Assembly: GCA_965140585.1 (NCBI GenBank)
Contig: OZ223269.1
Location: forward strand, 864,001-928,000
From: Spirochaetia bacterium
Lineage (GTDB): Bacteria; Spirochaetota; Spirochaetia; UBA9216
Length of the DNA: 64,000 nucleotides
Direction of reading: 5' to 3'
Shown here: piece by piece, positions 1 through 64,000 of the stretch
How positions within the stretch are numbered: the stretch's first letter is position 1
How the letters are laid out: every line of letters begins with the position of its first letter
Position numbers and translations under genes: made by a program
The notes under the pieces: generated by a model
Told to the model about the DNA's origin: nothing
The model's database searches: none
Seen by the model: only the letters and a program-made list of their open reading frames with translations

Positions 1-882
1 GTAAAAAAATCTGACAAGCTTGAAGTTCTTGATAAAATGATTTCAGAGATGCTTATTTCACAGGCTGCTGAAGACAGCGGATTAAAAGCCGAAGAGAATG
101 AGATTAATGAAACCATTCAGACACAGAAAACTCAGCTTGAACAGCAGAATAACGCTAAAATTTCAGATCAGCAGTTTAAAAGCATGATCGAATCACAGAC
201 CGGTTATTCATGGGATAAATACAAAAGGCAGATAGCTGAGCAGATCGTTCTGCAGAAATACATTGCCAGGGAAAAACAGGAAGAAATCAATGCTTCAATG
301 ACTCTTCCTAGTTCAGATGATATTGAGAAATTATATAACTCTGAAATAAGTTCTTTCGTTCAAAGTAAAACAGTAAGATACAGCCAGGTTTATATAAGCA
401 CCTTAAACTTATCAGGAAGTGAACTTGAAGCAGCAGAAAAAAAAGCTAATGATGCATACCGGAAATATGTAAACGGCACTGCGACATTTGAAAAAATAGT
501 TAATGACTACACAGAAGATCAGACTTCCAAATATAAGAATGGGGATACCGGTTACATTACTTTGAATGATCCTAATGCCAGAGCATATCTTGGCAGCGGA
601 TTTATGGATGCCTTGTTCAGTACTCCTTTGGGTGAAGTCAAAGGTGTTATTAAATCAAATATTGGATTCCATATTATCAAAATAACTGAGTACTATAAGG
701 AAAGACTTCTAGGTCTTGATGATCCCATGCATCCCTCAACTAAGAAGACGGTAAGGGATTATATAGCTGAAAAATATATTGCATCAATGCAGAATGCCGC
801 CTTGAACAAAGCCCTTGAAGGCCTTGTTGAAGAGCTGAAAAAGAAAGCAGAAATTACAATATATGAGGAAAATATAAACTGA
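1..882 (+). CDS. SurA/PrsA-like parvulin-type peptidyl-prolyl isomerase/chaperone (5' end outside window)
   Basis: Frame open from base 1; SurA-N-like helical region followed by rotamase motifs (GDTGYI, KSNIGFHIIKI). Confidence 0.8.
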   Translation, partial: VKKSDKLEVLDKMISEMLISQAAEDSGLKAEENEINETIQTQKTQLEQQNNAKISDQQFKSMIESQTGYSWDKYKRQIAEQIVLQKYIAREKQEEINASMTLPSSDDIEKLYNSEISSFVQSKTVRYSQVYISTLNLSGSELEAAEKKANDAYRKYVNGTATFEKIVNDYTEDQTSKYKNGDTGYITLNDPNARAYLGSGFMDALFSTPLGEVKGVIKSNIGFHIIKITEYYKERLLGLDDPMHPSTKKTVRDYIAEKYIASMQNAALNKALEGLVEELKKKAEITIYEENIN

Positions 883-1298
883 TGGGAACCCGCAGAAAAG
901 GACGGGTAATAGCTTTTCAATCAATCTTCAGCTGGCAGTTGTCTGAGACGGATCCTGCCGGACTGATAGAGTTTGAATGGCTTGATATGGAAAAGAATGA
1001 AAGGAATCAGGCAGCAATTGATTTCGCCCGTCTATTAATTTCCGGAACAATTGAAAATATCGAAAGTGTCGATAACAAGATCAAAGAGCATCTTGTTAAC
1101 TGGGATTTTAACCGTCTATCGAAAGTTGATCTGGCCATACTCAGAATCAGTGTTTACAGCCTGCTTTACCGAAAAGAAATTCCATCTTCGGTAACTATTG
1201 ATGAAGCAGTTGACATTGCCAAACAGTACGGCAGTGATGAATCTTATAAGTTTGTAAACGGAGTTCTGGACAGTATCAATAAAGAGAATGAAGACTGA
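882..1298 (+). CDS. nusB: Transcription antitermination factor NusB
   Basis: RRKGR N-terminus; W..RL..VDLAILR; IDEAVDIAKQYG...KFVNGVLD. Confidence 0.96.
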   Translation: MGTRRKGRVIAFQSIFSWQLSETDPAGLIEFEWLDMEKNERNQAAIDFARLLISGTIENIESVDNKIKEHLVNWDFNRLSKVDLAILRISVYSLLYRKEIPSSVTIDEAVDIAKQYGSDESYKFVNGVLDSINKENED

Positions 1299-2928
1299 AA
1301 AGTTATTATATGTTATTCTTGCGGCTCTTGTTTTAACTGCTTCAGTACTGGCAGTTATCGTAGTAATTGAATTAAAATCAAATGCAGAGAATGATATAAC
1401 TAATTTAATTAAAGAGGTCGACCTTAATCTGGCTTCAGGTTTTTATTCTGAAGCACAGAATCTTCTTCTCGATTATTCCGGGCAGGTAAAAACTTCAAAA
1501 CAAGGTTTGAGTGCATTAAAAAGAGCAGATGTAATTTACCGGAATACTTCTGATCTTAATTTTTATAAGAAACTTGCTGCAAACTTAAATAATAAATTTC
1601 CCAATAACATAGATATTAAGGCTGTTCTTGCCTTTATAGATACTAAATTAAATTATGAAAAAAGCATCCCTGAACAGTATCTTCAAGACCTCAAATATTC
1701 CGGATTTTATGAACTTTACTTGATTGCTAATTTAGACAATCCGGAAAATCTGAATGATAAAAAACTAAAGAAGAAACTTACTCAATGGCAGAATTTGCTT
1801 CTGTATTCAGAAATAGAAGAAATTTCTGATGAAGATTTGGCTGATTCCGGTCTTTTGAAGTATGACAGAAAAATCCAGCTTGATATTGCTTTGCTCAAGG
1901 CACAATCAGGCGATTTTCAATCCGCCGCATCTTATCTATATGATATTGAAGAAACATATTTCACAGAAGTAAGAACTTTTCTTGCATACGATATGGGAGA
2001 TTTTAATAAAGCAGCCGCCCTGATTAACGAGATGAAAAGTGATGATCCGTTTTACTCTTCAGATAAAATGCAGCTGTTTAAAGCAGATATTTACATGCAA
2101 TCAGGAATGAAGGATAAGGCATCAGCTATTTATCGTCAGATAATAGATAGTTCGCCCGATTATTCGGCAGTACCGTATTATAATCTCTATAAAATGAATA
2201 AATCAGGAACCGGTTTTGAGTATATGAAACAGGGACTTAAATACTTTCCTGATGATAAGCAGCTTCTTGTTGAAGCTCTGAAATCACCTGAATACAAAGG
2301 AAATGTAACTGAGGTATCCGAAATTACAGCACAGCTGATGGCCTTGTATTCTAACGATCCTGAAATACAGCTTATGTATCTTATTAACAGCTATAGAGGC
2401 CGAGCAGTAGAATTTATTACAGGTAATTTATGGAATATATATAATATTGATAAGGGTAATGAAAAAGTCTTTATTTATTTTTATAATTTTTTAATGAAAA
2501 TAAGAAACTTCACAGAAGCATCAGTCCTTGTTGATTCGTTCTCTAAAAATTACCGCCCATCCTCAGAGAATGTATACCTCAATTATAAAGCTGTTCTGGA
2601 TATATTGACCGGTGATTATTCAGGTGCTTATTCGATTGTTGATAATATCAGCAGCCGCGATGCTTTAAGTATGTATAATAGGGCGGTTATACAAGCCTTA
2701 AACGGAGATAATTCCGCTGCGATTGAAAATTTAAAATATGCCTCAACTTTAAAGAATTTGGATAAAGATAATCTTATTAAAATTTACTTTAAAACAGCTG
2801 AAACATATTATAATCTTAATGAAACAGAGAATGCTTTGAAGCAGCTCGACTATATCGAAAAACTTGATAGAAGCTACCTGAAAGCGGATCTGTTAAAAAA
2901 TAAAATAGAGACGGAATATTATGATTAG
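1288..2928 (+). CDS. Membrane-anchored tetratricopeptide-repeat protein
   Basis: N-terminal hydrophobic helix; TPR-like helices (YNRAVIQALNGD..AAIENLKYA). Confidence 0.7.
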   Translation: MKTEKLLYVILAALVLTASVLAVIVVIELKSNAENDITNLIKEVDLNLASGFYSEAQNLLLDYSGQVKTSKQGLSALKRADVIYRNTSDLNFYKKLAANLNNKFPNNIDIKAVLAFIDTKLNYEKSIPEQYLQDLKYSGFYELYLIANLDNPENLNDKKLKKKLTQWQNLLLYSEIEEISDEDLADSGLLKYDRKIQLDIALLKAQSGDFQSAASYLYDIEETYFTEVRTFLAYDMGDFNKAAALINEMKSDDPFYSSDKMQLFKADIYMQSGMKDKASAIYRQIIDSSPDYSAVPYYNLYKMNKSGTGFEYMKQGLKYFPDDKQLLVEALKSPEYKGNVTEVSEITAQLMALYSNDPEIQLMYLINSYRGRAVEFITGNLWNIYNIDKGNEKVFIYFYNFLMKIRNFTEASVLVDSFSKNYRPSSENVYLNYKAVLDILTGDYSGAYSIVDNISSRDALSMYNRAVIQALNGDNSAAIENLKYASTLKNLDKDNLIKIYFKTAETYYNLNETENALKQLDYIEKLDRSYLKADLLKNKIETEYYD

Positions 2929-3670
2929 ATTAAAGAATGATGAACAGATAAACAGGATTAGAGAGTCCTGTAAAATGCTTGCAGAGGTATATAAAATTAT
3001 ACAGGAAGCCGTTGTTGATGGTATTACAACCAAAGAAATAGACAGTCTCTGTTACAGTGAAATCACTAAAAGAGGTGCAATCCCCGCATTTTTAAATTAT
3101 CAGGGTTTTCCTGCTTCAATCTGTATAAGTGTAAATGAAGAAGTGATTCATGGAATTCCCGGTAAACGAAGACTGAAAAAAGGTGATGTAGTAAGTCTTG
3201 ATCTTGGAATAGATCTTAAAGGCTTCATATCTGATGCAGCAATAACTCTCCCGGTCGGAAATGTGACTCCTGATGCGGAAAAACTTATGGAAACCACACG
3301 TAATGCGCTTTATAAGGGGATTGATGCCTGCAAAGCCGGTGGAAGAATAAAAGATATTTCCGGTGCTGTTTTCAATGTAGCTAAAAATCAGGGATACGGT
3401 GTTGTACGTGAATTTTGCGGACATGGTGTTGGCCTGGGACTGCATGAATCACCGCAGATTCCTAATTATGTGCATCCGGGACCAAATCCTAGAATTAAAA
3501 AAGGAATGGTACTCGCTATTGAACCGATGATTAATCTCGGCGGAGATGAAATAGAAATACTCGAGGATGAATGGACTGTAATTACATCAGATCATAGTAT
3601 TTCAGCTCATTTTGAACATACTGTTGCAGTATTCGAAGATCATACAGAAATACTTACTATTGCAGATTAA
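2921..3670 (+). CDS. map: Type I methionine aminopeptidase
   Basis: CISVNEEVIHGIP, GHGVG..LHESP, AIEPM, SAHFEHT motifs. Confidence 0.97.
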   Translation: MIRLKNDEQINRIRESCKMLAEVYKIIQEAVVDGITTKEIDSLCYSEITKRGAIPAFLNYQGFPASICISVNEEVIHGIPGKRRLKKGDVVSLDLGIDLKGFISDAAITLPVGNVTPDAEKLMETTRNALYKGIDACKAGGRIKDISGAVFNVAKNQGYGVVREFCGHGVGLGLHESPQIPNYVHPGPNPRIKKGMVLAIEPMINLGGDEIEILEDEWTVITSDHSISAHFEHTVAVFEDHTEILTIAD

Positions 3671-3682
3671 AACGGAGTTTAA

Positions 3683-5140
3683 ATGTCCGCAAATAAATAT
3701 AAGAGCAAAATTTTAACACTGATATTCGTGTTTATCGCTGTATTCGCCGGTACAGTTGCTGGCAATTATTTATCTGGCAGAAGTTTTTTTAAACCTGCTG
3801 AGGTTAAAGCTTCAAAAACAGATTTGATCGATATGCAGTATACCTTCAGGGCCGTATCTGAAAAAGTGCTTCCCGTTGTAGTGGAAATAACTACAACTGA
3901 AGTGATTCAGCAGGAAATGCCGGAAGGCTATACCTGGCCTTTTAATTTTATTGAACCCGATGATGACACCGGTGATGAAGCCCCGAGGATTGAAGAATTT
4001 GAATCTGAAGGTCTGGGGTCCGGAGTTATTGTCGGCCGCGATGTAAATACATATTACGTTTTAACCAATAATCATGTGATCGGGCAGGCAGACAGTATTT
4101 CTGTAAAACTATACAAAGGTGAAAGCTATACGGCCGAAATTGTTGGTCGCGATGAAAGAAAAGATCTTGCAATGGTTTCTTTTGTTAATGAGAATGACCT
4201 TGATGTGGCTGTCCTGGGCGATTCTGATGAACTTAGAGTTGGAGACTGGGTACTTGCAGTTGGTAATCCTCTTGGCTATGAATCGACTGTAACTGCCGGT
4301 ATTGTAAGTGCCATCGGCAGAAACGGACCTTCTGATAATATCAGTGATTTTATTCAGACAGATGCTTCAATTAACCAGGGAAACTCCGGCGGAGCTCTAG
4401 TAAATCTTGATGGTGAGGTCGTCGGTATCAATACCTGGATTGCTACTCCGAATGGTGTGAGTATTGGTCTAGGATTCGCAATACCTGTTGATAATGTTAA
4501 AAACGCTGTAGATGACTTTATTGAATCAGGTGAAGTCAAATATGGATGGCTTGGTGTAAGTATAACAAATCCGGATGAGCAGACAGCAAAAGATCTCAAA
4601 ATTGAAGGTCAAACAGGGGCACTCATATATAATCTTTATGAAGACAGCCCTGCCGACAAGGCCGGATTGCTTCCGGGTGATTTTATAATAGCACTTGATA
4701 ATACTGAAATTCATGATTATATGCAGTTCACAAGGCTGGTGGGTGATGTTCGTGCAGGGGCAAAGATTGATATCAAATTGATCAGACAAGGGAAAACAAT
4801 TAAAATTCCGGTTACTATCGGGAATAGGGCTGACCGTGCCGAATTGACGTCTTTATATGGTAAAATCTGGCCGGGACTTTCAGGCCGGACACTTGATGAA
4901 GCTCTTAAAAAAGAAGCAGGTCTTGCTGAGTCTTTACATGGAGTAATTATTGCCGTAGAACCTAAAACTCGGGCAGCCGAATCGGGGCTCAAGGATTATG
5001 ACATAATCACTGAAATTGGCGGCGTGAAAATTAATAATATGATGGATTTTTTCACTGCTCTTAACGATAAAAAGAACAGCAGCTATTTAATAAAAGTTCT
5101 AAGAAACAGTAAGCAGGTCGAAATAGAACTTATACGCTAG
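3683..5140 (+). CDS. htrA: Do/HtrA family serine protease with two PDZ domains
   Basis: GSGVI, TNNHV, IQTDASINQGNSGGAL catalytic motifs; two C-terminal PDZ-like domains; N-terminal TM. Confidence 0.93.
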   Translation: MSANKYKSKILTLIFVFIAVFAGTVAGNYLSGRSFFKPAEVKASKTDLIDMQYTFRAVSEKVLPVVVEITTTEVIQQEMPEGYTWPFNFIEPDDDTGDEAPRIEEFESEGLGSGVIVGRDVNTYYVLTNNHVIGQADSISVKLYKGESYTAEIVGRDERKDLAMVSFVNENDLDVAVLGDSDELRVGDWVLAVGNPLGYESTVTAGIVSAIGRNGPSDNISDFIQTDASINQGNSGGALVNLDGEVVGINTWIATPNGVSIGLGFAIPVDNVKNAVDDFIESGEVKYGWLGVSITNPDEQTAKDLKIEGQTGALIYNLYEDSPADKAGLLPGDFIIALDNTEIHDYMQFTRLVGDVRAGAKIDIKLIRQGKTIKIPVTIGNRADRAELTSLYGKIWPGLSGRTLDEALKKEAGLAESLHGVIIAVEPKTRAAESGLKDYDIITEIGGVKINNMMDFFTALNDKKNSSYLIKVLRNSKQVEIELIR

Positions 5141-5143
5141 AGG

Positions 5144-5758
5144 ATGGGGATTATGTCCAAAAACTTTCTTGAATACAACATGGTTAGAAATAACGCAATA
5201 AAACTCGCACATAGAATTCATAAAGATGGATTTATTCCTGATGTTATATATGTTTCACTGAGAGGTGGAGCATATATAGGAAATCTGATCAGCGAGTATT
5301 TTAAAGTTGTACGAGCCGACAGTCCTGTTCTATATGCTGCTGTTGTTGCACGTTCATATACTGATATACACAATCATGATGAAGTTCGAATTGACGGGTG
5401 GACTTACAACCCTGAATATTTAAGACAGGGAGATAAAATTCTGTTGGTTGATGACATCTATGATTCAGGAAAAACAATTAACTTTCTTGCAGATAAAATA
5501 CTACAGAGAGGCGTGCCGCGCAAAGACCTTAAAATTGCTGTTCATGATTATAAATTTTTTGAATACAAACCTGAACAGAATGAATTTCAGCCTGATTATT
5601 ACTGCAGGAAGCATGTAATTAAAAAACCTGATGAAGATCTGTGGATACATTATATGAGTCATGAACTGATCGGGCTTAAACATGAAGAACTCGAAAAGTA
5701 TTATTTTAACAACGATGAAGAGCTTAGAGAGGCACTGGATATTTTTGAAAAAAAATAA
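5144..5758 (+). CDS. Type I phosphoribosyltransferase (probably purine salvage)
   Basis: LRGG loop and PRPP-binding motif ILLVDDIYDSGKT. Confidence 0.85.
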   Translation: MGIMSKNFLEYNMVRNNAIKLAHRIHKDGFIPDVIYVSLRGGAYIGNLISEYFKVVRADSPVLYAAVVARSYTDIHNHDEVRIDGWTYNPEYLRQGDKILLVDDIYDSGKTINFLADKILQRGVPRKDLKIAVHDYKFFEYKPEQNEFQPDYYCRKHVIKKPDEDLWIHYMSHELIGLKHEELEKYYFNNDEELREALDIFEKK

Positions 5759-8700
5759 ATCGGCTATTTTAGCACTGTTATATTTTTTAATCCCCCTGCT
5801 TATTTATGCACAGGCATCAGACGCATTGTCTATTGAGCCTGAACCCGGGATCTATAATCAGAATATTATAATCAGATTGAACACAGAGAGTGTTGAAGAT
5901 GTTCTGTACGGCTTTGATAACGGTGAAGAGACTGAATTCCTTCCTTTTCCCGGAGGTGTTATTCTATCAGCATTACCCGGTGAAGAACGTGATTACCGGA
6001 TAGTTTTAAATTATGATAATAAAACACTTACCTTTGATTATAAAATTGACAGGAAAGTGCCGGGTAAACCTGAAATTAGAGTCGAGAATGATTTTGAAAC
6101 AGGACAAAAGAAAATTTATTTTAAAAGTGAAGCCGGATGTGAAACATTTTACGGATTCGATAATATAAAAAATCCCGATCCGGTAAAAGTTGAAGGCGAT
6201 TATGTCACAGCCTCTGATTCAACGATTGTTTATGCTTTCACACTGGATAGTGCAGGAAATTCCAGCGATTATTCCATATTTAAAATTGATGAAGACACCA
6301 TTCGCAGAAAAGTTAATCTGATTGATATAAAAAGTCCTGTGGAAGGTGAATTTGCAAATACTCAGCTGCTTTTTATTGATAAAACAGGTTTTGACTGGAT
6401 TAAATATACTCTTAATATGAATGATCCTGTTGAAGACGGCATCGAATACTATATGCCTGTAGAAATAAGGCGCTATGGTAATATTACTCTTAAAGTAGCA
6501 GGAAAACTTCAGGGCTCTGAAAAAATACTTTATGACGAAGTAAACTACAGGGTTACAACAAGGGCTCCTCTTAAAAATATACCTGAAAGCGGTATATATT
6601 CATCCGCAATAAGAATATTGAATGAGTTTGAAACTTATAAGTACTGTATTGAAGAAAGAAGCCCGGATGAAAAAGATCTGGATTTCAACCATGAACTTTT
6701 ATTGAATCCAGTTGCCGGCGGTGTTAAATATTCAACTCTCAGACTTCGGAATGTAAACGATGCCGAGCAGAGTGAATTCAGGTATTTTTATATTTTTGAT
6801 GATCGTAAACCTGCAAATCCGATTATTCAGCTTAATCAGAACCTTCCGTTTAGCAATAAAGTTGAAGTATCGATGTTCGGTCCGGATTACTCAAATATCT
6901 ATTATACCCTTGACGGTTCCAATCCCGGTTCGGGGTCAACTGAATATACTAAACCTTTTACACTGTCTGCACCTGAAAACCGAAATGCCGGTTCTTTTAT
7001 CCTGAAATCGAGAACTATTTCACTGAATGGAAAATCAAGCAGGATAATCTCAAATATTATTACTTATGACTCTCAAAAACCGGAAATTCCAGTTATTGAT
7101 ATTATCCACGATGAACAGTCGAACACATATAAATTACTTGCAGAAACAGAGCCTGGCGCACAGCTTAAATACAGGATTTCTTCTAAAAATGATCTCTCTG
7201 AAATCAGTTATGATCCGGCAGTTCCTTCTGATTTCATCCTGGATGTGCCTGAAGGTTACGAGAGCGATTTTTATATTCAGTTTATACAGATAGATGAAGC
7301 AGGAAACAGGTCTGATGAGACTGAAGTATATAAAATACATGCTGACCGCAAGCCTCCTGCCAAGCCTGAACTGTTAATTGCTGATGATATAATTACTATT
7401 GATGCGGAGACCGCTGAAACATTCTATAGTTTTGAAGTGTACAGGGAAGGACTTCTGATAAGTAAAGATTCCGCACGGTATGAAGGTCCCTTCAATGTCC
7501 CTGACTTGCCCGGAAATAATTCAGTTCTTAAATTTAATATTGAATCCTTTGATTCCTTCGGGAATAAAAGCGAGCTCTCTTATTTATACATACCTGAAAC
7601 AAGTATCATACCCGGTGAACCTCTTTTTAGCAGAAATGAGACAAATCAGAATATTTACAGCGGCGATTATGTAGAGTTTAAAGTTTTCCCTCAAAATCTT
7701 AACGATGAATTATATTATTATCTTACATTGACGGATGAGGAAGGAAAAACTGCGACATCCGGACCTGTAAAAACTGCTAATAATATTAGAATTGAAGGTG
7801 AGCCTAATACTCTGCTCGAATATTATCTTGAAGTTTTTTCAAAAAATAAAAATACAGGTAAAACTTCAGATTTTAAAACATTCAGTTTTGTTATTGATAA
7901 TAAAAGTCCTGAAATTCCAGAACTTATCGGTATAAAAAATGGAATGACAGTGAATTATCAAGTAATGCTCAATCCGCTGATTGATGATAACTCAACAGTA
8001 TTTATGTCTTTCAGAGAAGGGCAAGAGATACCGGACAGCCCTTTTGATGAGAATTCTTTTATTTTTAATAAACCCGTTGTTTTCGATGTTGATGCCGGAG
8101 GAGAAAAGACATTTAATATTGTCATAGGAGCTGAAGATGCTGCAGGTAACCGAAGCATCAATGACGAGTTGTTCAGTTTTACAATCGATAAAAAGGTTCC
8201 GGATAATAGCTCAATACTGACTGAATCAATATACGACTTTACTGATTCATTTGTGATTTCTGCATATAATCCGGACGGCTCAAGGAAATATTATTATGAA
8301 ATAACCGAGAGTCCGGAAATTCCTGTTGAACCGGGTATAGGTTCAAAATTCTTTACAGATAATCTTATTGTAAACGGGGAACCTGGCATTGAAAAAAATC
8401 TTTATGTCAAAATAAAAACGGCAGACTCTGCCGGTAATCTCAGCAGTAATACAAAGTTTTTAAGTTTTAATATTGATCAAAAAAAACCACTTAATGACAT
8501 CTCACCATTTATTGAATTCAACCGCAGTAAGTCACGTATTCTGTTGGGATGGAATAACGGAACAGATTCTTTGAAATTCAGAATACCTGAATTATCTGCA
8601 GAGTTTACAGATTTTATATACCCAAAAACATTTAAATTCGATAAGGATCTTGAAAGTATTCATATTGAGTATTTGAAAACCGATTCTGGCGGGAATTCCA

Positions 8701-10826
8701 GCGACATTCGAAGTCAGAATATATTTCTGCCTTTTAATAACGAGGGTGTGATCGTAAATGGAATTGAAAATAATGCTTCATATAACAGTGATGTTAATGC
8801 AAGGCGTGCAGTAGACGGAGCGTTCATACGTTACGAAATTTCTACTGAAGATTTCAACGTGCCTGAAGTTACAGTTTTCAGTCCGGAAATGCCTGATAAA
8901 CTTATTTTTAGTGCTGCTGATGGTGAAACTATTAATTATTCAGTTAAATTTAAAGAATTTCAGAATAAAGATGATATAACCGGCGGAAAACAGCAAACAG
9001 TTCGATTCAGTATTGATAAGAAATCGCCGCTTCCTCCTGGACTTTCTGGAATTGTAGATGGTGAATATTATTTAGATGATCAGACAGTCAGTTTTGAATC
9101 CAATGAGAGAAAAATATTTTACTCAATTACTGATATAAACTCTTCTTCTGAAGAATTCAGTCTGTTTACTAAACCTATACGTATTGCTTCTGAATCCGGA
9201 ACATATGCAACCTATATGATTATGGCCTTTAGTGAAGACAGTGCCGGTAATAGATCAAATACAGCAGTATGGTCAATCACAATTGATAAAGAGATTATCT
9301 ATGTATCTCCGGACGGTAAAGACTATGCCAGCGGTACCAGGAGTAATCCTTTTAAAACTTTAAACAGGGCAGTTGAACAGCTTAAAAACTCTGACAGAAA
9401 AACTATATTCCTTGCTGAAGGTAAATATACTCTTAATTCTTCAGTAATTATCGATGAAAATATTTCAATATACGGTGGTTTTAAAAGTAATAACTGGTTT
9501 GAACAAAAAGGCACAAGCCTCATTGAGACAGGTGATGTATTTATCGGTTCCAATCCTCTGTTTTATGTTTACGGCGGTACTTTAAATTTAAGAAAAATCA
9601 GAACTGAAAATATTGAGCAGTTAACTGATTCTGTCTTTTTTCTAAATAAGGGAACATTGAATTTTACCGACTGTGAATTTAAAACTACTTCAGTTAAACT
9701 GTCATCTTTTATAAGACAGTTCTACGGTGAAGTTAACATTATAAACTCCTCAATAACAGCACCTGCACAGAAGGACAGTATAATTGATTCATCAGACGGA
9801 TTACTGAAAATTGTAAACAGCAGTATAAGCGGTGGAAGTGATAGTAATAATTTTGATATTATAAAGATCAATAACACTGGAAATTTTGTATTAAGTTCTT
9901 CAAAAATTACTGCAGAGAGCGGTAAAAACCTGAATTGTATAAAATCTTATTCCAGTTTTATTAATCTGCGTTCTGCAGAATTTAATATTCTCTCTTCAGA
10001 TGTCTCTGCTTCGGTAATCAATGCGGAAAATTCTAATTTAACAGCAACATACATTAAAGTAAAAAGCCAGCCAGAAGTACGACTATTCAATATAGTTGAA
10101 GCAGTTGACTCAAGTATTGAACTTATTGCCTCAACTATTGTAACCGACGCAGGAAACAGTATTGTAGGATTTAAATTGACAGGCGGGCAGTCAAAGTTTA
10201 ACAGAAATACTTTAAAAACCGGAAACAGTGTATCTGATTTTGTGTATCTTTTTAATTTAAATCAGGGAAGACATCGTTTTGAAACCAATATATTTGACAT
10301 TGGCGATACTGATAATGTTTTAGCCTTTAAAAATATTGAATCGGAAATTGAAGTTTTCAATAATACTTTTGTTCTAAACTCTTTTGATGCTGAAATACTG
10401 TTTGATGAGTCTGTTAACAGTAATATAAAATATATCAATAATATTTTTGATATAGAACAGCCGGAGAGTTCCGGTATTTTTATAAATAATTTTAGTGATA
10501 ATCATTTCTCGATAAAAAATAACTGCTTTAACGGTTGGTCAGTGTTTACTTCCGGTTTAAATCCAGCTGTAAATCTTATCGAACTGGACCTTCTGGACGG
10601 ATCATTCTCAAGCGGAAATATTTCCGGAAATATAAGTACAGATATAATTTTCAATGAAGATGGAAAATATCGGCTTAATCCGGAATCACCATGTATTGAT
10701 TCCGGTTATAATCTGGAAAATCTTCTAAATAACAAAACTGATATTGATGGTGAATCAAGACCTAACAGGGTACTTGGATTAAACCCGGTATATGATATCG
10801 GTGCTGATGAATATTACGATTATTAA
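5745..10826 (+). CDS. Large secreted protein with tandem FN3/Ig-like (chitobiase C-terminal-like) modules and a C-terminal DUF1565/beta-helix region
   Basis: Signal peptide after probable TTG start at 5745 (ORF track starts at 5682); IYYTLDGSNP motif; repeated D.AGN.S module ends; IYVSPDG.D...GT...PFKT; terminal DIDGE.RP...DIGADEY. Confidence 0.75.
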   Translation: MKKNKSAILALLYFLIPLLIYAQASDALSIEPEPGIYNQNIIIRLNTESVEDVLYGFDNGEETEFLPFPGGVILSALPGEERDYRIVLNYDNKTLTFDYKIDRKVPGKPEIRVENDFETGQKKIYFKSEAGCETFYGFDNIKNPDPVKVEGDYVTASDSTIVYAFTLDSAGNSSDYSIFKIDEDTIRRKVNLIDIKSPVEGEFANTQLLFIDKTGFDWIKYTLNMNDPVEDGIEYYMPVEIRRYGNITLKVAGKLQGSEKILYDEVNYRVTTRAPLKNIPESGIYSSAIRILNEFETYKYCIEERSPDEKDLDFNHELLLNPVAGGVKYSTLRLRNVNDAEQSEFRYFYIFDDRKPANPIIQLNQNLPFSNKVEVSMFGPDYSNIYYTLDGSNPGSGSTEYTKPFTLSAPENRNAGSFILKSRTISLNGKSSRIISNIITYDSQKPEIPVIDIIHDEQSNTYKLLAETEPGAQLKYRISSKNDLSEISYDPAVPSDFILDVPEGYESDFYIQFIQIDEAGNRSDETEVYKIHADRKPPAKPELLIADDIITIDAETAETFYSFEVYREGLLISKDSARYEGPFNVPDLPGNNSVLKFNIESFDSFGNKSELSYLYIPETSIIPGEPLFSRNETNQNIYSGDYVEFKVFPQNLNDELYYYLTLTDEEGKTATSGPVKTANNIRIEGEPNTLLEYYLEVFSKNKNTGKTSDFKTFSFVIDNKSPEIPELIGIKNGMTVNYQVMLNPLIDDNSTVFMSFREGQEIPDSPFDENSFIFNKPVVFDVDAGGEKTFNIVIGAEDAAGNRSINDELFSFTIDKKVPDNSSILTESIYDFTDSFVISAYNPDGSRKYYYEITESPEIPVEPGIGSKFFTDNLIVNGEPGIEKNLYVKIKTADSAGNLSSNTKFLSFNIDQKKPLNDISPFIEFNRSKSRILLGWNNGTDSLKFRIPELSAEFTDFIYPKTFKFDKDLESIHIEYLKTDSGGNSSDIRSQNIFLPFNNEGVIVNGIENNASYNSDVNARRAVDGAFIRYEISTEDFNVPEVTVFSPEMPDKLIFSAADGETINYSVKFKEFQNKDDITGGKQQTVRFSIDKKSPLPPGLSGIVDGEYYLDDQTVSFESNERKIFYSITDINSSSEEFSLFTKPIRIASESGTYATYMIMAFSEDSAGNRSNTAVWSITIDKEIIYVSPDGKDYASGTRSNPFKTLNRAVEQLKNSDRKTIFLAEGKYTLNSSVIIDENISIYGGFKSNNWFEQKGTSLIETGDVFIGSNPLFYVYGGTLNLRKIRTENIEQLTDSVFFLNKGTLNFTDCEFKTTSVKLSSFIRQFYGEVNIINSSITAPAQKDSIIDSSDGLLKIVNSSISGGSDSNNFDIIKINNTGNFVLSSSKITAESGKNLNCIKSYSSFINLRSAEFNILSSDVSASVINAENSNLTATYIKVKSQPEVRLFNIVEAVDSSIELIASTIVTDAGNSIVGFKLTGGQSKFNRNTLKTGNSVSDFVYLFNLNQGRHRFETNIFDIGDTDNVLAFKNIESEIEVFNNTFVLNSFDAEILFDESVNSNIKYINNIFDIEQPESSGIFINNFSDNHFSIKNNCFNGWSVFTSGLNPAVNLIELDLLDGSFSSGNISGNISTDIIFNEDGKYRLNPESPCIDSGYNLENLLNNKTDIDGESRPNRVLGLNPVYDIGADEYYDY

Positions 10827-10830
10827 TAAA

Positions 10831-10878
10831 AAAAGTCATATCTGAAAAACCTGAATTGGTAATCAAGATATGACTTTT
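10831..10878. terminator. Probable bidirectional intrinsic terminator between convergent genes
   Basis: Perfect 13-bp inverted repeat AAAAGTCATATCT / AGATATGACTTTT with A/T tails. Confidence 0.7.
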
Positions 10879-10921
10879 CTAAAAAGCTGAATGTGCAAAA
10901 GGACGTTTTTAATAATCTATA

Positions 10922-12232
10922 TTATTCAACCGCCCAGAGCCGGGTGCTGTCTGAACTTTCATAGTTAAACCACAGTCCGCTACTGTAGCCCATTGCAAAC
11001 AGATAGTCGTAGTCTGAATCGTAATAAAAATCCAAAATTACTGCACTGGAAAGATCTATTGAACTGTAATGAGTTACCGTACAGAACAATGATGTTGAAT
11101 CCTCAGGTGAGAAAATTTCAGCAGTAGAACTCATTGTGCCTTCAGATTCAATTTGAAGTTCATAGTATCCTTCATTGGTACCGAATAAGAGAACCTTATT
11201 CGTCCCAAAGGTAACAAGTTCAATATCATAAAGATCCAGGTCCAGCGGATCAGGATAGGAATCTGCTGATGAGCTGTAAATATCTGTGTTATATACATCA
11301 GACCACGAACTTCCGTCATACCTTAAAATATACCCTTCTTTGAAAGTAAGATAGATATAATCAGACGAGCCGTTATTGTAGCAGACCAGACCACCGTATC
11401 CACTATTGAGAAGAAAATCTGAGATCTTTTCATCATCGGAACCTGCATCTGTATCATCGAAAACAGTTGTGTCAGATATTTCGGTAAGTGAACCTGATGC
11501 TCCGGTGTACAGTCGTATACCGGAAATCAGCCAGAATGTTGTACCATCGCTTTCAACATCAATATCAAACGTACCGCCGTTAGTTATATCAGTCAGCTCC
11601 TCAGTCAACGTCATACCAGCAGTTATATCAAGAGTAGCAGCGTTGTATGAATAAACATTATAGACAGAGGTGCTATAGCCGCCAAGGGTTACATTAGGGG
11701 TTATTGTGTAAATAAATAAGGTCTGGTTGGGAGTTGTATCAACAACCTCGATATTCACTACATATTCACCTGCAGATGTATTAAGCTGGTTTATGACAAC
11801 TTCAGTCCATATGGACGTAGAGTCAGCTGAAAGTGCAGATGCATCGCAGCTGTAAAGATGATGCTCTGTAGTGTCGGTGTCATAATAGACTGCAAAAATT
11901 TTACCGTTTAACAGAATTGCTTCATAGGTAATATAATTTGAGTTTTCAGTTGCAGTAGATCCCGGAGGTTTGGCAAAGTTCCAGACAACATTGCTTGATT
12001 CAATATTATCAGTTTTTTTGAAATATAAATTCCCGGCTGCAGCAAAGTATGTTTCTTCAGTTCCGGTTCCGAATTTTCCCATTGAACGTACAGTGAGTGC
12101 GTCATCAAGAGAGCCGTTAGCAATTTCTATCTCTTCTTCAAGACTGTAAAACATACCTGTCGGATTATCTGGACAGGAATAAATCAGAAGAATTGCAGAA
12201 ATCATTGTAAATATGGTTAAAAATCTTTTCAT
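10922..12232 (-). CDS. Hypothetical acidic lipoprotein
   Basis: Spirochaetal-type lipoprotein signal (MKRFL...LLIYSC); long Asp/Ser/Thr-rich, beta-strand-rich ORF. Confidence 0.7.
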   Translation of the reverse strand: MKRFLTIFTMISAILLIYSCPDNPTGMFYSLEEEIEIANGSLDDALTVRSMGKFGTGTEETYFAAAGNLYFKKTDNIESSNVVWNFAKPPGSTATENSNYITYEAILLNGKIFAVYYDTDTTEHHLYSCDASALSADSTSIWTEVVINQLNTSAGEYVVNIEVVDTTPNQTLFIYTITPNVTLGGYSTSVYNVYSYNAATLDITAGMTLTEELTDITNGGTFDIDVESDGTTFWLISGIRLYTGASGSLTEISDTTVFDDTDAGSDDEKISDFLLNSGYGGLVCYNNGSSDYIYLTFKEGYILRYDGSSWSDVYNTDIYSSSADSYPDPLDLDLYDIELVTFGTNKVLLFGTNEGYYELQIESEGTMSSTAEIFSPEDSTSLFCTVTHYSSIDLSSAVILDFYYDSDYDYLFAMGYSSGLWFNYESSDSTRLWAVE

Positions 12233-12241
12233 AAATATTCC

Positions 12242-12874
12242 TTAGAAGTGATACGACCCGGAAATTCCAAGTTCAAGAAAATTAGCGATACGACTCTGGT
12301 CCTTAAATTCATCTGAATAATATATTTCCGGAATAAACCAGTACTCGGCATTCAATCCAATTGCCCATTCCTCATTGATATTCCATAGGGCTCCGATTCC
12401 GGGTTTAATCACCGGAGTCATAGTGAAATAATCACCAAGTGTATTAAATGACATGCCAATATTCAAATGTATGGGCACCTCTATGGGGTAGAACATGAAA
12501 TAATAGGCTGCAGTAAAAGAAATTGGAACCATTGTTAGAACTCTATTCGGGGTTGCGGCAAACATACCGCTTAATTCTCCGCCGAGCATTAGATTATCCA
12601 TGACAAAAGCACCGAACTCAAGACTGCCGGTAAGTCCTATCGAAGTTTCACCGATATCCGGATTTATTGCACTTGTTCCTTCAGCAGCGAAGGGGGCAAT
12701 TGTGAATAGGGGAAAAATTGCACCGGCATTTATATTAAAAACCTGTTCACCGGTTGAATAAGCTGATTTTCCAATATAATCATCAGTAACTTCCTCTTCG
12801 GATGTTTGAGCTGTAAGTGGAAAAACCGTAATAATCATAGCAGTAAGTAAGATTGGAAATAATTTTTTTTTCAA
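12242..12874 (-). CDS. TP0733-family outer-membrane beta-barrel protein
   Basis: Signal peptide, alternating amphipathic strands, YWFIPE motif, C-terminal aromatic residue (SYHF); TTG start with GAGG SD. Confidence 0.75.
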   Translation of the reverse strand: MKKKLFPILLTAMIITVFPLTAQTSEEEVTDDYIGKSAYSTGEQVFNINAGAIFPLFTIAPFAAEGTSAINPDIGETSIGLTGSLEFGAFVMDNLMLGGELSGMFAATPNRVLTMVPISFTAAYYFMFYPIEVPIHLNIGMSFNTLGDYFTMTPVIKPGIGALWNINEEWAIGLNAEYWFIPEIYYSDEFKDQSRIANFLELGISGSYHF

Positions 12875-12992
12875 AGTATATCCTCAATAGATAATAATCA
12901 TCGAAATAGTATCACCACAAATGTCTTTTTTCAAGGATATGTTGAAACTATGACTGTTTGTATGGTAAAAGTTTTACATACGGAGGTCTACC

Positions 12993-13682
12993 ATGGCATT
13001 AAACATAGTTGCGGATATTGATGATAAAGTATCAATTAACAATGTACTTATCAGCGTATCTGATAAAACAGGACTGGAGGACCTTGTAAGGGGACTTATA
13101 GACATCAATCCGGTAGTTAAGATATATTCGACAGGCGGAACTTACAGTAAAATAGCCGATCTTCTGGGTGATGAAGCTGTAAATAATCTTGTTTCAGTGA
13201 GTGATTACACTGGTCAGCCTGAAATGCAGGGTGGTTTAGTCAAAACCCTTGATTTCAAAATTTATCTGGGACTGCTCAGTGAAACATATAATGAAGCTCA
13301 TAAAGCTGATCTTGCAAGAACAGGTGCGGTTGCGTTTGATATGGTTGTAGTAAATCTTTATCCCTTCAGTGAAACTGTTAAAAAAGAAGGTATAACAGCG
13401 GAGAATGCCAGGACTAACATTGATATAGGCGGTCCATGTATGCTGAGAGCTTCTGCAAAAAACTATCTAAGAGTAGCTTCTGTCTGCAACCCTGCTGATT
13501 ATGAAAATATTATCAGTGAAATGAAATCAAATGACGGTAAATTATCATTGGAATTCCGTTTAGAACTTGCAAAAAAAACTTTCAGTCATACTGCGGAATA
13601 TGACAATCAGATAAGCAGTTTTCTTTTGAGTAAAACTTATGATTCAATCGAATCTGTATACAGTTTCAAGGGAGGCAGATAA
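12993..13682 (+). CDS. purH: IMP cyclohydrolase (PurH N-terminal/MGS domain as a stand-alone protein)
   Basis: LISVSDKTG, STGGT, VKTL, VVNLYPF, IDIGGP..LRASAKN motifs; GGAGG SD. Confidence 0.9.
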   Translation: MALNIVADIDDKVSINNVLISVSDKTGLEDLVRGLIDINPVVKIYSTGGTYSKIADLLGDEAVNNLVSVSDYTGQPEMQGGLVKTLDFKIYLGLLSETYNEAHKADLARTGAVAFDMVVVNLYPFSETVKKEGITAENARTNIDIGGPCMLRASAKNYLRVASVCNPADYENIISEMKSNDGKLSLEFRLELAKKTFSHTAEYDNQISSFLLSKTYDSIESVYSFKGGR

Positions 13683-14935
13683 TGGCTAAGGAAAAACTTT
13701 CATCAATCTACAAAAGAATCAGGAAAGATTTATTTCCTGATAATATGGAAATCAGTTTTTATAATAATGATGCAGACCGCCAGTCACTTAAATATGAAAA
13801 GGTTTACTGGGACATAGACGGCGATAAGCAGGGGCTGAGATACGGAGAGAATCCTGATCAGGAGGCTGCTCTTTATCGTCTTGTAAACGGAAACCTTGTT
13901 CTTGGCGAAGTAAGTTCAATAATGCCTGGAAAATATCTTGCATCCGATATCGAGCTTCTTCAGTCTGGAAAACATCCTGGTAAAACTAATATCACCGATG
14001 CAGACAACTCCCTTAACATTCTTAGATATTTCAATGATTACCCTGTTACTGTTATTGTAAAACATAATAATCCATGCGGTGTAGCCAGAGGTAAAACTCT
14101 TGCCGAATCGTACCATAAGGCTCTTATGGCAGACCGTATAGCTGCCTTCGGCGGTGCTGTAGCTGTAAATAAACCGCTTGATATGGAAACAGCAAAACTG
14201 ATTACCGAGAGTTACCTTGAAGTTGTTGTAGCTCCTGAATTTGAAGATGGTACACTTGAGTTGCTTGCTGCAAAGAAAAATCTTAGAGTAATGAAAATCG
14301 GTAATATGTCAAAACTGCATGATTTTGTAGGTGAACAGTTTGTAGATTTTAAATCACTGATTGACGGCGGACTTGTTGCGCAGTGGTCTTTTGTTCCCAA
14401 GGCTGAAAAGGAAACTCTTCTTCCTGCTGAAACTGTTTACAGGGATAAAGAATACAAGGTTCTTAGAGAGCCTACATCGCAGGAACTGGACGATATGCTT
14501 TTCGGGTGGCTTATCGAGAGCGGGATAACAAGTAATTCTGTAATCTATGTCAAAGACGGAGTTACAGTTGGTATCGGGACAGGTGAACAGGATAGAGTAG
14601 GTGTTGCCGAAATAGCACGGGATAAAGCATACAGGAAATTTGCAGATAGAATATGTTTTGAAAAACACGGACAGCCGCTTGCGGTAATGACAGATAAAGA
14701 TATTTTAGATGCAGTTCAGTCTGAAACTGCTGAGAAAAAAGGCGGACTGCCGGGAAGTGCGATGATTTCAGATGCTTTCTTTCCTTTCAGAGACGGAATA
14801 GAGGTCGGCCTGAAGGAAGGCATCAGCTCTGTCATTCAGCCCGGAGGCTCATTAAGAGATTTCGAGAGTATTGAAGCCTGTAATGAATATAATGCGGCTA
14901 TGGTATTTACCGGACAGCGGAGTTTCAAGCATTGA
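13682..14935 (+). CDS. purH: AICAR transformylase (PurH C-terminal domain as a stand-alone protein)
   Basis: LRYGENPDQ.AA, KHNNPCG, SDAFFPF.DG, IQPGGS.RD, R.FKH terminus. Confidence 0.9.
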   Translation: MAKEKLSSIYKRIRKDLFPDNMEISFYNNDADRQSLKYEKVYWDIDGDKQGLRYGENPDQEAALYRLVNGNLVLGEVSSIMPGKYLASDIELLQSGKHPGKTNITDADNSLNILRYFNDYPVTVIVKHNNPCGVARGKTLAESYHKALMADRIAAFGGAVAVNKPLDMETAKLITESYLEVVVAPEFEDGTLELLAAKKNLRVMKIGNMSKLHDFVGEQFVDFKSLIDGGLVAQWSFVPKAEKETLLPAETVYRDKEYKVLREPTSQELDDMLFGWLIESGITSNSVIYVKDGVTVGIGTGEQDRVGVAEIARDKAYRKFADRICFEKHGQPLAVMTDKDILDAVQSETAEKKGGLPGSAMISDAFFPFRDGIEVGLKEGISSVIQPGGSLRDFESIEACNEYNAAMVFTGQRSFKH

Positions 14936-16923
14936 TTTTTGCTAAGTTAAAAGATCTCATTAGTTTAAAGAATATTTTAATACTGATTTTACTCATTACG
15001 CTAGTTATTACACTATCTGTCATGAATACAAGACTGCATAAACTCAGTCATGAGCTTAGCAGCCGCAATGATGCATTTATGGCTGAGATTTCCGAAGACC
15101 GGGAAACGTTGAATTATTTATCCAATGTCAGCGGTATGCTTGTTTCGGATTTGACAAGTACACGTGAAGCTAACGGTCTGCCGGTTAGAGTTTATCCGGA
15201 TAGAATCTCAGAAATTTCCGGTACTGTATCTGAAGGTTCGGCTTCTAATGAGTTTCTGCTGGCCATCGATGCCTTTTTTAATGCTGAAAACAACTATAAG
15301 CTGTCGGTTCAGCTAGGAAAAATTATTACTGATACTGACTTTAATAATTCATTAAGTAATGAAGGCATAAGTCTGCGGAAGACCGGAAATGATACCGGTG
15401 GATTCTTTAAAAATGGCTTTCAGATTGCTGAAATTAGAGCAGGAACTGAAGTCTATACAATCAGCGACTTTGAAGACAGAAGGCTTGATATCACATCAGC
15501 ATCAAGAGAGGCTGTATCTTTTATCAGAGAAGCGGCTGTCAAATATGAAAAAAGATTGCTTGTACAGGCCGAGATGGCAGCTATCCTTTCAGAATCGTCG
15601 GTTTCAGATATCATAGTTCAATTCTGCAGAGAACACGGCATTAGAATATCAATTAACGATGAAAAAGATACGGTTTTGGTTTTTTCTAACAAAAATAACT
15701 CAAATACTCTGCGTGCAGAACTTACACCCGTGACAGACGAGCCGGGTTTTCTTATTAACAGCAGGTATTATTCTGAGGACTTAGATATATCAAAAAGCAT
15801 CCTGAGCGAATTGCAGAGGCTTGATCTTCGTTCAGCTGAAGAAGTTCTGATTCAGAATGCACGAAAAAAAATTGAAGATTTGCAGAATGATTCACTTTTT
15901 CAAAGTTATCTCGAATCCCTTGAATTAACACTTAACTTCACTCCCAGAGAAGACAATGATTACTATTATTATGATCTGCTAAAAGAAGACGGCAACAAAC
16001 TCGGTTCTTTTTCAGTTTTAAAAAAGCTCGGTGAGATATACCTTGTAGATGCGGATGAAGTTCCAATTTCATCCCTGAAAACCGTAAGTATCAAATCGGA
16101 GCTTAAGGCAGAATCAAAAAAAAACTTTATAATCCCTGAAAATATAAGCAGTGTAAATGATATATACTCCAGCCGGGATTCAATAACATGTCTTTTAGTT
16201 GGTATGCATGAGAAAAATACCGATACAATGATTGTTGTACATGCTGATAAAAGCAGCGGAAAAGCCTATCTTATCGGAATACCCAGAGACCTTTACTGGA
16301 AGGGCCGGAGGGTGAACAGTATTTACCAGTATTACGGCCCCGTGCAGTTAAAAAAAGAATTATCAACAATTACAGGGCTCGACATATCTAAGTATGTAAT
16401 AGTTGATATGTATGCTTTTATAGATATTGTAAACATTCTAGGCGGCATTGATATAACTCTAAATGAAGATCTTATCGATCCTACTTACCGGATACGTGAG
16501 AACGGTGAATGGTCAACTCTGAATTATAAAGCCGGCGATTATAGTCTGAATGGAGTCGAAGCTCTGAGGGTTGCAAGATCAAGACACGGATCCAACGATT
16601 TTAACCGTTCAGAAAGACAGCAGATGATAATTGAAGGAGCTATAAATAAATTTCAGCAGCTTCGGGTTACTGATGCAGCAAAGGTTTACAGTCTTATAAA
16701 CGCTTTTTTCGATTATGTTGATACCGATTTCAGTCCCGTTGAGTTTCTGAGTCTCTACAGCAATTTTGGTGATTCTCAACTGGCTGGCAAGCATGTTTTA
16801 AGTTTTGATAATATCCTGTATGATACATACAGCTCCGAAGGAGCCTGGATACTGCTGCCTGAGAATGATGACTGGAATGTCATAAGGTGGTATGTCAGAA
16901 AGATCATACAGGGAGAAATATAG
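14932..16923 (+). CDS. LCP (LytR-CpsA-Psr) family protein with long N-terminal extension
   Basis: N-terminal TM; TDTMIV, IPRDL, ARSRH..NDF.R.ERQQ motifs in the C-terminal ~250 aa. Confidence 0.88.
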   Translation: MIFAKLKDLISLKNILILILLITLVITLSVMNTRLHKLSHELSSRNDAFMAEISEDRETLNYLSNVSGMLVSDLTSTREANGLPVRVYPDRISEISGTVSEGSASNEFLLAIDAFFNAENNYKLSVQLGKIITDTDFNNSLSNEGISLRKTGNDTGGFFKNGFQIAEIRAGTEVYTISDFEDRRLDITSASREAVSFIREAAVKYEKRLLVQAEMAAILSESSVSDIIVQFCREHGIRISINDEKDTVLVFSNKNNSNTLRAELTPVTDEPGFLINSRYYSEDLDISKSILSELQRLDLRSAEEVLIQNARKKIEDLQNDSLFQSYLESLELTLNFTPREDNDYYYYDLLKEDGNKLGSFSVLKKLGEIYLVDADEVPISSLKTVSIKSELKAESKKNFIIPENISSVNDIYSSRDSITCLLVGMHEKNTDTMIVVHADKSSGKAYLIGIPRDLYWKGRRVNSIYQYYGPVQLKKELSTITGLDISKYVIVDMYAFIDIVNILGGIDITLNEDLIDPTYRIRENGEWSTLNYKAGDYSLNGVEALRVARSRHGSNDFNRSERQQMIIEGAINKFQQLRVTDAAKVYSLINAFFDYVDTDFSPVEFLSLYSNFGDSQLAGKHVLSFDNILYDTYSSEGAWILLPENDDWNVIRWYVRKIIQGEI

Positions 16924-16924
16924 C

Positions 16925-18226
16925 TTGTCCCGAAAATTTTTTATTGAGACATACGGCTGTCAGATGAATACAGCCGAAAGCGAAGCTTTAAAAAATGAAC
17001 TTAAAAGCAATGGCTGGACTGAAGCTGAAAATGATAAAGATGCTCAGCTGATAGTTATAAATACATGTTCAGTAAGGCAGTCGGCTGAAAACCGTATCTG
17101 GGGTCGGCTTGGATACTTTAAAAGCCTTTCGGAACAGCATGAATTCAGGCTTGTTGTCATCGGCTGCATGGCTGAGAGGCTGAAAGATGAATTAAAGAAG
17201 AAATTCCCGGTAGTCAGTGACGTTATAGATAATGAACATAAAAACAAGGCTGCCAGAATTCTCTCAGGAACTGATGAAAAAATTTCAGACCTCTCAGATG
17301 ACTACAGTTTCTTTGAAAAGTATGGTAAAGTAAGTTCAACACATGCAATGGTTCCAGTGATGAACGGATGTGATAACTTCTGTTCCTACTGTATTGTTCC
17401 TTATGTACGCGGCCGTGAGACATCACGAAATGATGATGAGATAATTAAAGAAATTTTACAGCTGACCGCAGAAGGTGTAAGTGAAATAACTTTGTTAGGT
17501 CAGAATGTGAATTCGTTCAGATATAAAAAGAATGACCTTGTTATAAATTTTTCATCTTTAATCAGGCGTCTCCTCAGAGAAACTGATGTAAAATGGCTTC
17601 GTTTTACCAGTTCAAATCCGCAGGACTTCACCGACGAACTGATTGATCTTTACTCTTCCGAGGAACGCCTCTGCAAGTATCTGCATCTTCCTGCGCAACA
17701 TGGATCTGATAATGTTTTAAAAAAGATGAACAGAAAATATACTGTAGAGGAATACCGTACAATTATTAAAAAACTGCGATCCAGAATTTCTGATTTGTCC
17801 CTCAGTACAGATATTATGGTCGGCTTTCCTGGCGAAACTGAAGAAGATTTCAATAATCTGAAAGATTTTATGAAGGAAATGTGTTTTGAGGATGCCTTCA
17901 CATATTACTATAATCCGCGTGAAGGTACTGCTGCATATAAAATGAATGATGATGTTCCCCAGGATATTAAATCACAAAGACTAAGTGAAATTATAGAGAT
18001 TCACAGAAATCTTTCTGCAGAACTGAAATTAAAAAGGATAGGGCAGAAAACAACGGCAGTAGTTGAATCAATATCGAAAAAAGATAACAAGAAGCTACTT
18101 GGACGCACCGATAAAAATAGTATGATTGTATTTCCGGGAGGAGTTGACTTATTGAACAGATATGTTAACTTAAGCATTGACGGATTGAAAGGAAGTACAT
18201 ATACCGGAGGTTTAATAGATGTTTAA
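16925..18226 (+). CDS. miaB: tRNA 2-methylthio-N6-isopentenyladenosine synthase MiaB
   Basis: TYGCQMN, NTCSVR, GCDNFCSYC radical-SAM triad, C-terminal TRAM; TTG start at 16925 after GGGAG preferred over 16892. Confidence 0.93.
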   Translation: MSRKFFIETYGCQMNTAESEALKNELKSNGWTEAENDKDAQLIVINTCSVRQSAENRIWGRLGYFKSLSEQHEFRLVVIGCMAERLKDELKKKFPVVSDVIDNEHKNKAARILSGTDEKISDLSDDYSFFEKYGKVSSTHAMVPVMNGCDNFCSYCIVPYVRGRETSRNDDEIIKEILQLTAEGVSEITLLGQNVNSFRYKKNDLVINFSSLIRRLLRETDVKWLRFTSSNPQDFTDELIDLYSSEERLCKYLHLPAQHGSDNVLKKMNRKYTVEEYRTIIKKLRSRISDLSLSTDIMVGFPGETEEDFNNLKDFMKEMCFEDAFTYYYNPREGTAAYKMNDDVPQDIKSQRLSEIIEIHRNLSAELKLKRIGQKTTAVVESISKKDNKKLLGRTDKNSMIVFPGGVDLLNRYVNLSIDGLKGSTYTGGLIDV

Positions 18227-18509
18227 ACTGGTGTTTTTTCTTGTCGGACTTGGTATCGCACTTATTATCTCTGCACTGAATCTTGGAAATATGTCTGACA
18301 TATCGCTTGGTTTTGTGAAATTTACTGATGTGCCTGTTTTTTTAAGTATTTTTACCGCATTTCTTGCAGGAGCTGTATTTACACTTCCGTTTGCATTTCA
18401 TGTGAGTATGAAGCATAGAAAAGAGGTAAGCAAAAAAAAGAAAAAAGTTGAATATATAGAAGATGAAATTATCCCGGAACCAGTTAACCCTGTTGAAAAA
18501 GAATTATAA
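18219..18509 (+). CDS. LapA-like small membrane protein
   Basis: Two hydrophobic segments (VPVFLSIFTAFLAG) and a charged tail. Confidence 0.6.
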   Translation: MFKLVFFLVGLGIALIISALNLGNMSDISLGFVKFTDVPVFLSIFTAFLAGAVFTLPFAFHVSMKHRKEVSKKKKKVEYIEDEIIPEPVNPVEKEL

Positions 18510-19455
18510 ATTATCTCTGATATTTTTTATTTTTCTCTTTTTTGCATTCAATATCTATCCTGATGATACTCTGAAAGTAAGTGAAGCTCAGGTTGATGAG
18601 GTTCTTTCAGGCCTTTTTGAGAACAGCGCAAATCTAAGTGAAACTGAACTTTATCAAAAATATCTTGAAGCTGGTTATATCAGCGAAAGTTCAGGAAATC
18701 TCACAAAGGCGGCTTCTTATTTTGAACAGGCTTCTCTGGCTGTTAGTGGAAATAAAGACTATGAAGCCCTTTATAAAAGTGCGGTATTAAATACTGAAAT
18801 AGCCGATTATCCTAAATCTGAATCACAGCTTAAAATCATCATGAATTTTACAGATAATCTAAATCTTGTTCAAAAGTGTAGAACATTGTTATCAAGGATT
18901 TATTTTCTGAAAGGTGAAGATTCAGATTCAATAGATTTAATTGAGGACGTATTTTCCAGAGACCACATCCCATTTGAAGCCGTTTTCTGGCTTGAAGAGC
19001 TCTCAAAAGCGGCAGATAGCAATCTTGATAAGATTAATGGAATAATCAGCAGAAATAAAGATAAAATTGCAGGCATAGCCGAACTTGTTAATTTTTCAGA
19101 TTTTCCAAGTCCTGAAAGGCTGCTTGGATTTTTCAGACAAAATTCTGAAGAAGAGTTTATAACTGTTTCAAACCAGACAGAGAAAGAAGAAGATTTAATT
19201 GAATCTGATAACGAATCTGCTGTTGATAATAAAGCTACAATTTCAATTCAGCTCGGCTCATTCAGCGTTAAAAAGAATGCGGATGAACTGCTTAAAAAAC
19301 TGGCTGCTGAAGGTTATAATGTAAAACTGTCTAAAAAAACAGTAAACAGCAGAATATATCATGTCGTACTGATGCCGGATATCCCTGCAGATAAACTGCA
19401 GGATATGATAATTAGATTAAAAGAAAACGGGTATGAGGCTTATCCGGTTTATTGA
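18463..19455 (+). CDS. TPR + SPOR domain protein
   Basis: Signal-like N-terminus (true start may be TTG at 18493); TPR helices; C-terminal IQLGSFS..KNA..L...L SPOR motif. Confidence 0.8.
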   Translation: MKLSRNQLTLLKKNYKLSLIFFIFLFFAFNIYPDDTLKVSEAQVDEVLSGLFENSANLSETELYQKYLEAGYISESSGNLTKAASYFEQASLAVSGNKDYEALYKSAVLNTEIADYPKSESQLKIIMNFTDNLNLVQKCRTLLSRIYFLKGEDSDSIDLIEDVFSRDHIPFEAVFWLEELSKAADSNLDKINGIISRNKDKIAGIAELVNFSDFPSPERLLGFFRQNSEEEFITVSNQTEKEEDLIESDNESAVDNKATISIQLGSFSVKKNADELLKKLAAEGYNVKLSKKTVNSRIYHVVLMPDIPADKLQDMIIRLKENGYEAYPVY

Positions 19456-20997
19456 TTAGTCATTCTCGGATGACATATCCAGAGTTTCAGTCTGTGTAAA
19501 GCGGTAATATTCGGTATCAGAAGGTTTGAAGCCATATATGCTTAACTCTCCCGGCACCATAACAAGTGTACGCTCGATAATTCTGTTTTTATTTTCTTCT
19601 GAAAAATCAATAGAAAAGGCTCTTGTATCAACTTCAATACCTGAATTATCAACAATTTTCAAACTTAAAACAGGCGTATCTGCTGAGTAAACCGCGTATC
19701 CGCCGGAAATCTCTTCAAAGCTGTTTTTCATGTGGAAGGATGTTCCGTAAAATTCGATGATATCTCCGGCATCACTTATATACTGCCCATTAAGCTCCGG
19801 TAATTCTATTGCCTCTGAAGCCTTTCGGAGGGTCTTGATGGTATCAAATTTTTCACGTTCTCCCATACGGTAGTAATTATCTGTCCAGACATCATTAGGT
19901 GAAATAACCCTGGTCTGATTGTCAATATCCTTGACTGTTAAACGTATCTCATCAAGGTTAACAATCCGGACATAAACTTCAATTTCTATATAATTTATTA
20001 TTTCATTCTGAGCACGTATATACAGAAGATTACTCAATACCTTGTACGAATTAGTCCATTTAAAGTTTTCCTGTATTCGGTCACTGTAAAATGTAATAGT
20101 CTCGGCTTTCGGGTCCATAAATACAATTATACTATTGTTTCCAGAGGACGAATTTTCGGTAAACCACGGTCCGTTTATATAACCGTAGAAATTTTCATCC
20201 GGGCCGCTGTAAATGTCTGCAAGCTGTTTTTCTTCTATGGTTGTATACTCAAGTTCTTCTTCTTTAAGCTTAATATATTTTTTCAGCGGGAAATCCCAGA
20301 AATAAATAGACTGAATAAGATTTATTTTTCCGTCGTTGCCTGATTTTTCAGTGGATGCAGAAATTGTATAGCTAACACCGTCTTTCTGGCCTGATTCGTA
20401 AGCCATGCTGCGTTTAACCGGAATAATCTCAATTGCTCCTGGCTGTTTAAGACTGAAAATAGAAGAATAATTAAGTCCGCTGCCACTGCTCTCATTATTT
20501 TTCCAAAATACATCGAGCGTTGTGTTTCCTTCTGAATCCCTTCCTGAACATACAATCTGATTTGAATGATCTCCGATTAAATCCTCCAGATAAACATGGA
20601 ATGACCTTCCGCTTGTTGCGGATGTAGTACCTTCCCAGGCTCTGACATAATCACCTTTGACATTATCATAATCTGCTACAGCTATATAAATTTCAAGCGC
20701 CGGATTCTGCCGGTTTTTAAGTACAATAATCTGCTCATCCGATGTATCAAGATCCAGATTGAGGTTAATAGTACTTAAAACAGTTTCATCGCCTTTGATA
20801 ACAATATTTGGTTTTGTTTCCTGAATACTGAAGCTGTCTTCATACTTATCATCATCTGAAATATTATCTTCATCAGGGGCAGGGGTAAGTTGAGTAACAC
20901 TTTCGGGTCTTTCGTAAACCTCGGAAGCTCTGTTACAGGAATATAAAGTGCTTAAAAGCATTATTACTAAAAAAACCAGTATATTTTTCTTTATCAT
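19456..20997 (-). CDS. Pallilysin-related (TP0751-like) lipoprotein adhesin
   Basis: Lipobox LYSC; NLDLD..DEQI, DLIGDH..QIVC.G, TLDVF motifs recalled for the family; position near vWA and cfpA genes. Confidence 0.7.
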   Translation of the reverse strand: MIKKNILVFLVIMLLSTLYSCNRASEVYERPESVTQLTPAPDEDNISDDDKYEDSFSIQETKPNIVIKGDETVLSTINLNLDLDTSDEQIIVLKNRQNPALEIYIAVADYDNVKGDYVRAWEGTTSATSGRSFHVYLEDLIGDHSNQIVCSGRDSEGNTTLDVFWKNNESSGSGLNYSSIFSLKQPGAIEIIPVKRSMAYESGQKDGVSYTISASTEKSGNDGKINLIQSIYFWDFPLKKYIKLKEEELEYTTIEEKQLADIYSGPDENFYGYINGPWFTENSSSGNNSIIVFMDPKAETITFYSDRIQENFKWTNSYKVLSNLLYIRAQNEIINYIEIEVYVRIVNLDEIRLTVKDIDNQTRVISPNDVWTDNYYRMGEREKFDTIKTLRKASEAIELPELNGQYISDAGDIIEFYGTSFHMKNSFEEISGGYAVYSADTPVLSLKIVDNSGIEVDTRAFSIDFSEENKNRIIERTLVMVPGELSIYGFKPSDTEYYRFTQTETLDMSSEND

Positions 20998-21001
20998 AGA
21001 T

Positions 21002-21994
21002 TCACACGAAGTATTTTCTAAGCATTTCTAACACTTTTTTGCGTATCTCTTCAAGTGGGAATTTACTCTTGAATCCTGCTGCTGTTTTATGACCGCCTCC
21101 TCCGAAAACCTGTGCAATAAAAGCAACATCAATATTACCTTTGGAACGAAGCGAACATCTGAGAATCCCCTCAAGATTTTCTTTAAAAAATATTGAAACC
21201 TTGATAGCCTCACTTTTTAAAGGCAGGTTTATCAGGGAGTCGGCCTCTTCATACATGGCACCGCTTTTAATAATGTCATCTTTGAGCATTGTTTGTATAG
21301 CAACATTGTGATCATAAAAGAACTCAAGAGTTGATAAAACTCTTGACTGAAGCATCAACGATGATATCGAATTGCTTTCATATAATTTTGAATATATGAA
21401 ATTAGGGTTAACCCCAAGACTTACACATCTTTCAGCAATAGAAAATGTTTTGGCTGTGGTTTTAGGATAGATAAAAGAACCTGTGTCATACACGATTCCC
21501 AGATAAAGTGCCTGTGCCATTGCAAGTGTAAGTTTCAGGTTCATGGCTTCAAAAAGCTCAAAAAGCATCTCGCATGTGGAAGAGGCTTCATTTTCAATAT
21601 GATTGGCTGATAAAACAGCATCACCGCCTTCATGATGATCAAAAATGAAAAAATCCTTAACTTTCGTGAGGATACAATCCTTTACAGCTCCGATATTATT
21701 AATATCGTTTGTATCAAGAATAATTAGAACCCAGTCTTTTATATCTTCAGGAAGAACGGCCTCATTGTTAAGAAGCTGAACTTCATCATCTGTATCGAGA
21801 AATCGGTATTTTTCTCCCATTGGATCGGCATTGAATATGATTGTTTGTTTACCTAAAGACCTGAGCGCATGACTGGCAGCTATTTCACTGCCTATTGCAT
21901 CTCCGTCTGGAGTTTCATGAGCGGTTAGTATAAATTTACTGTTGCTTTCGATAAAATCAATTATTGCCTGAAATCTCATTGCGTCTTTTTTCAT
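21002..21994 (-). CDS. nrnA: DHH/DHHA1 phosphoesterase (nanoRNase/pAp phosphatase NrnA)
   Basis: H..PDGDAIGS, DHH, DTGSF, SLRSK, GGGGHKTAAG. Confidence 0.92.
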   Translation of the reverse strand: MKKDAMRFQAIIDFIESNSKFILTAHETPDGDAIGSEIAASHALRSLGKQTIIFNADPMGEKYRFLDTDDEVQLLNNEAVLPEDIKDWVLIILDTNDINNIGAVKDCILTKVKDFFIFDHHEGGDAVLSANHIENEASSTCEMLFELFEAMNLKLTLAMAQALYLGIVYDTGSFIYPKTTAKTFSIAERCVSLGVNPNFIYSKLYESNSISSLMLQSRVLSTLEFFYDHNVAIQTMLKDDIIKSGAMYEEADSLINLPLKSEAIKVSIFFKENLEGILRCSLRSKGNIDVAFIAQVFGGGGHKTAAGFKSKFPLEEIRKKVLEMLRKYFV

Positions 21995-23120
21995 CCTTTT
22001 CAGCCGAAGCCCTGATGATATAATTTCTTATAATAATAAATGCTGCTACTGCTGCAGCAATAACTGCCAGAATTATTATAATTATAAGAAATTTTGAAGA
22101 AGTTTTGCTTCCATCTGCGGAATTATTTTGAATATTTTCACTGCTTTCCGTTGAAAATTTACCATTGTTTACTTCAATCTGATAATCAAAGACGGCAGGA
22201 ATAAATGGAGTATCACCAGAAAAGTTGAAGAGAAAAGAACCTGAATGTCTTCCGGGGGATAGTTCACTTGATAATTTAAGCGGTATTTTAACCTCTACAG
22301 AGGTTTCAGCTGGAATTTTTATTTCATAGGGTTCATCAAGAACTTCGTAGTTACTGCCCCGTTCCTGGTACAGTATTCTGCTGATCACCACAGTACGTTC
22401 ATCGCTGTATCCGTCACTCTCCAGACTGATATATATACTGTCATCTGAGACAGTAAAACCGGATGAAAGAATCCGTCCCAGGGTATCTTCTGCCGGAGTG
22501 GTTTCCGGAACATTACTGTTAAAATCAATTTCTTCATATGTGGTTAACAGCTCCTTTGAAAGCTCTTCAACAGCTGATTCACTGCCAACACCAAGAAGGA
22601 TGATTTTCCAGCCTTTTTTCTGAATAGTTTTTGTGTTTTCGAGAAAGTTATGATTAAAAGATCCGTCGGGGGAGTAGTATGGACTGTTTTCAGGAGCTTC
22701 CTGCTTTCCGTCTGTCAATAAAATAAGGTATTGTCTGCTGTTTTCAGTTTTATAAGCAGAAAGAGAATTTTCAAGGCTGTCCAAAGCATTCCCTATATCT
22801 GTAAAACGGCCGTCAGCTTTAAGGTTATGTAGATCATTTGATATCTGTTCAAGCCCCTTGAAGGTAAGTGTTTTATTAAAAACAACATCAGCCTTGCCAT
22901 AGAATTCAATTACAGTGAGATGGTCTCCCTCAATAAGAAAATTATCAATGAAATTTTCTATAATATACGCACTGACATCTTTAATTTTTTCAACCATCGA
23001 CTTGCTTTTATCAACAACAAGAAACATATCAATATTCTCAGTCCTTTTATCAGCATAGAGTGAGGCAGTGAGACCAGAAAATATTAATATAAAAAGAAAG
23101 AACTTGTATTTTTTAATCAT
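21957..23120 (-). CDS. vWA-domain membrane-anchored protein (TP0750-like)
   Basis: Signal peptide; MIDAS motif DKSKS, TDIG.AL, LLTDG; C-terminal TM helix. Confidence 0.85.
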   Translation of the reverse strand: MIKKYKFFLFILIFSGLTASLYADKRTENIDMFLVVDKSKSMVEKIKDVSAYIIENFIDNFLIEGDHLTVIEFYGKADVVFNKTLTFKGLEQISNDLHNLKADGRFTDIGNALDSLENSLSAYKTENSRQYLILLTDGKQEAPENSPYYSPDGSFNHNFLENTKTIQKKGWKIILLGVGSESAVEELSKELLTTYEEIDFNSNVPETTPAEDTLGRILSSGFTVSDDSIYISLESDGYSDERTVVISRILYQERGSNYEVLDEPYEIKIPAETSVEVKIPLKLSSELSPGRHSGSFLFNFSGDTPFIPAVFDYQIEVNNGKFSTESSENIQNNSADGSKTSSKFLIIIIILAVIAAAVAAFIIIRNYIIRASAEKDEKRRNEISGNN

Positions 23121-23267
23121 AATAACATTTACCCTTCGGCTTTATAGTAACATGTTGTTTTTTTATAAAAAAGCATTAAAACTTATTAAAAAAAAAAAAA
23201 ACGTACTTTACATATCAGTAATCTTATTGATAATCTGTATAGATATAAGAGAATTAAGGAGAGTAAA

Positions 23268-25331
23268 ATGGGAAGCATAGATCTACCTAAAAGTCCAATG
23301 GTATTCCATCCTGAAAAGAGGAGTGCGGTGGGCTCCAGGAACTCTCTCGCTCAGGAAAGCAGGGACCAGCAGGCAGAAGTAGAAAGACTGCTCGAAGAAG
23401 AAGTAGATAAAGTCGTTAACCATATCAATGCCAAACTACCTGAAGACGTCCTCTCTAAATTGGATGTCATGGGTGGCTTAAAAGAGAAAGTTTATAACTA
23501 TTTCAACCAGAACTACCAGAATATGTTCAACCGTTACATAGTTACAACTGAAGATGAAATGGTTAAAAAGGTAAGAAACTTCATTGATAAAGAAGAAATG
23601 AAAGTTCTTACCAGGTACACCCCCAAAGAAATAGCAGCGCTGCTTGAAGAAGTAGGCGGTATGGACAGATTCAATACCGGTGAAATTGAGAAATCAATTG
23701 TTAATATGTATGGTCACCTTCAGGGGCATATACAGAGAGGTATGAATGATCTTGAAAACCTTACCAACTCACTCCTTAGACAGAAAACCGACGTTGGTGC
23801 TTTCATAAGAGGCGAGAATGCTTATTCGGTAGTTAAATGTTCATTCAAGGACAGTATCGAGAAACCAAAGACTGTATGCAACGTAAAGCTTTCAGTTAAC
23901 ATACTCGATTCCGAGCTTATAAGTCCTATTTTTCACTATCAGGCTACAGTTGAGTACTTAATCAAAGACCTTGTTTCAAAGCAGATTATTGATGCAATTG
24001 ACAAGGAAATTGAGAATCTTAAGGATGAAAGACTTGATAAGGGTCTTGAAGAACTTAATGACAGTGAAATCATCTTTCAGAAGATGGGTCGTGTAGAAAA
24101 TCATACCGCTGATGAAGTAAACAATGCAAAATCAAACAGGTATAAGTACATTGCCAAGAACATCATGGAAAAGGTTGAAGGCCTTAGAGCTGAGATTGAT
24201 CCTAATGAGTTCGATCCTCTGAACATCCGTGAAAATCTTAAGAAAATCATGGATATAGAAAATATCAGAAACAGAGGCTACAACACAGCAGTTAATTCAA
24301 TTACAAGTATTCTTGATACTTCAAAAATGGGTTATCAGTATATCGAGAACCTCAAAAATGCAAGAGAACTTGTGATTAGAGAGTATGAAGATACAGATGC
24401 AGCAATTCTTCCTGATGAAAGATATAACATCCGTCTCAAATACTACGACAATGCCCAGCTTATCGAAGAAAGAAAAGCTTATGATGTTCAGGTAAAATCT
24501 TTCGAGGTTGAAGTTGAACATGTATGGGATGTTCTTGAAATGGTTTACAGCGACGGTAAGAGATTCAAAGGTGTTGTTGATTTTAAAGATCTTTCCGACA
24601 GATACAAGAATAAAATAAAGAAGAACATCAAGGCAAAAACCGGTGATCCTCTCTACGAAGACATTGAAAAGAGCTGGGATGAAATATCTTTTGTAAGCGC
24701 AGCTGAAACTGAAGTTGAAAAAATGAACAGAACCTATGTTCTGGAAAAAGATAAACTTAAGAAAAAGCTTATTCTTATGAGAGACAAACTTCAGGATATG
24801 TACAGCTATAAGTACCCGATTCAGAGACGAGTACTTGAAGACAGACTTACTTTTCTCGAAGCTGAGTTCAATAAATTTGATTATCTTATCAATCCTTATC
24901 ATATTCAGCCAGGACTTCTTCTTGATGTTGATATTACTTCAATTAAAAGAAAGAAAGCTACTTTGGACGGTATGGCAAATGTTCTTAATGAATTCCTTCA
25001 TGGTGTTTCCAAAGGGTTCCAGGATGCGGCATTTGCAGCGTTCTCAAGAAGACGTTCTACTGTAAGAGAAGATATTGATATGAGTTTTGCTTCTGATCTT
25101 GCTGAAGATGATATGCTTAAGCAGAAATCTTTAGGTGAATCATATCTTGATATGCTTAATTCACCGGATGACAGTCCTGCACTGGCCGACACTACAATCA
25201 AAACAAAGCCTAAGGCTCCTGCTAAAAAGGCTGCACCGAAAACTAAAGCCAAGTCTAAGGGTGTTGTTGACAACGACAAGACTAAAACAAGGCGGGGCAG
25301 ACCAAGAAGATCAAATCTGGATACAATCTAA
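23268..25331 (+). CDS. cfpA: Cytoplasmic filament protein A
   Basis: [23 protein letters not shown]-terminus and AF.RRRSTV motif recalled from treponemal CfpA; strong AAGGAG SD. Confidence 0.92.
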
Positions 25332-25342
25332 CAAAAAATGCA

Positions 25343-25370
25343 GCCCCTCAATTTTTGAGGGGCATTTTTT
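25343..25370 (+). terminator. Intrinsic terminator after cfpA
   Basis: GCCCCTCAA-ttt-TTGAGGGGC hairpin followed by ATTTTTT. Confidence 0.8.
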
Positions 25371-25384
25371 ACCGAGGGAACATA

Positions 25385-26407
25385 ATGAACGATACTTTAC
25401 GCGTCTATGATCATCTGTCTGACAGGAATGGTTTTAATAATGCATTAATTCATTTTCAGTCTGTAATGGGTATTATCGGCGATTTTGAAGATGGATACAA
25501 TCTGGCTGATATATTGAATGATCTTGTGAATGAGAAGGAAATTAAGCAGGATCAGATGCCGTCGATAGTGAGTGCACTTCTCGTTGATAAATATTCCTAC
25601 AACTTTAAATCCGGTAATTTTATAAACAGTTTAATTGATTTTGAATATATCGCTTCTTCATTGGAGAAGCTTAAATCCTATGATTTACTGATTTCTTATA
25701 TCCACCCGGAGCTTGGATATAATGTGATAAATCCTAAGAATCCTGATAGCTGGAAAAATGTCTCAGAGTTTAGAAAAAATGAATATTTCACAGTGTATGC
25801 CGGCAAATTCACTGATGACATGACCAACTCTAAAGAGGCTGAAATGTTAATTCAGAAGGTTTTTGACCTTTTTGAGGGCAAAAAACTTAAACTTCCTGAA
25901 AATCTATTAAAAGGTAAGTATAAGTTTAAGACTCTTTCAGAGGAACCGGAGAAGAAGGCTGCACCGAAGAAAGTAGCCAAGAATCCGGTTAAAAAGACTT
26001 CAGCTTCCCAAAAAGCCGAAACATCATATCAGGATGAAGAACATGAAGAGGTCGCAGCCAGCGGACCTGTGAATACTTCAAAAATGACACCTTTATATTC
26101 AGTTCCGGTAACCAATGAACTCTTTCATAATGGTAATGTCGAAGCCTGGAAAAGGATAATTCAAAGTTTTAAAGTTAAAAACCCAGACCTCGAAGTATAT
26201 ATATTTTATGATGGTGAAAGAATTCAGAATATTGCATCATTGTTTAAATGGGGTAAAGTTAAACATGGAAGTGCTATTCTGTTTGCTGTAGCAGGTGAAA
26301 ATATTCAGGATGTTGCAAAACTTCAGAAATATTTAAAACAGGGAGCGAGCCCTCAGTTTGAAGCCTTCTTAAGGTTTCCGGTTAATACTGTTTTAAATCT
26401 CTTCTAA
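25385..26407 (+). CDS. Conserved spirochaetal protein (TP0747-like position) with a C-terminal HPr-like domain
   Basis: ATG 25385 after GAGGGA SD; K/A/P-rich linker; C-terminal ~90 aa align by eye with the HPr pattern (VTNELFH...G.V.HG..I...V.GEN). Confidence 0.65.
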   Translation: MNDTLRVYDHLSDRNGFNNALIHFQSVMGIIGDFEDGYNLADILNDLVNEKEIKQDQMPSIVSALLVDKYSYNFKSGNFINSLIDFEYIASSLEKLKSYDLLISYIHPELGYNVINPKNPDSWKNVSEFRKNEYFTVYAGKFTDDMTNSKEAEMLIQKVFDLFEGKKLKLPENLLKGKYKFKTLSEEPEKKAAPKKVAKNPVKKTSASQKAETSYQDEEHEEVAASGPVNTSKMTPLYSVPVTNELFHNGNVEAWKRIIQSFKVKNPDLEVYIFYDGERIQNIASLFKWGKVKHGSAILFAVAGENIQDVAKLQKYLKQGASPQFEAFLRFPVNTVLNLF

Positions 26408-26423
26408 TAATAAGGGTTATTTC

Positions 26424-29060
26424 ATGGATATCAAATCGAATATATATTTTATCAGTAAGAATAAATCATCAAAAAACGCACCTGATCAGAATAAGATAGG
26501 AATCAGAGGGCAGCAGACTTATGACCTCATTTCTATGGGAATGCCTGTAGTTCCCGGTGTAATACTCGGAACAGAAATAACTTCAAATCTTGATGATGTT
26601 GATGCAGTTATTGATGCTCTTAATCCCTTTTTTAATGATTATACAAAAGAAAGCGGTAAAACCTTCAATAGTGATAAAAATCCGATGCTTCTTAAACTGG
26701 TTATCAGTTCAAATCTTGCTATAGCAAGGTATCCTGTCCTTCATAATTTCGGACTTGCGGATAACACGTTTGAAGGCTTCAGTGAGTTTGTAGGTAAAGA
26801 TTTCGCATATCAGGAAATTCTTTTTATGCTCAACGGTATTTACGCTATTGAAGAAAGAATTGCTGAACTTAATGAAGATACTAAACTTGCTAATAAATAT
26901 CATCAGTACATAAAGGAAACCGGACGTTTTCTTAGTAAGAACATGAAGGCTGATGAATGTAAGAAATATCTTGAACAGAAAAAGAAAGAACTTCCTGAAG
27001 AGCTTTTCAGTACCGCCAGGACTCAGCTTGCAGCAGTTTTAAAACGTATAAGCTACTTGATTAAACTGGAAGACAGTGAAAATACCGGTGTTGCAGTTCT
27101 TATTCAGCCTATGGTTTACGGAAACTATGGTAAAGACAGCTATTCAGGATATTTCACTACAAGAAATACAATTACCGGGAATGGTGTTCTCGAAGGTGAA
27201 TATTTTACAAATAAATTTAATTCACCGGAATCAAGCGGAAAATCGATCAAAAATATTGATAAAAAATACCTTAAACAGTTTGAAGATATAGCCTTAAAAC
27301 TTGAAACTACATATCTTGATATCAGGAAAATTGGTTTTACTATTGAAAACGGAAGACTGTCGCTAATAAATCAAAATCCGATCAGTGAAAAATCAACCAG
27401 GGCTGATATTCAGCTTCTTCTGGACCTTAAAAATAAAAAACTTATAAATGATACTCAGGTTATTAATGCAATAAAACCTTCTGAACTAAATGAGCTTCTG
27501 CACCCGGTTATAGATCTTGATTCGGTAAAATCCATGCCGAAGGTAGAAGGCGGTATTTCTGGTGCTCCCGGCGCCGCAGTCGGAAGGGTCTTCTTTTCTA
27601 CTGAGGGACTTATTGAAGAGTATAAAACTTCAAGAATGAATGATATTGATGACAGATTGATTTTGTGTCTTACATCCAGTTTTGCAGAAGATGTAAAGGC
27701 AATAGAAATTGCTACCGGCGTACTTTCTTCCGAAGGCGGCTATTCGGCTCATGCTTCAGTAGTTGCAAGACAGTACGGTAAAGTATCGCTTGTTAATCCT
27801 GATATTAAAATTAGCGGTAAAAAGGCGACAATAGGCGGCAAGACTATTAAAGAAGGTGATTTCATAACTCTCAATGTTCCTGAATTTGATACCCCCTCAA
27901 TCGTATGGGGTAAAGCTCAGCTTATAAAACCGGATCCTGCCAAGAACGGTCTGATAGATTTCCTTAAAATTGTGAAAGAAAATATAAAAGGATTTGATAT
28001 CCGCGCAAACTGTGATAAGGCTGCAGATGCAAAACTTGCTCTTGCATTCGGTGCGGACGGAATCGGGTTATGCAGAACAGAGCATATGTTTTTCGATGAA
28101 AAACGTATCAATGTGTTTCGTGAAATGATTTTTGCCGAGACCTCTGAAGAGAGAGCAAAAGTTCTTAAAAAACTTAAACAGATGCAGAAGAAGGACTTTC
28201 AGGATCTGTTTAAGGTAATGAACGGAAAGGAAATTAATATCCGCCTTCTTGATGCACCTCTGCATGAATTTCTACCCCATAATACTGCTGAGGTAAAAGC
28301 ATTTCTCGATTACCTTAAAACTTCCGGGACGAAAATTACTGAAAAACAGCTTAGGGAAAAATCAGAAAATTTAAAAGAATTCAATCCCATGCTTGGTCAC
28401 AGAGGATGCAGAATAGCAATCAGTTATCCGGAAATTTATCAGATGCAGATCGAATCAATCTTTGAGGCTGCTTACGCTGTTAAATCAAAAGGTGTAGATG
28501 TAAAACCTGAAATAATGATACCGCTGATTATGAATGAAACTGAGCTTAAAATGATTCTTTACGGAAAAAAAATCGAGGGTTCTCATTATAAAGGGCTTGT
28601 TGAAATAGAGCAGAACGTACGTGAACGGCTGAAAGTAAAACCGGTTGATTATAAAGTCGGAACAATGATTGAACTTCCTGCAGCGGCTCTGTCTGCTGAT
28701 AATATTGCAAGATATGCACAATTTTTCTCTTTCGGCACCAATGATCTTACACAGACAACATTAGGTCTCTCAAGAGATGATTTTACTTCATTTATGCCTG
28801 ACTATACACTTTACGATATTATGAGCGGTAATCCTTTCAGGACACTGGAACGGCCTGTAAAAGAACTTATTGCTACCGCCGTTCAGCGGGGAACTATAAC
28901 AAGGCCTGACCTTAAGAAGGGACTTTGCGGAGAACATGGAGCAGCACCCGAGAATATTGAGTTCTGTATTGAAAACGGACTTGATTATGTATCATGTTCA
29001 ACCTATTCAGTACCTATTGCTGCTCTTGCAACGGCTCAGGCGCTGCTTAAGACGAATTAG
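26424..29060 (+). CDS. ppdK: Pyruvate phosphate dikinase-like protein with degenerate nucleotide-binding domain
   Basis: Three-domain PPDK layout; GGYSAHASVVAR phospho-His loop; GLCRTEHMF, RLLD.PLHEFLP, NPMLGHRGCR, SFGTNDLTQ, GLCGEH; N-terminal ATP-site motifs altered. Confidence 0.85.
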   Translation: MDIKSNIYFISKNKSSKNAPDQNKIGIRGQQTYDLISMGMPVVPGVILGTEITSNLDDVDAVIDALNPFFNDYTKESGKTFNSDKNPMLLKLVISSNLAIARYPVLHNFGLADNTFEGFSEFVGKDFAYQEILFMLNGIYAIEERIAELNEDTKLANKYHQYIKETGRFLSKNMKADECKKYLEQKKKELPEELFSTARTQLAAVLKRISYLIKLEDSENTGVAVLIQPMVYGNYGKDSYSGYFTTRNTITGNGVLEGEYFTNKFNSPESSGKSIKNIDKKYLKQFEDIALKLETTYLDIRKIGFTIENGRLSLINQNPISEKSTRADIQLLLDLKNKKLINDTQVINAIKPSELNELLHPVIDLDSVKSMPKVEGGISGAPGAAVGRVFFSTEGLIEEYKTSRMNDIDDRLILCLTSSFAEDVKAIEIATGVLSSEGGYSAHASVVARQYGKVSLVNPDIKISGKKATIGGKTIKEGDFITLNVPEFDTPSIVWGKAQLIKPDPAKNGLIDFLKIVKENIKGFDIRANCDKAADAKLALAFGADGIGLCRTEHMFFDEKRINVFREMIFAETSEERAKVLKKLKQMQKKDFQDLFKVMNGKEINIRLLDAPLHEFLPHNTAEVKAFLDYLKTSGTKITEKQLREKSENLKEFNPMLGHRGCRIAISYPEIYQMQIESIFEAAYAVKSKGVDVKPEIMIPLIMNETELKMILYGKKIEGSHYKGLVEIEQNVRERLKVKPVDYKVGTMIELPAAALSADNIARYAQFFSFGTNDLTQTTLGLSRDDFTSFMPDYTLYDIMSGNPFRTLERPVKELIATAVQRGTITRPDLKKGLCGEHGAAPENIEFCIENGLDYVSCSTYSVPIAALATAQALLKTN

Positions 29061-29076
29061 AAGCATAAATATACAG

Positions 29077-29123
29077 AAATAAAAAAGGGGCATCTTTTAA
29101 ATAAGAAAGCCCCTTTTTTATTT
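29077..29123. terminator. Bidirectional intrinsic terminator
   Basis: 15-bp inverted repeat AAATAAAAAAGGGGC / GCCCCTTTTTTATTT between convergent genes. Confidence 0.85.
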
Positions 29124-29137
29124 AGATAAATAAGGTT

Positions 29138-29686
29138 TTAGAAAGTACCGAAATTCTTTACGCCTTCAATCACCATCTTGGCAGCCTGTTCTGAATCTCT
29201 TTTGGGTACCTGACATTCTCTGTTAAAGGTCTGTACAAAGAAAAACTCCAATGTTTCGAAAACTTCCGGTTGATGATAAAAACATAAAGCAAAATTGATA
29301 CCGGTTGGTTTAAGAATAGTAAATGATGAATAAGTTATAATTGGCTTTTTAGGAACCATAATTTTATACTGGTTCTTTGAATTATGAATGTTAAGCTCAT
29401 TAAATCTGAACGGAATAGATTTACCGTATTCCCTGGAAACCGGTTCGATATATTTCTTGGGATACATTGAAGGTTCAACCAGTATGTACAGTTTACTTCC
29501 GTCAGTCTGAAATGTAAGACCTTCACCGCTTAAACTGATATTTTTAACTCCTGCATAGGCTACGACTTCATAAATTGCATATGGGGAATTGTTACTGAAA
29601 AATGAAGAAACAATATAACCGCCGTCCTGCGGAAGTTTACCTTCATTGTATGCCTGAAATAAATCGAGTGCTTTTACGTTACCCAT
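29138..29686 (-). CDS. Hypothetical cytoplasmic protein
   Basis: 182-aa ORF with strong AGGAGG SD; no motif recognised. Confidence 0.75.
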   Translation of the reverse strand: MGNVKALDLFQAYNEGKLPQDGGYIVSSFFSNNSPYAIYEVVAYAGVKNISLSGEGLTFQTDGSKLYILVEPSMYPKKYIEPVSREYGKSIPFRFNELNIHNSKNQYKIMVPKKPIITYSSFTILKPTGINFALCFYHQPEVFETLEFFFVQTFNRECQVPKRDSEQAAKMVIEGVKNFGTF

Positions 29687-29738
29687 GCCATCCTCCTGTA
29701 ATTATTATAGAATGAACAACTTTATTACGCAATAAAGT

Positions 29739-31631
29739 TTATCTTTTTTTCATTTCCTCTGCTTTACTGAAATACATTTTGGAATAATCTTTAAGACCTT
29801 TTTCACGGTAGATTATTCCCATATTACGAAACAGCCGCCAGTCACGATGACCGCTGTATAAACATTTCTGAAAAATGGTTAATGCCTCTTCAGGTTTTCC
29901 CAGCCTGTACAATGAAACTCCATATGTCAGGAATAGATCTGTTCCCGGCTTTGGCAGGTAATCTATTGCCGCTGCAAGCAGAAGACCTGCCTGAACTTCA
30001 TTTCCAGATCTTCGATAGCAGTAGACAAGGTTTTTCAGTATATTTTCATCATCAGGAAAAGTTTGTAGTATTCTGCGATAGAGTATTGCGGCTTCTCTGT
30101 AGTTTTTACACATTCTATTGCAGTATGCAAGCTGCCTGATTATTTTAACATTTGTACTCTGTTCAGCTGAAATAATTTCCAGTTCAGTTATAGCCTGTTT
30201 GAAATTTACATTCTTGATATAGATATGTACAAGCTTTTCTCTAATCTGCTGATCCGATCGGTAAACCCGAAGGTAATCACTAAGAATTTTAGCAGTATTA
30301 TTATCAAAGCTGTTATGATGAATGAGTAAAAGGCCGTCCCAGGCTTCTTTGTGATCAGGTTTGGCCGCTACAGCTTTTTTAAAAAGTTTTTCAGCTTTTC
30401 CGGGATCTTTTCCCTGTTTTAAATAGTATTCACCCAGGACAGTACAGTACCAGTGATCAGGATTTTTCTTGATTCTCTGCTCGATAGCAAACTTCCATTC
30501 AGATTCCGGTTCTTTTAAATAATAACTGCACAAGGGCTTATAATATTCAGCAAATTCGTCTGACGGATTTATTTTCAGGATCGCAGTAATTTCTTTCTTC
30601 ATATTACTGTAATCTCTTAACAGCCATAGCGAAGCAGCCCGTCCCTGCATAGCACCTGAGGACTTTCTGTTTATTTCAAGAGCCCTTGTGAAATGATTAT
30701 AAGCTATCTCAATATTTCCGGATTTAAGCATACAGTCGCCGGCAAGCAGATGCATATTTTCGGTTATACCTTTTTTAAGGGATTTGATGGCAAAATGAAA
30801 AGCAGATTTATACTCATTTCTTTTGTAATAGGATACTGCTAATATATCTTCAAGATTACTGATATTACTGATAAAGTTGTTCTTCTCAGCAGGAGTCATA
30901 AAAGAACTTAAAACATGATCACCTTCCTCAATTTGCCCGCTAAGAAAAAGAGCCTCTGCCAGCAGGCTTTTTATTTCATTATCATCAGGGGCGTATTCTG
31001 AGGCCATCTGTAAAAAATCCGCAGCTTCATCCGCTTTTCCGCTGTCTTTCAGAATGATTCCTGTATAAAGAAGGGTAGAAAGGTTTGAGTTGTCAGAATC
31101 ATTCAGAAAGAGAAATCCTGATAGGGCATAGTCGAAATCCTCTTTTCTGAAGGCATCAACTGAAGCAATAAAAACCGCATTTACGTACATCGTATAAATT
31201 GATCTGTCAACGGGATCCAGATTAACAGCCTGTTCAAGATATCTTAGTGCTGTTCTGAATTTTCCCCGTCTTACAAGGGAATATCCGTAATAGGCATAGG
31301 CGGGAGCGAAACCGTTGTTGTACTGTATTGATTCGGCAAAACAAATTGAAGCCTGTACAAAATTATCTAAAGCAATATAGGTTCTTCCGAGATAAAAATA
31401 TCCGGCTCCTGATTCTGGTACTTTATCTATATAAAATTTATAGGCAGTAACAGCGGCTTCAAGATTACCAAGGGCATGGTTTGCCCTTCCTGTATATAGA
31501 AAGGCTTCCGGGAGGCTGTCAGTCAGAACCAGCACCTCTTTCAGTTTTTTCAGTGCTGTCTGATAATTCCGGCTGCGGCCGTCTTCTATTGCCTCAGCAA
31601 GAAGTTTTTCAGGACTTTTGGTTTTTATCAT
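29739..31631 (-). CDS. Tetratricopeptide-repeat protein
   Basis: Many TPR consensus repeats (e.g. AGYFYLGRTYIALDNF..A...F). Confidence 0.85.
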   Translation of the reverse strand: MIKTKSPEKLLAEAIEDGRSRNYQTALKKLKEVLVLTDSLPEAFLYTGRANHALGNLEAAVTAYKFYIDKVPESGAGYFYLGRTYIALDNFVQASICFAESIQYNNGFAPAYAYYGYSLVRRGKFRTALRYLEQAVNLDPVDRSIYTMYVNAVFIASVDAFRKEDFDYALSGFLFLNDSDNSNLSTLLYTGIILKDSGKADEAADFLQMASEYAPDDNEIKSLLAEALFLSGQIEEGDHVLSSFMTPAEKNNFISNISNLEDILAVSYYKRNEYKSAFHFAIKSLKKGITENMHLLAGDCMLKSGNIEIAYNHFTRALEINRKSSGAMQGRAASLWLLRDYSNMKKEITAILKINPSDEFAEYYKPLCSYYLKEPESEWKFAIEQRIKKNPDHWYCTVLGEYYLKQGKDPGKAEKLFKKAVAAKPDHKEAWDGLLLIHHNSFDNNTAKILSDYLRVYRSDQQIREKLVHIYIKNVNFKQAITELEIISAEQSTNVKIIRQLAYCNRMCKNYREAAILYRRILQTFPDDENILKNLVYCYRRSGNEVQAGLLLAAAIDYLPKPGTDLFLTYGVSLYRLGKPEEALTIFQKCLYSGHRDWRLFRNMGIIYREKGLKDYSKMYFSKAEEMKKR

Positions 31632-31668
31632 AGATATAGAATATTATCATATTTAAACCCGGTATGTA

Positions 31669-31697
31669 TTCACATTTTAAAAGTTTTCTGGTATCTT
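31669..31697 (+). promoter_or_regulatory. Putative sigma70 promoter of the purB operon
   Basis: TTCACA-N17-TATCTT with TG extension, 5 nt before ATG 31703. Confidence 0.55.
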
Positions 31698-31702
31698 CTC
31701 GT

Positions 31703-33130
31703 ATGGAAGACAGAAACATTTTTAAGAACATATCACCGCTAGATCACCGATATTATTTAGCAAACCGAAAGAATTTTGATGCCCTGGCAGAATATATAAG
31801 CGAAGAAGCCAGTATCATGTACTGCATCAAAGCCGAGTGTGCACTTCTTAAGAGCCACATGAGCCTTCAGAGCCCCGTTTATGACAGTTTCTTCGAGACC
31901 GTTGACCGAATAGCAGAAGAAATAACTCCTGATGAAGTATACGCTGAAGAAGAAAAAACACAGCATAACATCAGAGCTCTTGTTAATGTAATGAAAGCCA
32001 AACTGCCCGATGAAATCAAACCCTTTGTACATCTCGGCGCAACATCCGTTGATATTCTTGACACTGCATCATCAATGAAGTATCGGGACGGTGTTAAAAA
32101 CGTTATTCTCCCGCAGCTTATTGAGCTTGAAGAAAAGCTTATAAAAGTTGCTGCAGAAGAAGCAGACACTCCTCAGGTAGGAAGAACACACGGTCAGCAT
32201 GCAGTTCCAGTAACATTAGGATTTGCACTTGCTGAATATGTATCACGTCTTGGTAAATCGATAATAGAAATTGAAAGACTTTCCAATCAGCTTAAAGGTA
32301 AACTTGCCGGAGCGGTCGGAGCATATAATTCAACCAGTATGATGGTTAAGGATCCATTTGATCTTGAAAAGAGATATCTTGACTATTTAGGGCTTGAAGC
32401 TTCAGAGCATTCAACACAGATGGTCGAGCCTGAGTACCTGTTAAGACTGCTTCTTGAAATCAACACTGCTTTCGGTGTACTTGCAAATCTCGCAGATGAT
32501 CTGAGGCATCTTCAGCGTTCTGAGATTTCAGAATTGCGGGAGATGTTTACATCAACCCAGGTTGGTTCTTCAACAATGCCGCAGAAAAGAAATCCATGGA
32601 ATTCAGAACATGTAAAGAGCCTCTGGAAGGCATTTGCTCCAAGGGTTGTAACTTTCTACATGGACCAGATTTCAGAACATCAGAGAGATCTTTCAAACTC
32701 TGCGTCAGCAAGATTTATTGCAGATTATATAGCCGGATTCAGTGCGGCTGTCGCAAGGATGATCAAGATAGTAAGTACTCTTTATGTTGATAAAAAGAGA
32801 CTTTCCGAGAATCTGCATTTTACAGGAGACCTGGTTCTTGCTGAAGCAGCATATATTCTTCTTTCATGTGCCGGAGAACCCGATGCTCACGAGGTTATCA
32901 GAAAGGTCACACTCGAATGTGAAAAGAACGGAACTACACTTGCTGCAGAACTGCCGAAACAGCCTGAAGTATGGAAGAGTATTTCCGAACAGCTTTCTTC
33001 TACCGCAGGAATAGATGCTGCTGAATTCTTTGCAAAACCTGAACTTTACCGCGGCAAGGCTGTAGAAAAGACAATGATGATTACCGGAAGGTATACAGAT
33101 GAAATGAAAAAAATAAGGGAGAGTCTCTAA
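31703..33130 (+). CDS. purB: Adenylosuccinate lyase
   Basis: SPLD.RY, HLGATSVD, GRTHGQHA, GSSTMPQKRNP signature; start at 31703 preferred over 31664. Confidence 0.95.
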   Translation: MEDRNIFKNISPLDHRYYLANRKNFDALAEYISEEASIMYCIKAECALLKSHMSLQSPVYDSFFETVDRIAEEITPDEVYAEEEKTQHNIRALVNVMKAKLPDEIKPFVHLGATSVDILDTASSMKYRDGVKNVILPQLIELEEKLIKVAAEEADTPQVGRTHGQHAVPVTLGFALAEYVSRLGKSIIEIERLSNQLKGKLAGAVGAYNSTSMMVKDPFDLEKRYLDYLGLEASEHSTQMVEPEYLLRLLLEINTAFGVLANLADDLRHLQRSEISELREMFTSTQVGSSTMPQKRNPWNSEHVKSLWKAFAPRVVTFYMDQISEHQRDLSNSASARFIADYIAGFSAAVARMIKIVSTLYVDKKRLSENLHFTGDLVLAEAAYILLSCAGEPDAHEVIRKVTLECEKNGTTLAAELPKQPEVWKSISEQLSSTAGIDAAEFFAKPELYRGKAVEKTMMITGRYTDEMKKIRESL

Positions 33131-33131
33131 G

Positions 33132-34571
33132 ATGGAAATAAAAGAATCATACAGTTACGACGATATTCTGCTCATCCCGGGTAATTCTTCTGTACTTCCT
33201 CATACTGCGAGTGTGAAAACAAGACTGGCCGGTGATATATATCTTAATACTCCTGTTCTCTCAGCCGCTATGGATACGGTTACAGAAGAGGATATGGCCA
33301 TAGCCCTTGCACTTGAAGGCGGGGCCGGTGTTATTCACCGGAATCTGTCTCCGGAAGAACAGGCTGCTCAGGTTGGGTCTGTAAAGCGTTTTCTCAACTG
33401 GATCATAGAAAATCCTATAACTGTCCATGAAGACACGCTGATAGGCGATGTAAGGGCTCTGAGACAGAAATACGGCGTATCCGGTTTCCCGGTCACCAAT
33501 GAAACAGGAATTTTGACCGGAATTATTACCGGCCGTGATCTGAGGTTCTGTGACAACAATAACCTGCTTGTTAAAAATGTAATGACTGGAAAGGTTATTA
33601 CTGAAAGCGGTAACATAACACCGGAATCTGCACAAGATAAATTCAATACCTACAAAATTGAGAAACTGCCGGTAGTTGATGCTTCAGGGAAGATTACAGG
33701 ACTTATTACTGTAAAGGATATGGAAAAGCACAACGACCATCCTAATGCCGCAACTGATGCTCACGGAAGACTGATTGTAGGAGCCGCTGTTTCTCCGCAG
33801 GATTTTGATAGACGAATTCCGCTGCTGCTTGAAAACAGGGTTGATTTTATTGCACTCGATACAGCACACGGTGATGCAGACAGCGTAATCAAGGCTGTTG
33901 CCGATATAAAGAAAAAATACAATATAACTGTTATAGGCGGAAATGCTGCAACTGCTGAAGCTACCAGAAGGCTGATCGATGCCGGCTCTGATGCCGTAAA
34001 GGTTGGAGTTGGACCAGGCTCTATATGTACAACACGAATAGTAGCCGGAATTGGTGTTCCACAGTTTTCAGCTGTAATGTGGTGCGCCGAAGAAGCTGAA
34101 AAAGATAACATACCAATTATTGCTGACGGCGGAATCAAGTTTTCCGGTGATATAACCAAGGCTATTGCAGCGGGAGGTTCTTCGATCATGGTAGGAAACC
34201 TCTTCGCCGGTCTTAAGGAATCACCCGGTAAGGAAGTTATTTACGAAGGCCGTATTTTCAAGCAGTACAGAGGAATGGGCTCCATAGGTGCAATTGCCGA
34301 AGGTTCGGGCGACCGTTACCAGATGAAAGAGGGAGACGCCCCGGTTCCTGAGGGAATAGAAGGACGCGTTCCGTACAAGGGTGAGCTTAAGCCCTTCCTT
34401 CACCAGCTTATGACAGGCCTAAAAAAAGGAATGAGTTATTGCGGATGTTCGGATATAAATGAATTGCGCAATTATAAAAATTTTGTTAAGATTTCCCCCG
34501 CTGGTCTCCGGGAAAGTCATGCTCATGACATTATGATAACCCAGGAGGCTCCTAACTATTCAAAGAATTAA
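33132..34571 (+). CDS. guaB: IMP dehydrogenase
   Basis: SAAMDTVTE, CBS pair, GPGSICTTR, ADGGI, YRGMGS. Confidence 0.97.
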   Translation: MEIKESYSYDDILLIPGNSSVLPHTASVKTRLAGDIYLNTPVLSAAMDTVTEEDMAIALALEGGAGVIHRNLSPEEQAAQVGSVKRFLNWIIENPITVHEDTLIGDVRALRQKYGVSGFPVTNETGILTGIITGRDLRFCDNNNLLVKNVMTGKVITESGNITPESAQDKFNTYKIEKLPVVDASGKITGLITVKDMEKHNDHPNAATDAHGRLIVGAAVSPQDFDRRIPLLLENRVDFIALDTAHGDADSVIKAVADIKKKYNITVIGGNAATAEATRRLIDAGSDAVKVGVGPGSICTTRIVAGIGVPQFSAVMWCAEEAEKDNIPIIADGGIKFSGDITKAIAAGGSSIMVGNLFAGLKESPGKEVIYEGRIFKQYRGMGSIGAIAEGSGDRYQMKEGDAPVPEGIEGRVPYKGELKPFLHQLMTGLKKGMSYCGCSDINELRNYKNFVKISPAGLRESHAHDIMITQEAPNYSKN

Positions 34572-34582
34572 GGGGAATTTTT

Positions 34583-35806
34583 ATGAATCTTGTAGTTGTA
34601 GGCGCTCAGTGGGGTGATGAGGGCAAGGGTAAAATTGTTGATTATCTCGCTAGTGAGGCGGATCTCGTAGTACGATATTCCGGCGGCGCCAATGCTGGAC
34701 ATACTATTGTTGCAGGTGATACGACTTACAAGCTTCACCTGATTCCTTCCGGTATTATTTATGGAGATAAAACTGTTGTACTTGGTACCGGTATGGCTAT
34801 CGACCTTACTTCAATGTTTGAGGAGCTGGAAACCCTAAGCAGTCAGGGAATTGACTGGAAGGGAAGAGTTCTTATTTCTGATCGTGCACATATTGTTCTT
34901 CCGAGATATAAGGAAGAAGATATAGACCTCGATAAAAAACGAATCAAACCCATCGGGACAACAGGCCGCGGAATGGGTGTTACTTACGCTCACAAAGCAC
35001 ACCGCGACGGTGTGAGAATTGCGGATCTGTTTAACGATGATATTTACGGACGCCTAAGCAAGGCAGATACCGATTATCTTTCCCAGTACAAAGAACGTAT
35101 CAAAGAAATGGTAATCGATCTCTGCAGCTTTATGGCAGATAGCAAAGACAAAAAGGTTTTGTTCGAAGGAGCACAGGGTGTACTTCTTGACCTGGACGTC
35201 GGGACATATCCCTTTGTATCTTCTGGCTATTCACAGGCTGCCGGTGCAGCAATGGGCGGGGGAATCGGCCCCCGTAATATTCATGGAGTAATGGGCGTAT
35301 TCAAGGCTTACTCAACAAGAGTAGGAAATGGTCCTTTCCCGAGTGAGTTTAAAGAAGGCCGCGACGGCGATCTTGAAAACTACATACGGGAAACCGGCCG
35401 TGAATACGGTGTAACAACAGGGCGCCCCAGACGCTGCGGATACCTTGATCTTCCTGCTCTAAAATATTCATGCAGGGTTAACTCGCTTGATTCACTTGTT
35501 CTTACACACCTTGATGTCTACGACGAAATAGATGAGCTTAAAGTCTGTATAGCCTATGAATGCGACGGCGAGCTAATTGAAAACTTCCCTACAGATATAA
35601 CTGTTCTTGAAAAAGCTGTTCCTGTAACCCGGAAATTCAAAGGCTGGAAAAAAAGTCTCAAAGACTGCAGGTCTTTTGATGAACTTCCGAAAGAAGCCGT
35701 TGAATATATTGAATTCATTGAAAAGTACACTGAAACTTCAGTAGATATAGTTTCAATAGGATATAAAAGGGAAGAAACAATCTTAAGAAAGGATTTCTGG
35801 AAATAG
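34583..35806 (+). CDS. purA: Adenylosuccinate synthetase
   Basis: QWGDEGKGK, GGANAGHT, EYGVTTGRPRRCG. Confidence 0.97.
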   Translation: MNLVVVGAQWGDEGKGKIVDYLASEADLVVRYSGGANAGHTIVAGDTTYKLHLIPSGIIYGDKTVVLGTGMAIDLTSMFEELETLSSQGIDWKGRVLISDRAHIVLPRYKEEDIDLDKKRIKPIGTTGRGMGVTYAHKAHRDGVRIADLFNDDIYGRLSKADTDYLSQYKERIKEMVIDLCSFMADSKDKKVLFEGAQGVLLDLDVGTYPFVSSGYSQAAGAAMGGGIGPRNIHGVMGVFKAYSTRVGNGPFPSEFKEGRDGDLENYIRETGREYGVTTGRPRRCGYLDLPALKYSCRVNSLDSLVLTHLDVYDEIDELKVCIAYECDGELIENFPTDITVLEKAVPVTRKFKGWKKSLKDCRSFDELPKEAVEYIEFIEKYTETSVDIVSIGYKREETILRKDFWK

Positions 35807-37354
35807 ATGGATAAAATTCTCGTTTTTGATTTCGGCAGTCAGACTACACAGCTCATAGCAAGAAGGATACGTGACTTCGGTGTCTATACCGATATAGTTA
35901 CAGCGGAAACAGAATGTACTGCAGAACTGTTAAAAGATGTAAAGGGCATTATTATGTCCGGTTCACCTTCATCAGTTTATGAGCAAGATGCACCTAAACC
36001 GCATTTTTCCATATATGAGACAGGGCTGCCTATGCTTGGAATCTGTTACGGCTTTCAGAGAATGACAGCCGACTTCGGAGGAAAAGTTGAAGCGCTTGAA
36101 AAACGGGAATACGGAAGATCCAATATCTCCTATAAAAAAGAATCACAGCTTTTTGCTGGCATAAATGACGGATTCACATCCTGGATGAGCCACGGCGACA
36201 GTATTGAGAAGCTCGGAGACGGGTTTGAGCTGATTGCTAAATCGGAACATCATATTGCCTGCGGATATAACAGTAAAATAAATGCCTACGGTATTCAGTT
36301 CCATCCTGAAGTAACCCACTGTGAGCGGGGTATCGATGTTCTTAAAAACTTTGTTACAGGCATCTGCGCTGCAGAGACCGGATGGAATATGGACGCCTAC
36401 CTTCAGCAGGAAATTGAGGAAGTTCAGCGCCGTGTTGGGGAACATGATGTACTTCTTCTTATTTCCGGCGGTGTTGATTCTACAGTAGTAGGCGGACTAC
36501 TGCTTAAGGCCCTTGATCCTTCAAAAGTACATCTTATGTACATTGATACTGGTATGATGCGCAAGAATGAATCTGCCGAAGTAGAGCAGGGCCTTAAGAA
36601 ACTTGGTGCTGAAAATCTCTATCTTATTGATGCCTCAGAACGTTTTCTTACTGCTCTTAAGGGTATAAGCGAACCTGAGAAAAAGCGTGAAATTATCGGT
36701 GACCTTTTTATAAAGGTTCAGGAAGATGAGATCAAAAAACGTCTCAGCGGAGACTACATGCTCGCGCAGGGAACTTTGTACACCGACCTTATAGAATCTG
36801 GCAAGGGTGTTGGTAAGAAAGCACATGTAATTAAATCACACCACAATGTCCGCTCACCTCTTGTTGAAGCCAAGCGTAATGCAGGGCTTATTATTGAACC
36901 TCTTGGGAAATTGTATAAGGATGAAGTTCGCGAACTCGGACGTAAGGTCGGAATAAGCGAAGAGATTATCCGAAGGCATCCTTTCCCGGGCCCTGGCCTT
37001 GCAGTAAGAATAATCAGCGATATTACTTTCGAAAAATGCGAGCTTCTTCGTGAAGCAGATTATATATTTATCAGTGAGCTCAAAAAACGTGGGTTGTATG
37101 ATAAAATCTGGCAGGCGTTTGCCGTACTTCTGCCGGTAAAATCGGTGGGTGTCGCCGGAGATGTCAGAAAATACGGTAATGTTCTTGCACTGCGTGCAAT
37201 CAACAGCAGCGACGGTATGACTGCTGATGTATATCCATTCGAAACCAAAGACCTGCTTGAAATATCATCGCTTATAACAAACTCTATACCGGGTATCGGC
37301 AGGGTTGTTTATGATATTTCATCAAAACCGCCCGCAACAATCGAGTGGGAATAG
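35807..37354 (+). CDS. guaA: GMP synthase (glutamine-hydrolysing)
   Basis: LGICYG.Q, QFHPEV, SGGVDS, IKSHHNV, KPPATIEWE. Confidence 0.97.
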   Translation: MDKILVFDFGSQTTQLIARRIRDFGVYTDIVTAETECTAELLKDVKGIIMSGSPSSVYEQDAPKPHFSIYETGLPMLGICYGFQRMTADFGGKVEALEKREYGRSNISYKKESQLFAGINDGFTSWMSHGDSIEKLGDGFELIAKSEHHIACGYNSKINAYGIQFHPEVTHCERGIDVLKNFVTGICAAETGWNMDAYLQQEIEEVQRRVGEHDVLLLISGGVDSTVVGGLLLKALDPSKVHLMYIDTGMMRKNESAEVEQGLKKLGAENLYLIDASERFLTALKGISEPEKKREIIGDLFIKVQEDEIKKRLSGDYMLAQGTLYTDLIESGKGVGKKAHVIKSHHNVRSPLVEAKRNAGLIIEPLGKLYKDEVRELGRKVGISEEIIRRHPFPGPGLAVRIISDITFEKCELLREADYIFISELKKRGLYDKIWQAFAVLLPVKSVGVAGDVRKYGNVLALRAINSSDGMTADVYPFETKDLLEISSLITNSIPGIGRVVYDISSKPPATIEWE

Positions 37355-37355
37355 C

Positions 37356-37922
37356 TTAAAACACTCCCAGGTTTCGTAAAAGCATAATAACTGCTATCAG
37401 TACAAGCACTCCGCCGCCCGCAGTTTCCGCATGCTGCCCAAGCGATAGTCCAATCCGTTTGCCGGCATGGGCACCAAATGCTGAGATTATCAGTGTAACT
37501 ACACCTGTTATTAAAGCTGGAAATACAATTCCATAGCCCATGCTGGAATATGACAATCCTGCAGCCATGGCATCTATACTTGTTGCAACCGATAGCATGA
37601 GAAGTATCCTGAAATTGAAATAATCATCAGGGTCCCGGCAGCCTTCCTCGGATTTTATGCTCTCTACCATCATCTTGACTCCTACAAAACCAAGCAGTCC
37701 GAAAGAAATCCATCTTGTGACAACGGCCATAAAAAGGCTTAGGATATTTCCGGCGAACCATCCAATTATTGGCATTAGAAACTGAAAAAATCCGAATGCA
37801 CCGGCTACAATAAGAGATTTGGACCATTTAAGCCCGGGATTGGAACATCCGCATGTAATTGAAACAGCAAAGGCATCCATAGCCAGGCTGACGGCAATAG
37901 CTAATACAGTTGTCAGATGCAT
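37356..37922 (-). CDS. mntP: Manganese efflux pump MntP family
   Basis: LAMDAFAVS, FGFFQ..MP, ATSIDA motifs; multiple TM segments. Confidence 0.9.
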   Translation of the reverse strand: MHLTTVLAIAVSLAMDAFAVSITCGCSNPGLKWSKSLIVAGAFGFFQFLMPIIGWFAGNILSLFMAVVTRWISFGLLGFVGVKMMVESIKSEEGCRDPDDYFNFRILLMLSVATSIDAMAAGLSYSSMGYGIVFPALITGVVTLIISAFGAHAGKRIGLSLGQHAETAGGGVLVLIAVIMLLRNLGVF

Positions 37923-38587
37923 ATATCAATCTCCAGAAGATCGGCAAGCTGTGTTACAGCATGAAAATAATAATCACATAAAGCTTTCATGTCATCTTCA
38001 ATTTCCGATATGGAATGCCCCCATCCTGCACCGGCAATATCTATACCGGAATTCCTGGCCATTGTGACTCCCGGCTTTAAATCGTCAATCATCAGTATTT
38101 CATCAGGGCTAAACCCATATTCATTTATTATCTGCTCAACCGGCCATATACTTGGCTTTCTTTTATTTTCATCATAATCCCAGCCGAATATCATATCAGG
38201 CATAAAACCGTCACCACGGGTTTTATAATGTCTTTTAATAACATCAGCTTCCGAATGTGAGACAACAATAATCTTACCGCCTCGATTCTGGAATATCTTC
38301 ATTATTTCAAGAATACCCTTAAAGAAATGAGGATTGGAGTCTTCATTGAAGCTTCTCCATATGTCGTATTCCTGCTTCATCTCATCATCTGAAAAACCAA
38401 GTTCATTTACAAAATATTCAATAACTCCGGGATGGTAGTTTTTTAAAAGCCAAGTATTTAAATCAACGGGTTTCTGTCCGGGACGCATTATCCGAATAGT
38501 TTCAACATGGGCAGGATAGTGAATCTCAGCAGTGCTTTTAACTGAAGTATCATCATGATCAAATATCAGACATTTGTATTTATTCAA
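37913..38587 (-). CDS. HAD-superfamily hydrolase
   Basis: FDHDDT motif I, KP motif III, IDD..PG motif IV. Confidence 0.88.
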   Translation of the reverse strand: MNKYKCLIFDHDDTSVKSTAEIHYPAHVETIRIMRPGQKPVDLNTWLLKNYHPGVIEYFVNELGFSDDEMKQEYDIWRSFNEDSNPHFFKGILEIMKIFQNRGGKIIVVSHSEADVIKRHYKTRGDGFMPDMIFGWDYDENKRKPSIWPVEQIINEYGFSPDEILMIDDLKPGVTMARNSGIDIAGAGWGHSISEIEDDMKALCDYYFHAVTQLADLLEIDICI

Positions 38588-38678
38588 GGTAGCCTCTTAT
38601 TTCTTTTGTGCTCAATAATAATGATATTTCCTATTTACCACAAGCTAAGTGATTAGTATATTGTGTTGGGGTTTTATT

Positions 38679-39248
38679 ATGTCAGTAAAAAGCATCTGCG
38701 TATTCTGCGGGTCAAGTTTCGGAAACAACAAGCTATATAGAGAGAAAACAGAAACTCTTGGTAGATTATTAGCCGCAAAAGGCATTAACCTTGTCTATGG
38801 AGGCGGTGCCGTCGGGCTTATGGGAGTGCTGGCCGAAGCTGTTATGAATAACAGCGGAACAGTTACCGGTGTTATTCCTGAACTAATAAGCGGAAAGGTG
38901 GAACATATAAATCTGACCAGAAATATAGTTACAAAAGACATGCATGAACGAAAGAAAACCATGTATGAGCTTGCGGACGGTTTTATAGCACTTCCAGGTG
39001 GTATAGGCACTGTGGAAGAACTGTCGGAAGTCTATACATGGCAGCAGCTTGGATACCATAATAAACCGGTTTCGCTTTATAATATCAACGGATTTTTTGA
39101 CGGTTTTACCGGATTTCTTGATCATGCCGTGAATGAAGGTTTTATAAAACAGGTGCACAGAAACAGACTTATTATTTCTGATGAGCCTGAGAATTTATTT
39201 TATCAGCTGGATAATTACAGCGGTGAAACTATTGATAAATGGAGTTAA
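38679..39248 (+). CDS. LOG-family (TIGR00730-type) nucleotide phosphoribohydrolase
   Basis: VFCGS, LVYGGG..GLMG, MHERK, LPGGIGT.EE. Confidence 0.92.
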   Translation: MSVKSICVFCGSSFGNNKLYREKTETLGRLLAAKGINLVYGGGAVGLMGVLAEAVMNNSGTVTGVIPELISGKVEHINLTRNIVTKDMHERKKTMYELADGFIALPGGIGTVEELSEVYTWQQLGYHNKPVSLYNINGFFDGFTGFLDHAVNEGFIKQVHRNRLIISDEPENLFYQLDNYSGETIDKWS

Positions 39249-39249
39249 G

Positions 39250-40140
39250 ATGTCACAGGACAATATGCTGATTTTTCTTCTTGATAACGGAAGATATAGA
39301 GGCGCGATAATTGATTCTACTGAAATGCTCAGATTGATGCAGGAAAAACATGAAACAGGTGTACTTGAAACCTTCGCACTTGGTGAAACCTACACAGCCG
39401 CCGGATTATTAACATCGATGCTTAAGGGAAAAGACAGGATGATAATCCGCTTTGAATGCCAGGGGCCTATTAAGGGGATAAGTGTAGAAACAACTGCTGA
39501 AGGTAACGTCAGAGGTTATTTAATGAATAACCCTATACCTCTTTCAAAAATTCCAGAGAGTTTGGATCTGTCAGATTTATTCGGTCCAGGGTTTTTATCT
39601 ATAATTAAATTTCCGGAAGGCAGCCGGCAGTCGTTTACCGGCCAGGTTATGATTGAATACGGAAGCATAGCCAAAGATCTGGCCGGATATTATACAACAT
39701 CTGAAAATACTCCTACTGCATTTAATCTAAGTGTGAAATTCAATAAAGACGGTTCGATAAAAGGTGCCGGCGGTATATTTATTCAGCGTCTTCCCGATTC
39801 TGATACTATAAAGGGAGACGATGAGAGAACCGCAGAGATTGAACAGTCTTTGGTAAATATGGATTCTATCGGAGTAACCCTTTCAGCGGGCACAGAATTA
39901 TCTGAGATTGTTTTTAATAATTTCAGGAAATTTCAGCCGGATGTTATTGCTGAAAGGTCGATAAATTTTTCATGCAGCTGCAACAGAGAACTTTTTGAAA
40001 CTTATCTGAAGGGGCTTCCCGAAAACGATCGAACGGATCTCGCGGAGAATGGTCCATTTCCATTAAAAACCACCTGTCATAACTGCAACACTGTATATGA
40101 ATTTTCCAAACATGAACTTAGAAAGATGTTCAGCCTCTAA
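39250..40140 (+). CDS. hslO: Hsp33 redox-regulated chaperone
   Basis: G.VRGY, AGG.FIQ.LP, C-terminal CSC...CHNC zinc motif; ATG 39250 after GGAG. Confidence 0.92.
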   Translation: MSQDNMLIFLLDNGRYRGAIIDSTEMLRLMQEKHETGVLETFALGETYTAAGLLTSMLKGKDRMIIRFECQGPIKGISVETTAEGNVRGYLMNNPIPLSKIPESLDLSDLFGPGFLSIIKFPEGSRQSFTGQVMIEYGSIAKDLAGYYTTSENTPTAFNLSVKFNKDGSIKGAGGIFIQRLPDSDTIKGDDERTAEIEQSLVNMDSIGVTLSAGTELSEIVFNNFRKFQPDVIAERSINFSCSCNRELFETYLKGLPENDRTDLAENGPFPLKTTCHNCNTVYEFSKHELRKMFSL

Positions 40141-40166
40141 GCACTGAACATCTTTCTTACTAAGGC

Positions 40167-40511
40167 TTAAAGCGCGAATTCTTTAAGCTCGCCGATTTTA
40201 TATTTTTCCAGAGCAGCTTTTGCGCTTAAACCTTCTGCGCCGACATATATTTTAATTCCGGAACTCTTAAGTACTTCCGCAGCATTTCCGCCGGGACCGT
40301 TACCTGTTATCAAAACCTCTGAACCAGTATCAAAAAGTCTTTTAGTAGTTCTTGGACCTGCTCCATGTGCTTCATTCTGCACATCAGTATTGTCTACAAT
40401 TGTCACTGAATTATCTTCTTCATCTAGGCAGAGCAGATAATCTGTTCTGCCGAATCTTGCATCAATCTGTGAATCCAGATCTTTTCCCTTGGTTGTAAAT
40501 GCTATTTTCAT
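40167..40511 (-). CDS. NifB/NifX-family Fe-Mo cofactor-binding-like protein
   Basis: MKIA, RFGR, HGAG, LITGN.GP..A..L motifs. Confidence 0.88.
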   Translation of the reverse strand: MKIAFTTKGKDLDSQIDARFGRTDYLLCLDEEDNSVTIVDNTDVQNEAHGAGPRTTKRLFDTGSEVLITGNGPGGNAAEVLKSSGIKIYVGAEGLSAKAALEKYKIGELKEFAL

Positions 40512-41395
40512 TTATTGTTCTCCTTGATTATATTTGTTATTTTTTTATGAATATCACAAATTATATTGTGTATTGATTCATCTGAAGTTTCCGCCACAGT
40601 TTTTCCTTCAAGCATCATTTCGGTAAAAACCCTGCTGTACGGTAATTCAGCAAGCAGGGGAAGGGCTCTTTGCTGAGCGAATGCTCTGATTTCAGCAGTA
40701 TTGGAATTGTTTAGGTCAGCCTTGTTTATAATAAGACATGAATTAATATCGAATTTCTGTGAAAGTTCAAAAACCCGTTTTAGATCGTGCAGACCGGACT
40801 TTGTCGGCTCGGTAACGAATACAATCAAATCTGCTCCGCTGATGGATGAAATTACAGGACAGCCGATACCGGGGGAGCCGTCAACAATAATAATTTCTTT
40901 ACTGTCTCTATCTGCTATTTCACGGGCTGTTTTTTTAACGTGAGCAACCAGTTTCCCTGAGTTGTCTGAGCCGGGTTTAAGCCTGGCATGTACCATTGTT
41001 GTTCCGGTCCGAATAGTAGACTGATAGCTTTCACCCGAATGTTTAGGTGAAAGCGTAACTGCTTCTGCCGGACATATTTCATAGCAGTATCCGCAGCCTT
41101 CACATGAAATCGAATTAACTGAGAAATTTCCTTTTTTAACGGAAATAGCTCTAAACGCACAGACATCTATACATTTACTGCATAAGATACATTTTGAAGA
41201 ATCTATATAAGCTTCATTTCCGCTGTAAAAATCTTTCTTTCCTGCATAGTCTGGTTCAAGCAGGATATGCATGTCATCAGCATCTACATCACAGTCACAT
41301 ACTACAGCTTCACTGCCGAACTTTACCGACATTGCTGCTGTTATGGATGTTTTTCCGGTGCCGCCCTTGCCTGATAAAACTACAATTTCTTTCAT
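40508..41395 (-). CDS. MinD/ParA-like P-loop ATPase with inserted 2x[4Fe-4S] ferredoxin
   Basis: SGKGGTGKT, CILCSKC/CEGCGYC..ICP, DGSPGIGCP, VTEPT.SGLHDL. Confidence 0.92.
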   Translation of the reverse strand: MKEIVVLSGKGGTGKTSITAAMSVKFGSEAVVCDCDVDADDMHILLEPDYAGKKDFYSGNEAYIDSSKCILCSKCIDVCAFRAISVKKGNFSVNSISCEGCGYCYEICPAEAVTLSPKHSGESYQSTIRTGTTMVHARLKPGSDNSGKLVAHVKKTAREIADRDSKEIIIVDGSPGIGCPVISSISGADLIVFVTEPTKSGLHDLKRVFELSQKFDINSCLIINKADLNNSNTAEIRAFAQQRALPLLAELPYSRVFTEMMLEGKTVAETSDESIHNIICDIHKKITNIIKENNK

Positions 41396-42258
41396 CTCTT
41401 ACGCCTGCCTAAATATATTGAAAGTTTCTCAAGCTCCATCCTGAACTCAATAATTTCTTCAAAGAGCAGTTTTCCTTCTGAATACAGCTCTGCTGCTTTT
41501 CTGCTGTCGGGGAATTTTGCAGCAATATCTATGTTATTTTCTTCACAGTATTTCTCAACTTCATTATCACCTGTGCCGTAACGGTTGATCACAACTGCAA
41601 AATCTTTTCCTATAATCTGCATTGTTTCAATTGCCAGTTTCAGATCATGAAAACCGAATGGTGTAGGCTCTGTGACAAGTATAACAAAGTCTGAATTATG
41701 CACAGATTCAATCATGGGACATGAAGTACCTGGCGGACAGTCGAGAAGAATGTGTTCACTTCTAAAGTATTTTTCATCAATAAGATCCAAAGTCTGTTTG
41801 ATTAGCGGAACAGCCTGTTCCTGTCCAATATCAAGTCGGCTTTCGATGAAAACCATGTCGTTACCGCTGCTTATGGATGTAATTCCTATATGCAGATTGG
41901 TAAAGGGAAGGGCATTCTCGGGACATAATTCTGTACACATACGGCATGAATGGCAGACTTCAGGCAGGACGACGATGCTTTTTCCCATTTTAATAATGGA
42001 ATTAAAACGGCAGTAGTCATCGCACTTTCCGCAGAGAGTACAGTTACTTTTATCCCATGAAGGTACCTGCCTGTATTGTTCAATTTTTTCTGTATAATCT
42101 CCCTTGATAAATAGTCCAGAATTCGGCTCCTCTACATCAAGATCTGCAAGTACAACCTGCTTGCCTGTTTTCAACGTAGATGAAAGATAAGAAGCAAGAT
42201 TAACAGATAATGTTGTTTTTCCGGTACCGCCTTTGCCGCTGGCTATTGCTGTAATCAT
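41392..42258 (-). CDS. MinD/ParA-like P-loop ATPase with inserted 2x[4Fe-4S] ferredoxin (paralogue)
   Basis: ASGKGGTGKT, DVEEPN, CTLCGKC/CHSCRMC, DCPPGTSCP, VTEPTPFG.HDL; start at 42258 overlaps upstream stop. Confidence 0.92.
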   Translation of the reverse strand: MITAIASGKGGTGKTTLSVNLASYLSSTLKTGKQVVLADLDVEEPNSGLFIKGDYTEKIEQYRQVPSWDKSNCTLCGKCDDYCRFNSIIKMGKSIVVLPEVCHSCRMCTELCPENALPFTNLHIGITSISSGNDMVFIESRLDIGQEQAVPLIKQTLDLIDEKYFRSEHILLDCPPGTSCPMIESVHNSDFVILVTEPTPFGFHDLKLAIETMQIIGKDFAVVINRYGTGDNEVEKYCEENNIDIAAKFPDSRKAAELYSEGKLLFEEIIEFRMELEKLSIYLGRRKR

Positions 42259-42698
42259 GAATGAAACTCCCTGCAGCATTTACCGTGGCCAAAGCTTTCA
42301 GCAATATCTGTCAATTCAATGCTTCCGCAATCAGGGCATTCCTTTCCCTTTTCATTCATCTCTTTTCGGAAAATATGCTGACAGTTCCTGCATCTGTAGA
42401 TGTTTCCCTTAAAATGGATATTTCCGCCTTCTATACGAAGTTCTGAACCTTGTACAAGATGCCTGGCAGATTTCTCTCTTGCCGAATCAATAAGCCTTGT
42501 GAACGTAGGTCTTGAAATTCCCATTAGTTCTGAAGCACTTTCATGATCATGGTTTAGAAAATCTGCAAGTCTTATTGCTTCATATTCATCAAGCGACATT
42601 ATCACTGTATATATTTTGCTTCTTTGTACACCTGTAGGTTTAAATGAACTGAATACTGGCGGTACAGATACTATCCTCTCTTTTTGAGGTCTTGGCAT
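42255..42698 (-). CDS. DUF134 HTH DNA-binding protein with C-terminal zinc ribbon
   Basis: MPRP.K.R, EYEAIRL.D, MGISRPTF.R, CRNC...CPDC. Confidence 0.9.
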   Translation of the reverse strand: MPRPQKERIVSVPPVFSSFKPTGVQRSKIYTVIMSLDEYEAIRLADFLNHDHESASELMGISRPTFTRLIDSAREKSARHLVQGSELRIEGGNIHFKGNIYRCRNCQHIFRKEMNEKGKECPDCGSIELTDIAESFGHGKCCREFHS

Positions 42699-42728
42699 AT
42701 TATCTCCATAAAAAATGTTTATTGAGAT

Positions 42729-42757
42729 ATTATATTGAACATATGCTCATAATGCAA
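42729..42757 (-). promoter_or_regulatory. Sigma70 promoter with a palindromic operator in its spacer
   Basis: Minus strand TTGCAT-N17-TATAAT; the spacer holds near-palindrome TGAGCATATGTTCA (42736-42749). Confidence 0.7.
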
Positions 42758-42802
42758 GAGCAATAAAACATTGCAGAGTGTTTTTATTAATATGTATCAG
42801 GC

Positions 42803-43990
42803 TTAAAGGCGTTCTTTAAGAACTTCAAAAATTTCCTGTGAATCAAGTTTTACAGGGTTTTTCTTGTTATCAGAAGCTTCAGCAATCTTTTTAAGATCTT
42901 CTGTTTTCAGCCCGTAATCGGAAAATCTGGGAATATTTAGACTTTCAGTCAGACCTTCAAGGATTCTGATTAATCTGGTACGTGATTCGGAAGGAAGCAT
43001 ATCATCACTGCCTGAAGCAATATTTCCAAGCGCCGAGAATTTAAGAAGATACGGTGATTCCGGCTCCACTCGTGCCAGCTTGTTAATAGTATGTTTCATT
43101 GAAGGAGCAAGCAGAGTACCGCATATGACCCCGTGTGGAATATCATAGAATCCGCCGGCAGGTCCGGCTATGCCGTGTACAAGAGCAAGTCCTGCATTCA
43201 GAAGCGCAAAACCGCTTATGAATGCAGCATATGCAATTTTCTCCCATGCTTTAGCAGCTTTTTCTTCAGATTCATTATTCCCGGTGATAACAGGAAGGGC
43301 TTCGAGGGCTAATTTAATAGCACCCGAAACATGCATATCGGTATAAAAATTTGAACTTGTTGATATGTAGGATTCAATAAGCTGTGATAAGGCATCCATA
43401 CCGCTGGAAGCTGCAACAGCTGAGGGACAGCTCATATAAAGTTCAGGATCAATTATTGCAATATCAGGTATATAGTTAAAATGTCTTAGAGATTTTTTGT
43501 AGCCTTTTGATCCTAAATTTGTAATTACTGCGTTGCAGCTGGCTTCACTTCCTGTCCCGGCAGTTGTTGGTACAGCAATAACAGGTACTTTTTGTCCGGT
43601 CGGTTTTTCAGTACCAACACCCTCGAGATAGTCGCTTATTTTTCCAGGCTGACTGAGCATTGCGCTGACTGCTTTTGCAGAATCAATAACGCTGCCGCCT
43701 CCGACAGCGCAGATAACATCAGGCTTGTTTTTCCTGTATTCTCCGGTAATTTCATCAATAACATCAGGAGATGGTTCACCAATTATCACTTCAGACGAAA
43801 CCTTTGCTCCTGTTCCCCGATATCCGGATATAATTTCGTCCAGCTTACCGCTGTCTTTCAGTGATTTACCGCCGGTAAGAAGCAGGACCTTTTCTCCAAA
43901 GAATGCGGCTTCTTCAGGTAATTTAATAATTGAACCCTTACTGAAGATTACTTTTTTATTGTTTACACAGTTAAAAGCAGAAACATTCAT
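42803..43990 (-). CDS. Iron-containing alcohol dehydrogenase
   Basis: GGGSVIDSAK, VPTTAGTGSE, GMDAL.Q..E, HG.....IPHG motifs. Confidence 0.93.
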   Translation of the reverse strand: MNVSAFNCVNNKKVIFSKGSIIKLPEEAAFFGEKVLLLTGGKSLKDSGKLDEIISGYRGTGAKVSSEVIIGEPSPDVIDEITGEYRKNKPDVICAVGGGSVIDSAKAVSAMLSQPGKISDYLEGVGTEKPTGQKVPVIAVPTTAGTGSEASCNAVITNLGSKGYKKSLRHFNYIPDIAIIDPELYMSCPSAVAASSGMDALSQLIESYISTSSNFYTDMHVSGAIKLALEALPVITGNNESEEKAAKAWEKIAYAAFISGFALLNAGLALVHGIAGPAGGFYDIPHGVICGTLLAPSMKHTINKLARVEPESPYLLKFSALGNIASGSDDMLPSESRTRLIRILEGLTESLNIPRFSDYGLKTEDLKKIAEASDNKKNPVKLDSQEIFEVLKERL

Positions 43991-44074
43991 TTGGAAACTC
44001 CCTCTTCAAATTATCTCCAGTTATTTTAATTTATAAAGAAAAAAAAATATACTGAAAACCTGAAGAAAAAAGAC

Positions 44075-44103
44075 TTGAACTCTGATGTATTTCCATTTAC
44101 TGT
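44075..44103 (+). promoter_or_regulatory. Putative sigma70 promoter of the ATPase operon
   Basis: TTGAAC-N17-TACTGT, 5 nt before ATG 44109. Confidence 0.5.
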
Positions 44104-44108
44104 AACTT

Positions 44109-44411
44109 ATGCGTGAAGTCATTGAATCCATAATTGATGCAGAGAAAGAGGCTGAGAAAATGATTAGTGAAGCCAAAAACACTGCCATGGGTTTGATAAG
44201 TCAGGCTGAATCGGATGTTTCTATCGAAACAAGAAAACATCGTGAAACTGAAATTAAAAGGTTTAATCAGGAAGTACAAGTATTTGAAGAGTCGCGCAGT
44301 AAATTAATTCAGAAAGAACAGCATTGTGAAGTCAACATCCCTGATACTTCAAATATTACTGAAAAAATAATTAATAGGATTAAACAGACAGTTTTCGATC
44401 AGCAGCGTTAA
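44109..44411 (+). CDS. A/V-type ATPase peripheral stalk subunit G/H
   Basis: I..AEKEAEKMI.EAK coiled coil; first gene of the operon. Confidence 0.75.
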   Translation: MREVIESIIDAEKEAEKMISEAKNTAMGLISQAESDVSIETRKHRETEIKRFNQEVQVFEESRSKLIQKEQHCEVNIPDTSNITEKIINRIKQTVFDQQR

Positions 44412-44430
44412 AAGGGGATGAATCAGTAAA

Positions 44431-45501
44431 ATGAGTAAAACTGCTGTCGGCCGATATGCTTATATCAATGCGAAACTTCGTACTAGGCTCAGCAGTATTC
44501 TGTCTGATAATTTTACCGATGCTCTTATACATTCCGCAGATATTTCAGAAGCTGTAAAGATAGTCGCAGACAGCGGTTATCAGGGTGTTGCCGAAGTATG
44601 GCAGAATACCGCCGATATTCAGCTTGTTGAGTTTGAACTTTTTAAAAAACTGATTCATGAATATATTTTAATTCTTAAAAATACTGAAGAAGAAGTCAGT
44701 GATTTCTGCTCTGTACTTCTATATAAACCTGAAATTGAAAACCTTAAGAATACTGTGAGACTCTGGTATGGAAGCCATATTAAAGGTCGTCCAATAGAGT
44801 ACCGGTCAGGATATATCTATAAGAAAAAAATACATGAAGATATCAATTGGCTTTCTATTATTAATGCGGAATCCTTCGGAGATATAAAAGATATTCTCTC
44901 TAAAACCGCATATGGCAGTATTTTCTCTTCTAAAAACGATGATATAAACAGAAAATCCGGCCTTTTTGAATTTGAAACCGCACTTGACAGATTTTATTAT
45001 AAATCACTTATTGAAGCTTCTAAACAACTTCCCAGTAGAGATTCTGAAATTGTCAGAGATATAACAAGAACCGAGATAGATCTTCTGAACATAAGCTGGC
45101 TTGTAAGATACACTCATTTTTATAAACTCCAGACTGAAGATCTGAGAAATATTCTGCTTCCCGGCGGGCATGATCTTAATGCTGATCTGATAAATAATTT
45201 CATAAAGGGAGATACGGATAAACTGAATCCTGCTGAACTTTTAAGCCGCAGCTATCCGGAACTTTCCAGAATAAACATTTCCGAGAATCGAAACTTTTCA
45301 TCCCAGGCGATGCTATTTGAAAAACTGCTTTCAGAAACAAGGAAAAGATATTTTACTTCCATTCTTGCAGGATATCCATTTACAATAGGTACAGTACTTG
45401 TTTTTCTTTCTATGGTTGAACGGGAAGTGAAATTCATTTCATCTGTCTTAAGCGGTAAATATTATAAGTTAAATGATGATAAATTCAGGGAGTTTCTTTA
45501 A
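44431..45501 (+). CDS. atpC: A/V-type ATPase subunit C
   Basis: YAYINAKLR, E..LD..YY, EIDL.NI.W..R motifs. Confidence 0.88.
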   Translation: MSKTAVGRYAYINAKLRTRLSSILSDNFTDALIHSADISEAVKIVADSGYQGVAEVWQNTADIQLVEFELFKKLIHEYILILKNTEEEVSDFCSVLLYKPEIENLKNTVRLWYGSHIKGRPIEYRSGYIYKKKIHEDINWLSIINAESFGDIKDILSKTAYGSIFSSKNDDINRKSGLFEFETALDRFYYKSLIEASKQLPSRDSEIVRDITRTEIDLLNISWLVRYTHFYKLQTEDLRNILLPGGHDLNADLINNFIKGDTDKLNPAELLSRSYPELSRINISENRNFSSQAMLFEKLLSETRKRYFTSILAGYPFTIGTVLVFLSMVEREVKFISSVLSGKYYKLNDDKFREFL

Positions 45502-47504
45502 TGAGTTTATTTACATCAAAGATGAGCCTTCTTACTGCTGTGGTAAGTGAAGAAAAGTCTGAAAAAGTAACAGCTCAGCTTTTAAAACTGGGTGTCATTG
45601 ATTTTATCAAGGTTTCAAGTGTCCCTGAAATTGCTGAAATAGAATTAAAAAACACCGGAGTGAGTTCCGAAAGACTGAAAATAAGTGATTTACGAAAAAA
45701 AATTGAAAGTATCTATTCACAGACTAAACTTCCGTCATTGTATGATATTGAATTGAGTGTTGAACAGATAGAACCGCTGGATCTGGAGTCTTGTGTTCAA
45801 AGTATTGATTTAATCAACAATGAAATTAACAAAAGAAGAGAAGAACTGAAAGCCCTTAATCAGGAACTGATGAAAATTGAGGAAGTTTCAGAATACTTTA
45901 ACTCAAATGATAATGATTCAAAATCAACTGGCGGGAAATTCCTTGCTGTACTGAGAGGCCGCCCATCGAAAACCTCTCTTGAAATTTTTGAAGCAGGTTT
46001 TGAAAGTTATCCTCACATGCTATACCGGATACCTGAATCAGATGATTGTGTGCTGCTTGTTCTTAAACGTGATATAAAACCTGTAAACGGGCTGCTTGAA
46101 AAATACGGATGGATAGAATCCGAGACTCAGCCTGTGGGCAGAAAAGAAAACGATGCTGTTTCCGAAAAGATCAGTAATCAGGAACTTGATATCAAGGAAA
46201 AAATGGAATCTGTTAAAAAATCTATCACTACCTTCATCAGTGATAAGAGTCCTGAACTTACATCTCAATGGACAAATCTAAGACTTCATGAGCTTTACGG
46301 AATTATCAGAGAGAATTATTCACATACAAAAAAAACAAGCCTCTTTTCAGGCTGGCTTCCTGCTGATAAGGCTGATGACATTGAAACTGTAATAAGAAAA
46401 ACATCTGATGACCAATGTTATATTGAGTGGTCAGAAACCTCTGATTTTGATAAAAGCCGTATCCCTGTTGAAATAAATCATTCTAAAGTTTTACAGCCGT
46501 TCAGAATGCTGGTAACAAATTATGCCACTCCTGAATACGGTGCGGTTGATCCGACAATATTTGTTGCTGTAGCCTATACCATTATGTTCGGGCTTATGTT
46601 CGGCGATGCCGGGCAGGGCCTGGTTATTATGCTGATAGGGCTGCTTGGTAAAAGACTTTTTAAAAACGTGACAGAAGGAATTAAAAATCTCATGCAGCTT
46701 TTTATTTACTGTGGGAGTGCTTCAATAGTTACCGGAATTCTTTTCGGCAGCTATTTCGGAAATGCCCTGTTTCCTCCGCTGTGGTTTGATTATCACGGAA
46801 TAGTTTCAGGGCATCACGCTGAAGCAGGCAGCAGTATTCAGAATGTTTATGATATTTTGAAGATAACCATCTATTTCGGTATAAGCGTTATCTTTCTTGG
46901 GCTTATCCTAAACTGGATAAACCTGATAAAAAAGAAATATTTCTTTACTCTGCTTCTTGATAAGTCAGGAATACTTGGCGGATGGTTTTATGGTTTTGGA
47001 GTCTATACGTCATTTTACTTTGTCGGAACGGGTTATAAATCTCTGCCGGAAGGTAATTTTATTCCGCTTGTATTCGGCATACCAGTACTGCTGCTGTTTA
47101 TCAAAGCACCTCTGAATTTCTATCTATATGAAAAAGGGCATAAGCAATTCACTCCGTTTACTATAATTGATTTTGTAATGGAGTGGATTGTCGAGCTACT
47201 GGAAATTTTTTCGGGCTATCTGGCAAACACGCTATCATTTATGAGGGTTGCAGGTTTGGGTATTGCACATGTAAGTCTGATGACAGCATTCTCTGCTATT
47301 GCAGCGATGACCGGCGGAGGACTAGGAGCTATAATAATTCTTATACTGGGAAACATCCTGGTAATTGCCCTTGAGGGGCTTTCTGCAGGTATTCAGGCCT
47401 TAAGGCTTAATTATTATGAATTTTTTTCAAGGTATTTTACCGGAAAGGGCGTAGCCTATAATCCGGTTTCTCTGAAGAATAGAAACTCTGGAGGGAGTAA
47501 ATGA
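45501..47504 (+). CDS. atpI: A/V-type ATPase subunit I (a)
   Basis: DPT...FGLMFGD.GQG, NTLSFMRV (essential Arg), LRL.YYEFFS. Confidence 0.93.
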   Translation: MSLFTSKMSLLTAVVSEEKSEKVTAQLLKLGVIDFIKVSSVPEIAEIELKNTGVSSERLKISDLRKKIESIYSQTKLPSLYDIELSVEQIEPLDLESCVQSIDLINNEINKRREELKALNQELMKIEEVSEYFNSNDNDSKSTGGKFLAVLRGRPSKTSLEIFEAGFESYPHMLYRIPESDDCVLLVLKRDIKPVNGLLEKYGWIESETQPVGRKENDAVSEKISNQELDIKEKMESVKKSITTFISDKSPELTSQWTNLRLHELYGIIRENYSHTKKTSLFSGWLPADKADDIETVIRKTSDDQCYIEWSETSDFDKSRIPVEINHSKVLQPFRMLVTNYATPEYGAVDPTIFVAVAYTIMFGLMFGDAGQGLVIMLIGLLGKRLFKNVTEGIKNLMQLFIYCGSASIVTGILFGSYFGNALFPPLWFDYHGIVSGHHAEAGSSIQNVYDILKITIYFGISVIFLGLILNWINLIKKKYFFTLLLDKSGILGGWFYGFGVYTSFYFVGTGYKSLPEGNFIPLVFGIPVLLLFIKAPLNFYLYEKGHKQFTPFTIIDFVMEWIVELLEIFSGYLANTLSFMRVAGLGIAHVSLMTAFSAIAAMTGGGLGAIIILILGNILVIALEGLSAGIQALRLNYYEFFSRYFTGKGVAYNPVSLKNRNSGGSK

Positions 47505-47848
47505 GCGAAAAACAAAATTTTAAAAGAAAGGTAACATTCAGTGTTGTATTCTTAACGGTCTTCCTAATTATTTTTTTCTTTGCCGGTCCGGTAAGTGTAT
47601 TTGCTGAAGATACAAATGATGCTTCAAGCTCCTCATCTCTGCAATGGGCTCTTATAGCGGCTGCTGTGGCTTTCGGGTTCGGAGCTATCGGAGCAGGAAT
47701 TGCGATTGCAAATGTAGGAGCGGCGGCCATGGGCGCTATAGGTGAAAAGCCGGAACTGGCCTCTCAGGCTCTTATCTTTATAGCTCTTGCAGAGGGCCTT
47801 GTCGTATTCGGTTTTATTACAGCACTTATGATACTCGGAAAGGTTTGA
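47501..47848 (+). CDS. atpK: A/V-type ATPase proteolipid subunit K (c)
   Basis: Gly/Ala-rich hairpin, EKPE loop, ALAEGL conserved Glu; extra N-terminal hydrophobic segment. Confidence 0.92.
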   Translation: MSEKQNFKRKVTFSVVFLTVFLIIFFFAGPVSVFAEDTNDASSSSSLQWALIAAAVAFGFGAIGAGIAIANVGAAAMGAIGEKPELASQALIFIALAEGLVVFGFITALMILGKV

Positions 47849-47863
47849 CGGTAACAAACCCGG

Positions 47864-48169
47864 ATGAATTATTTTATCATCGGTGATGAGGATACCGTTC
47901 TTGGATTTGAACTTGCAGGAGTAAGCGGAAAGGCGGTAAGAAACCAATCCGAAGCACTTGAGGTTTTTAACGAAGCCCTTCAGAACAAGGAATACGGAAT
48001 TATCATTATCACTGAAAATACAGCTGATATGATTCGTGAAGTTGTAGACAGGTATCTGTTTTCAGCAAAATTCCCTCTGATAGTAGAGATTCCCGGTAGC
48101 CGCGGCCGAAAGGAAGGCCGGAGGGATCTTCGTACGCTGGTTAATGAAGCCATCGGAATAAAATTGTAA
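47864..48169 (+). CDS. atpF: A/V-type ATPase subunit F
   Basis: IGDEDTVLGF.LAGV, P.IVEIP. Confidence 0.92.
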   Translation: MNYFIIGDEDTVLGFELAGVSGKAVRNQSEALEVFNEALQNKEYGIIIITENTADMIREVVDRYLFSAKFPLIVEIPGSRGRKEGRRDLRTLVNEAIGIKL

Positions 48170-48173
48170 AGAT

Positions 48174-48800
48174 ATGTCTGAAAATAAAATTATACAGAAA
48201 ATTCTTGAAGACGCGGAAAATGAAAAAAGCCGAATAATCAGTGAGGCAAATGAACGAGCTTCAATCATCCGAGGCGGAACAGGAACACAGATCTCCCGAA
48301 TCACTGCAGAGACCGATGAGAAGATATCTAAAAAGATTAAGCTGATAGAGATGCAGACTGAATCTGTAATAGAGGCGGAACGGCGTAAAACCATACTGAA
48401 AAAACGTGAACAGATTTATTTAAAATCTATTGCCGAGGTTAAAGAGCACTTTTTAGAAATTATAAATAAACAAGAGTTTGAAAACATTCTTTGTGCCTGG
48501 ATCGCTGAAGGCTGTATATCTGTTGATTATCCTGAGATGTATATCAGAAGCAGCCGGAACATATTTTTATCAGACGAAATAATTCAAAAGTCCGTTGAGA
48601 AAGTTGAGAAATATACCGGAAAGGATATTCTGCTTAAATCGGATCAAAAAAATTATCTTTTTGAAAACGGTATTAGCGTTCTGTCATCTGATATGAGGGT
48701 TTCGTATACTAATACAGTTGAATCCAGGATAAGACGTTTTAAAGATGATATTAACCGGATAATTTCAAGCGACCTCGAAAAGGAGAGGCTTCAGAAATGA
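48174..48800 (+). CDS. atpE: A/V-type ATPase subunit E
   Basis: N-terminal coiled coil (I..KILEDA..E), C-terminal NT.ESR; operon position. Confidence 0.85.
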   Translation: MSENKIIQKILEDAENEKSRIISEANERASIIRGGTGTQISRITAETDEKISKKIKLIEMQTESVIEAERRKTILKKREQIYLKSIAEVKEHFLEIINKQEFENILCAWIAEGCISVDYPEMYIRSSRNIFLSDEIIQKSVEKVEKYTGKDILLKSDQKNYLFENGISVLSSDMRVSYTNTVESRIRRFKDDINRIISSDLEKERLQK

Positions 48801-50575
48801 TGGACAGAATAATCGGGCAGGTAAAGCGGGTAAACGGACCTGTTATTGAAGCAGATAATATAACAGATGCCATGATGATGGAACTTGTACGAGTAGGAGA
48901 AGGCCGGCTTGTCGGTGAAATTGTAAAACTATACGGAAATACAGCAGTTGTACAGGTTTATGAAGACACGACTGGCATTAAACCCGGAGACAATGTTTTC
49001 GGCAGCGGGATGCCTCTTTCAGTTGAACTTGGACCCGGACTTATCGGAACTATCTACGACGGTATTCAGCGTCCTCTTGAGGCTTTACGCGAGGCCAGTG
49101 GAGAGTTTATTGAACGGGGTATAACCAGACCGGCTCTCAACAAGGAAAAGCAATGGGAGTTTATTCCCGCTTTGGGTTTAAAATCCGGTGACAATATAGT
49201 TGCCGGCTCAGTCCTCGGTACAGTCCAGGAGACAGAGAGAGTTCTTCATAAAATTCTGCTGCCGTCCGGAATGGAAGGTGAACTGGTAAGAGTGTCAGTA
49301 CAGGGACTTTATAATATTGAGGATACCATTGCAGTAGTCAAAAAAAATGATGGAAGCGAGGCTGAGGTTTCTATGCTGCAGCGCTGGCCGATACGAAAAC
49401 CCCGACCTGTAAAATCAAGACAGCCTCTAAATATCCCGCTTGTAACAGGACAGCGGGTAATTGATACTCTCTTTCCGCTTGCAAAAGGCGGGACTGTAGC
49501 AATTCCCGGAGGATTTGGAACCGGAAAGACAATGACTCAGCATGCGATCGCAAAATGGTGTGATGCTGATATTATTGTCTACATTGGCTGCGGTGAACGC
49601 GGCAATGAAATGACTGATGTTCTTATGGAGTTTCCCGAGCTTATTGACCCGCGAACAGGAATGTCACTTATGGAGCGGACAATCCTTATTGCAAATACCA
49701 GCAATATGCCGGTTTCAGCTCGTGAAGCCAGTATATACACAGGGGTTACGCTTGCAGAGTATTACAGAGATCAGGGCTACCATGTAGCCATAATGGCAGA
49801 CTCTACATCAAGATGGGCCGAAGCTCTGCGTGAACTTTCAGGACGAATGGAGGAAATGCCTGCTGAAGAAGGGTTCCCCGCATATCTGCCTACAAGAATT
49901 GCAGAGTTTTATGAAAGAGCCGGATACATGAAAACTCTTAATGATGAAGAAGGTTCGGTTACCATTATCGGTGCCGTATCTCCGCCGGGCGGTGATTTTT
50001 CTGAACCGGTCACACAGCATACCAAACGTTTTGTACGGTGTTTCTGGGGACTGGATCGCCAGCTGGCAAACGCAAGACATTATCCGGCTATAGGTTGGCT
50101 AGATTCTTACAGCGAATATATTGATGATGTTGCTTCGTGGTGGGAGGATAAATCTGAAACATCATGGGTTCACAACAGAAACGAAATAATGGAGCTGCTT
50201 CAGAAGGAGGTAAGGCTACAGCAGGTTGTAAAACTTGTAGGACCTGACGCTCTTCCTGACAGTCAGAGATTTATTATTGAAGTCTGCACTCTATTCAAGA
50301 ACGCCTTTTTGCAGCAGAACGCTTTTGATGATATCGACAGATATTCTACAGTTGAAAAACAAATCAAGATGCTTGAAATAATTCTTGAATACAGCCGCAG
50401 AGGAAGTGACGCAATTAAAAAAGGAATTACAATTCTGAAGCTTAGGCATATGAAAGTTGTTCAGGATATTGCCCGGATGAAATTCAATGTTTCAAATGAA
50501 AATACAAAGGCTCTGGATAAACTTCAGGTAAAACTTGAGAGGGCGATGGATCAGCTGGAGAGTATTTATGAATGA
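48797..50575 (+). CDS. atpA: A/V-type ATPase catalytic subunit A
   Basis: PGGFGTGKT Walker [34 protein letters not shown]. Confidence 0.97.
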
Positions 50576-51974
50576 TTTAAACAGCATAGAAAAACAACTA
50601 CTTGCAGGAAGAGAATATTCCGGTGTGAATCAGATAGAAGGTCCGCTTGTTTATATAAAAAATACGCATCCGGTAGGATACCAGGAACTTGTAGAATGTG
50701 TTGATAAAGAAGGAAACATCAGAACAGGACTGGTACTGGATACTTCAAATGATGCTGTCGTAGTCCAGATTTTTGAAGGAACTTCGGGACTTACACTGCC
50801 TGACACGAAGATACGCTTCATGGGTGAACCGCTATCGATAGGCGTCTCAGAATCGATGCTCGGCCGTGTTTTTAACGGTCTGGGTAAGCCTATTGACGGC
50901 GGAGGCACCCCCGGTTCTGACGATGTGCTGAATGTAAACGGCAGGCCGATCAACCCGACAGCCCGTGAATATCCACGCGATTTTATTCAAACCGGTATTT
51001 CTATAATAGATGGAATGACCACTCTCATACGTGGACAAAAACTGCCAATTTTCAGCGGTAACGGACTGCCTCATAACGAGCTTGCCGCACAGATTGCCAG
51101 GCAGGCTAAAATTAAAGGCGGAACCTCAAACTTTGCTGTTGTTTTTGCTGCTATGGGAGTTAAGCATGATGTAGCAAGATTCTTTATAAAAAGCTTTGAG
51201 GAAACCGGTGTACTCGCAAATGTAGCACTCTTTCTTTCACTTGCTGATGACCCGTCAATAGAACGTACAATTACACCCCGAACAGCACTTACTCTTGCCG
51301 AACATCTTGCCTTTACAAAAGGAATGCATGTACTTGTTATAATGACGGACATGACAAACTACTGCGAATCTCTTCGGGAAATTTCAACGCTTCGCGGCGA
51401 AATCCCTTCACGTAAAGGATACCCAGGCTACCTGTATTCAGATCTTGCAGAGATATATGAAAGATCCGGAATGCTGAAAGGCTATTCAGGTTCAATCACT
51501 CAGCTTCCTATTCTTACCATGCCGAATGACGATATAAGCCATCCGGTTCCTGATCTTTCAGGGTACATTACAGAAGGTCAGATTGTATTTGAACGGGAGA
51601 TGTACAGCAGAGGAATCTATCCGCCTGTTGCAGGGCTTCCATCGTTATCAAGGCTGATGAAAGACGGTATAGGGGATGGAATGACACGTGAAGATCATCC
51701 GCATCTTTCTAATCAGCTTTTTGCTTCGTACAGTTATGTTAAGGACGTGCGTAACCTTGCATCGGTAATCGGTGAAGAGGAGCTTACCCCGCTTGACCAC
51801 CAATATCTTGAGTTCGGTGAATACTTTGAAAGAAATTTTGTAAATCAGGGATACCATGATGATCGCAGCATTGAAGAAACCCTAGACATAGGATGGCAGG
51901 CTCTTTCCAGGCTTCCGGCGGAAGAACTTCATCGTGTTACCGAAGATGAAATTGATGACTACTACAAAGGATAA
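50568..51974 (+). CDS. atpB: A/V-type ATPase subunit B
   Basis: [40 protein letters not shown]; ATG 50568 after GGAG. Confidence 0.97.
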
Positions 51975-52613
51975 ATGAGCAAAAACATAGCACCTACAAG
52001 ATCCAATTTGATGAAACTCAAAGAAGAACTGAAGTTCGCTGAACTTGGATATGAACTGCTTGATCAGAAAAGAAACATTCTTGTTATTGAACTGCTGAAT
52101 CTTGTCGATCAGGCTGTAGAATATGAAACAAGGGTAAATGATTCTCTCAGTCAGGCTTATAGCAGCCTTGAGGACGCTGTAATGGAAATGGGTAAACTTA
52201 AAATAGGGAACCTGACCGGAGCCATAGATATTACCAGTAATATTAAACTTAAAGAGCGACGGGTAATGGGAGTTCGGCTTCCGGTTGTAAATACCGAGTT
52301 TATTGATAACGGACCGTACTTCAGTCCGCTAGGCACAAGCTATTTAATTGAAGATGCTCTGGATAATTTCAAGGAAGCATTAAAATTGATGGGTAGAATG
52401 GCAGAGCTGAAAGTATCTATTATGCGACTGGCCCAGGAAGTAAAAAAAACTATCAGAAAAGTAAATGCACTTGAAAAAATCGCTATACCTGATCTAAAAG
52501 AATCAATCCAGTTTACTATAAGCCGTCTTGAAGAAGCAGAAAGAGAGAGTTTTCTATTGATGAAGATGGTTAAAAGCCGTCTGGAAAAGAAAAAGCAGCT
52601 TGAAAATAAATGA
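51975..52613 (+). CDS. atpD: A/V-type ATPase subunit D
   Basis: PTR.NL, G..LL..KR, RKVNALEK..IP. Confidence 0.95.
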   Translation: MSKNIAPTRSNLMKLKEELKFAELGYELLDQKRNILVIELLNLVDQAVEYETRVNDSLSQAYSSLEDAVMEMGKLKIGNLTGAIDITSNIKLKERRVMGVRLPVVNTEFIDNGPYFSPLGTSYLIEDALDNFKEALKLMGRMAELKVSIMRLAQEVKKTIRKVNALEKIAIPDLKESIQFTISRLEEAERESFLLMKMVKSRLEKKKQLENK

Positions 52614-52642
52614 TGAGTTATATGTAAAAAGGTACAAATCAT

Positions 52643-53902
52643 TTAAATATTATCAAGTGGACTTTGTACCCCGAGTTTGTTCTTATTTGTCACATGTGTG
52701 TAGATCATCGTTGTACTAAGATCAGAATGACCAAGAAGTTCCTGAACCGTTCGGATATCATATCCTGATTCTATCAGATTAGTCGCAAAACTGTGTCTGA
52801 GAGAATGTACGCTTGCCTGTTTTGTTATGCCTGCCTGCAATACTGCTGAATGAAAGGCTTTTTGCAATGTGGAAGGATAGATATGAAATCTTCTGATCAC
52901 CTGAGAAAATGGATCAACAGAAAGATGATGAGAAGGAAACACCCAGAACCATATCCAGGATTTAGAAGCATTACTATATTTGGAGGATAAAGCCTGAGGC
53001 ATCATAACGCCTTCACAACCAGAAGAACGATCCTTTTCATAAATCTTCCTTATCCCTTCCAGATGGACTTTAAGTTCTGATATTAGGGATTCGGGAAGCA
53101 ATGTCAACCGATCTTTATTGCCCTTACCAGAGCGGATGTGAATAAACTTTCCGTTAAAATCTATATCCTTTACTCGTAATGAGAGACATTCCTTTAAACG
53201 CATACCACTGCCGAAAATCAGTTTAGACATAAGTTTGTTTGTGCCATCCATGTAACTGAATATCTTAGAAATTTCTTCTATCGTAAGTACTACAGGTAAT
53301 TTGGGATGCCTTTTAGAAAGCTTTATATCCTTAATATTAATTTCATCGATGCTGTATACGCTTCTTGCAAAAAATAGAATAGCGTTGAAAGCCTGCTTTT
53401 GTGTATTTACAGAAATCCGCCTAGTTGAAGCGAGAGTTTGAATATATTTGATAAAATCCTGCTCATAAACATTATCAGGGACAGCATCAGTATGTTTTAT
53501 AAAGTCTTTTACCCACCATTGATATGATTTTTCAGTCTGTAATGATCTATGTTTTAAACGTAGCTGAATTCGGTTTTCCTCAATTTTTGATAACCATTCC
53601 GGCTTAATATCAATAAAATTATTTTGTTCCAATTTGATTTCAATAGAATTGAATTTGAAGTATTTCAGTACAGCATCTTCAGCCTGAATAAGCTGCCAAT
53701 CTTCAAGTTTTGAATCTAATTTAAGGTCATCTATAAAAGTTTTATACGAATAGTCCTCTGACTGTTTCTTTTTTTTAAACGATAAAAATTTACTAACCCA
53801 ATAACAGTAGTATGGGTATACCTTAGCCGGAAGAGAAGTATAGCTTCTGAGATACCCTGTATAAGCATCCAAATTAGCAGATTTATTTTTTGATTCTTTC
53901 AT
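52643..53902 (-). CDS. intI: Integron integrase (tyrosine recombinase) with N-terminal extension
   Basis: [46 protein letters not shown], plus the integron-specific insertion (MP.AL..KY..A..SW.WFWVFPS...DP). Confidence 0.96.
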
Positions 53903-54089
53903 GTATATTTAAACTGCTAAATTTTCTGATTGATTGAAAAATATTTTCAGGTGTATCCTATTATATATAACTTTATAGTTTTTAACGATTTTTTAGAGAT
54001 ATGCGGTATAACATTGCAATAGCGGAGTTATATGGAACTCAGGAACAAGAAATTTGGTTAGTTTAAGAGTTCTGTTATTTTTAAGATAT

Positions 54090-54133
54090 TTTTTTGTTAT
54101 ATAGAAAAATAGGGATCGAATATGTTATGTAGA
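54090..54133 (+). other. attI recombination site; crossover G/TT predicted at 54124-54125
   Basis: GTTATGTAGA at 54124-54133 is the exact reverse complement of TCTACATAAC (55942-55951) at the end of cassette 1. The left boundary is approximate. Confidence 0.7.
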
Positions 54134-54236
54134 ATTTAGGAATGATTATATGTTTTATAACGATTTGTCAATAAAAAAATTTAGATGTGTTATAGAAATT
54201 TATGCTAAAATATAAGAAAAGTGACATGAGGGGAAT

Positions 54237-55940
54237 ATGAAAATTACATGTATTGATAAGGATATAAAGAAAGTTTTAGAGACTGGGTATTTTCATATAC
54301 CGAGGTTTCAAAGGCCATATTCTTGGGAAAAAGAGCATATCGAACAATTTTGGATCGATACAGTAAAAAATCATACTAAAGATTATTTTATTGGGTCGTT
54401 TGTTTTATTTAAGAAAGAAGATGAATTATATGGAATAGTAGATGGTCAACAGAGAATAACCACAATTACATTGATTTTATGTGCTTTACGAGATGCATAT
54501 ATAAAGTATGATTTTGATAATCAAGCTAAAGGTGTTCATAATCTTGTTGAAAAAATAAACTTAGATAATGAGAAACGTTTTATTTTACAGACTGAATCAT
54601 CATATCCGTATTTTCAAGAATATATACAAAAATATGATGACCCAGAAATTGAAGTTGAATTGGGATCCGAGGAGATTAATTTAAAAAAAGCATTTGATCT
54701 AATTAATAAATATATCAAAGAAGATTTGGAGTTAATTAATAAAAATCAACAAATTTCTGATAAGAAAGAAGAAATAGAAAAGCATCTTAGCTTTATAAGA
54801 AATTGTATTCTTAAATTGAATGTAATATATATTGAATTGGATAATGAAGAGAATGCTTATACAGTTTTTGAAACATTAAACACTAGAGGTAAAGAATTAA
54901 ATGTCTCAGATCTCATAAAAAACTATTTATTAAAAAATATCAAATCGAAGAATGTGAAGGTAGATATTGCAAAAGAAAAATGGAATAGAATTAGAGATAA
55001 TATTGATAGAGCAGCTATTAATATTGATATGGATACTTTTATGGTACATCATTGGTTATCTAAGTATGAATATACAACAAAAAAAACATTATTTTCTCGA
55101 GTTGAAGTTGTTATAAAAATTATTGATATACAAAGATATTTAGATGAGTTAGTTAACGATTCTAATATTTATTCTATAATTTATGATCCGGATCTATATA
55201 AATGGAGTAAGAATGAAATTATTCTAAAAGAATCTTTAAATGCGTTGTCCTTATTTAATGTTTCACAACAAACACCAATAATTTTATCAATTTTAAGAGC
55301 TTATCATGAAAAACGCATTACTTTTGCATATGCAAGAGATTTTCTATTATTGATTGAAAAATTTCATTTTATATTTACGGCAATAACATCACAAAGATCT
55401 TCTGGAAGCATTGCTACAATGTATTCAACAATGGCAAGAAAATTATCAAATTCTGGATCAAATAAAGAAACGGCTGATATTTATAAGGAGCTAAAACATC
55501 GACTAATTGCAAAACTTCCCTCATATGATGAATTCCTTGCTAATTTTGTTAAATTACAATATACAGACACTTATAGAAAAGATAAAAAAATAATTCAGTA
55601 TACTTTGAAGAAATTTGATATGTTTTTTAATAAAAGAGGATCACCTATAAATTATGATCTTATGACTATAGAGCATATTTCGCCTCAAAATCCTAAAGAA
55701 AAATATGATATTAATTATGATGATTCTATGGGTGCAATTGGGAATTTGCTTCTCACTGATGCAAATTTAAATGGAAAATTGAAGAATAAAAAATTTAGTG
55801 ATAAAAAAGAACTTCTTTTGAAAACGTCTATCAATATTGATGAAATAATAATTAATAGTATTGAATGGAACAACGAGAAAATACAAGAAAGAACTTTGTT
55901 TATATCTAAAAAATTATATGAAAATGTATTTAGATTATAA
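54237..55940 (+). CDS. Cassette 1: DUF262 + DUF1524 (HNH) protein, GmrSD/SspE-like restriction-type nuclease
   Basis: IPRFQRPYSW, VDGQQRITT, FETLNTRG and C-terminal EHISPQ...GNLLL...N...N. Confidence 0.9.
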   Translation: MKITCIDKDIKKVLETGYFHIPRFQRPYSWEKEHIEQFWIDTVKNHTKDYFIGSFVLFKKEDELYGIVDGQQRITTITLILCALRDAYIKYDFDNQAKGVHNLVEKINLDNEKRFILQTESSYPYFQEYIQKYDDPEIEVELGSEEINLKKAFDLINKYIKEDLELINKNQQISDKKEEIEKHLSFIRNCILKLNVIYIELDNEENAYTVFETLNTRGKELNVSDLIKNYLLKNIKSKNVKVDIAKEKWNRIRDNIDRAAINIDMDTFMVHHWLSKYEYTTKKTLFSRVEVVIKIIDIQRYLDELVNDSNIYSIIYDPDLYKWSKNEIILKESLNALSLFNVSQQTPIILSILRAYHEKRITFAYARDFLLLIEKFHFIFTAITSQRSSGSIATMYSTMARKLSNSGSNKETADIYKELKHRLIAKLPSYDEFLANFVKLQYTDTYRKDKKIIQYTLKKFDMFFNKRGSPINYDLMTIEHISPQNPKEKYDINYDDSMGAIGNLLLTDANLNGKLKNKKFSDKKELLLKTSINIDEIIINSIEWNNEKIQERTLFISKKLYENVFRL

Positions 55941-55944
55941 ATCT

Positions 55945-56080
55945 ACATAACAAGAGATTTGGAGTAGTCAAAATTTATTGTCACGATTCTGGCTAAAGAC
56001 GTTCGCTGATCGCTCACTCCAGAATCGCGCCAATTCGGCGAAGACGCCGATCAATTTTGCTACTCAAATCGTCGTTCTAC
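55945..56080 (+). repeat. attC site 1
   Basis: R'' ACATAAC; GATTTGGAGTAG / CTACTCAAATC arms with one extra G; R' GTTCTAC; 136 bp. Confidence 0.93.
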
Positions 56081-56210
56081 AGAACAATATAGTTAGTGAC
56101 AACAACAATAAAATAAGTAGATGCAATTAAGGTAAAAAGTTCACTGGTAGCTGGTCATTTGGGGATAAACCTCCGGTGGAAGATTTATTTTGTGGCTATA
56201 AATTTGGAAA

Positions 56211-56260
56211 TAGACAATAATTGAATTATATAGTACATTTAACGTGCGTTATAGCGTACG
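56211..56260 (+). promoter_or_regulatory. TA cassette promoter/operator
   Basis: TAGACA-N17-TACATT overlapped by GTAC/GTGC/GTAC cores spaced 11 and 12 bp, resembling YefM-family operators. Confidence 0.6.
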
Positions 56261-56268
56261 GAGGTTTT

Positions 56269-56511
56269 ATGAGTTCTATAAACATTACAAATGCGAGAAA
56301 AGACCTATACAGAATTGTTGAATCAGTCAATTTATCACATGAACCAATTCATATAACTGGAAAAAATAATTCCGCTGTTCTAATTGGGGAAGAGGATTGG
56401 AAGAGTATTGAAGAAACACTTTACTTAATGTCTATTCCAGGAATGAGAGAATCTATAGTAGATGGAATGAATTCACCTATAGATGATTTAGAAGAGGATC
56501 TGGATTGGTAA
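56269..56511 (+). CDS. yefM: Cassette 2: Phd/YefM family antitoxin
   Basis: NITNARKDLY, PIHIT, AVLI.EEDW.SI.ETLYL..IPGM; ATG 56269 after GGAGG. Confidence 0.93.
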   Translation: MSSINITNARKDLYRIVESVNLSHEPIHITGKNNSAVLIGEEDWKSIEETLYLMSIPGMRESIVDGMNSPIDDLEEDLDW

Positions 56512-56772
56512 ATGTATCGATTACTCTATACAAAACAAGCTAAAAGAGACGCTAAGAAACTATCAGAAAGTAATCTTAAAAGAAAAACCCAAGAATTATT
56601 AGACATAATAAAAATAGATCCATTTCAAAATCCACCACCATATGAAAAATTAATTGGAGATTTAACTGGAGCCTATTCTATACGCATAAATATCCAGCAT
56701 CGACTTGTATACCAAGTTATTAATGACGAACATATTGTAAAAATATTAAGAATGTGGACACATTATGAATAA
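56512..56772 (+). CDS. yoeB: Cassette 2: Txe/YoeB family toxin
   Basis: P.EKL.GDL.G.YS.RINIQHRLVY and terminal HYE. Confidence 0.94.
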   Translation: MYRLLYTKQAKRDAKKLSESNLKRKTQELLDIIKIDPFQNPPPYEKLIGDLTGAYSIRINIQHRLVYQVINDEHIVKILRMWTHYE

Positions 56773-56781
56773 TATATGTCT

Positions 56782-56919
56782 GTAGAACAAGCAGTTGCAA
56801 CAGTCTTAGCTATTGTCAAGGTTCTGGCTGAGACGTTTCGCGCTGATGCGCTACACTCCAGAACCTCGCCAATGCGTGTGAAAACACACGCCGCTAAGCT
56901 GCTGAACTGGTCGTTATGT
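56782..56919 (+). repeat. attC site 2 (divergent arms)
   Basis: R'' GTAGAAC; CAGTTGCAACAGTCTTAGC / GCTAAGCTGCTGAACTG arms; R' GTTATGT; 138 bp. Confidence 0.9.
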
Positions 56920-57041
56920 TTAACATTTTATAGAGTAAATAGTAATGGGATGAAAAATCTTTAATTGATTGAATAGAATTTAAGAGATTGATACCCTATA
57001 AAAGTATTTTTATATATTGAATAAATAGTAGGATGGAGATA

Positions 57042-57827
57042 ATGAAAAAGAAATTAATAATAGCATTATGCTTTTTTATGGTTGTAATATCAGTATATTC
57101 GCAAGAAAGATATGAAATACTTGTTTCTGAACCAGAAATCGATAAGAAGTTAGTTTTAGATGATTATTATCTGTGTCGAAATATATATTTTGATTTCTTT
57201 GTTTCTTTAAAAATTGATGATGAATTATCAATTAATGATACGAAGACCTTATTTAAAAAGATAATTGAGAATACATGCGAAACAAGACAACAAGAGATAA
57301 CAATCAACGGGAAAGAAAGAATATTTATCAGGATAAAACCAATTATTATTAATAATCAAGAAAATTTAGTTGTATACTCAAATTATAATGTTAAAACTAA
57401 ATTATTTGAAAAGGATTTTGAACAATTAAAAGACTTATATGCAAAAAGGTATATGATAGTAAATGATAAGATCATTGATGCAAAGAAGATCCTTGATGAT
57501 ATTGAAGAAAGAAAACTAATAGACGATTGGAAAAACACAAACCAATATAATAAGATCGCTGATCATCTAATAAACTATTCAGTTAATGATAATATTCAAG
57601 ATATTATTACTACATTAAATATGGGAATTAATAATAATTCTAATACAATTGAAGATACGTTATTACTGAATTTTAGTTATTTAGAATATTTTTTAAAAAT
57701 GAAAGAATACAAAGATTTTGAAAACAAAATATATGAAATTGGTGTGGTTGATGGCGATTCTGATTTTATTCAAGATATCATTAGAAATTTTGATAGATTA
57801 AAGCAAATTTTAGTTGGAATAGAATAA
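57042..57827 (+). CDS. Cassette 3: secreted hypothetical protein
   Basis: Signal peptide MKKKLIIALCFFMVVISVYSQ after GGAG (alternative ATG 57033); no family recognised. Confidence 0.75.
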   Translation: MKKKLIIALCFFMVVISVYSQERYEILVSEPEIDKKLVLDDYYLCRNIYFDFFVSLKIDDELSINDTKTLFKKIIENTCETRQQEITINGKERIFIRIKPIIINNQENLVVYSNYNVKTKLFEKDFEQLKDLYAKRYMIVNDKIIDAKKILDDIEERKLIDDWKNTNQYNKIADHLINYSVNDNIQDIITTLNMGINNNSNTIEDTLLLNFSYLEYFLKMKEYKDFENKIYEIGVVDGDSDFIQDIIRNFDRLKQILVGIE

Positions 57828-57847
57828 CTATTAAAAGAATTATGTAA

Positions 57848-57985
57848 ACATAACATGAGATTTGGAGTAGTCAAAATCTTTGTCACAGTTCTGGCGGAGA
57901 CACTCCGCGCTGATCGCGCTGCGTTCCAGAACTGCGCCAAGCCTCGAAGACTCGGCCGATTTCGCTACTCAAATCGTCGTTATAT
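57848..57985 (+). repeat. attC site 3
   Basis: ACATAAC...GTTATAT; same arms as attC1; 138 bp. Confidence 0.93.
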
Positions 57986-58122
57986 TCAATAAAGGTAACG
58001 GCCGGTAACTTGGTCAACACATTTCTAATAGATTAGTGTACAGCAGCGATTTATTAAGAAAAAGAGATTAGATTAGCTCCTGATTAAAATAATACGCCTA
58101 AAAGAGTTATAAGATTAAAGGA

Positions 58123-58217
58123 ACTTATTGATTTTCCATTTCATTACAAATCAATAAGTCTTTATATTCTAATGACTTAGCTAACAATTGTCTATTTAAA
58201 GATGCGAATGATAGAAT
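58123..58217 (+). promoter_or_regulatory. Cassette 4 palindrome + promoter module
   Basis: 12-bp inverted repeat ACTTATTGATTT-N13-AAATCAATAAGT, then TTGTCT-N18-TAGAAT with TG extension. Confidence 0.6.
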
Positions 58218-58416
58218 TATTTATAAAATATAGTTCCCAGGGGCTGAAAACAGCCTTAAAATGGTAAAATACAGAAAATTGTGTACACGTAGTTATTAGA
58301 AATTTGTATACAAAGCTCGGTCTGAACATAAATTGTGTTTTAATTAAATATTTGTAGGAGAAGTTGCTAATTTAATGGTATAAGTAAATAATATTATAAA
58401 ATTAAGGATTTAAGAA

Positions 58417-59130
58417 ATGAATGAAGTTGCAAAAATTATTTTAAAAAACAAAAATATTTTATTGATTTTAATCTCAATTATTCTATTGGTGATTTTAAAT
58501 TCTCTTAAAGATGTATTTTTTAGTGGTGAATTTTATGAAAGAACTAATAGATACATCAGCTGGATACTGGATCTCTTAATTATAATACAAAAAATTAAGT
58601 TGATTAAACATATATATAAAGATTTGATAGATGAAAATTATAGAGCTAATTTGAATATCAAGAGGGCTATAATAAATTACATAAGTTCAAATTTGGCAAT
58701 TGCAATACAAATGTTTCCATTTATTATAGGGTTTGTAGTAATCGAGTTGTTTAAAAGAAACTCTATTATTAATTTTAGTAATGAAAAAAATGATTTAATT
58801 TTTTTAATTGTTACGACTCCATACCTATATTTATTTATCTTTACTTTAGTGATAGCGTCAGTTGAAGATATAGGATGGTTTCCTAATACAAAAAGTTCAT
58901 TCATGTTTATTAGAGAAAATAATGGTGAACTGTATAAATTGATAATTATATATTTGTTTCCACAAGTAATATTATATATATCAAATGCTTTTCTTCCTTT
59001 AGATAATCAAGAATATATTTTATATAAATCTTTAATTGAAGTTGTTAAGATATTAATTTTCCCGGCATTATGTTATAAATATTTTGTAATTAATTTTAAG
59101 AATAAAAAACTTTTAATCAATAATATGTGA
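58417..59130 (+). CDS. Cassette 4: multi-pass membrane protein of unknown function
   Basis: About 5-6 hydrophobic segments; E..G.....KSS pattern loosely recalling DUF975/YciC-like membrane proteins. Confidence 0.7.
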   Translation: MNEVAKIILKNKNILLILISIILLVILNSLKDVFFSGEFYERTNRYISWILDLLIIIQKIKLIKHIYKDLIDENYRANLNIKRAIINYISSNLAIAIQMFPFIIGFVVIELFKRNSIINFSNEKNDLIFLIVTTPYLYLFIFTLVIASVEDIGWFPNTKSSFMFIRENNGELYKLIIIYLFPQVILYISNAFLPLDNQEYILYKSLIEVVKILIFPALCYKYFVINFKNKKLLINNM

Positions 59131-59145
59131 TATTAATAAAATTGA

Positions 59146-59284
59146 ATATAACAAGAGATTTGGAGTAGTCAAAACCTTTGTCACAGTTCTGGCTAAAGAC
59201 ACTCCGCGCTGATCGCGCTGCGTTCCAGAACTGCGCCAAGCCTCGAAGACTCGGCCGGTTTCGCTACTCAAATCGTCGTTATAT
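59146..59284 (+). repeat. attC site 4
   Basis: ATATAAC...GTTATAT; near-identical to attC3; 139 bp. Confidence 0.93.
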
Positions 59285-59412
59285 TTATTCACAGGGACGA
59301 GCATACATCTTTGCGTATAGATACTGAATAAGTAGGTAACCTAAGAATAGTAGATAGAATTTAATCAGATTTTATAAATAATTTGGATGTAAAGAAATTG
59401 TAAAATATGGAA

Positions 59413-59506
59413 ACTTAATGATTTTCTATTACATAGAAAATCATTAACTAAATATCTTTTAAAGAATTATTAAGATTTGCCAATATGAATGTTTGCATGA
59501 TAAAAT
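59413..59506 (+). promoter_or_regulatory. Cassette 5 palindrome + promoter module
   Basis: 15-bp inverted repeat TTAATGATTTTCTAT-tac-ATAGAAAATCATTAA, then TTGCCA-N18-TAAAAT with TG extension. Confidence 0.6.
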
Positions 59507-59617
59507 TAAAAAGATTAGCAAAAGATATATGGGGACAGTAGAAAAAGTGAAAATATTTTTTAACATAATAATTAGAATTATGCAATCAATACCCCTTTGG
59601 ATCAGTAGGACTATAAG

Positions 59618-60580
59618 ATGATTGAGATAAAAAGTATTGAACAGGATATGTTGAATGAATTATTTAATTCGAATATAAGACCAAGAATTCAACTAAATAA
59701 GAACGATGTGTATTCAGTTAAATTCTCAGATGATGAATTAGTAAAAATTAAAGAAATAGAAAAATCATATCATACAGTAGTTGGGATTGATATTTATCAA
59801 TATAGTCTTTTCCCGATAAAAAAACAAATCTTCATACCACATCTATTTAAATTAATATATGATGCTACTTGGGAAATGATTGTAGAGAATTATGAGTTTA
59901 TATTTCAAAATTATAAATGGATAAAGCATCCTGATGATAATTTAATGAAATATGAAGATTATTTTATAGATACAGGGGATGGAGGATTTCAAATTCTTGA
60001 AAGTCCATTACATGGTATTATTTTTATATTAACTTTTTCGACTATTTTAAGATTATATAATTCTGATTTATTCATGAGAAAATTGTATGCGAAAATAGGT
60101 AAAATTGAATTACGATATTCAATGACTTTTGATAATCTATATAGATACAATAATAATTATTATGGTACCGCGATCATTAATAATTCTAGAATTTTGGGAA
60201 AGGATAAATTAAATCGATTTTTAATAGATAGCAATACTTATGATTGGTTTTTAGATAGAATGATAGGGATTGAGAATCTAATGTCATTAGGCCTAAATAA
60301 TATAAAAGAAATTGAAGAATTTAAAAATTATGATTTTGACAGGATCCATACAATGCAAAATGCTCTTATCCCAGAGGAATTTAATAAAATAAATAAAGAA
60401 GGTATAAAATCAATAGATGTTCAAAAGATAGGAAAGATTCTACAAAAAAAGACTTATTTAGATATTTATAATGTACATATCCAGGCTGTTATTCAATATA
60501 TCAATTTATTTAAATATGAAAAAATAATTACCATATCTGTTGGAAATCTAAATATCAGCGGTATTGAAGGCTTGGAGTAG
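59618..60580 (+). CDS. Cassette 5: divergent class III nucleotidyl-cyclase-like protein
   Basis: VVGIDIYQYS (first metal Asp), DTGDGG (second Asp), LRYS, and YYGTAIINNSRIL matching the G..N.AAR helix. Confidence 0.65.
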   Translation: MIEIKSIEQDMLNELFNSNIRPRIQLNKNDVYSVKFSDDELVKIKEIEKSYHTVVGIDIYQYSLFPIKKQIFIPHLFKLIYDATWEMIVENYEFIFQNYKWIKHPDDNLMKYEDYFIDTGDGGFQILESPLHGIIFILTFSTILRLYNSDLFMRKLYAKIGKIELRYSMTFDNLYRYNNNYYGTAIINNSRILGKDKLNRFLIDSNTYDWFLDRMIGIENLMSLGLNNIKEIEEFKNYDFDRIHTMQNALIPEEFNKINKEGIKSIDVQKIGKILQKKTYLDIYNVHIQAVIQYINLFKYEKIITISVGNLNISGIEGLE

Positions 60581-60604
60581 AAAGATTATTAAGAAATATG
60601 AAAA

Positions 60605-60742
60605 ATATAACAAAAGATTTGGAGTAGTCAAAATCTTTGTCACAGTTCTGGCAGAGACACTTCGCGCTGATCGCGCTGCGTTCCAGAACTGCGCCAAGCC
60701 TCGAAGACTCGGCCGATTTTGCTACTCAAATCGTCGTTACAT
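60605..60742 (+). repeat. attC site 5
   Basis: ATATAAC...GTTACAT; near-identical to attC3/4; 138 bp. Confidence 0.93.
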
Positions 60743-60771
60743 GGAAATCGGAAAGCGGAGATGAAATAGTT

Positions 60772-62109
60772 ATGAGAATTATGGAATTCTATGAAAATGA
60801 AATGAAAACACTATCTGATTTCGAAATAGTAGAAGAAAGAAATAATTATTACCAATGCTTTTATAAGTCTCACAATGACGATAAAAAAGTTAATATATTG
60901 AGCATCGATATTAATGACAATTGCTTCATATTCTACCCTAAGAATACAATTCCCAGTAGTAGTAACTATTTAAAGCAGAAATACGATAAAATTTATACAA
61001 TAGTTCTGTATTCAGATTTCACATCTTGGAAAAACATAAATATTGAGACACTTCTCCAAAAACTAGAAGAGCTACCACGAGGATTCATAAAAGACTATTC
61101 ATATGGGTTTGGTCTACTAAAGGATTATCGCTTTGTTATTCATGAAATAGAATCTCAGTTAGATGTGAAATGTATCATCTTTACGGATAATAAAACTGAA
61201 TATAATGAGAATGCTTTTATATTCAATTTGGATGATTTTGATACGATAAGAAGAATGATTGATCGAATAAATGATAAACATCAGGAAAATAGTAGAAATG
61301 AAAAGCAGATATCCACTTACAATGCATTATTCCCTAATCTACCACCCAAAAAAGAAGAATATAAAGAAGATGTGATCTATAAATTTTTAAGAAATAAGAA
61401 ATCTCCCGAAGGTATATCAATAAAAGATCAACAAGTATTACTAGATTATTTAGTTATAAGCGCTGAAGATATTATTAAAAACAAGCCTCAAGCTCTATCT
61501 GAACTTAAAGAAGAAATAGATGCATATGGAATTATTTATTTCAAAGAATTATTTGAGAAACTGTATAATGAAAATGCAAAAGAAAATAGATGGCAAGCTT
61601 TACTTAATGAGCATTCATATATCTTCACTTTGATTGTTGGATCTCCTGTAATAAATCTATATGAACAAGTTCCGGTAGGTGGTAGAGATTTAGAAGGGAA
61701 AAATACAAGTATTGTAGATTTCTTAAATAAGAATCCTTTTACAAATAATTTATCTATAATAGAAATAAAGACACCAAAGAAGAAATTATTAAACAAAACA
61801 GAATATAGGCACTCTGTTTATTCTCCTTCAAATGAATTAGCTGGATCAATAAACCAACTCTTAGATCAAAAGAATAAGCTACAAAAGGAAATAACTACGT
61901 TAAAAGTTAATTCTGGGGTCTATGACATTGAAACATATCATATTGAATGCTTATTAATAATTGGACTGACACCAGAATCTGATGCAGAAAAGAAATCATT
62001 TGAATTATTTAGACATGCGATTAAAGATATAAAAATAATAACATTTGATGAATTACTGGATATAATAAAGAATATAGTATTGATTATTGAAAATGCAAAG
62101 AGAGAATAA
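60772..62109 (+). CDS. sduA: Cassette 6: Shedu anti-phage nuclease (DUF4263, PD-(D/E)xK)
   Basis: E..WQ..L, VDFL, IIEIKTP, EL.GSINQ, LIIG, IITFDELL; start moved to 60772 because the ORF-track start lies inside attC5. Confidence 0.88.
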   Translation: MRIMEFYENEMKTLSDFEIVEERNNYYQCFYKSHNDDKKVNILSIDINDNCFIFYPKNTIPSSSNYLKQKYDKIYTIVLYSDFTSWKNINIETLLQKLEELPRGFIKDYSYGFGLLKDYRFVIHEIESQLDVKCIIFTDNKTEYNENAFIFNLDDFDTIRRMIDRINDKHQENSRNEKQISTYNALFPNLPPKKEEYKEDVIYKFLRNKKSPEGISIKDQQVLLDYLVISAEDIIKNKPQALSELKEEIDAYGIIYFKELFEKLYNENAKENRWQALLNEHSYIFTLIVGSPVINLYEQVPVGGRDLEGKNTSIVDFLNKNPFTNNLSIIEIKTPKKKLLNKTEYRHSVYSPSNELAGSINQLLDQKNKLQKEITTLKVNSGVYDIETYHIECLLIIGLTPESDAEKKSFELFRHAIKDIKIITFDELLDIIKNIVLIIENAKRE

Positions 62110-62114
62110 AATCC

Positions 62115-62220
62115 ATGTAACAAGCGCATGCAACTGACAATTTTTTTGTCACCCTTTTTGAATGCTCAAAAAGGTCGCCAACCCTTCGGGACAAAATTGC
62201 AGCTGATGCGGGCGTTATGT
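62115..62220 (+). repeat. attC site 6 (short, different sequence family)
   Basis: R'' ATGTAAC; CGCATGCAACTGACAATTTT / AAAATTGCAGCTGATGCG arms; R' GTTATGT; 106 bp. Confidence 0.9.
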
Positions 62221-62275
62221 ACACAAAATTTGGGTTTTAAAAGCCTTTATAAACTGAATTAAAGAGAGGGTTATA

Positions 62276-63385
62276 ATGAGTAAAAGTAAAGATGTCTTTT
62301 TTCTTGGTGCGGGTTTTTCTAAGGGGGTTGGTGCGCCATTACAAGCTGAGATTCTATATAAAATTCTAAATCTAAATACAGCTAATATACAATATGAAAA
62401 AAGGCCAATATTTGTTGAGAATGTCGATAGAATAAGAAAACTTTTAACTGAGATTATGTATTTAGATATAACTGATAAAGAATTATTAATTGATTTGGAA
62501 GATGTATTTACTCCTCTTGATGCATGCATTAGTAATAACTATTCATTCAGAAATCTTTCAATAAATGATGTGATTGAATATAGGAAATCCTTAGATGTTA
62601 TACTTTCTATGTTTATGGAATATGAATTGGAATATTTAGATATTAGAAGTTCATACATACAGAAGATAGCAGACTACGTAGTTGAACAAAAAGTTGTTAG
62701 ACCTAAGAGTGATAAAGTATCTTTTATTACAACAAACTGGGATATAATATTGGATAATGCAATTTATAGGTCAATTAATAAGCAAAATTTAAAAAATGGA
62801 GTAATAGATTATTGTTGCCATACTACTCAATATGATACAGAAGATAAAATAATGCCGTCTCTGTTAGCGAAAGGAAAAGGATATTATAATGTTAAAATCT
62901 TGAAATTACATGGATCTTTAAATTGGTTGTTTTGTCCTAGATGTAATAGGTTATATACGAAGTTTTATAAAAAAATTTCAACTCATGAGTTTATAAAACG
63001 ACCAGTGTGTAGAATATGTGATAAAAATTTTAGAAATACAAATAGCAATGATCAAGGCCCTATGCTTACGGGGCAATTATTGATGCCAACATATATGAAA
63101 GATTTATCAAATGTGCAATTCAAAATGATATGGCAAAAAGCAAATATTGAATTGTCAGAAGCAAAAAAGATTATTTTTATTGGCTATTCATTTCCTATGG
63201 CCGATTTTGAAATTAGACAATTATTATCTAGAAATGTTCCTCATGATACTGAAATAGAAGTAGTATTAAAGGGCAATAATAAAGAAATTGAAAGAAGATA
63301 TCGAAGTTTTTTTGGAAGGCGAAATATTAATTTTAATATAGAAGGTGCTGAAAAATACATTGAAGAATATATTGAAAGTAATTGA
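62276..63385 (+). CDS. Cassette 7: SIR2-like (SIR2_2-type) protein with zinc-binding insert
   Basis: FFLGAGFS, ITTNWD, KLHGSLNW, CPRC...CRIC, FIGYSF...D. Confidence 0.88.
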   Translation: MSKSKDVFFLGAGFSKGVGAPLQAEILYKILNLNTANIQYEKRPIFVENVDRIRKLLTEIMYLDITDKELLIDLEDVFTPLDACISNNYSFRNLSINDVIEYRKSLDVILSMFMEYELEYLDIRSSYIQKIADYVVEQKVVRPKSDKVSFITTNWDIILDNAIYRSINKQNLKNGVIDYCCHTTQYDTEDKIMPSLLAKGKGYYNVKILKLHGSLNWLFCPRCNRLYTKFYKKISTHEFIKRPVCRICDKNFRNTNSNDQGPMLTGQLLMPTYMKDLSNVQFKMIWQKANIELSEAKKIIFIGYSFPMADFEIRQLLSRNVPHDTEIEVVLKGNNKEIERRYRSFFGRRNINFNIEGAEKYIEEYIESN

Positions 63386-63392
63386 GATCGGT

Positions 63393-63531
63393 ACATAACA
63401 TGAGATTTGGAGTAGTCAAAATTTATTGTCACGATTCTGGCTAAAGACGTTCGGGCAATGGCCCTCACTCCAGAATCGCGCCAATTCGGCGAAGACGCCG
63501 AACAATTTTGCTACTCAAATCGTCGTTATGC
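63393..63531 (+). repeat. attC site 7
   Basis: ACATAAC...GTTATGC; near-identical to attC1; 139 bp. Confidence 0.93.
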
Positions 63532-63597
63532 CGACGCAAGAAAAATCAAATAATCTTATTGACAAAATATGCTAAATAATTAACTATTTACTTAGTT

Positions 63598-64000
63598 ATG
63601 AGTACGAGAAATAGAGATATTACCAGAGCTAAAATATTAGAGGTCGCTTTAGAAAAATTCTCTGAAAAGGGGTTTAGCGCAGCTACAGTCAAATCAATCG
63701 CTGAGGATGCCCAAGTTAATCAGGCGTTAATCTATTATTATTTTGATAGCAAAAAGAAAATTTTAGAGGAATTAATAGATGATTTTATAGAAACCGCTAA
63801 TAGTTTTTTATATGAAATATTTATAAATGGATATCAATTTGGATCTTCCGAAATGAAAGAACAAATGGAAAAGTACAATGACTTTTTATTAAAGAATGAT
63901 AAAACATTACGGCTTATTTTTACAGAATCATTGAAAGACGAATATGAAATACCTCCCATTTTTAAGCTAATATTATCTGCAAATGAAAGTAACCAGAAGT
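63598..64000 (+). CDS. Cassette 8: TetR/AcrR family transcriptional regulator (3' end outside window)
   Basis: Manual translation MSTRNRDITRAKILEVALEKFSEKGFSAATVKSIAEDAQVNQALIYYYFDSK fits the TetR HTH consensus; absent from the ORF track because it has no stop in the window. Confidence 0.92.
   Translation, partial: MSTRNRDITRAKILEVALEKFSEKGFSAATVKSIAEDAQVNQALIYYYFDSKKKILEELIDDFIETANSFLYEIFINGYQFGSSEMKEQMEKYNDFLLKNDKTLRLIFTESLKDEYEIPPIFKLILSANESNQK

What the first reader, a model, noticed from the sequence alone, without database searches (positions are those of the whole stretch)
26424..27380. Systematic loss of ATP/Pi-site residues in the PPDK N-terminal domain
Compared by eye with the Clostridium symbiosum PPDK sequence as recalled: GGKG (K22) becomes GIRG; LLVSVRSGA (R92) becomes MLLKLVISS; SMPGMMDT is absent; NAQGEDVVAG becomes NKFNSPESSG; DMQDMEF (D321/E323) becomes DIRKIGF; LYFLQTR (Q335/R337) becomes LSLINQN. 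Structural scaffold motifs survive (G.P..PG, Q.MV.GN, TRN..TG, FTIE.G.L) and the ORF is intact, so this looks like a retained pseudo-domain rather than decay. Automated annotation as a metabolic PPDK may be wrong.
Basis: partly seen in the sequence, partly recalled or inferred. Interest (0 to 1): 0.7.

Follow-up and report, generated by a model that had tools for sequence, protein, structure and literature searches.

The report
Filament-linked PPDK paralogue, rebuilt ATP site
This gene is a spirochaete-wide sister copy of the enzyme pyruvate phosphate dikinase that keeps its phosphoenolpyruvate and phospho-histidine machinery but has rebuilt its ATP-binding domain, always travels with the cytoplasmic-filament gene cfpA, and is the only "PPDK" in a syphilis-spirochaete-like genome.

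Summary
Window 26424..29060 (+) encodes an intact 878-aa, full-length homologue of PPDK. All 10 phospho-His and PEP/pyruvate-site positions checked are invariant.

It is not decay:
- N-domain dN/dS is 0.020.
- The fold is still that of the PPDK nucleotide-binding domain (an ATP-grasp domain).
- The replacements are themselves conserved: R28, K91, H107, F265, E299, R301 and Q317 throughout, and R/K304 in most members but G in this window.

The gene belongs to a distinct paralogue clade found across the phylum: 156 of 301 genomes in a class sample and 55 of 151 in a phylum sample. This genome also holds a canonical PPDK and a pyruvate kinase. The clade co-occurs almost perfectly with cfpA (153 of 301 and 55 of 151). 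It usually sits in a cfpA – orf350 (TP_0747 family) – PPDK-like cluster.

A 1.14-Mb genome, G148, has only this form and no pyruvate kinase. Its protein is 99% identical in the N-terminal 350 residues compared to one that NCBI names as from Treponema pallidum.

Best reading: a PEP-driven phospho-His enzyme whose N-domain no longer does canonical Mg-ATP/AMP chemistry. The acceptor is unknown. The rival reading, a still-active PPDK with a relocated site, is not excluded.

The parts
26424..29060 (+). PPDK-like gene of the divergent ('D') clade, 878 aa plus stop
   Evidence: ORF listing and translation. Full-length match to solved PPDKs. PF02896 scores 230.8 bits and PF00391 28.7 bits; PF01326 is below its cut-off.
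26424..27458 (+). N-terminal domain (residues 1-345) with the fold of the PPDK nucleotide-binding (ATP-grasp) domain. Canonical ATP/Pi/Mg residues are replaced. Clade-conserved R28, K91, V93, S95, Y103, H107, F265, R301 and Q317 are present here. At positions 299, 304, 316 and 318 this protein carries D, G, N and N, where most clade members have E, R/K, D/E and R.
   Evidence: Alignments. AF2 model of residues 1-327 with pLDDT 88.2. Foldseek top hits are PPDK nucleotide-binding domains, E 8e-17, TMq 0.69. dN/dS 0.020.
27459..27953 (+). Central swivel domain (about residues 346-510) with the phospho-carrier His443 (codon 27750..27752) in the motif GGYSAHASVVARQYG
   Evidence: PF00391 hit at residues 410-484. 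His443 is invariant in 82/82; the flanking surface differs from the canonical GGMTSHAAVVARGMG.
27954..29057 (+). C-terminal PEP/pyruvate TIM-barrel domain (residues 511-878) with R551, R607, H659, R660, E750, N773, D774, C835 and E837
   Evidence: PF02896 hit at residues 519-872. All listed residues are invariant in 82/82 D-clade and 22/22 canonical sequences.
25385..26407 (+). orf350 (TP_0747-family protein). It has an N-domain, a disordered charged linker and an ultra-conserved C-domain (residues 241-350, numbered from the TTG at 25355) with invariant His258. Its stop lies 16 nt before the PPDK-like start codon.
   Evidence: ORF list. Alignment of 22 orthologues, with the conserved start at M11. 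Atlas neighbours carry PF27497 TP_0747_N. His258 is present in 77/77. C-domain dN/dS is 0.012.
23268..25331 (+). cfpA, the cytoplasmic filament protein A gene
   Evidence: NCBIfam NF040882 scores 1187.9 bits against a cut-off of 500.
25343..25363 (+). Terminator-like hairpin (9 pairs, 6 G-C, then a T run) between cfpA and orf350
   Evidence: Consensus scan. This is a pattern match only.
29138..29686 (-). Convergent 182-aa gene of no known family, a conserved neighbour of the cluster
   Evidence: tblastn finds it beside the D gene in 21 of 28 D loci. No Pfam or NCBIfam hit.
29739..31631 (-). 630-aa repeat-rich gene, also a conserved neighbour. 'TPR' was only my working label; it was never scanned against a family library.
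   Evidence: tblastn finds it in 20 of 28 D loci.

Best explanation
The gene encodes a neofunctionalised paralogue of pyruvate phosphate dikinase that is tied to the spirochaete cytoplasmic-filament locus.

Shown:
- The PEP/pyruvate barrel and the phospho-carrier histidine domain are fully intact.
- The N-terminal domain keeps the fold of the PPDK nucleotide-binding domain but has lost the canonical Mg-ATP/AMP/Pi residues. In the clade it has gained its own conserved residues at or next to the same columns: R28, K91, H107, R301 and Q317 throughout, plus R/K304 and D/E316 in most members.
- The window's own protein has gone further and carries G304, N316 and N318.
- The protein is under strong purifying selection.
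- It co-occurs with cfpA and with the TP_0747-family gene orf350 across the phylum, and is usually adjacent to them.

Inferred mechanism:
1. PEP phosphorylates His443 at the C-domain and pyruvate is released.
2. The His domain swivels to the rebuilt N-domain.
3. There the phosphoryl group passes to an acceptor other than the canonical AMP/PPi pair.

Candidate acceptors are orthophosphate (making PPi), the orf350 protein (invariant His258 in a weakly HPr-like fold), and CfpA. Which one is used is unknown.
For: 1. Intact PEP and His chemistry. H443, R551, R607, H659, R660, E750, N773, D774, C835 and E837 are invariant in 82/82 clade members. PF02896 scores 230.8 bits.

2. Canonical ATP site gone. 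K22->R (99% of the clade), R92->V (99%), D321->S/Q/K, E323->R (89%; G here), Q335->D/E (N here). R337 is kept as R in 87% of the clade but is N here. The Gly-rich loop is one residue shorter and the IRTP segment is deleted in 82/82. Members from other classes of the phylum show the same state.

3. Not decay. dN/dS is 0.020 for the N-domain, 0.007 for the His domain and 0.010 for the C-domain. The canonical paralogue's N-domain gives 0.014. 56 N-domain columns are at least 95% conserved in the clade, and 27 of them are clade-specific. The AF2 model has pLDDT 88.2, and PPDK nucleotide-binding domains are the top Foldseek hits.

4. Separate role from PPDK. The same genome has a canonical PPDK and a pyruvate kinase. 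In 18 genomes holding both paralogues (153 pairs), median N-domain identity is 42.7% in the clade against 71.0% for canonical PPDK. The other two domains are about equal: 63.6 vs 68.6 and 67.1 vs 69.6.

5. Link to the filament.
   - orf350 lies beside the gene in 26 of 28 D loci, and the cfpA tail is seen in 22 of 28.
   - Class sample: D gene in 156/301 and cfpA in 153/301. By my hand comparison of the two handle lists, the three extra D genomes (G117, G121, G154) have the D gene within about 1.4 kb of a contig start.
   - Phylum sample: 55/151 for each, with one D-only and one cfpA-only genome.
   - In families f68 (6/6) and f89 (3/3) the two genes lie on different contigs, yet both are kept.
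   - One database protein, P0363, fuses CfpA to the orf350 N-domain.
   - In T. denticola, TDE0844 ('pyruvate phosphate dikinase') and CfpA (TDE0842) are both among the 16 major envelope-fraction proteins (PMC3931704 Table 2, passage read). TDE0842-0844 are repressed together (PMC3914990 Table 5, passage read).
Against: - No biochemistry exists for any member, so loss of ATP/AMP turnover is inferred from residues alone.
- Some charge is kept or relocated. K22->R is conservative. K91 sits two residues before the lost R92, on what should be the same face of the strand. E299 and D/E316 keep two acids near the old metal site, and R337 stays R in 87% of the clade. A relocated but working nucleotide site therefore cannot be excluded.
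- G148 has no other PPDK and no pyruvate kinase. That would be simplest if this protein still carried glycolytic PEP-to-pyruvate flux. G148 does have a GTP-type PEPCK and an oxaloacetate decarboxylase beta subunit as a possible bypass.
- The HPr likeness of orf350 is weak. VIA-align Z is 6.3-7.5, below the tool's own noise mark of about 8. Foldseek gives no hit at E <= 0.001. hhalign probability is 0.78%.
- Co-occurrence across related genomes is not a set of independent observations.
Confidence: 0.6

Rival explanations
1. It is still a working PPDK (PEP + AMP + PPi <-> pyruvate + ATP + Pi). Its nucleotide/Pi site has been re-engineered with non-homologous residues: R28 for K22, K91 for R92, and E299 with D/E316 as metal ligands. 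The cfpA linkage would reflect only localisation of a glycolytic enzyme on the filament.
For: - The PPDK nucleotide-binding fold is retained, and basic and acidic residues persist near the old site.
- G148 has no PF01326 match and no pyruvate kinase, so this is its only PPDK-type enzyme. The T. pallidum literature assumes this reaction (PMC10013896, passages read).
- Purifying selection on the N-domain is as strong as in the canonical paralogue over short distances.
Against: - None of the six named residues is identical. The Gly-rich loop and the NAQGEDVVAGIRTP loop are lost or shortened in 82/82.
- E323 is charge-reversed to R/K.
- The N-domain evolves much faster than the canonical one: median identity 42.7% vs 71.0%.
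- The window's own family has additionally lost R304, D316 and R318 while staying under purifying selection.
- In the first relatives search, 28 of 41 genomes carry the D type, and most of those also show a canonical-type match at 36-39% identity.
- G148 has a PEPCK/OAD bypass.
Confidence: 0.25
2. The N-domain is a catalytically inert scaffold, a true pseudo-domain. It only tethers or dimerises a PEP/pyruvate-sensing module on the CfpA filament, and the phosphoryl group goes no further than His443 or is lost to water.
For: - The canonical residues are lost and N-domain constraint is relaxed over long distances.
- The protein is abundant in the envelope fraction together with CfpA (PMC3931704).
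Against: - 27 clade-specific columns at least 95% conserved lie in the N-domain, many at or next to the old active-site columns: R28, K91, V93, R301, Q317.
- The His-domain surface around His443 has co-changed in a conserved way. That is expected if it still docks productively on the N-domain.
- The catalytic Cys835 and all PEP-site residues are kept.
Confidence: 0.12
3. The gene is a decaying duplicate (a pseudogene in the making), and the substitutions are random drift.
For: Sub-threshold family scores. One orthologue, in G022, carries an in-frame TAG.
Against: - The frame is open in 27 of the 28 D-type places in the first relatives search.
- dN/dS is 0.013 over the whole gene.
- The same substitutions are shared across the phylum.
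- The T. denticola orthologue by gene order is an abundant protein.
Confidence: 0.02

Closest known systems
Pyruvate, phosphate dikinase (EC 2.7.9.1; C. symbiosum 1dik, maize 1vbg)
   Same: Same three-domain order and length. Full-length alignment at E 1.6e-139. Same phospho-His, PEP-site Arg/Glu/Asn/Asp residues and catalytic Cys. The N-domain fold matches.
   Different: None of K22, R92, D321, E323, Q335 or R337 is identical. The Gly-rich loop is shortened and the IRTP segment deleted. The protein scores below the TIGR01828 and PF01326 cut-offs. It is a separate paralogue clade, 36-39% identical to the canonical enzyme of the same genomes, and is linked to cfpA.
PTS Enzyme I with HPr
   Same: A PEP-binding barrel of the same family (PF02896), a swivelling phospho-His domain, and an adjacent small gene whose product has, at best, an HPr-like fold with an invariant His at the N-cap of the first helix.
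   Different: The N-domain has the PPDK nucleotide-binding fold, not the helical HPr-binding EIN subdomain. TIGR01417 scores 98 bits against a cut-off of 341.7. orf350 shows no significant sequence likeness to HPr. True EI and HPr genes exist elsewhere in the genome.
PEP synthase and rifampin phosphotransferase (ATP-grasp + swivel His + third domain)
   Same: The same modular logic of a His domain shuttling between two sites. They are the next-best fold matches for the N-domain, at E about 1e-6 to 2e-5.
   Different: Those enzymes keep a working ATP site; rifampin phosphotransferase was solved with AMPPNP or ADP bound, per the entry titles. Sequence scores to PEP synthase models are far below their cut-offs.
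Treponema 'PPDK' TP0746 / TDE0844 as annotated in the literature
   Same: The same clade by sequence for G148's protein: 99% identical over the N-terminal 350 residues to a protein named as from T. pallidum. The same gene order, cfpA - hypothetical - 'PPDK', as reported for TDE0842-0844 and TP0748/TP0746.
   Different: The papers treat it as a glycolytic PPDK that makes ATP from AMP + PPi (PMC10013896). The residue evidence here does not support taking that for granted.

Membership tests
Pyruvate, phosphate dikinase (TIGR01828 equivalog; EC 2.7.9.1) | Score at or above the curated equivalog cut-off | tested here: not met
   638.5 bits against a cut-off of 843.45.
Pyruvate, phosphate dikinase | PPDK_N (PF01326) AMP/ATP-binding domain at gathering score | tested here: not met
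   23.1 bits against 27, and only residues 274-327 match. The whole-genome scan with PF01326 does not list this gene at E <= 0.001.
Pyruvate, phosphate dikinase | ATP/Pi/Mg-site residues K22, R92, D321, E323, Q335 and R337 (C. symbiosum numbering). That these are the catalytic set is recalled; the PDB titles 1jde 'K22A mutant' and 2dik 'R337A mutant' show two of them were studied. | tested here: not met
   In the window they read R28, V93, K302, G304, N316 and N318. In the clade the commonest residues are R 99%, V 99%, S/Q/K, R 89%, D/E and R 87%.
Pyruvate, phosphate dikinase | Phospho-carrier His and PEP/pyruvate-site residues (His455, Arg561, Arg617, Glu745, Asn768, Asp769, Cys831) | tested here: met
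   H443, R551, R607, E750, N773, D774 and C835 are invariant in 82/82.
Pyruvate, phosphate dikinase | Three-domain fold with an ATP-grasp-type nucleotide-binding N-domain | tested here: met
   Full-length alignment to 1dik. The N-domain model's top Foldseek hits are PPDK chains, E 8e-17 to 2.5e-14 and TMq 0.58-0.69.
Pyruvate, phosphate dikinase | Reversible ATP + Pi + pyruvate <-> AMP + PPi + PEP activity | not testable with these tools
   Needs an enzyme assay. No assay of any clade member turned up in the paper searches.
PEP-utilising enzyme superfamily (PF02896 + PF00391) | Both domains above gathering score | tested here: met
   230.8 bits (cut-off 22.8) and 28.7 bits (cut-off 23.1).
PTS Enzyme I (TIGR01417) | Family cut-off, and a helical HPr-binding N-terminal subdomain | tested here: not met
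   98.3 bits against 341.7, with only the C-domain aligning. The N-domain has the PPDK nucleotide-binding fold.
HPr phosphocarrier (PF00381), considered for orf350 | Sequence-profile match to HPr | tested here: not met
   The PF00381 genome scan does not hit orf350. hhalign of A3 against 15 spirochaete HPrs gives probability 0.78%, E 0.072.
HPr phosphocarrier, considered for orf350 | HPr fold with the active His at the N-cap of helix A | tested here: inconclusive
   Best VIA-align rows are HPr: Z 7.5 for residues 82-176 and Z 6.3 for residues 247-335. HPr entries fill much of the weak Foldseek list, E 0.1-0.6. Both are below the tools' significance marks. Invariant His258 directly precedes predicted helix 259-275, after strand 248-251.
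TP_0747 family (PF27497 TP_0747_N), for orf350 | Membership of clusters that carry the family | tested here: met
   The nearest Atlas clusters score 0.96, 0.94 and 0.94, and 92-98% of their members carry PF27497. The Pfam copy on hand returned no PF27497 hit, so there is no HMM score. G148's orf344 aligns as an orthologue.
CfpA cytoplasmic filament protein (NF040882), for the upstream gene | Equivalog cut-off | tested here: met
   1187.9 bits against 500.

The most novel reading that the evidence does not exclude
Spirochaetes carry a private PEP-driven phosphorelay built from a PPDK paralogue acting like Enzyme I and the TP_0747-family protein acting as a His258 phosphocarrier. The relay reports glycolytic state to, or controls assembly of, the CfpA cytoplasmic filament. 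A second bold variant is that the rebuilt, metal-free basic pocket transfers the phosphoryl group to orthophosphate, making the enzyme a PEP:phosphate phosphotransferase that supplies PPi to the PPi-dependent glycolysis of treponemes.
Probability: 0.2. Interest if true: 0.9.

Novelty: new variant of a known kind. Interest (0 to 1): 0.74.

Why it matters
- **Annotation and metabolism.** The protein annotated as PPDK in treponemes belongs to this clade. That includes G148, a 1.14-Mb genome whose copy is 99% identical in its N-terminal 350 residues to the T. pallidum protein and which has no pyruvate kinase and no canonical PPDK. Papers assume it makes ATP from PEP, AMP and PPi (PMC10013896). If the ATP site is gone, the last step of glycolysis and the ATP/PPi budget of the syphilis spirochaete need re-examination. 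A PEPCK plus oxaloacetate decarboxylase route, or a new reaction, would have to carry the flux.
- **The cytoplasmic filament.** The near-perfect co-occurrence and clustering with cfpA gives that filament two conserved candidate partner proteins, this enzyme and orf350. As far as I recall, the filament's function is still unclear. This makes the question directly testable by knock-outs, pull-downs and phosphotransfer assays.
- **Domain evolution.** It is a clean natural case of an ATP-grasp-type domain being rebuilt while the rest of a swivelling-domain enzyme is frozen.

Tried and rejected
- **Decay or pseudogene.** Rejected on dN/dS and phylum-wide conservation.
- **Sole PPDK of this genome.** Rejected: a canonical PPDK and a pyruvate kinase are present.
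- **Complex prediction.** D-clade residues 1-515 (alignment A1) were run with orf350 residues 241-350 (alignment A3). ipSAE was 0.00 in both runs and the verdict was 'no answer'. This is not evidence either way.
- **orf350 versus HPr by sequence.** hhalign probability was 0.78%, and the PF00381 genome scan does not hit orf350. Homology is not claimed.
- **Foldseek on the orf350 model.** No hit at E <= 0.001.
- **PDB sequence searches.** orf350 gave only chance-level rows at E >= 0.23, and CfpA gave nothing.
- **Pfam scan of 22 orf350 orthologues.** Nothing credible; the best E was 0.0042, in a single member.
- **The listing of cluster members.** The query could not be made because the shared database was switched off.
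- **T. pallidum two-hybrid interactome (PMC2386257).** The main text has no cfpA or dikinase terms. The one readable supplement, a zip cut at 4 million characters, has no TP0746-0748. The .xls tables could not be read, so an interaction may be recorded there unseen.
- **Izard 2001 (PMC94976).** Not held.
- **iTP251 metabolic model paper (PMC12097511).** The main text never mentions a dikinase or pyruvate kinase. Its supplements were not opened.
- **Earlier findings of this scan.** Nothing near this place.
- **Not attempted.** A rooted tree to date the duplication, RNA read mapping for co-transcription, and coevolution analysis beyond a simple residue table.
Full report
**What is at the coordinates**

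Window 26424..29060 (+) is an open frame of 878 codons. Against the Protein Data Bank it aligns end to end with pyruvate phosphate dikinases; C. symbiosum 1dik_A/2dik_A give E 1.6e-139 over query 17-876. Pfam finds the PEP-binding barrel (PF02896, 230.8 bits, residues 519-872) and the mobile His domain (PF00391, 28.7 bits). The AMP/ATP-binding domain PF01326 stays under its cut-off (23.1 vs 27 bits) and matches only residues 274-327. NCBI's PPDK equivalog TIGR01828 also fails its cut-off (638.5 vs 843.45 bits).

| C. symbiosum PPDK | This protein | Residue change |
|---|---|---|
| GGKG | GIRG | K22 -> R28 |
| LLVSVRS | LLKLVIS | R92 -> V93 |
| SMPGMMDT loop | replaced, one residue shorter | |
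| NAQGEDVVAG(IRTP) | NKFNSPESSG, four residues deleted | |
| DMQDMEF | DIRKIGF | D321 -> K302, E323 -> G304 |
| LQTR | INQN | Q335 -> N316, R337 -> N318 |

The numbering was read off the 1dik rows. That these six residues are the catalytic set is recalled from the C. symbiosum mutagenesis literature, which I could not retrieve (one search found nothing). The PDB titles 'K22A mutant' (1jde) and 'R337A mutant' (2dik) show that at least two were studied.

The other two domains are untouched. H443 (the phospho-His), R551, R607, H659, R660, E750, N773, D774, C835 and E837 are invariant in 82 of 82 clade members and in 22 of 22 canonical PPDKs. I also counted the columns that are at least 95% conserved in 22 canonical spirochaete PPDKs. 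The clade keeps the same residue in 36 of 174 N-domain columns, 25 of 63 His-domain columns and 117 of 164 C-domain columns.

**It is a paralogue, not the genome's PPDK**

The window's genome (G000, 4.85 Mb, 10 contigs) also holds the following:
- a canonical PPDK at C4:362733-365375, with GGKG, LLVSVRSGAAVSMPGMMDT, NAQGEDVVAG, DMQDMEF and LQTRNGKRT all intact
- a 482-aa-frame pyruvate kinase
- four Enzyme-I-like genes

A protein search of 41 related genomes gives a bimodal result. 28 genomes have a match at 45-100% identity, which I call the D clade. The canonical type appears at 36-39% identity, often in the same genomes.

**The rebuilt site is old and conserved**

I aligned 82 non-identical D sequences with 22 canonical ones. 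The replacements turn out to be fixed:

| D-clade position (window numbering) | Clade state | Canonical position (C. symbiosum numbering) |
|---|---|---|
| 28 | R, 99% | K22 |
| 91 | K, 100% | S90 |
| 93 | V, 99% | R92 |
| 95 | S, 100% | |
| 103 | Y, 95% | |
| 107 | H, 100% | Leu |
| 265 | F, 100% | Q of NAQ |
| 299 | E, 95% | D318 |
| 301 | R, 99% | Q320 |
| 304 | R, 89% | E323 |
| 316 | D/E | Q335 |
| 317 | Q, 100% | T336 |
| 318 | R, 87% | R337 |

Eleven members from other classes of the phylum, and G043, show the same motifs; position 304 is K in most of the other-class members. The window's own family is the exception and has gone further, with G304, N316 and N318 (and D at 299).

In all, 56 N-domain columns are at least 95% conserved in the clade, and 27 of them are clade-specific.

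An AF2 model of residues 1-327 is confident (pLDDT 88.2, pTM 0.87). Its best structural matches are PPDK nucleotide-binding domains (5jvj_A, E 8.4e-17, TMq 0.69). Rifampin phosphotransferase and PEP synthase come next. The fold is therefore kept.

**Selection**

Between G000 and its congener G001, Nei-Gojobori dN/dS values are:

| Region | dN/dS |
|---|---|
| D gene, N-domain (90 synonymous, 10 non-synonymous differences) | 0.020 |
| D gene, His domain | 0.007 |
| D gene, C-domain | 0.010 |
| Canonical paralogue, N-domain | 0.014 |

Over long distances the N-domain is freer. In 18 genomes with both paralogues (153 pairs), median identities are:

| Domain | D clade | Canonical |
|---|---|---|
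| N-domain | 42.7% | 71.0% |
| His domain | 63.6% | 68.6% |
| C-domain | 67.1% | 69.6% |

The His-domain surface around His443 has also changed in a conserved way: GGYSAHASVVARQYGK against GGMTSHAAVVARGMG, and DVKAI against DIGGM. I read this as a domain that lost the tight constraints of nucleotide catalysis but keeps a function, with its docking partner, the His domain, adjusted to match.

**Neighbourhood**

The gene upstream (23268..25331) is cfpA, the spirochaete cytoplasmic filament protein (NF040882, 1187.9 bits). Between cfpA and the PPDK-like gene lies orf350 (25385..26407), whose stop is 16 nt before the PPDK-like ATG. A terminator-like hairpin (25343..25363) follows cfpA.

Neighbours found by tblastn in the 28 D loci fetched with 1.5-kb flanks:

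| Neighbour | Loci with a hit | Note |
|---|---|---|
| orf350 | 26 of 28 | the other two loci hold N-terminally truncated genes at contig ends |
| cfpA 3' end | 22 of 28 | |
| convergent 182-aa gene | 21 of 28 | |
| 630-aa gene | 20 of 28 | |

None of these was found in the two canonical-PPDK loci that were in the same search.

The 80 loci kept come from records titled Spirochaet-, Treponema, Sediminispirochaeta, Marispirochaeta, Rectinemataceae or Gracilinema, apart from two titled only 'bacterium'.

**Co-occurrence with cfpA**

| Sample | D-type N-domain (profile A2, E <= 1e-50) | cfpA (NF040882) |
|---|---|---|
| Class, 301 genomes | 156 | 153 |
| Phylum, 151 genomes | 55 | 55 |

- In the class sample the printed per-family tallies are identical except in three families. 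By my hand comparison of the two handle lists, the three extra genomes are G117, G121 and G154. Each has the D gene within about 1.4 kb of a contig start in a fragmented assembly. I found no genome with cfpA but without the D gene.
- In the phylum sample there is one D-only genome (G349) and one cfpA-only genome (G414), again by hand comparison of the lists.
- Several large families have neither gene: f26 0/31, f12 0/32, f65 0/21 and f70 0/21.
- In families f68 (6 of 6) and f89 (3 of 3) the two genes sit on different contigs, yet both are kept.

Related genomes are not independent, so I give no statistic. Still, the pattern holds across dozens of families and survives loss of linkage.

**orf350**

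- It has no hit in the Pfam or NCBIfam copies on hand. Its nearest Atlas clusters carry the recent family PF27497 'TP_0747_N' (score 0.96).
- A profile of 22 orthologues finds only 233 cluster representatives among 1.84 billion proteins. One of them, P0363 (841 aa), is CfpA (residues 8-594, 627 bits) fused to the orf350 N-domain (residues 618-823). This may be a true fusion or a gene-calling artefact.
- The protein has an N-domain, a disordered charged linker and a C-domain of about 110 residues. The C-domain is extremely conserved (dN/dS 0.012). His258 is invariant in 77 of 77 loci and His304 is present in 75 of 77.
- In the AF2 model (pLDDT 72.9) the best structural neighbours of both halves are HPr phosphocarriers. 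VIA-align gives Z 7.5 for residues 82-176 and Z 6.3 for residues 247-335, and HPr entries fill much of the weak Foldseek list.
- His258 directly precedes the first helix after the first strand. As I recall, that is where HPr carries His15.
- These scores are below the tools' own significance marks, and profile comparison with 15 real spirochaete HPrs is not significant (probability 0.78%). I treat the HPr likeness as a lead only.

**Treponemes**

G148 is a single 1,139,633-bp contig, 99% complete. On one strand it carries cfpA (678 aa), orf344 and a 901-aa D-clade protein with LLGIRG, LLKVVLSPNLAISNYPVLHNFGL, REIREVRFTIE and LWLIEQK.

- It has no PF01326 match and no pyruvate kinase.
- Its only other PF02896 gene is Enzyme-I-like.
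- It does have a GTP-type PEPCK and an oxaloacetate decarboxylase beta subunit, so a PEP -> oxaloacetate -> pyruvate bypass is conceivable.
- The N-terminal 350 residues of its D protein are 99% identical to P0121, which NCBI names 'putative PEP-binding protein [Treponema pallidum]' and UniRef names 'Pyruvate, phosphate dikinase'.

From passages I read in four papers:
- TP0746 and TP0748 (CfpA) are listed on the same (reverse) strand (PMC3373638).
- In T. denticola, TDE0842 (cfpA), TDE0843 (hypothetical) and TDE0844 ('pyruvate phosphate dikinase, putative') are repressed together (PMC3914990 Table 5).
- TDE0844 and CfpA are bands 1 and 3 of the 16 major envelope-fraction proteins (PMC3931704 Table 2). 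That is an odd place for a soluble glycolytic enzyme, but expected for a filament-associated one. That TDE0844 is the D-clade copy rests on gene order and on G043's sequence, not on a named record.

I found no paper that notes the loss of the ATP-site residues or the paralogy.

**Mechanism**

Shown: the PEP site and phospho-His are intact; the canonical ATP/Pi/Mg residues are replaced by a different conserved set; the fold is retained; selection is purifying; and there is genomic coupling to cfpA and orf350.

Inferred: PEP phosphorylates His443, the His domain swivels to the rebuilt pocket, and the phosphoryl group goes to something other than AMP/PPi. In most of the clade, acidic metal ligands are replaced by Arg or Lys (E323 -> R/K304, Q320 -> R301) and a new Lys91 appears. 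This suggests a pocket that binds an anionic group without Mg-nucleotide.

Candidate acceptors are orthophosphate, the orf350 protein (His258) and CfpA.

The main rival is a PPDK that still works with relocated residues (R28, K91, E299, D/E316). I give it about one chance in four, mainly because G148 has no other PK or PPDK.

**Novelty and verdict**

This is a new variant of a known kind: a phylum-wide, filament-linked PPDK paralogue with a rebuilt nucleotide domain. Databases partly flag it by the name 'putative PEP-binding protein'. The literature I could search still treats it as PPDK. Its interpretation is right that this is not decay and that the PPDK label is unsafe, but 'pseudo-domain' is probably too weak a description.

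Noticed in passing
window 25343-25363: A strong terminator-like hairpin (9 pairs, 6 G-C, then a T run) lies 12 nt after the cfpA stop and overlaps the TTG start listed for orf350. The real orf350 start is therefore probably the ATG at 25385. cfpA may be transcribed partly apart from orf350 and the PPDK-like gene.
   Followed up: partly
window 29138-29686 (-) and 29739-31631 (-): A 182-aa gene of no known family and a 630-aa gene lie convergent to the PPDK-like gene. They are conserved neighbours in 21 and 20 of 28 D loci, so they may belong to the same functional neighbourhood.
   Followed up: partly
protein P0363: An 841-aa database protein joins CfpA (residues 8-594) to the orf350 N-domain (residues 618-823). 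It is either a natural fusion or a gene-calling artefact. P0351 joins the orf350 N-domain to a LigA fragment and looks chimeric.
   Followed up: partly
G000:C9:384514-385475 (outside the window): A second pyruvate kinase match is split into two adjacent reading frames (234-aa and 264-aa frames). This could be a frameshift or a sequencing error.
   Followed up: no
G000:C6:735580-736686 and G000:C7:691287-691481 (outside the window): A 998-aa frame carries a good PPDK_N domain (125 bits), possibly PEP-synthase-like or rifampin-phosphotransferase-like. There is also an 85-aa fragment with a PPDK_N match.
   Followed up: no
window 54001-64000: G+C drops to 25-30%, against 34-44% in the rest of the window. 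This may be a foreign or otherwise special region.
   Followed up: no
L022 (G022:C61:6509-9136): One D-clade orthologue carries a single in-frame TAG. It could be a sequencing error, a pseudogene or read-through. The frame is open at the other 27 D-type places of that search.
   Followed up: no
G324, G355, G389, G347, G337 and G383; loci L166 and L172: D-clade members of about 965-972 aa in families f73, f59 and f81 match the N-domain profile in two pieces. This implies an insertion of roughly 90 residues in the helical part of the N-domain.
   Followed up: no
77 loci with both genes: Enzyme position 316 and orf350 position 291 vary together. D316 goes mostly with His291; E316 mostly with L, I, T, M, V or S; N316 with L or Q. 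This may be shared ancestry only, but it is a lead for a contact.
   Followed up: partly
G000:C5:148343-149440 and G000:C6:677728-678825: Two oxaloacetate decarboxylase beta-subunit matches have identical scores (539 bits each). This looks like a recent duplication or a repeated region.
   Followed up: no

Follow-up and report, generated by a model that had tools for sequence, protein, structure and literature searches.

A probable MITE with IS481-like ends carries the promoter-bearing leader shared by integron cassettes of a Spirochaetia bacterium

We analyzed a stretch of 64,000 nucleotides from a Spirochaetia bacterium (the window; all positions refer to it), which holds an integron. The integron is defined by its integrase gene, intI (52643..53902, minus strand), whose product matches TIGR02249 at 377.9 bits (cut-off, 265; E = 4.1e-113) as well as the Pfam families Phage_integrase and SAM_4. 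The cassette array reads rightward on the plus strand, in a region with a G+C content of 24 to 28%, and includes genes for defense proteins of the GmrSD, Shedu, and SIR2-like types. Our analysis concerns two of the cassettes, numbered 4 and 5. Cassette 4 is preceded by an attC site (57846..57985, plus strand; repeat family D1/D2) whose R' crossover is between G 57979 and T 57980, and the attC that separates the two cassettes (59145..59284, plus strand) has its own between G 59278 and T 59279. Taking the G|TT of the attC R' box as the border, cassette 4 starts at 57980 and cassette 5 at 59279. The attC upstream of cassette 4 carries the conserved 3' motif, with the final bases GTCGTTAT.

The gene of cassette 4, P0001 (58417..59130, plus strand), encodes a 237-residue multi-pass membrane protein of no known family, with no match in Pfam, PADLOC, or NCBIfam. 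That of cassette 5, P0002 (59618..60580, plus strand), encodes 320 residues predicted to adopt a class III nucleotidyl-cyclase fold. Namely, its AlphaFold2 model (pLDDT 90.0) has 60 Foldseek matches in the PDB at E ≤ 0.001; those listed are all adenylyl or guanylyl cyclases, the best among them being 5d0g_A (2e-6). A sequence search of the PDB with P0002 returned nothing useful, and PADLOC gave no match. We considered whether the two cassettes form a two-gene system of membrane effector and cyclase, and rejected it: around 16 P0002 homologs in the phylum, no P0001-like neighbor was found (best tblastn E = 1.2), and their loci are not cassettes of the type seen here. Neither protein has homologs in the 10 other genomes of the family; hence there was no empty site to compare.

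A sequence-only reading of the window had claimed that the noncoding leaders of cassettes 4 and 5 can be aligned, and this was borne out. Their local alignment scores 50, against 25.1 ± 3.3 (maximum, 42) in 1,000 dinucleotide-preserving shuffles, none of which reaches that score. Each leader contains a 37-bp inverted repeat (58123..58159 and 59413..59449), the two being 29/37 identical; given the cassette starts at 57980 and 59279, the repeats begin at the 144th and the 135th base, respectively, as had been counted. A compensatory T-A to A-T swap reported between them is real, pair 17/43 being AU in two copies and UA in two. Both leaders also have the promoter-like sequence TTG(T/C)C(T/A)-N18-TA(G/A)AAT with a TG extension, which begins 28 nt after the palindrome in cassette 4 and 27 nt after it in cassette 5. 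Demonstrable homology is limited to this core of about 103 to 130 bp and does not cover the remainder of the leaders. In a region of so low a G+C content, the similarity might be a chance product of AT-rich sequence, but the shuffles fail to attain it, independent profiles recover it, and multiple further copies were found; we regard the probability of this explanation as negligible. The sequence-only reading had named three findings that would refute it: an alignment score no better than that of shuffled controls, an absence of further copies, and an absence of transcript starts near 58224 or 59513. The first two of the three do not hold, copies having turned up both in this genome and in related ones.

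The promoter-like sites are of the sigma-70 type. In cassette 4, the site lies at 58188..58217 (plus strand; TTGTCT-N18-TAGAAT, with TG at 58209-58210), is directed into the cassette gene, and has a predicted start near 58224; in cassette 5, it lies at 59477..59506 (plus strand; TTGCCA-N18-TAAAAT plus TG), with a predicted start near 59513. By the definition of an extended −10 promoter that we applied (both hexamers, 16 to 18 nt apart, and TG one base before the −10), both sites qualify. The AT-rich region as a whole shows no excess of such sites, with 64 against 73.3 ± 8.2 in shuffled sequence. Across seven copies of the module, the fraction of positions agreeing with the majority base is 0.87 in the −35, 0.93 in the −10, and 0.90 in the TG(A), compared with 0.68 in the spacer and 0.79 over the whole element. 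The promoter hexamers are thus the best-conserved part of the module. The RNA data comprise one library, which matches in eight short pieces, five of them less than 90% alike; the other runs matching the stretch contain DNA-like contigs.

Rather than standing alone as a regulatory leader, the shared sequence of cassette 4 forms the core of a 335-bp MITE (57994..58328, plus strand; group A), which starts 14 nt past the crossover and with which the cassette opens. A profile built without either copy in the window finds this element at E = 3.2e-73. Judged by their sequence, both of its ends derive from an IS481-like insertion sequence (IS), of which the copy in a related genome, G010, is intact: it is 1,316 bp long and encodes a 395-residue transposase that matches the Pfam families rve, rve_3, HTH_28, and HTH_32, all above cut-offs. 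The best NCBIfam match of this protein is IS481 (NF033577; E = 1.5e-61), at 208.4 bits, below the cut-off of 224. The left end of the MITE is identical to that of the IS at 22/29 positions (score 23 versus 12.6 ± 1.8) and the right end at 32/35 (55 versus 12.3 ± 2.3), and none of 300 shuffles reaches either score. The core, of about 230 bp, is foreign to the IS: against it, 91/300 and 187/300 shuffles reach the score of the core. The MITE encodes no transposase, and its overlapping frames of at least 40 residues are not conserved between copies. The G010 transposase is the only intact one found in the 11 genomes of the family, and a degraded copy of the parent IS is present in this genome's own array.

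Inverted repeats are imperfect, and target-site duplications are inconsistent, both of which weigh against the interpretation. The cassette 4 MITE has a subterminal inverted repeat (score 31 versus 12.3 ± 2.2; 0/1,000 shuffles). Terminal inverted repeats are imperfect, with 3/1,000 shuffles matching the score in each of the copies G002_a and G002_b and 21/1,000 in the IS, where the repeat is weakly significant; in cassette 5, the repeat is not significant (496/1,000). The 4-nt sequence TAAA is duplicated at the flanks of the cassette 4 MITE. Among the seven contexts of family f1 that have both flanks, two show a perfect 4-nt target-site duplication, two show one matching at 3/4 positions, and three show none. 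By copy, the perfect duplications are those of cassette 4, G002_b, and L194, and the 3-nt ones are those of L188 and L208, with none seen for the G010 IS, G010_a, L189, L210, or cassette 5; the loci numbered with L are relatives of the parent IS. Between copies of the MITE, homology stops at the same base of the element, the flanks differ, and the downstream genes are unrelated. The sequence-only reading had offered, as one interpretation, that the leader is a trace of how cassettes are built. This does not hold, because in cassette 4 and its close relatives the core rides in a sharply bounded MITE whose ends match a transposase-bearing IS.

Its other interpretation, a reusable module, agrees with the distribution of the copies. 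This genome has only three: cassette 4, an identical duplicate of it (C6:942831), and cassette 5. In G002, a genome of the same genus, a 335-bp copy that is 88% identical stands before a different gene, of 339 residues, and behind a different type of attC; two more copies there have 75% identity. G010 has one copy that lacks the palindrome and has been interrupted by an IS66-like element, with an 8-bp duplication, as well as a second, divergent copy, while G009 has a copy with half of the palindrome. The core therefore precedes unrelated genes in cassettes 4 and 5, twice in G002, twice in G010, and once in G009, and in the related genomes copies lie ahead of at least five further unrelated genes. 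Whole MITE-bearing cassettes are also duplicated as cassettes. In this regard, an identical 1,321-nt block that includes the MITE and ends at crossovers occurs in G000, and G002 has the same MITE-bearing cassette behind attI and behind an attC. Wider searches were less productive. One core look-alike (C4:513155) lies inside a response-regulator gene and was discarded as a chance match. A scan of genome contigs with the right-end pattern gave 28 loci, of which only four are real, corresponding to the G002 and G010 records already known. Among the 45 loci from the same scan of metagenome contigs, there was no match to the MITE profile.

The status of the cassette 5 leader is less clear-cut, and we annotate it as a putative divergent or decayed element (59294..59604, plus strand; group B), in which the part homologous to cassette 4 spans 59406-59508. 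A core profile built without cassette 5 finds 59409-59508 in a genome-wide search at E = 2.2e-5; under default filters, a profile lacking cassette 5 does not report it. Run on a 339-nt target, the profiles of the MITE ends find nothing in cassette 5 (E = 0.36 and 1.4). Both ends match the IS in the cassette 4 MITE and not in cassette 5. The left 70 nt of the cassette 5 element resemble only one copy, G010_new (score 24 versus 14.7 ± 2.5; 5/1,000 shuffles). When the ends of these two were compared with those of 56 IS loci, nothing relevant emerged, and a BLAST search of 401 genomes of the class with the cassette 5 element returned only short AT-rich hits outside the family. Since IS-like ends were not found there, the label of MITE rests in cassette 5 on the common layout and on this one bridging similarity. 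On our reading, cassette 5 would share the palindrome-plus-promoter core of cassette 4, equally far from the cassette start, with ends that either have diverged past recognition or come from another IS.

Alternatively, the core could be an independent regulatory module, older than the MITE and captured between IS ends, that came to cassette 5 by a different path, in which case cassette 5 was never a MITE. The core is indeed unrelated to the interior of the IS, it is the only part of cassette 5 that matches the family, and the ends of cassette 5 and G010_new have no counterpart in any sampled IS. Yet the core sits at a nearly equal offset from the cassette start in cassettes 5 (127 nt) and 4 (136 nt), and also in G010_new, which is expected from one common element layout and not from independent capture. 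Moreover, the left segment that cassette 5 has in common with G010_new (the 5/1,000 similarity above) is equally placed in both, and no copy of the core was found outside cassette leaders in this genome or in 321 genomes of the class. In those 321 genomes, the pattern of palindrome plus −10 matched four times beyond the family, and inspection by eye showed all four to be unrelated. Capture of an older module is thus unlikely. We consider it probable, given these results, that the shared leader is cargo of a small mobile element, a nonautonomous derivative of an IS481-like parent.

The sequence-only reading had placed the function of the module in the palindrome. In the MITE core the palindrome is 37 bp long (58123..58159), has its center some 83 nt before the predicted start of transcription, and as a single strand forms a stem of 12 bp that closes a loop of 13 nt (−8.0 kcal/mol; z = −4.7; 0/200 shuffles). 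That of cassette 5 (59413..59449), also of 37 bp with 15-bp arms, forms a stem of 15 bp around a loop of 3 nt (−11.1 kcal/mol; z = −7.9; 0/200 shuffles). If the function of the module resided chiefly in the palindrome, as an operator or hairpin through which cassettes are coregulated, the hexamers would only be the promoter on which it acts. Several observations fit this proposal: palindromy is kept in four copies via one fully compensated pair, the length stays at 37 bp despite variable inner sequence, and the gap to the −35 is a steady 27 to 28 nt. Changes on both sides occur at four cells, against 1.7 ± 0.8 in shuffles (5/500), although this control is weak, comprising only four sequences with related rows. 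However, the palindrome is intact in only four of the seven distinct copies: G010_a has lost it, G009_a has lost half of it, and that of G010_new has decayed, and all three of these retain the promoter. The palindrome is consequently dispensable for persistence of the module. Nor does its half-site arrangement recur at other sites in the genome, where we counted 12 inverted pairs against 17 direct and 15 everted ones, with no excess of the inverted form. The suggestion that the arms resemble IHF-type sites was not upheld either: the exact consensus, WATCAANNNNTTR, has no match on either strand of either element, compared with two in a 10.1-kb part of the array. A central role for the palindrome is accordingly possible but somewhat doubtful. 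We favor a model in which it is an optional accessory, most likely a site upstream of the promoter to which a dimeric protein would bind, that would be required neither for movement of the element nor for its persistence.

The stability of these stems relative to shuffles, together with a conserved block 3' of the −10 that contains a short GGCTG/CAGCC hairpin, could also point either to a terminator or insulator against upstream read-through or to a small RNA, encoded by the module in place of a promoter for the cassette gene. The palindromes are, however, not among the seven sites of a terminator scan; their stems contain only one or two G-C pairs and do not lead straight into a T-run. We found no Rfam match at E ≤ 1 in 53900-64000, the GGCTG/CAGCC hairpin shows no compensating changes in G002_b or G010_a, and no small reading frame is conserved, since cassette 4 and G002_a differ by a frame-shifting indel. 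We therefore judge a terminator or small RNA very unlikely. Under the favored model, transcription of the cassette gene would start from the predicted promoter of the MITE and would not depend on Pc, the promoter of the integron.

The place at which these elements insert is highly regular. In all six contexts with recognizable ends, the left end lies exactly 14 nt after the attC crossover G|TT, in the same orientation, and the intervening 10 nt differ in all six. We extended this comparison to relatives of the IS in Spirochaetia, selecting 17 loci with a transposase at least 43% identical and an intact N terminus, of which one lies at a contig edge and 16 can be evaluated. Reading the distances directly from the flanking sequence, we found the GTT of an attC or attI 13 to 15 nt before the left end in 15 of the 16, at 14 nt in eight, 13 nt in six, and 15 nt in one. 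Identical IS copies with different flanks occur within each of three genomes (G437, G596, and G327), and in the five genomes checked for it an integron integrase scoring above the cut-off is always encoded 0.5 to 37 kb from the IS. Thus, the IS, the MITE, and their Spirochaetia relatives occupy a fixed place past the G|TT, mostly at 14 nt, and are oriented as cassettes.

Mobile elements with some of these properties are known. Correia elements of Neisseria are MITEs with outward promoters and internal protein-binding sites that insert at many genomic TA sites. Like them, the cassette 4 element is short and nonautonomous, has inverted ends, offers a predicted promoter to its neighbors, and possibly contains a site for an architectural protein; unlike them, it occurs only at a single position with respect to integron recombination sites. 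Two classes of elements have been associated with attC itself. Group IIC-attC introns are retroelements of about 2 kb, with a reverse transcriptase and internal outward promoters (Pout), that insert inside the bottom strand of attC, antisense to the cassettes (PMC3001079). They share with the MITE its mobility, a specialization for integron recombination sites, and a sigma-70-like outward promoter from which the next cassette can be expressed independently of Pc, whereas the MITE is a 335-bp DNA element with DDE-transposon ends, located outside attC and co-oriented with the cassettes. The IS1111-attC group (ISPa21 and ISPst6) has DEDD transposases of the IS110/IS1111 type (PMC3001079; see also PMC11187229) and inserts within attC, near its 5' end, in antisense (PMC3001079). 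Its defined place and orientation at attC, and the outward promoter that has been suggested as possible, recall our parent IS, but the latter has an rve (DDE) transposase nearest to IS481, has a MITE derivative, and inserts 13 to 15 nt beyond the crossover, past the 3' end of the site and in sense orientation.

Promoter-bearing cassettes without a gene likewise represent noncoding array DNA that supplies promoters and frees downstream genes from their distance to Pc, each with an attC of its own (PMC6557892; PMC11014356 / bioRxiv 10.1101/2023.11.21.568050). The module differs in having transposon ends and no attC of its own and in lying inside a gene-bearing cassette. In cassettes 4 and 5, no attC separates it from the gene, and the attC motif matches only at cassette borders. 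The consulted part of PMC3607928 goes no further than to note "a few transposases" in an array of one Treponema, and that of PMC9137128 has nothing relevant on elements aimed at attC. We found no description of an IS481-type or MITE element aimed at attC in the literature searched.

The parent IS lands just after the recombination site, and the MITE can therefore give silent cassettes a predicted promoter of their own. The prevailing view of large chromosomal integrons is that most cassettes stay silent if they are neither close to Pc nor equipped with a promoter of their own, and to our knowledge the origin of cassette promoters is largely unexplained. The mechanism we propose has three steps: the R' end of the recombination site would direct the IS transposase, this transposase would move the MITE in trans, and the MITE, once inserted, would travel with its cassette through integrase-mediated recombination. 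This would constitute a concrete route to cassette promoters, in which an element aimed at one safe spot between attC and the cassette gene brings a promoter in the right orientation and then moves with the cassette. It would also represent a third, mechanistically different class of mobile element associated with recombination sites, a DDE transposon with a precise offset. The proposal raises the question of whether the transposase reads the R' box sequence, the folded site, or the integrase. Given the GmrSD, Shedu, and SIR2-like genes in the array, promoter delivery could decide which of the stored defenses are expressed.

A more speculative reading, about which we are ourselves rather doubtful, is that an IS481-like DDE clade of Spirochaetia uses the R' end of attC and attI as a ruler and that one of its lineages became a mobile cassette switch with a palindrome-controlled promoter. 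The R' end would be sensed either directly or via bound integrase, and insertion would follow 13 to 15 nt downstream in a single orientation, so that the transposase rides as a cassette gene; one IS lineage would then have exchanged its transposase for the promoter. If this were so, a mobile and possibly regulated switch would turn on silent cassettes of a sedentary integron, and MITE-bearing cassettes would respond together to one regulator.

The window (G000:C6:864001-928000) carries an integron integrase gene, intI, on the minus strand (52643-53902; TIGR02249, 377.9 bits; cut-off, 265). The cassette array to its right runs beyond the window as far as about C6:966,400 and comprises at least 23 matches to the attC motif. 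Within the window, the attC sites are GC-rich, span about 125 to 140 nt, and lie at 55944-56083, 57846-57985, 59145-59284, 60603-60742, and 63392-63534; the G+C content of the array drops to 24-31%. The product of cassette 4 (which starts at 57980) is a 237-aa membrane protein, and that of cassette 5 (which starts at 59279) is an unrelated 320-aa protein. The sequence-only reading had noted that the two nonetheless share a leader, and this observation as a whole was confirmed. Their 37-bp stretches are identical at 29/37 positions, both are strongly palindromic relative to shuffled sequences, and a compensated base pair distinguishes them; they lie 144 and 135 bases from the respective cassette starts. 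Each is followed by a promoter-like motif with a TG extension, TTGTCT-18-TAGAAT 28 nt past the palindrome in cassette 4 and TTGCCA-18-TAAAAT 27 nt past it in cassette 5. Local alignment of the complete leaders scored 50, against 25.1±3.3 (maximum, 42) in 1,000 dinucleotide-preserving shuffles.

The interpretation first placed on this similarity, a reusable regulatory module of some 130 bp, stands in part: the core does recur in further cassettes, but in the cassette 4 leader conservation spans ~335 nt, and this leader appears to be a MITE, a short nonautonomous derivative of an insertion sequence (IS), located at 57994-58328. Our search for copies covered the 11 genomes of the family; these also make up the whole order in our sample. 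G002, of the same genus, has a copy 88% identical, preceded by a different attC type and followed by a different, 339-aa gene, as well as two further copies with 75% identity. In G010, of another genus, one copy lacks the palindrome and is interrupted by an IS66-like element (G010:C1:4515450-4517765; loci L003 and L163) whose inverted ends match each other and which is flanked by the 8-bp duplication GAAATTCT, so that its right end is found 2.3 kb further along. The G009 copy retains only the left palindrome arm, and on contig C2 of the source genome, G000, a 45-nt left-end remnant lies behind an attC. A MITE variant with 15 to 17 differences over window positions 57992-58263 also occurs in contigs of runs X1 and X2 and probably stems from a further copy or a different strain within the same study.

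Transposase genes were reached through two short matches that involve the right end of the MITE alone. The presumed parent IS, in G010, is 1316 bp long, and the 395-aa protein that it encodes has rve, rve_3, and HTH domains. Among NCBIfam models, this protein scores best with IS481, although its 208.4 bits fall under the cut-off of 224. The left ends of the cassette 4 leader and this IS are identical at 22/29 positions with the same offset, and the right ends at 32/35, each score being attained by 0/300 shuffles. The leader core (~230 nt) and the IS interior are unrelated, with scores attained by 91/300 and 187/300 shuffles. Since the ends match, the core is foreign, and the leader has subterminal inverted repeats (31 versus 12.3±2.2; 0/1000 shuffles), we assign it to a MITE. 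Among the 11 genomes, this is the only intact transposase found; in the array of G000 itself, the same IS is present in degraded form, interrupted by 8 stop codons. In G002, where the MITE occurs three times and a transposase is lacking, the element is now mobile only together with its cassette.

Integron crossover takes place in the R' box, between G and TT. Ends are recognizable in six contexts (cassette 4, the G010 IS, G002_a, G002_b/c, G010_a, and the C2 remnant); in every one, the first element base lies exactly 14 nt past this G|TT and the orientation is the same, while the ten bases following TTAT are different in each. In a 401-genome phylum sample, the relative of the transposase closest to it beyond the family is in G327, with 45% identity, and likewise lies 14 nt past an attC, as does a second, different IS copy in that genome; 27 more distant relatives (≤42% identity, apart from one truncated match at 46%) did not have this context. 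In a class sample of 401 genomes, 17 loci combined an identity of ≥43% with an intact N terminus, one beginning at a contig edge. GTT(A/C) precedes the left end in 15 of the 16 evaluable loci, by 14 nt (n = 8), 13 nt (n = 6), or 15 nt (n = 1), and is absent there only from L195. The attC-like 3' motif is repeated at cassette-like spacing in 8 loci, and an integron integrase above cut-off lies 0.5 to 37 kb from the IS in 5/5 genomes checked. Within each of the genomes G437, G596, and G327, IS copies identical to one another lie between different flanks and therefore represent separate insertions. Because selection for harmless sites cannot yield a precision of ±1 nt, insertion must be targeted; how the site would be chosen is a step that we infer. 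An IS related to the parent IS at 66% identity (G543:C1:3135089-3135623; L186), about 530 bp from intI, lies 14 nt past a GTT that must be part of attI itself; therefore, targeting would not be restricted to attC.

Over seven distinct copies, the majority-base fraction is 0.87 in the -35 hexamer, 0.90 in TG(A), and 0.93 in the -10 hexamer, compared with 0.68 in the spacer and 0.79 over the whole element, and the spacer is constant at 18 nt. Conserved hexamers and TG with a fixed spacer form a promoter footprint, and the core is thus predicted to fire toward the cassette gene, with 5' leaders of about 193 nt (cassette 4) and 105 nt (cassette 5). Four of the seven copies keep the palindrome intact, in two versions related through a compensated change; in the other three it is lost or decayed. 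The IHF consensus is absent from it, and it is not terminator-like. With its center some 83 nt ahead of the predicted transcript start, it might suit an upstream activator or architectural site. No counterpart was found elsewhere in the G000 genome. Separately, an identical 23-nt palindrome (ATGATTTTAC...GTAAAATCAT type), unrelated to the MITE, occurs at G000:C4:196939, C4:205715, and C9:354230.

In cassette 5, the demonstrable homology is narrower. Profiles built without it match only 59406-59508 of its leader, at genome-wide E values of 2.2e-5 to 3.8e-5 with filters off, and do not detect it with default filters. At its ends, the leader is similar to neither the MITE nor any IS in the sample. 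This would also be expected if the core predated the MITE and reached cassette 5 by another route, a scenario we regard as rather unlikely. A further G010 copy, G010_new, whose ends are likewise unrecognizable, shares a left segment with cassette 5 at the same offset (24 versus 14.7±2.5; 5/1000 shuffles). Across the three types (the cassette 4 MITE, cassette 5, and G010_new), the core is nearly equidistant from the cassette start, and the element in cassette 5 is therefore most likely a diverged sister.

Target duplications are inconsistent across copies, perhaps erased by recombination between them, and the 11 family genomes offered no comparable empty site. Two cases show that cassettes move together with the MITE. 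In one, a block of 1321 nt (57964-59284) recurs identically 20.7 kb downstream (G000:C6:942707-944027), and the identity of this cassette 4 duplicate stops at the attC crossovers; in the other, one G002 cassette is present both behind attI, 240 bp from intI, and behind an attC.

The element thus reads as a portable promoter borne by a MITE, whose parent clade would comprise DDE insertion sequences targeted beside attC, previously undescribed in the literature searched. Group IIC-attC introns have outward promoters and work similarly, IS1111-attC elements also aim at integron recombination sites (both PMC3001079), and promoter-bearing gene-less cassettes are alike in effect (PMC6557892, PMC11014356). 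Yet the MITE and its IS belong to none of these systems, from which transposase type, position outside attC, sense orientation, and lack of an attC of their own set them apart. The literature search, whose scope did not extend to ISfinder or paper supplements, yielded no comparable attC-adjacent element of the IS481 type and no such MITE.

The product of cassette 5 (P0002; 59618-60580) is confidently modeled with a class III adenylyl/guanylyl-cyclase fold (pLDDT, 90; 60 PDB matches at E ≤ 0.001) and a beta-rich C-terminal extension. It had no match in Pfam or PADLOC and belongs to a family of 295 uncharacterized proteins from many phyla, with invariant residues that include G56/D58 and G120-D121-G122. 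Defense-type genes are abundant in the first cassettes (54237-63385): GmrSD (54237-55940), a Phd/YoeB toxin-antitoxin pair (56221-56772), Shedu SduA (60637-62109; PADLOC E value, 4e-124), and a SIR2-like protein (62276-63385). The attC at 59150-59283 matches, with 2 differences, a 226-nt contig from an oligo-dT RNA library from sediment (X22), which is proof neither of transcription nor of origin. Outside the window, one cassette position (G000:C6:962359-965552) is a pile of mobile-element remains, with IS3-type orfA/orfB, an IstB-like fragment, and the degraded IS481-like transposase with 8 stop codons. Motifs of attC type on contigs C2 (~372849-375814), C9 (~71532-89866), and C5 may represent further small attC clusters in the G000 genome.
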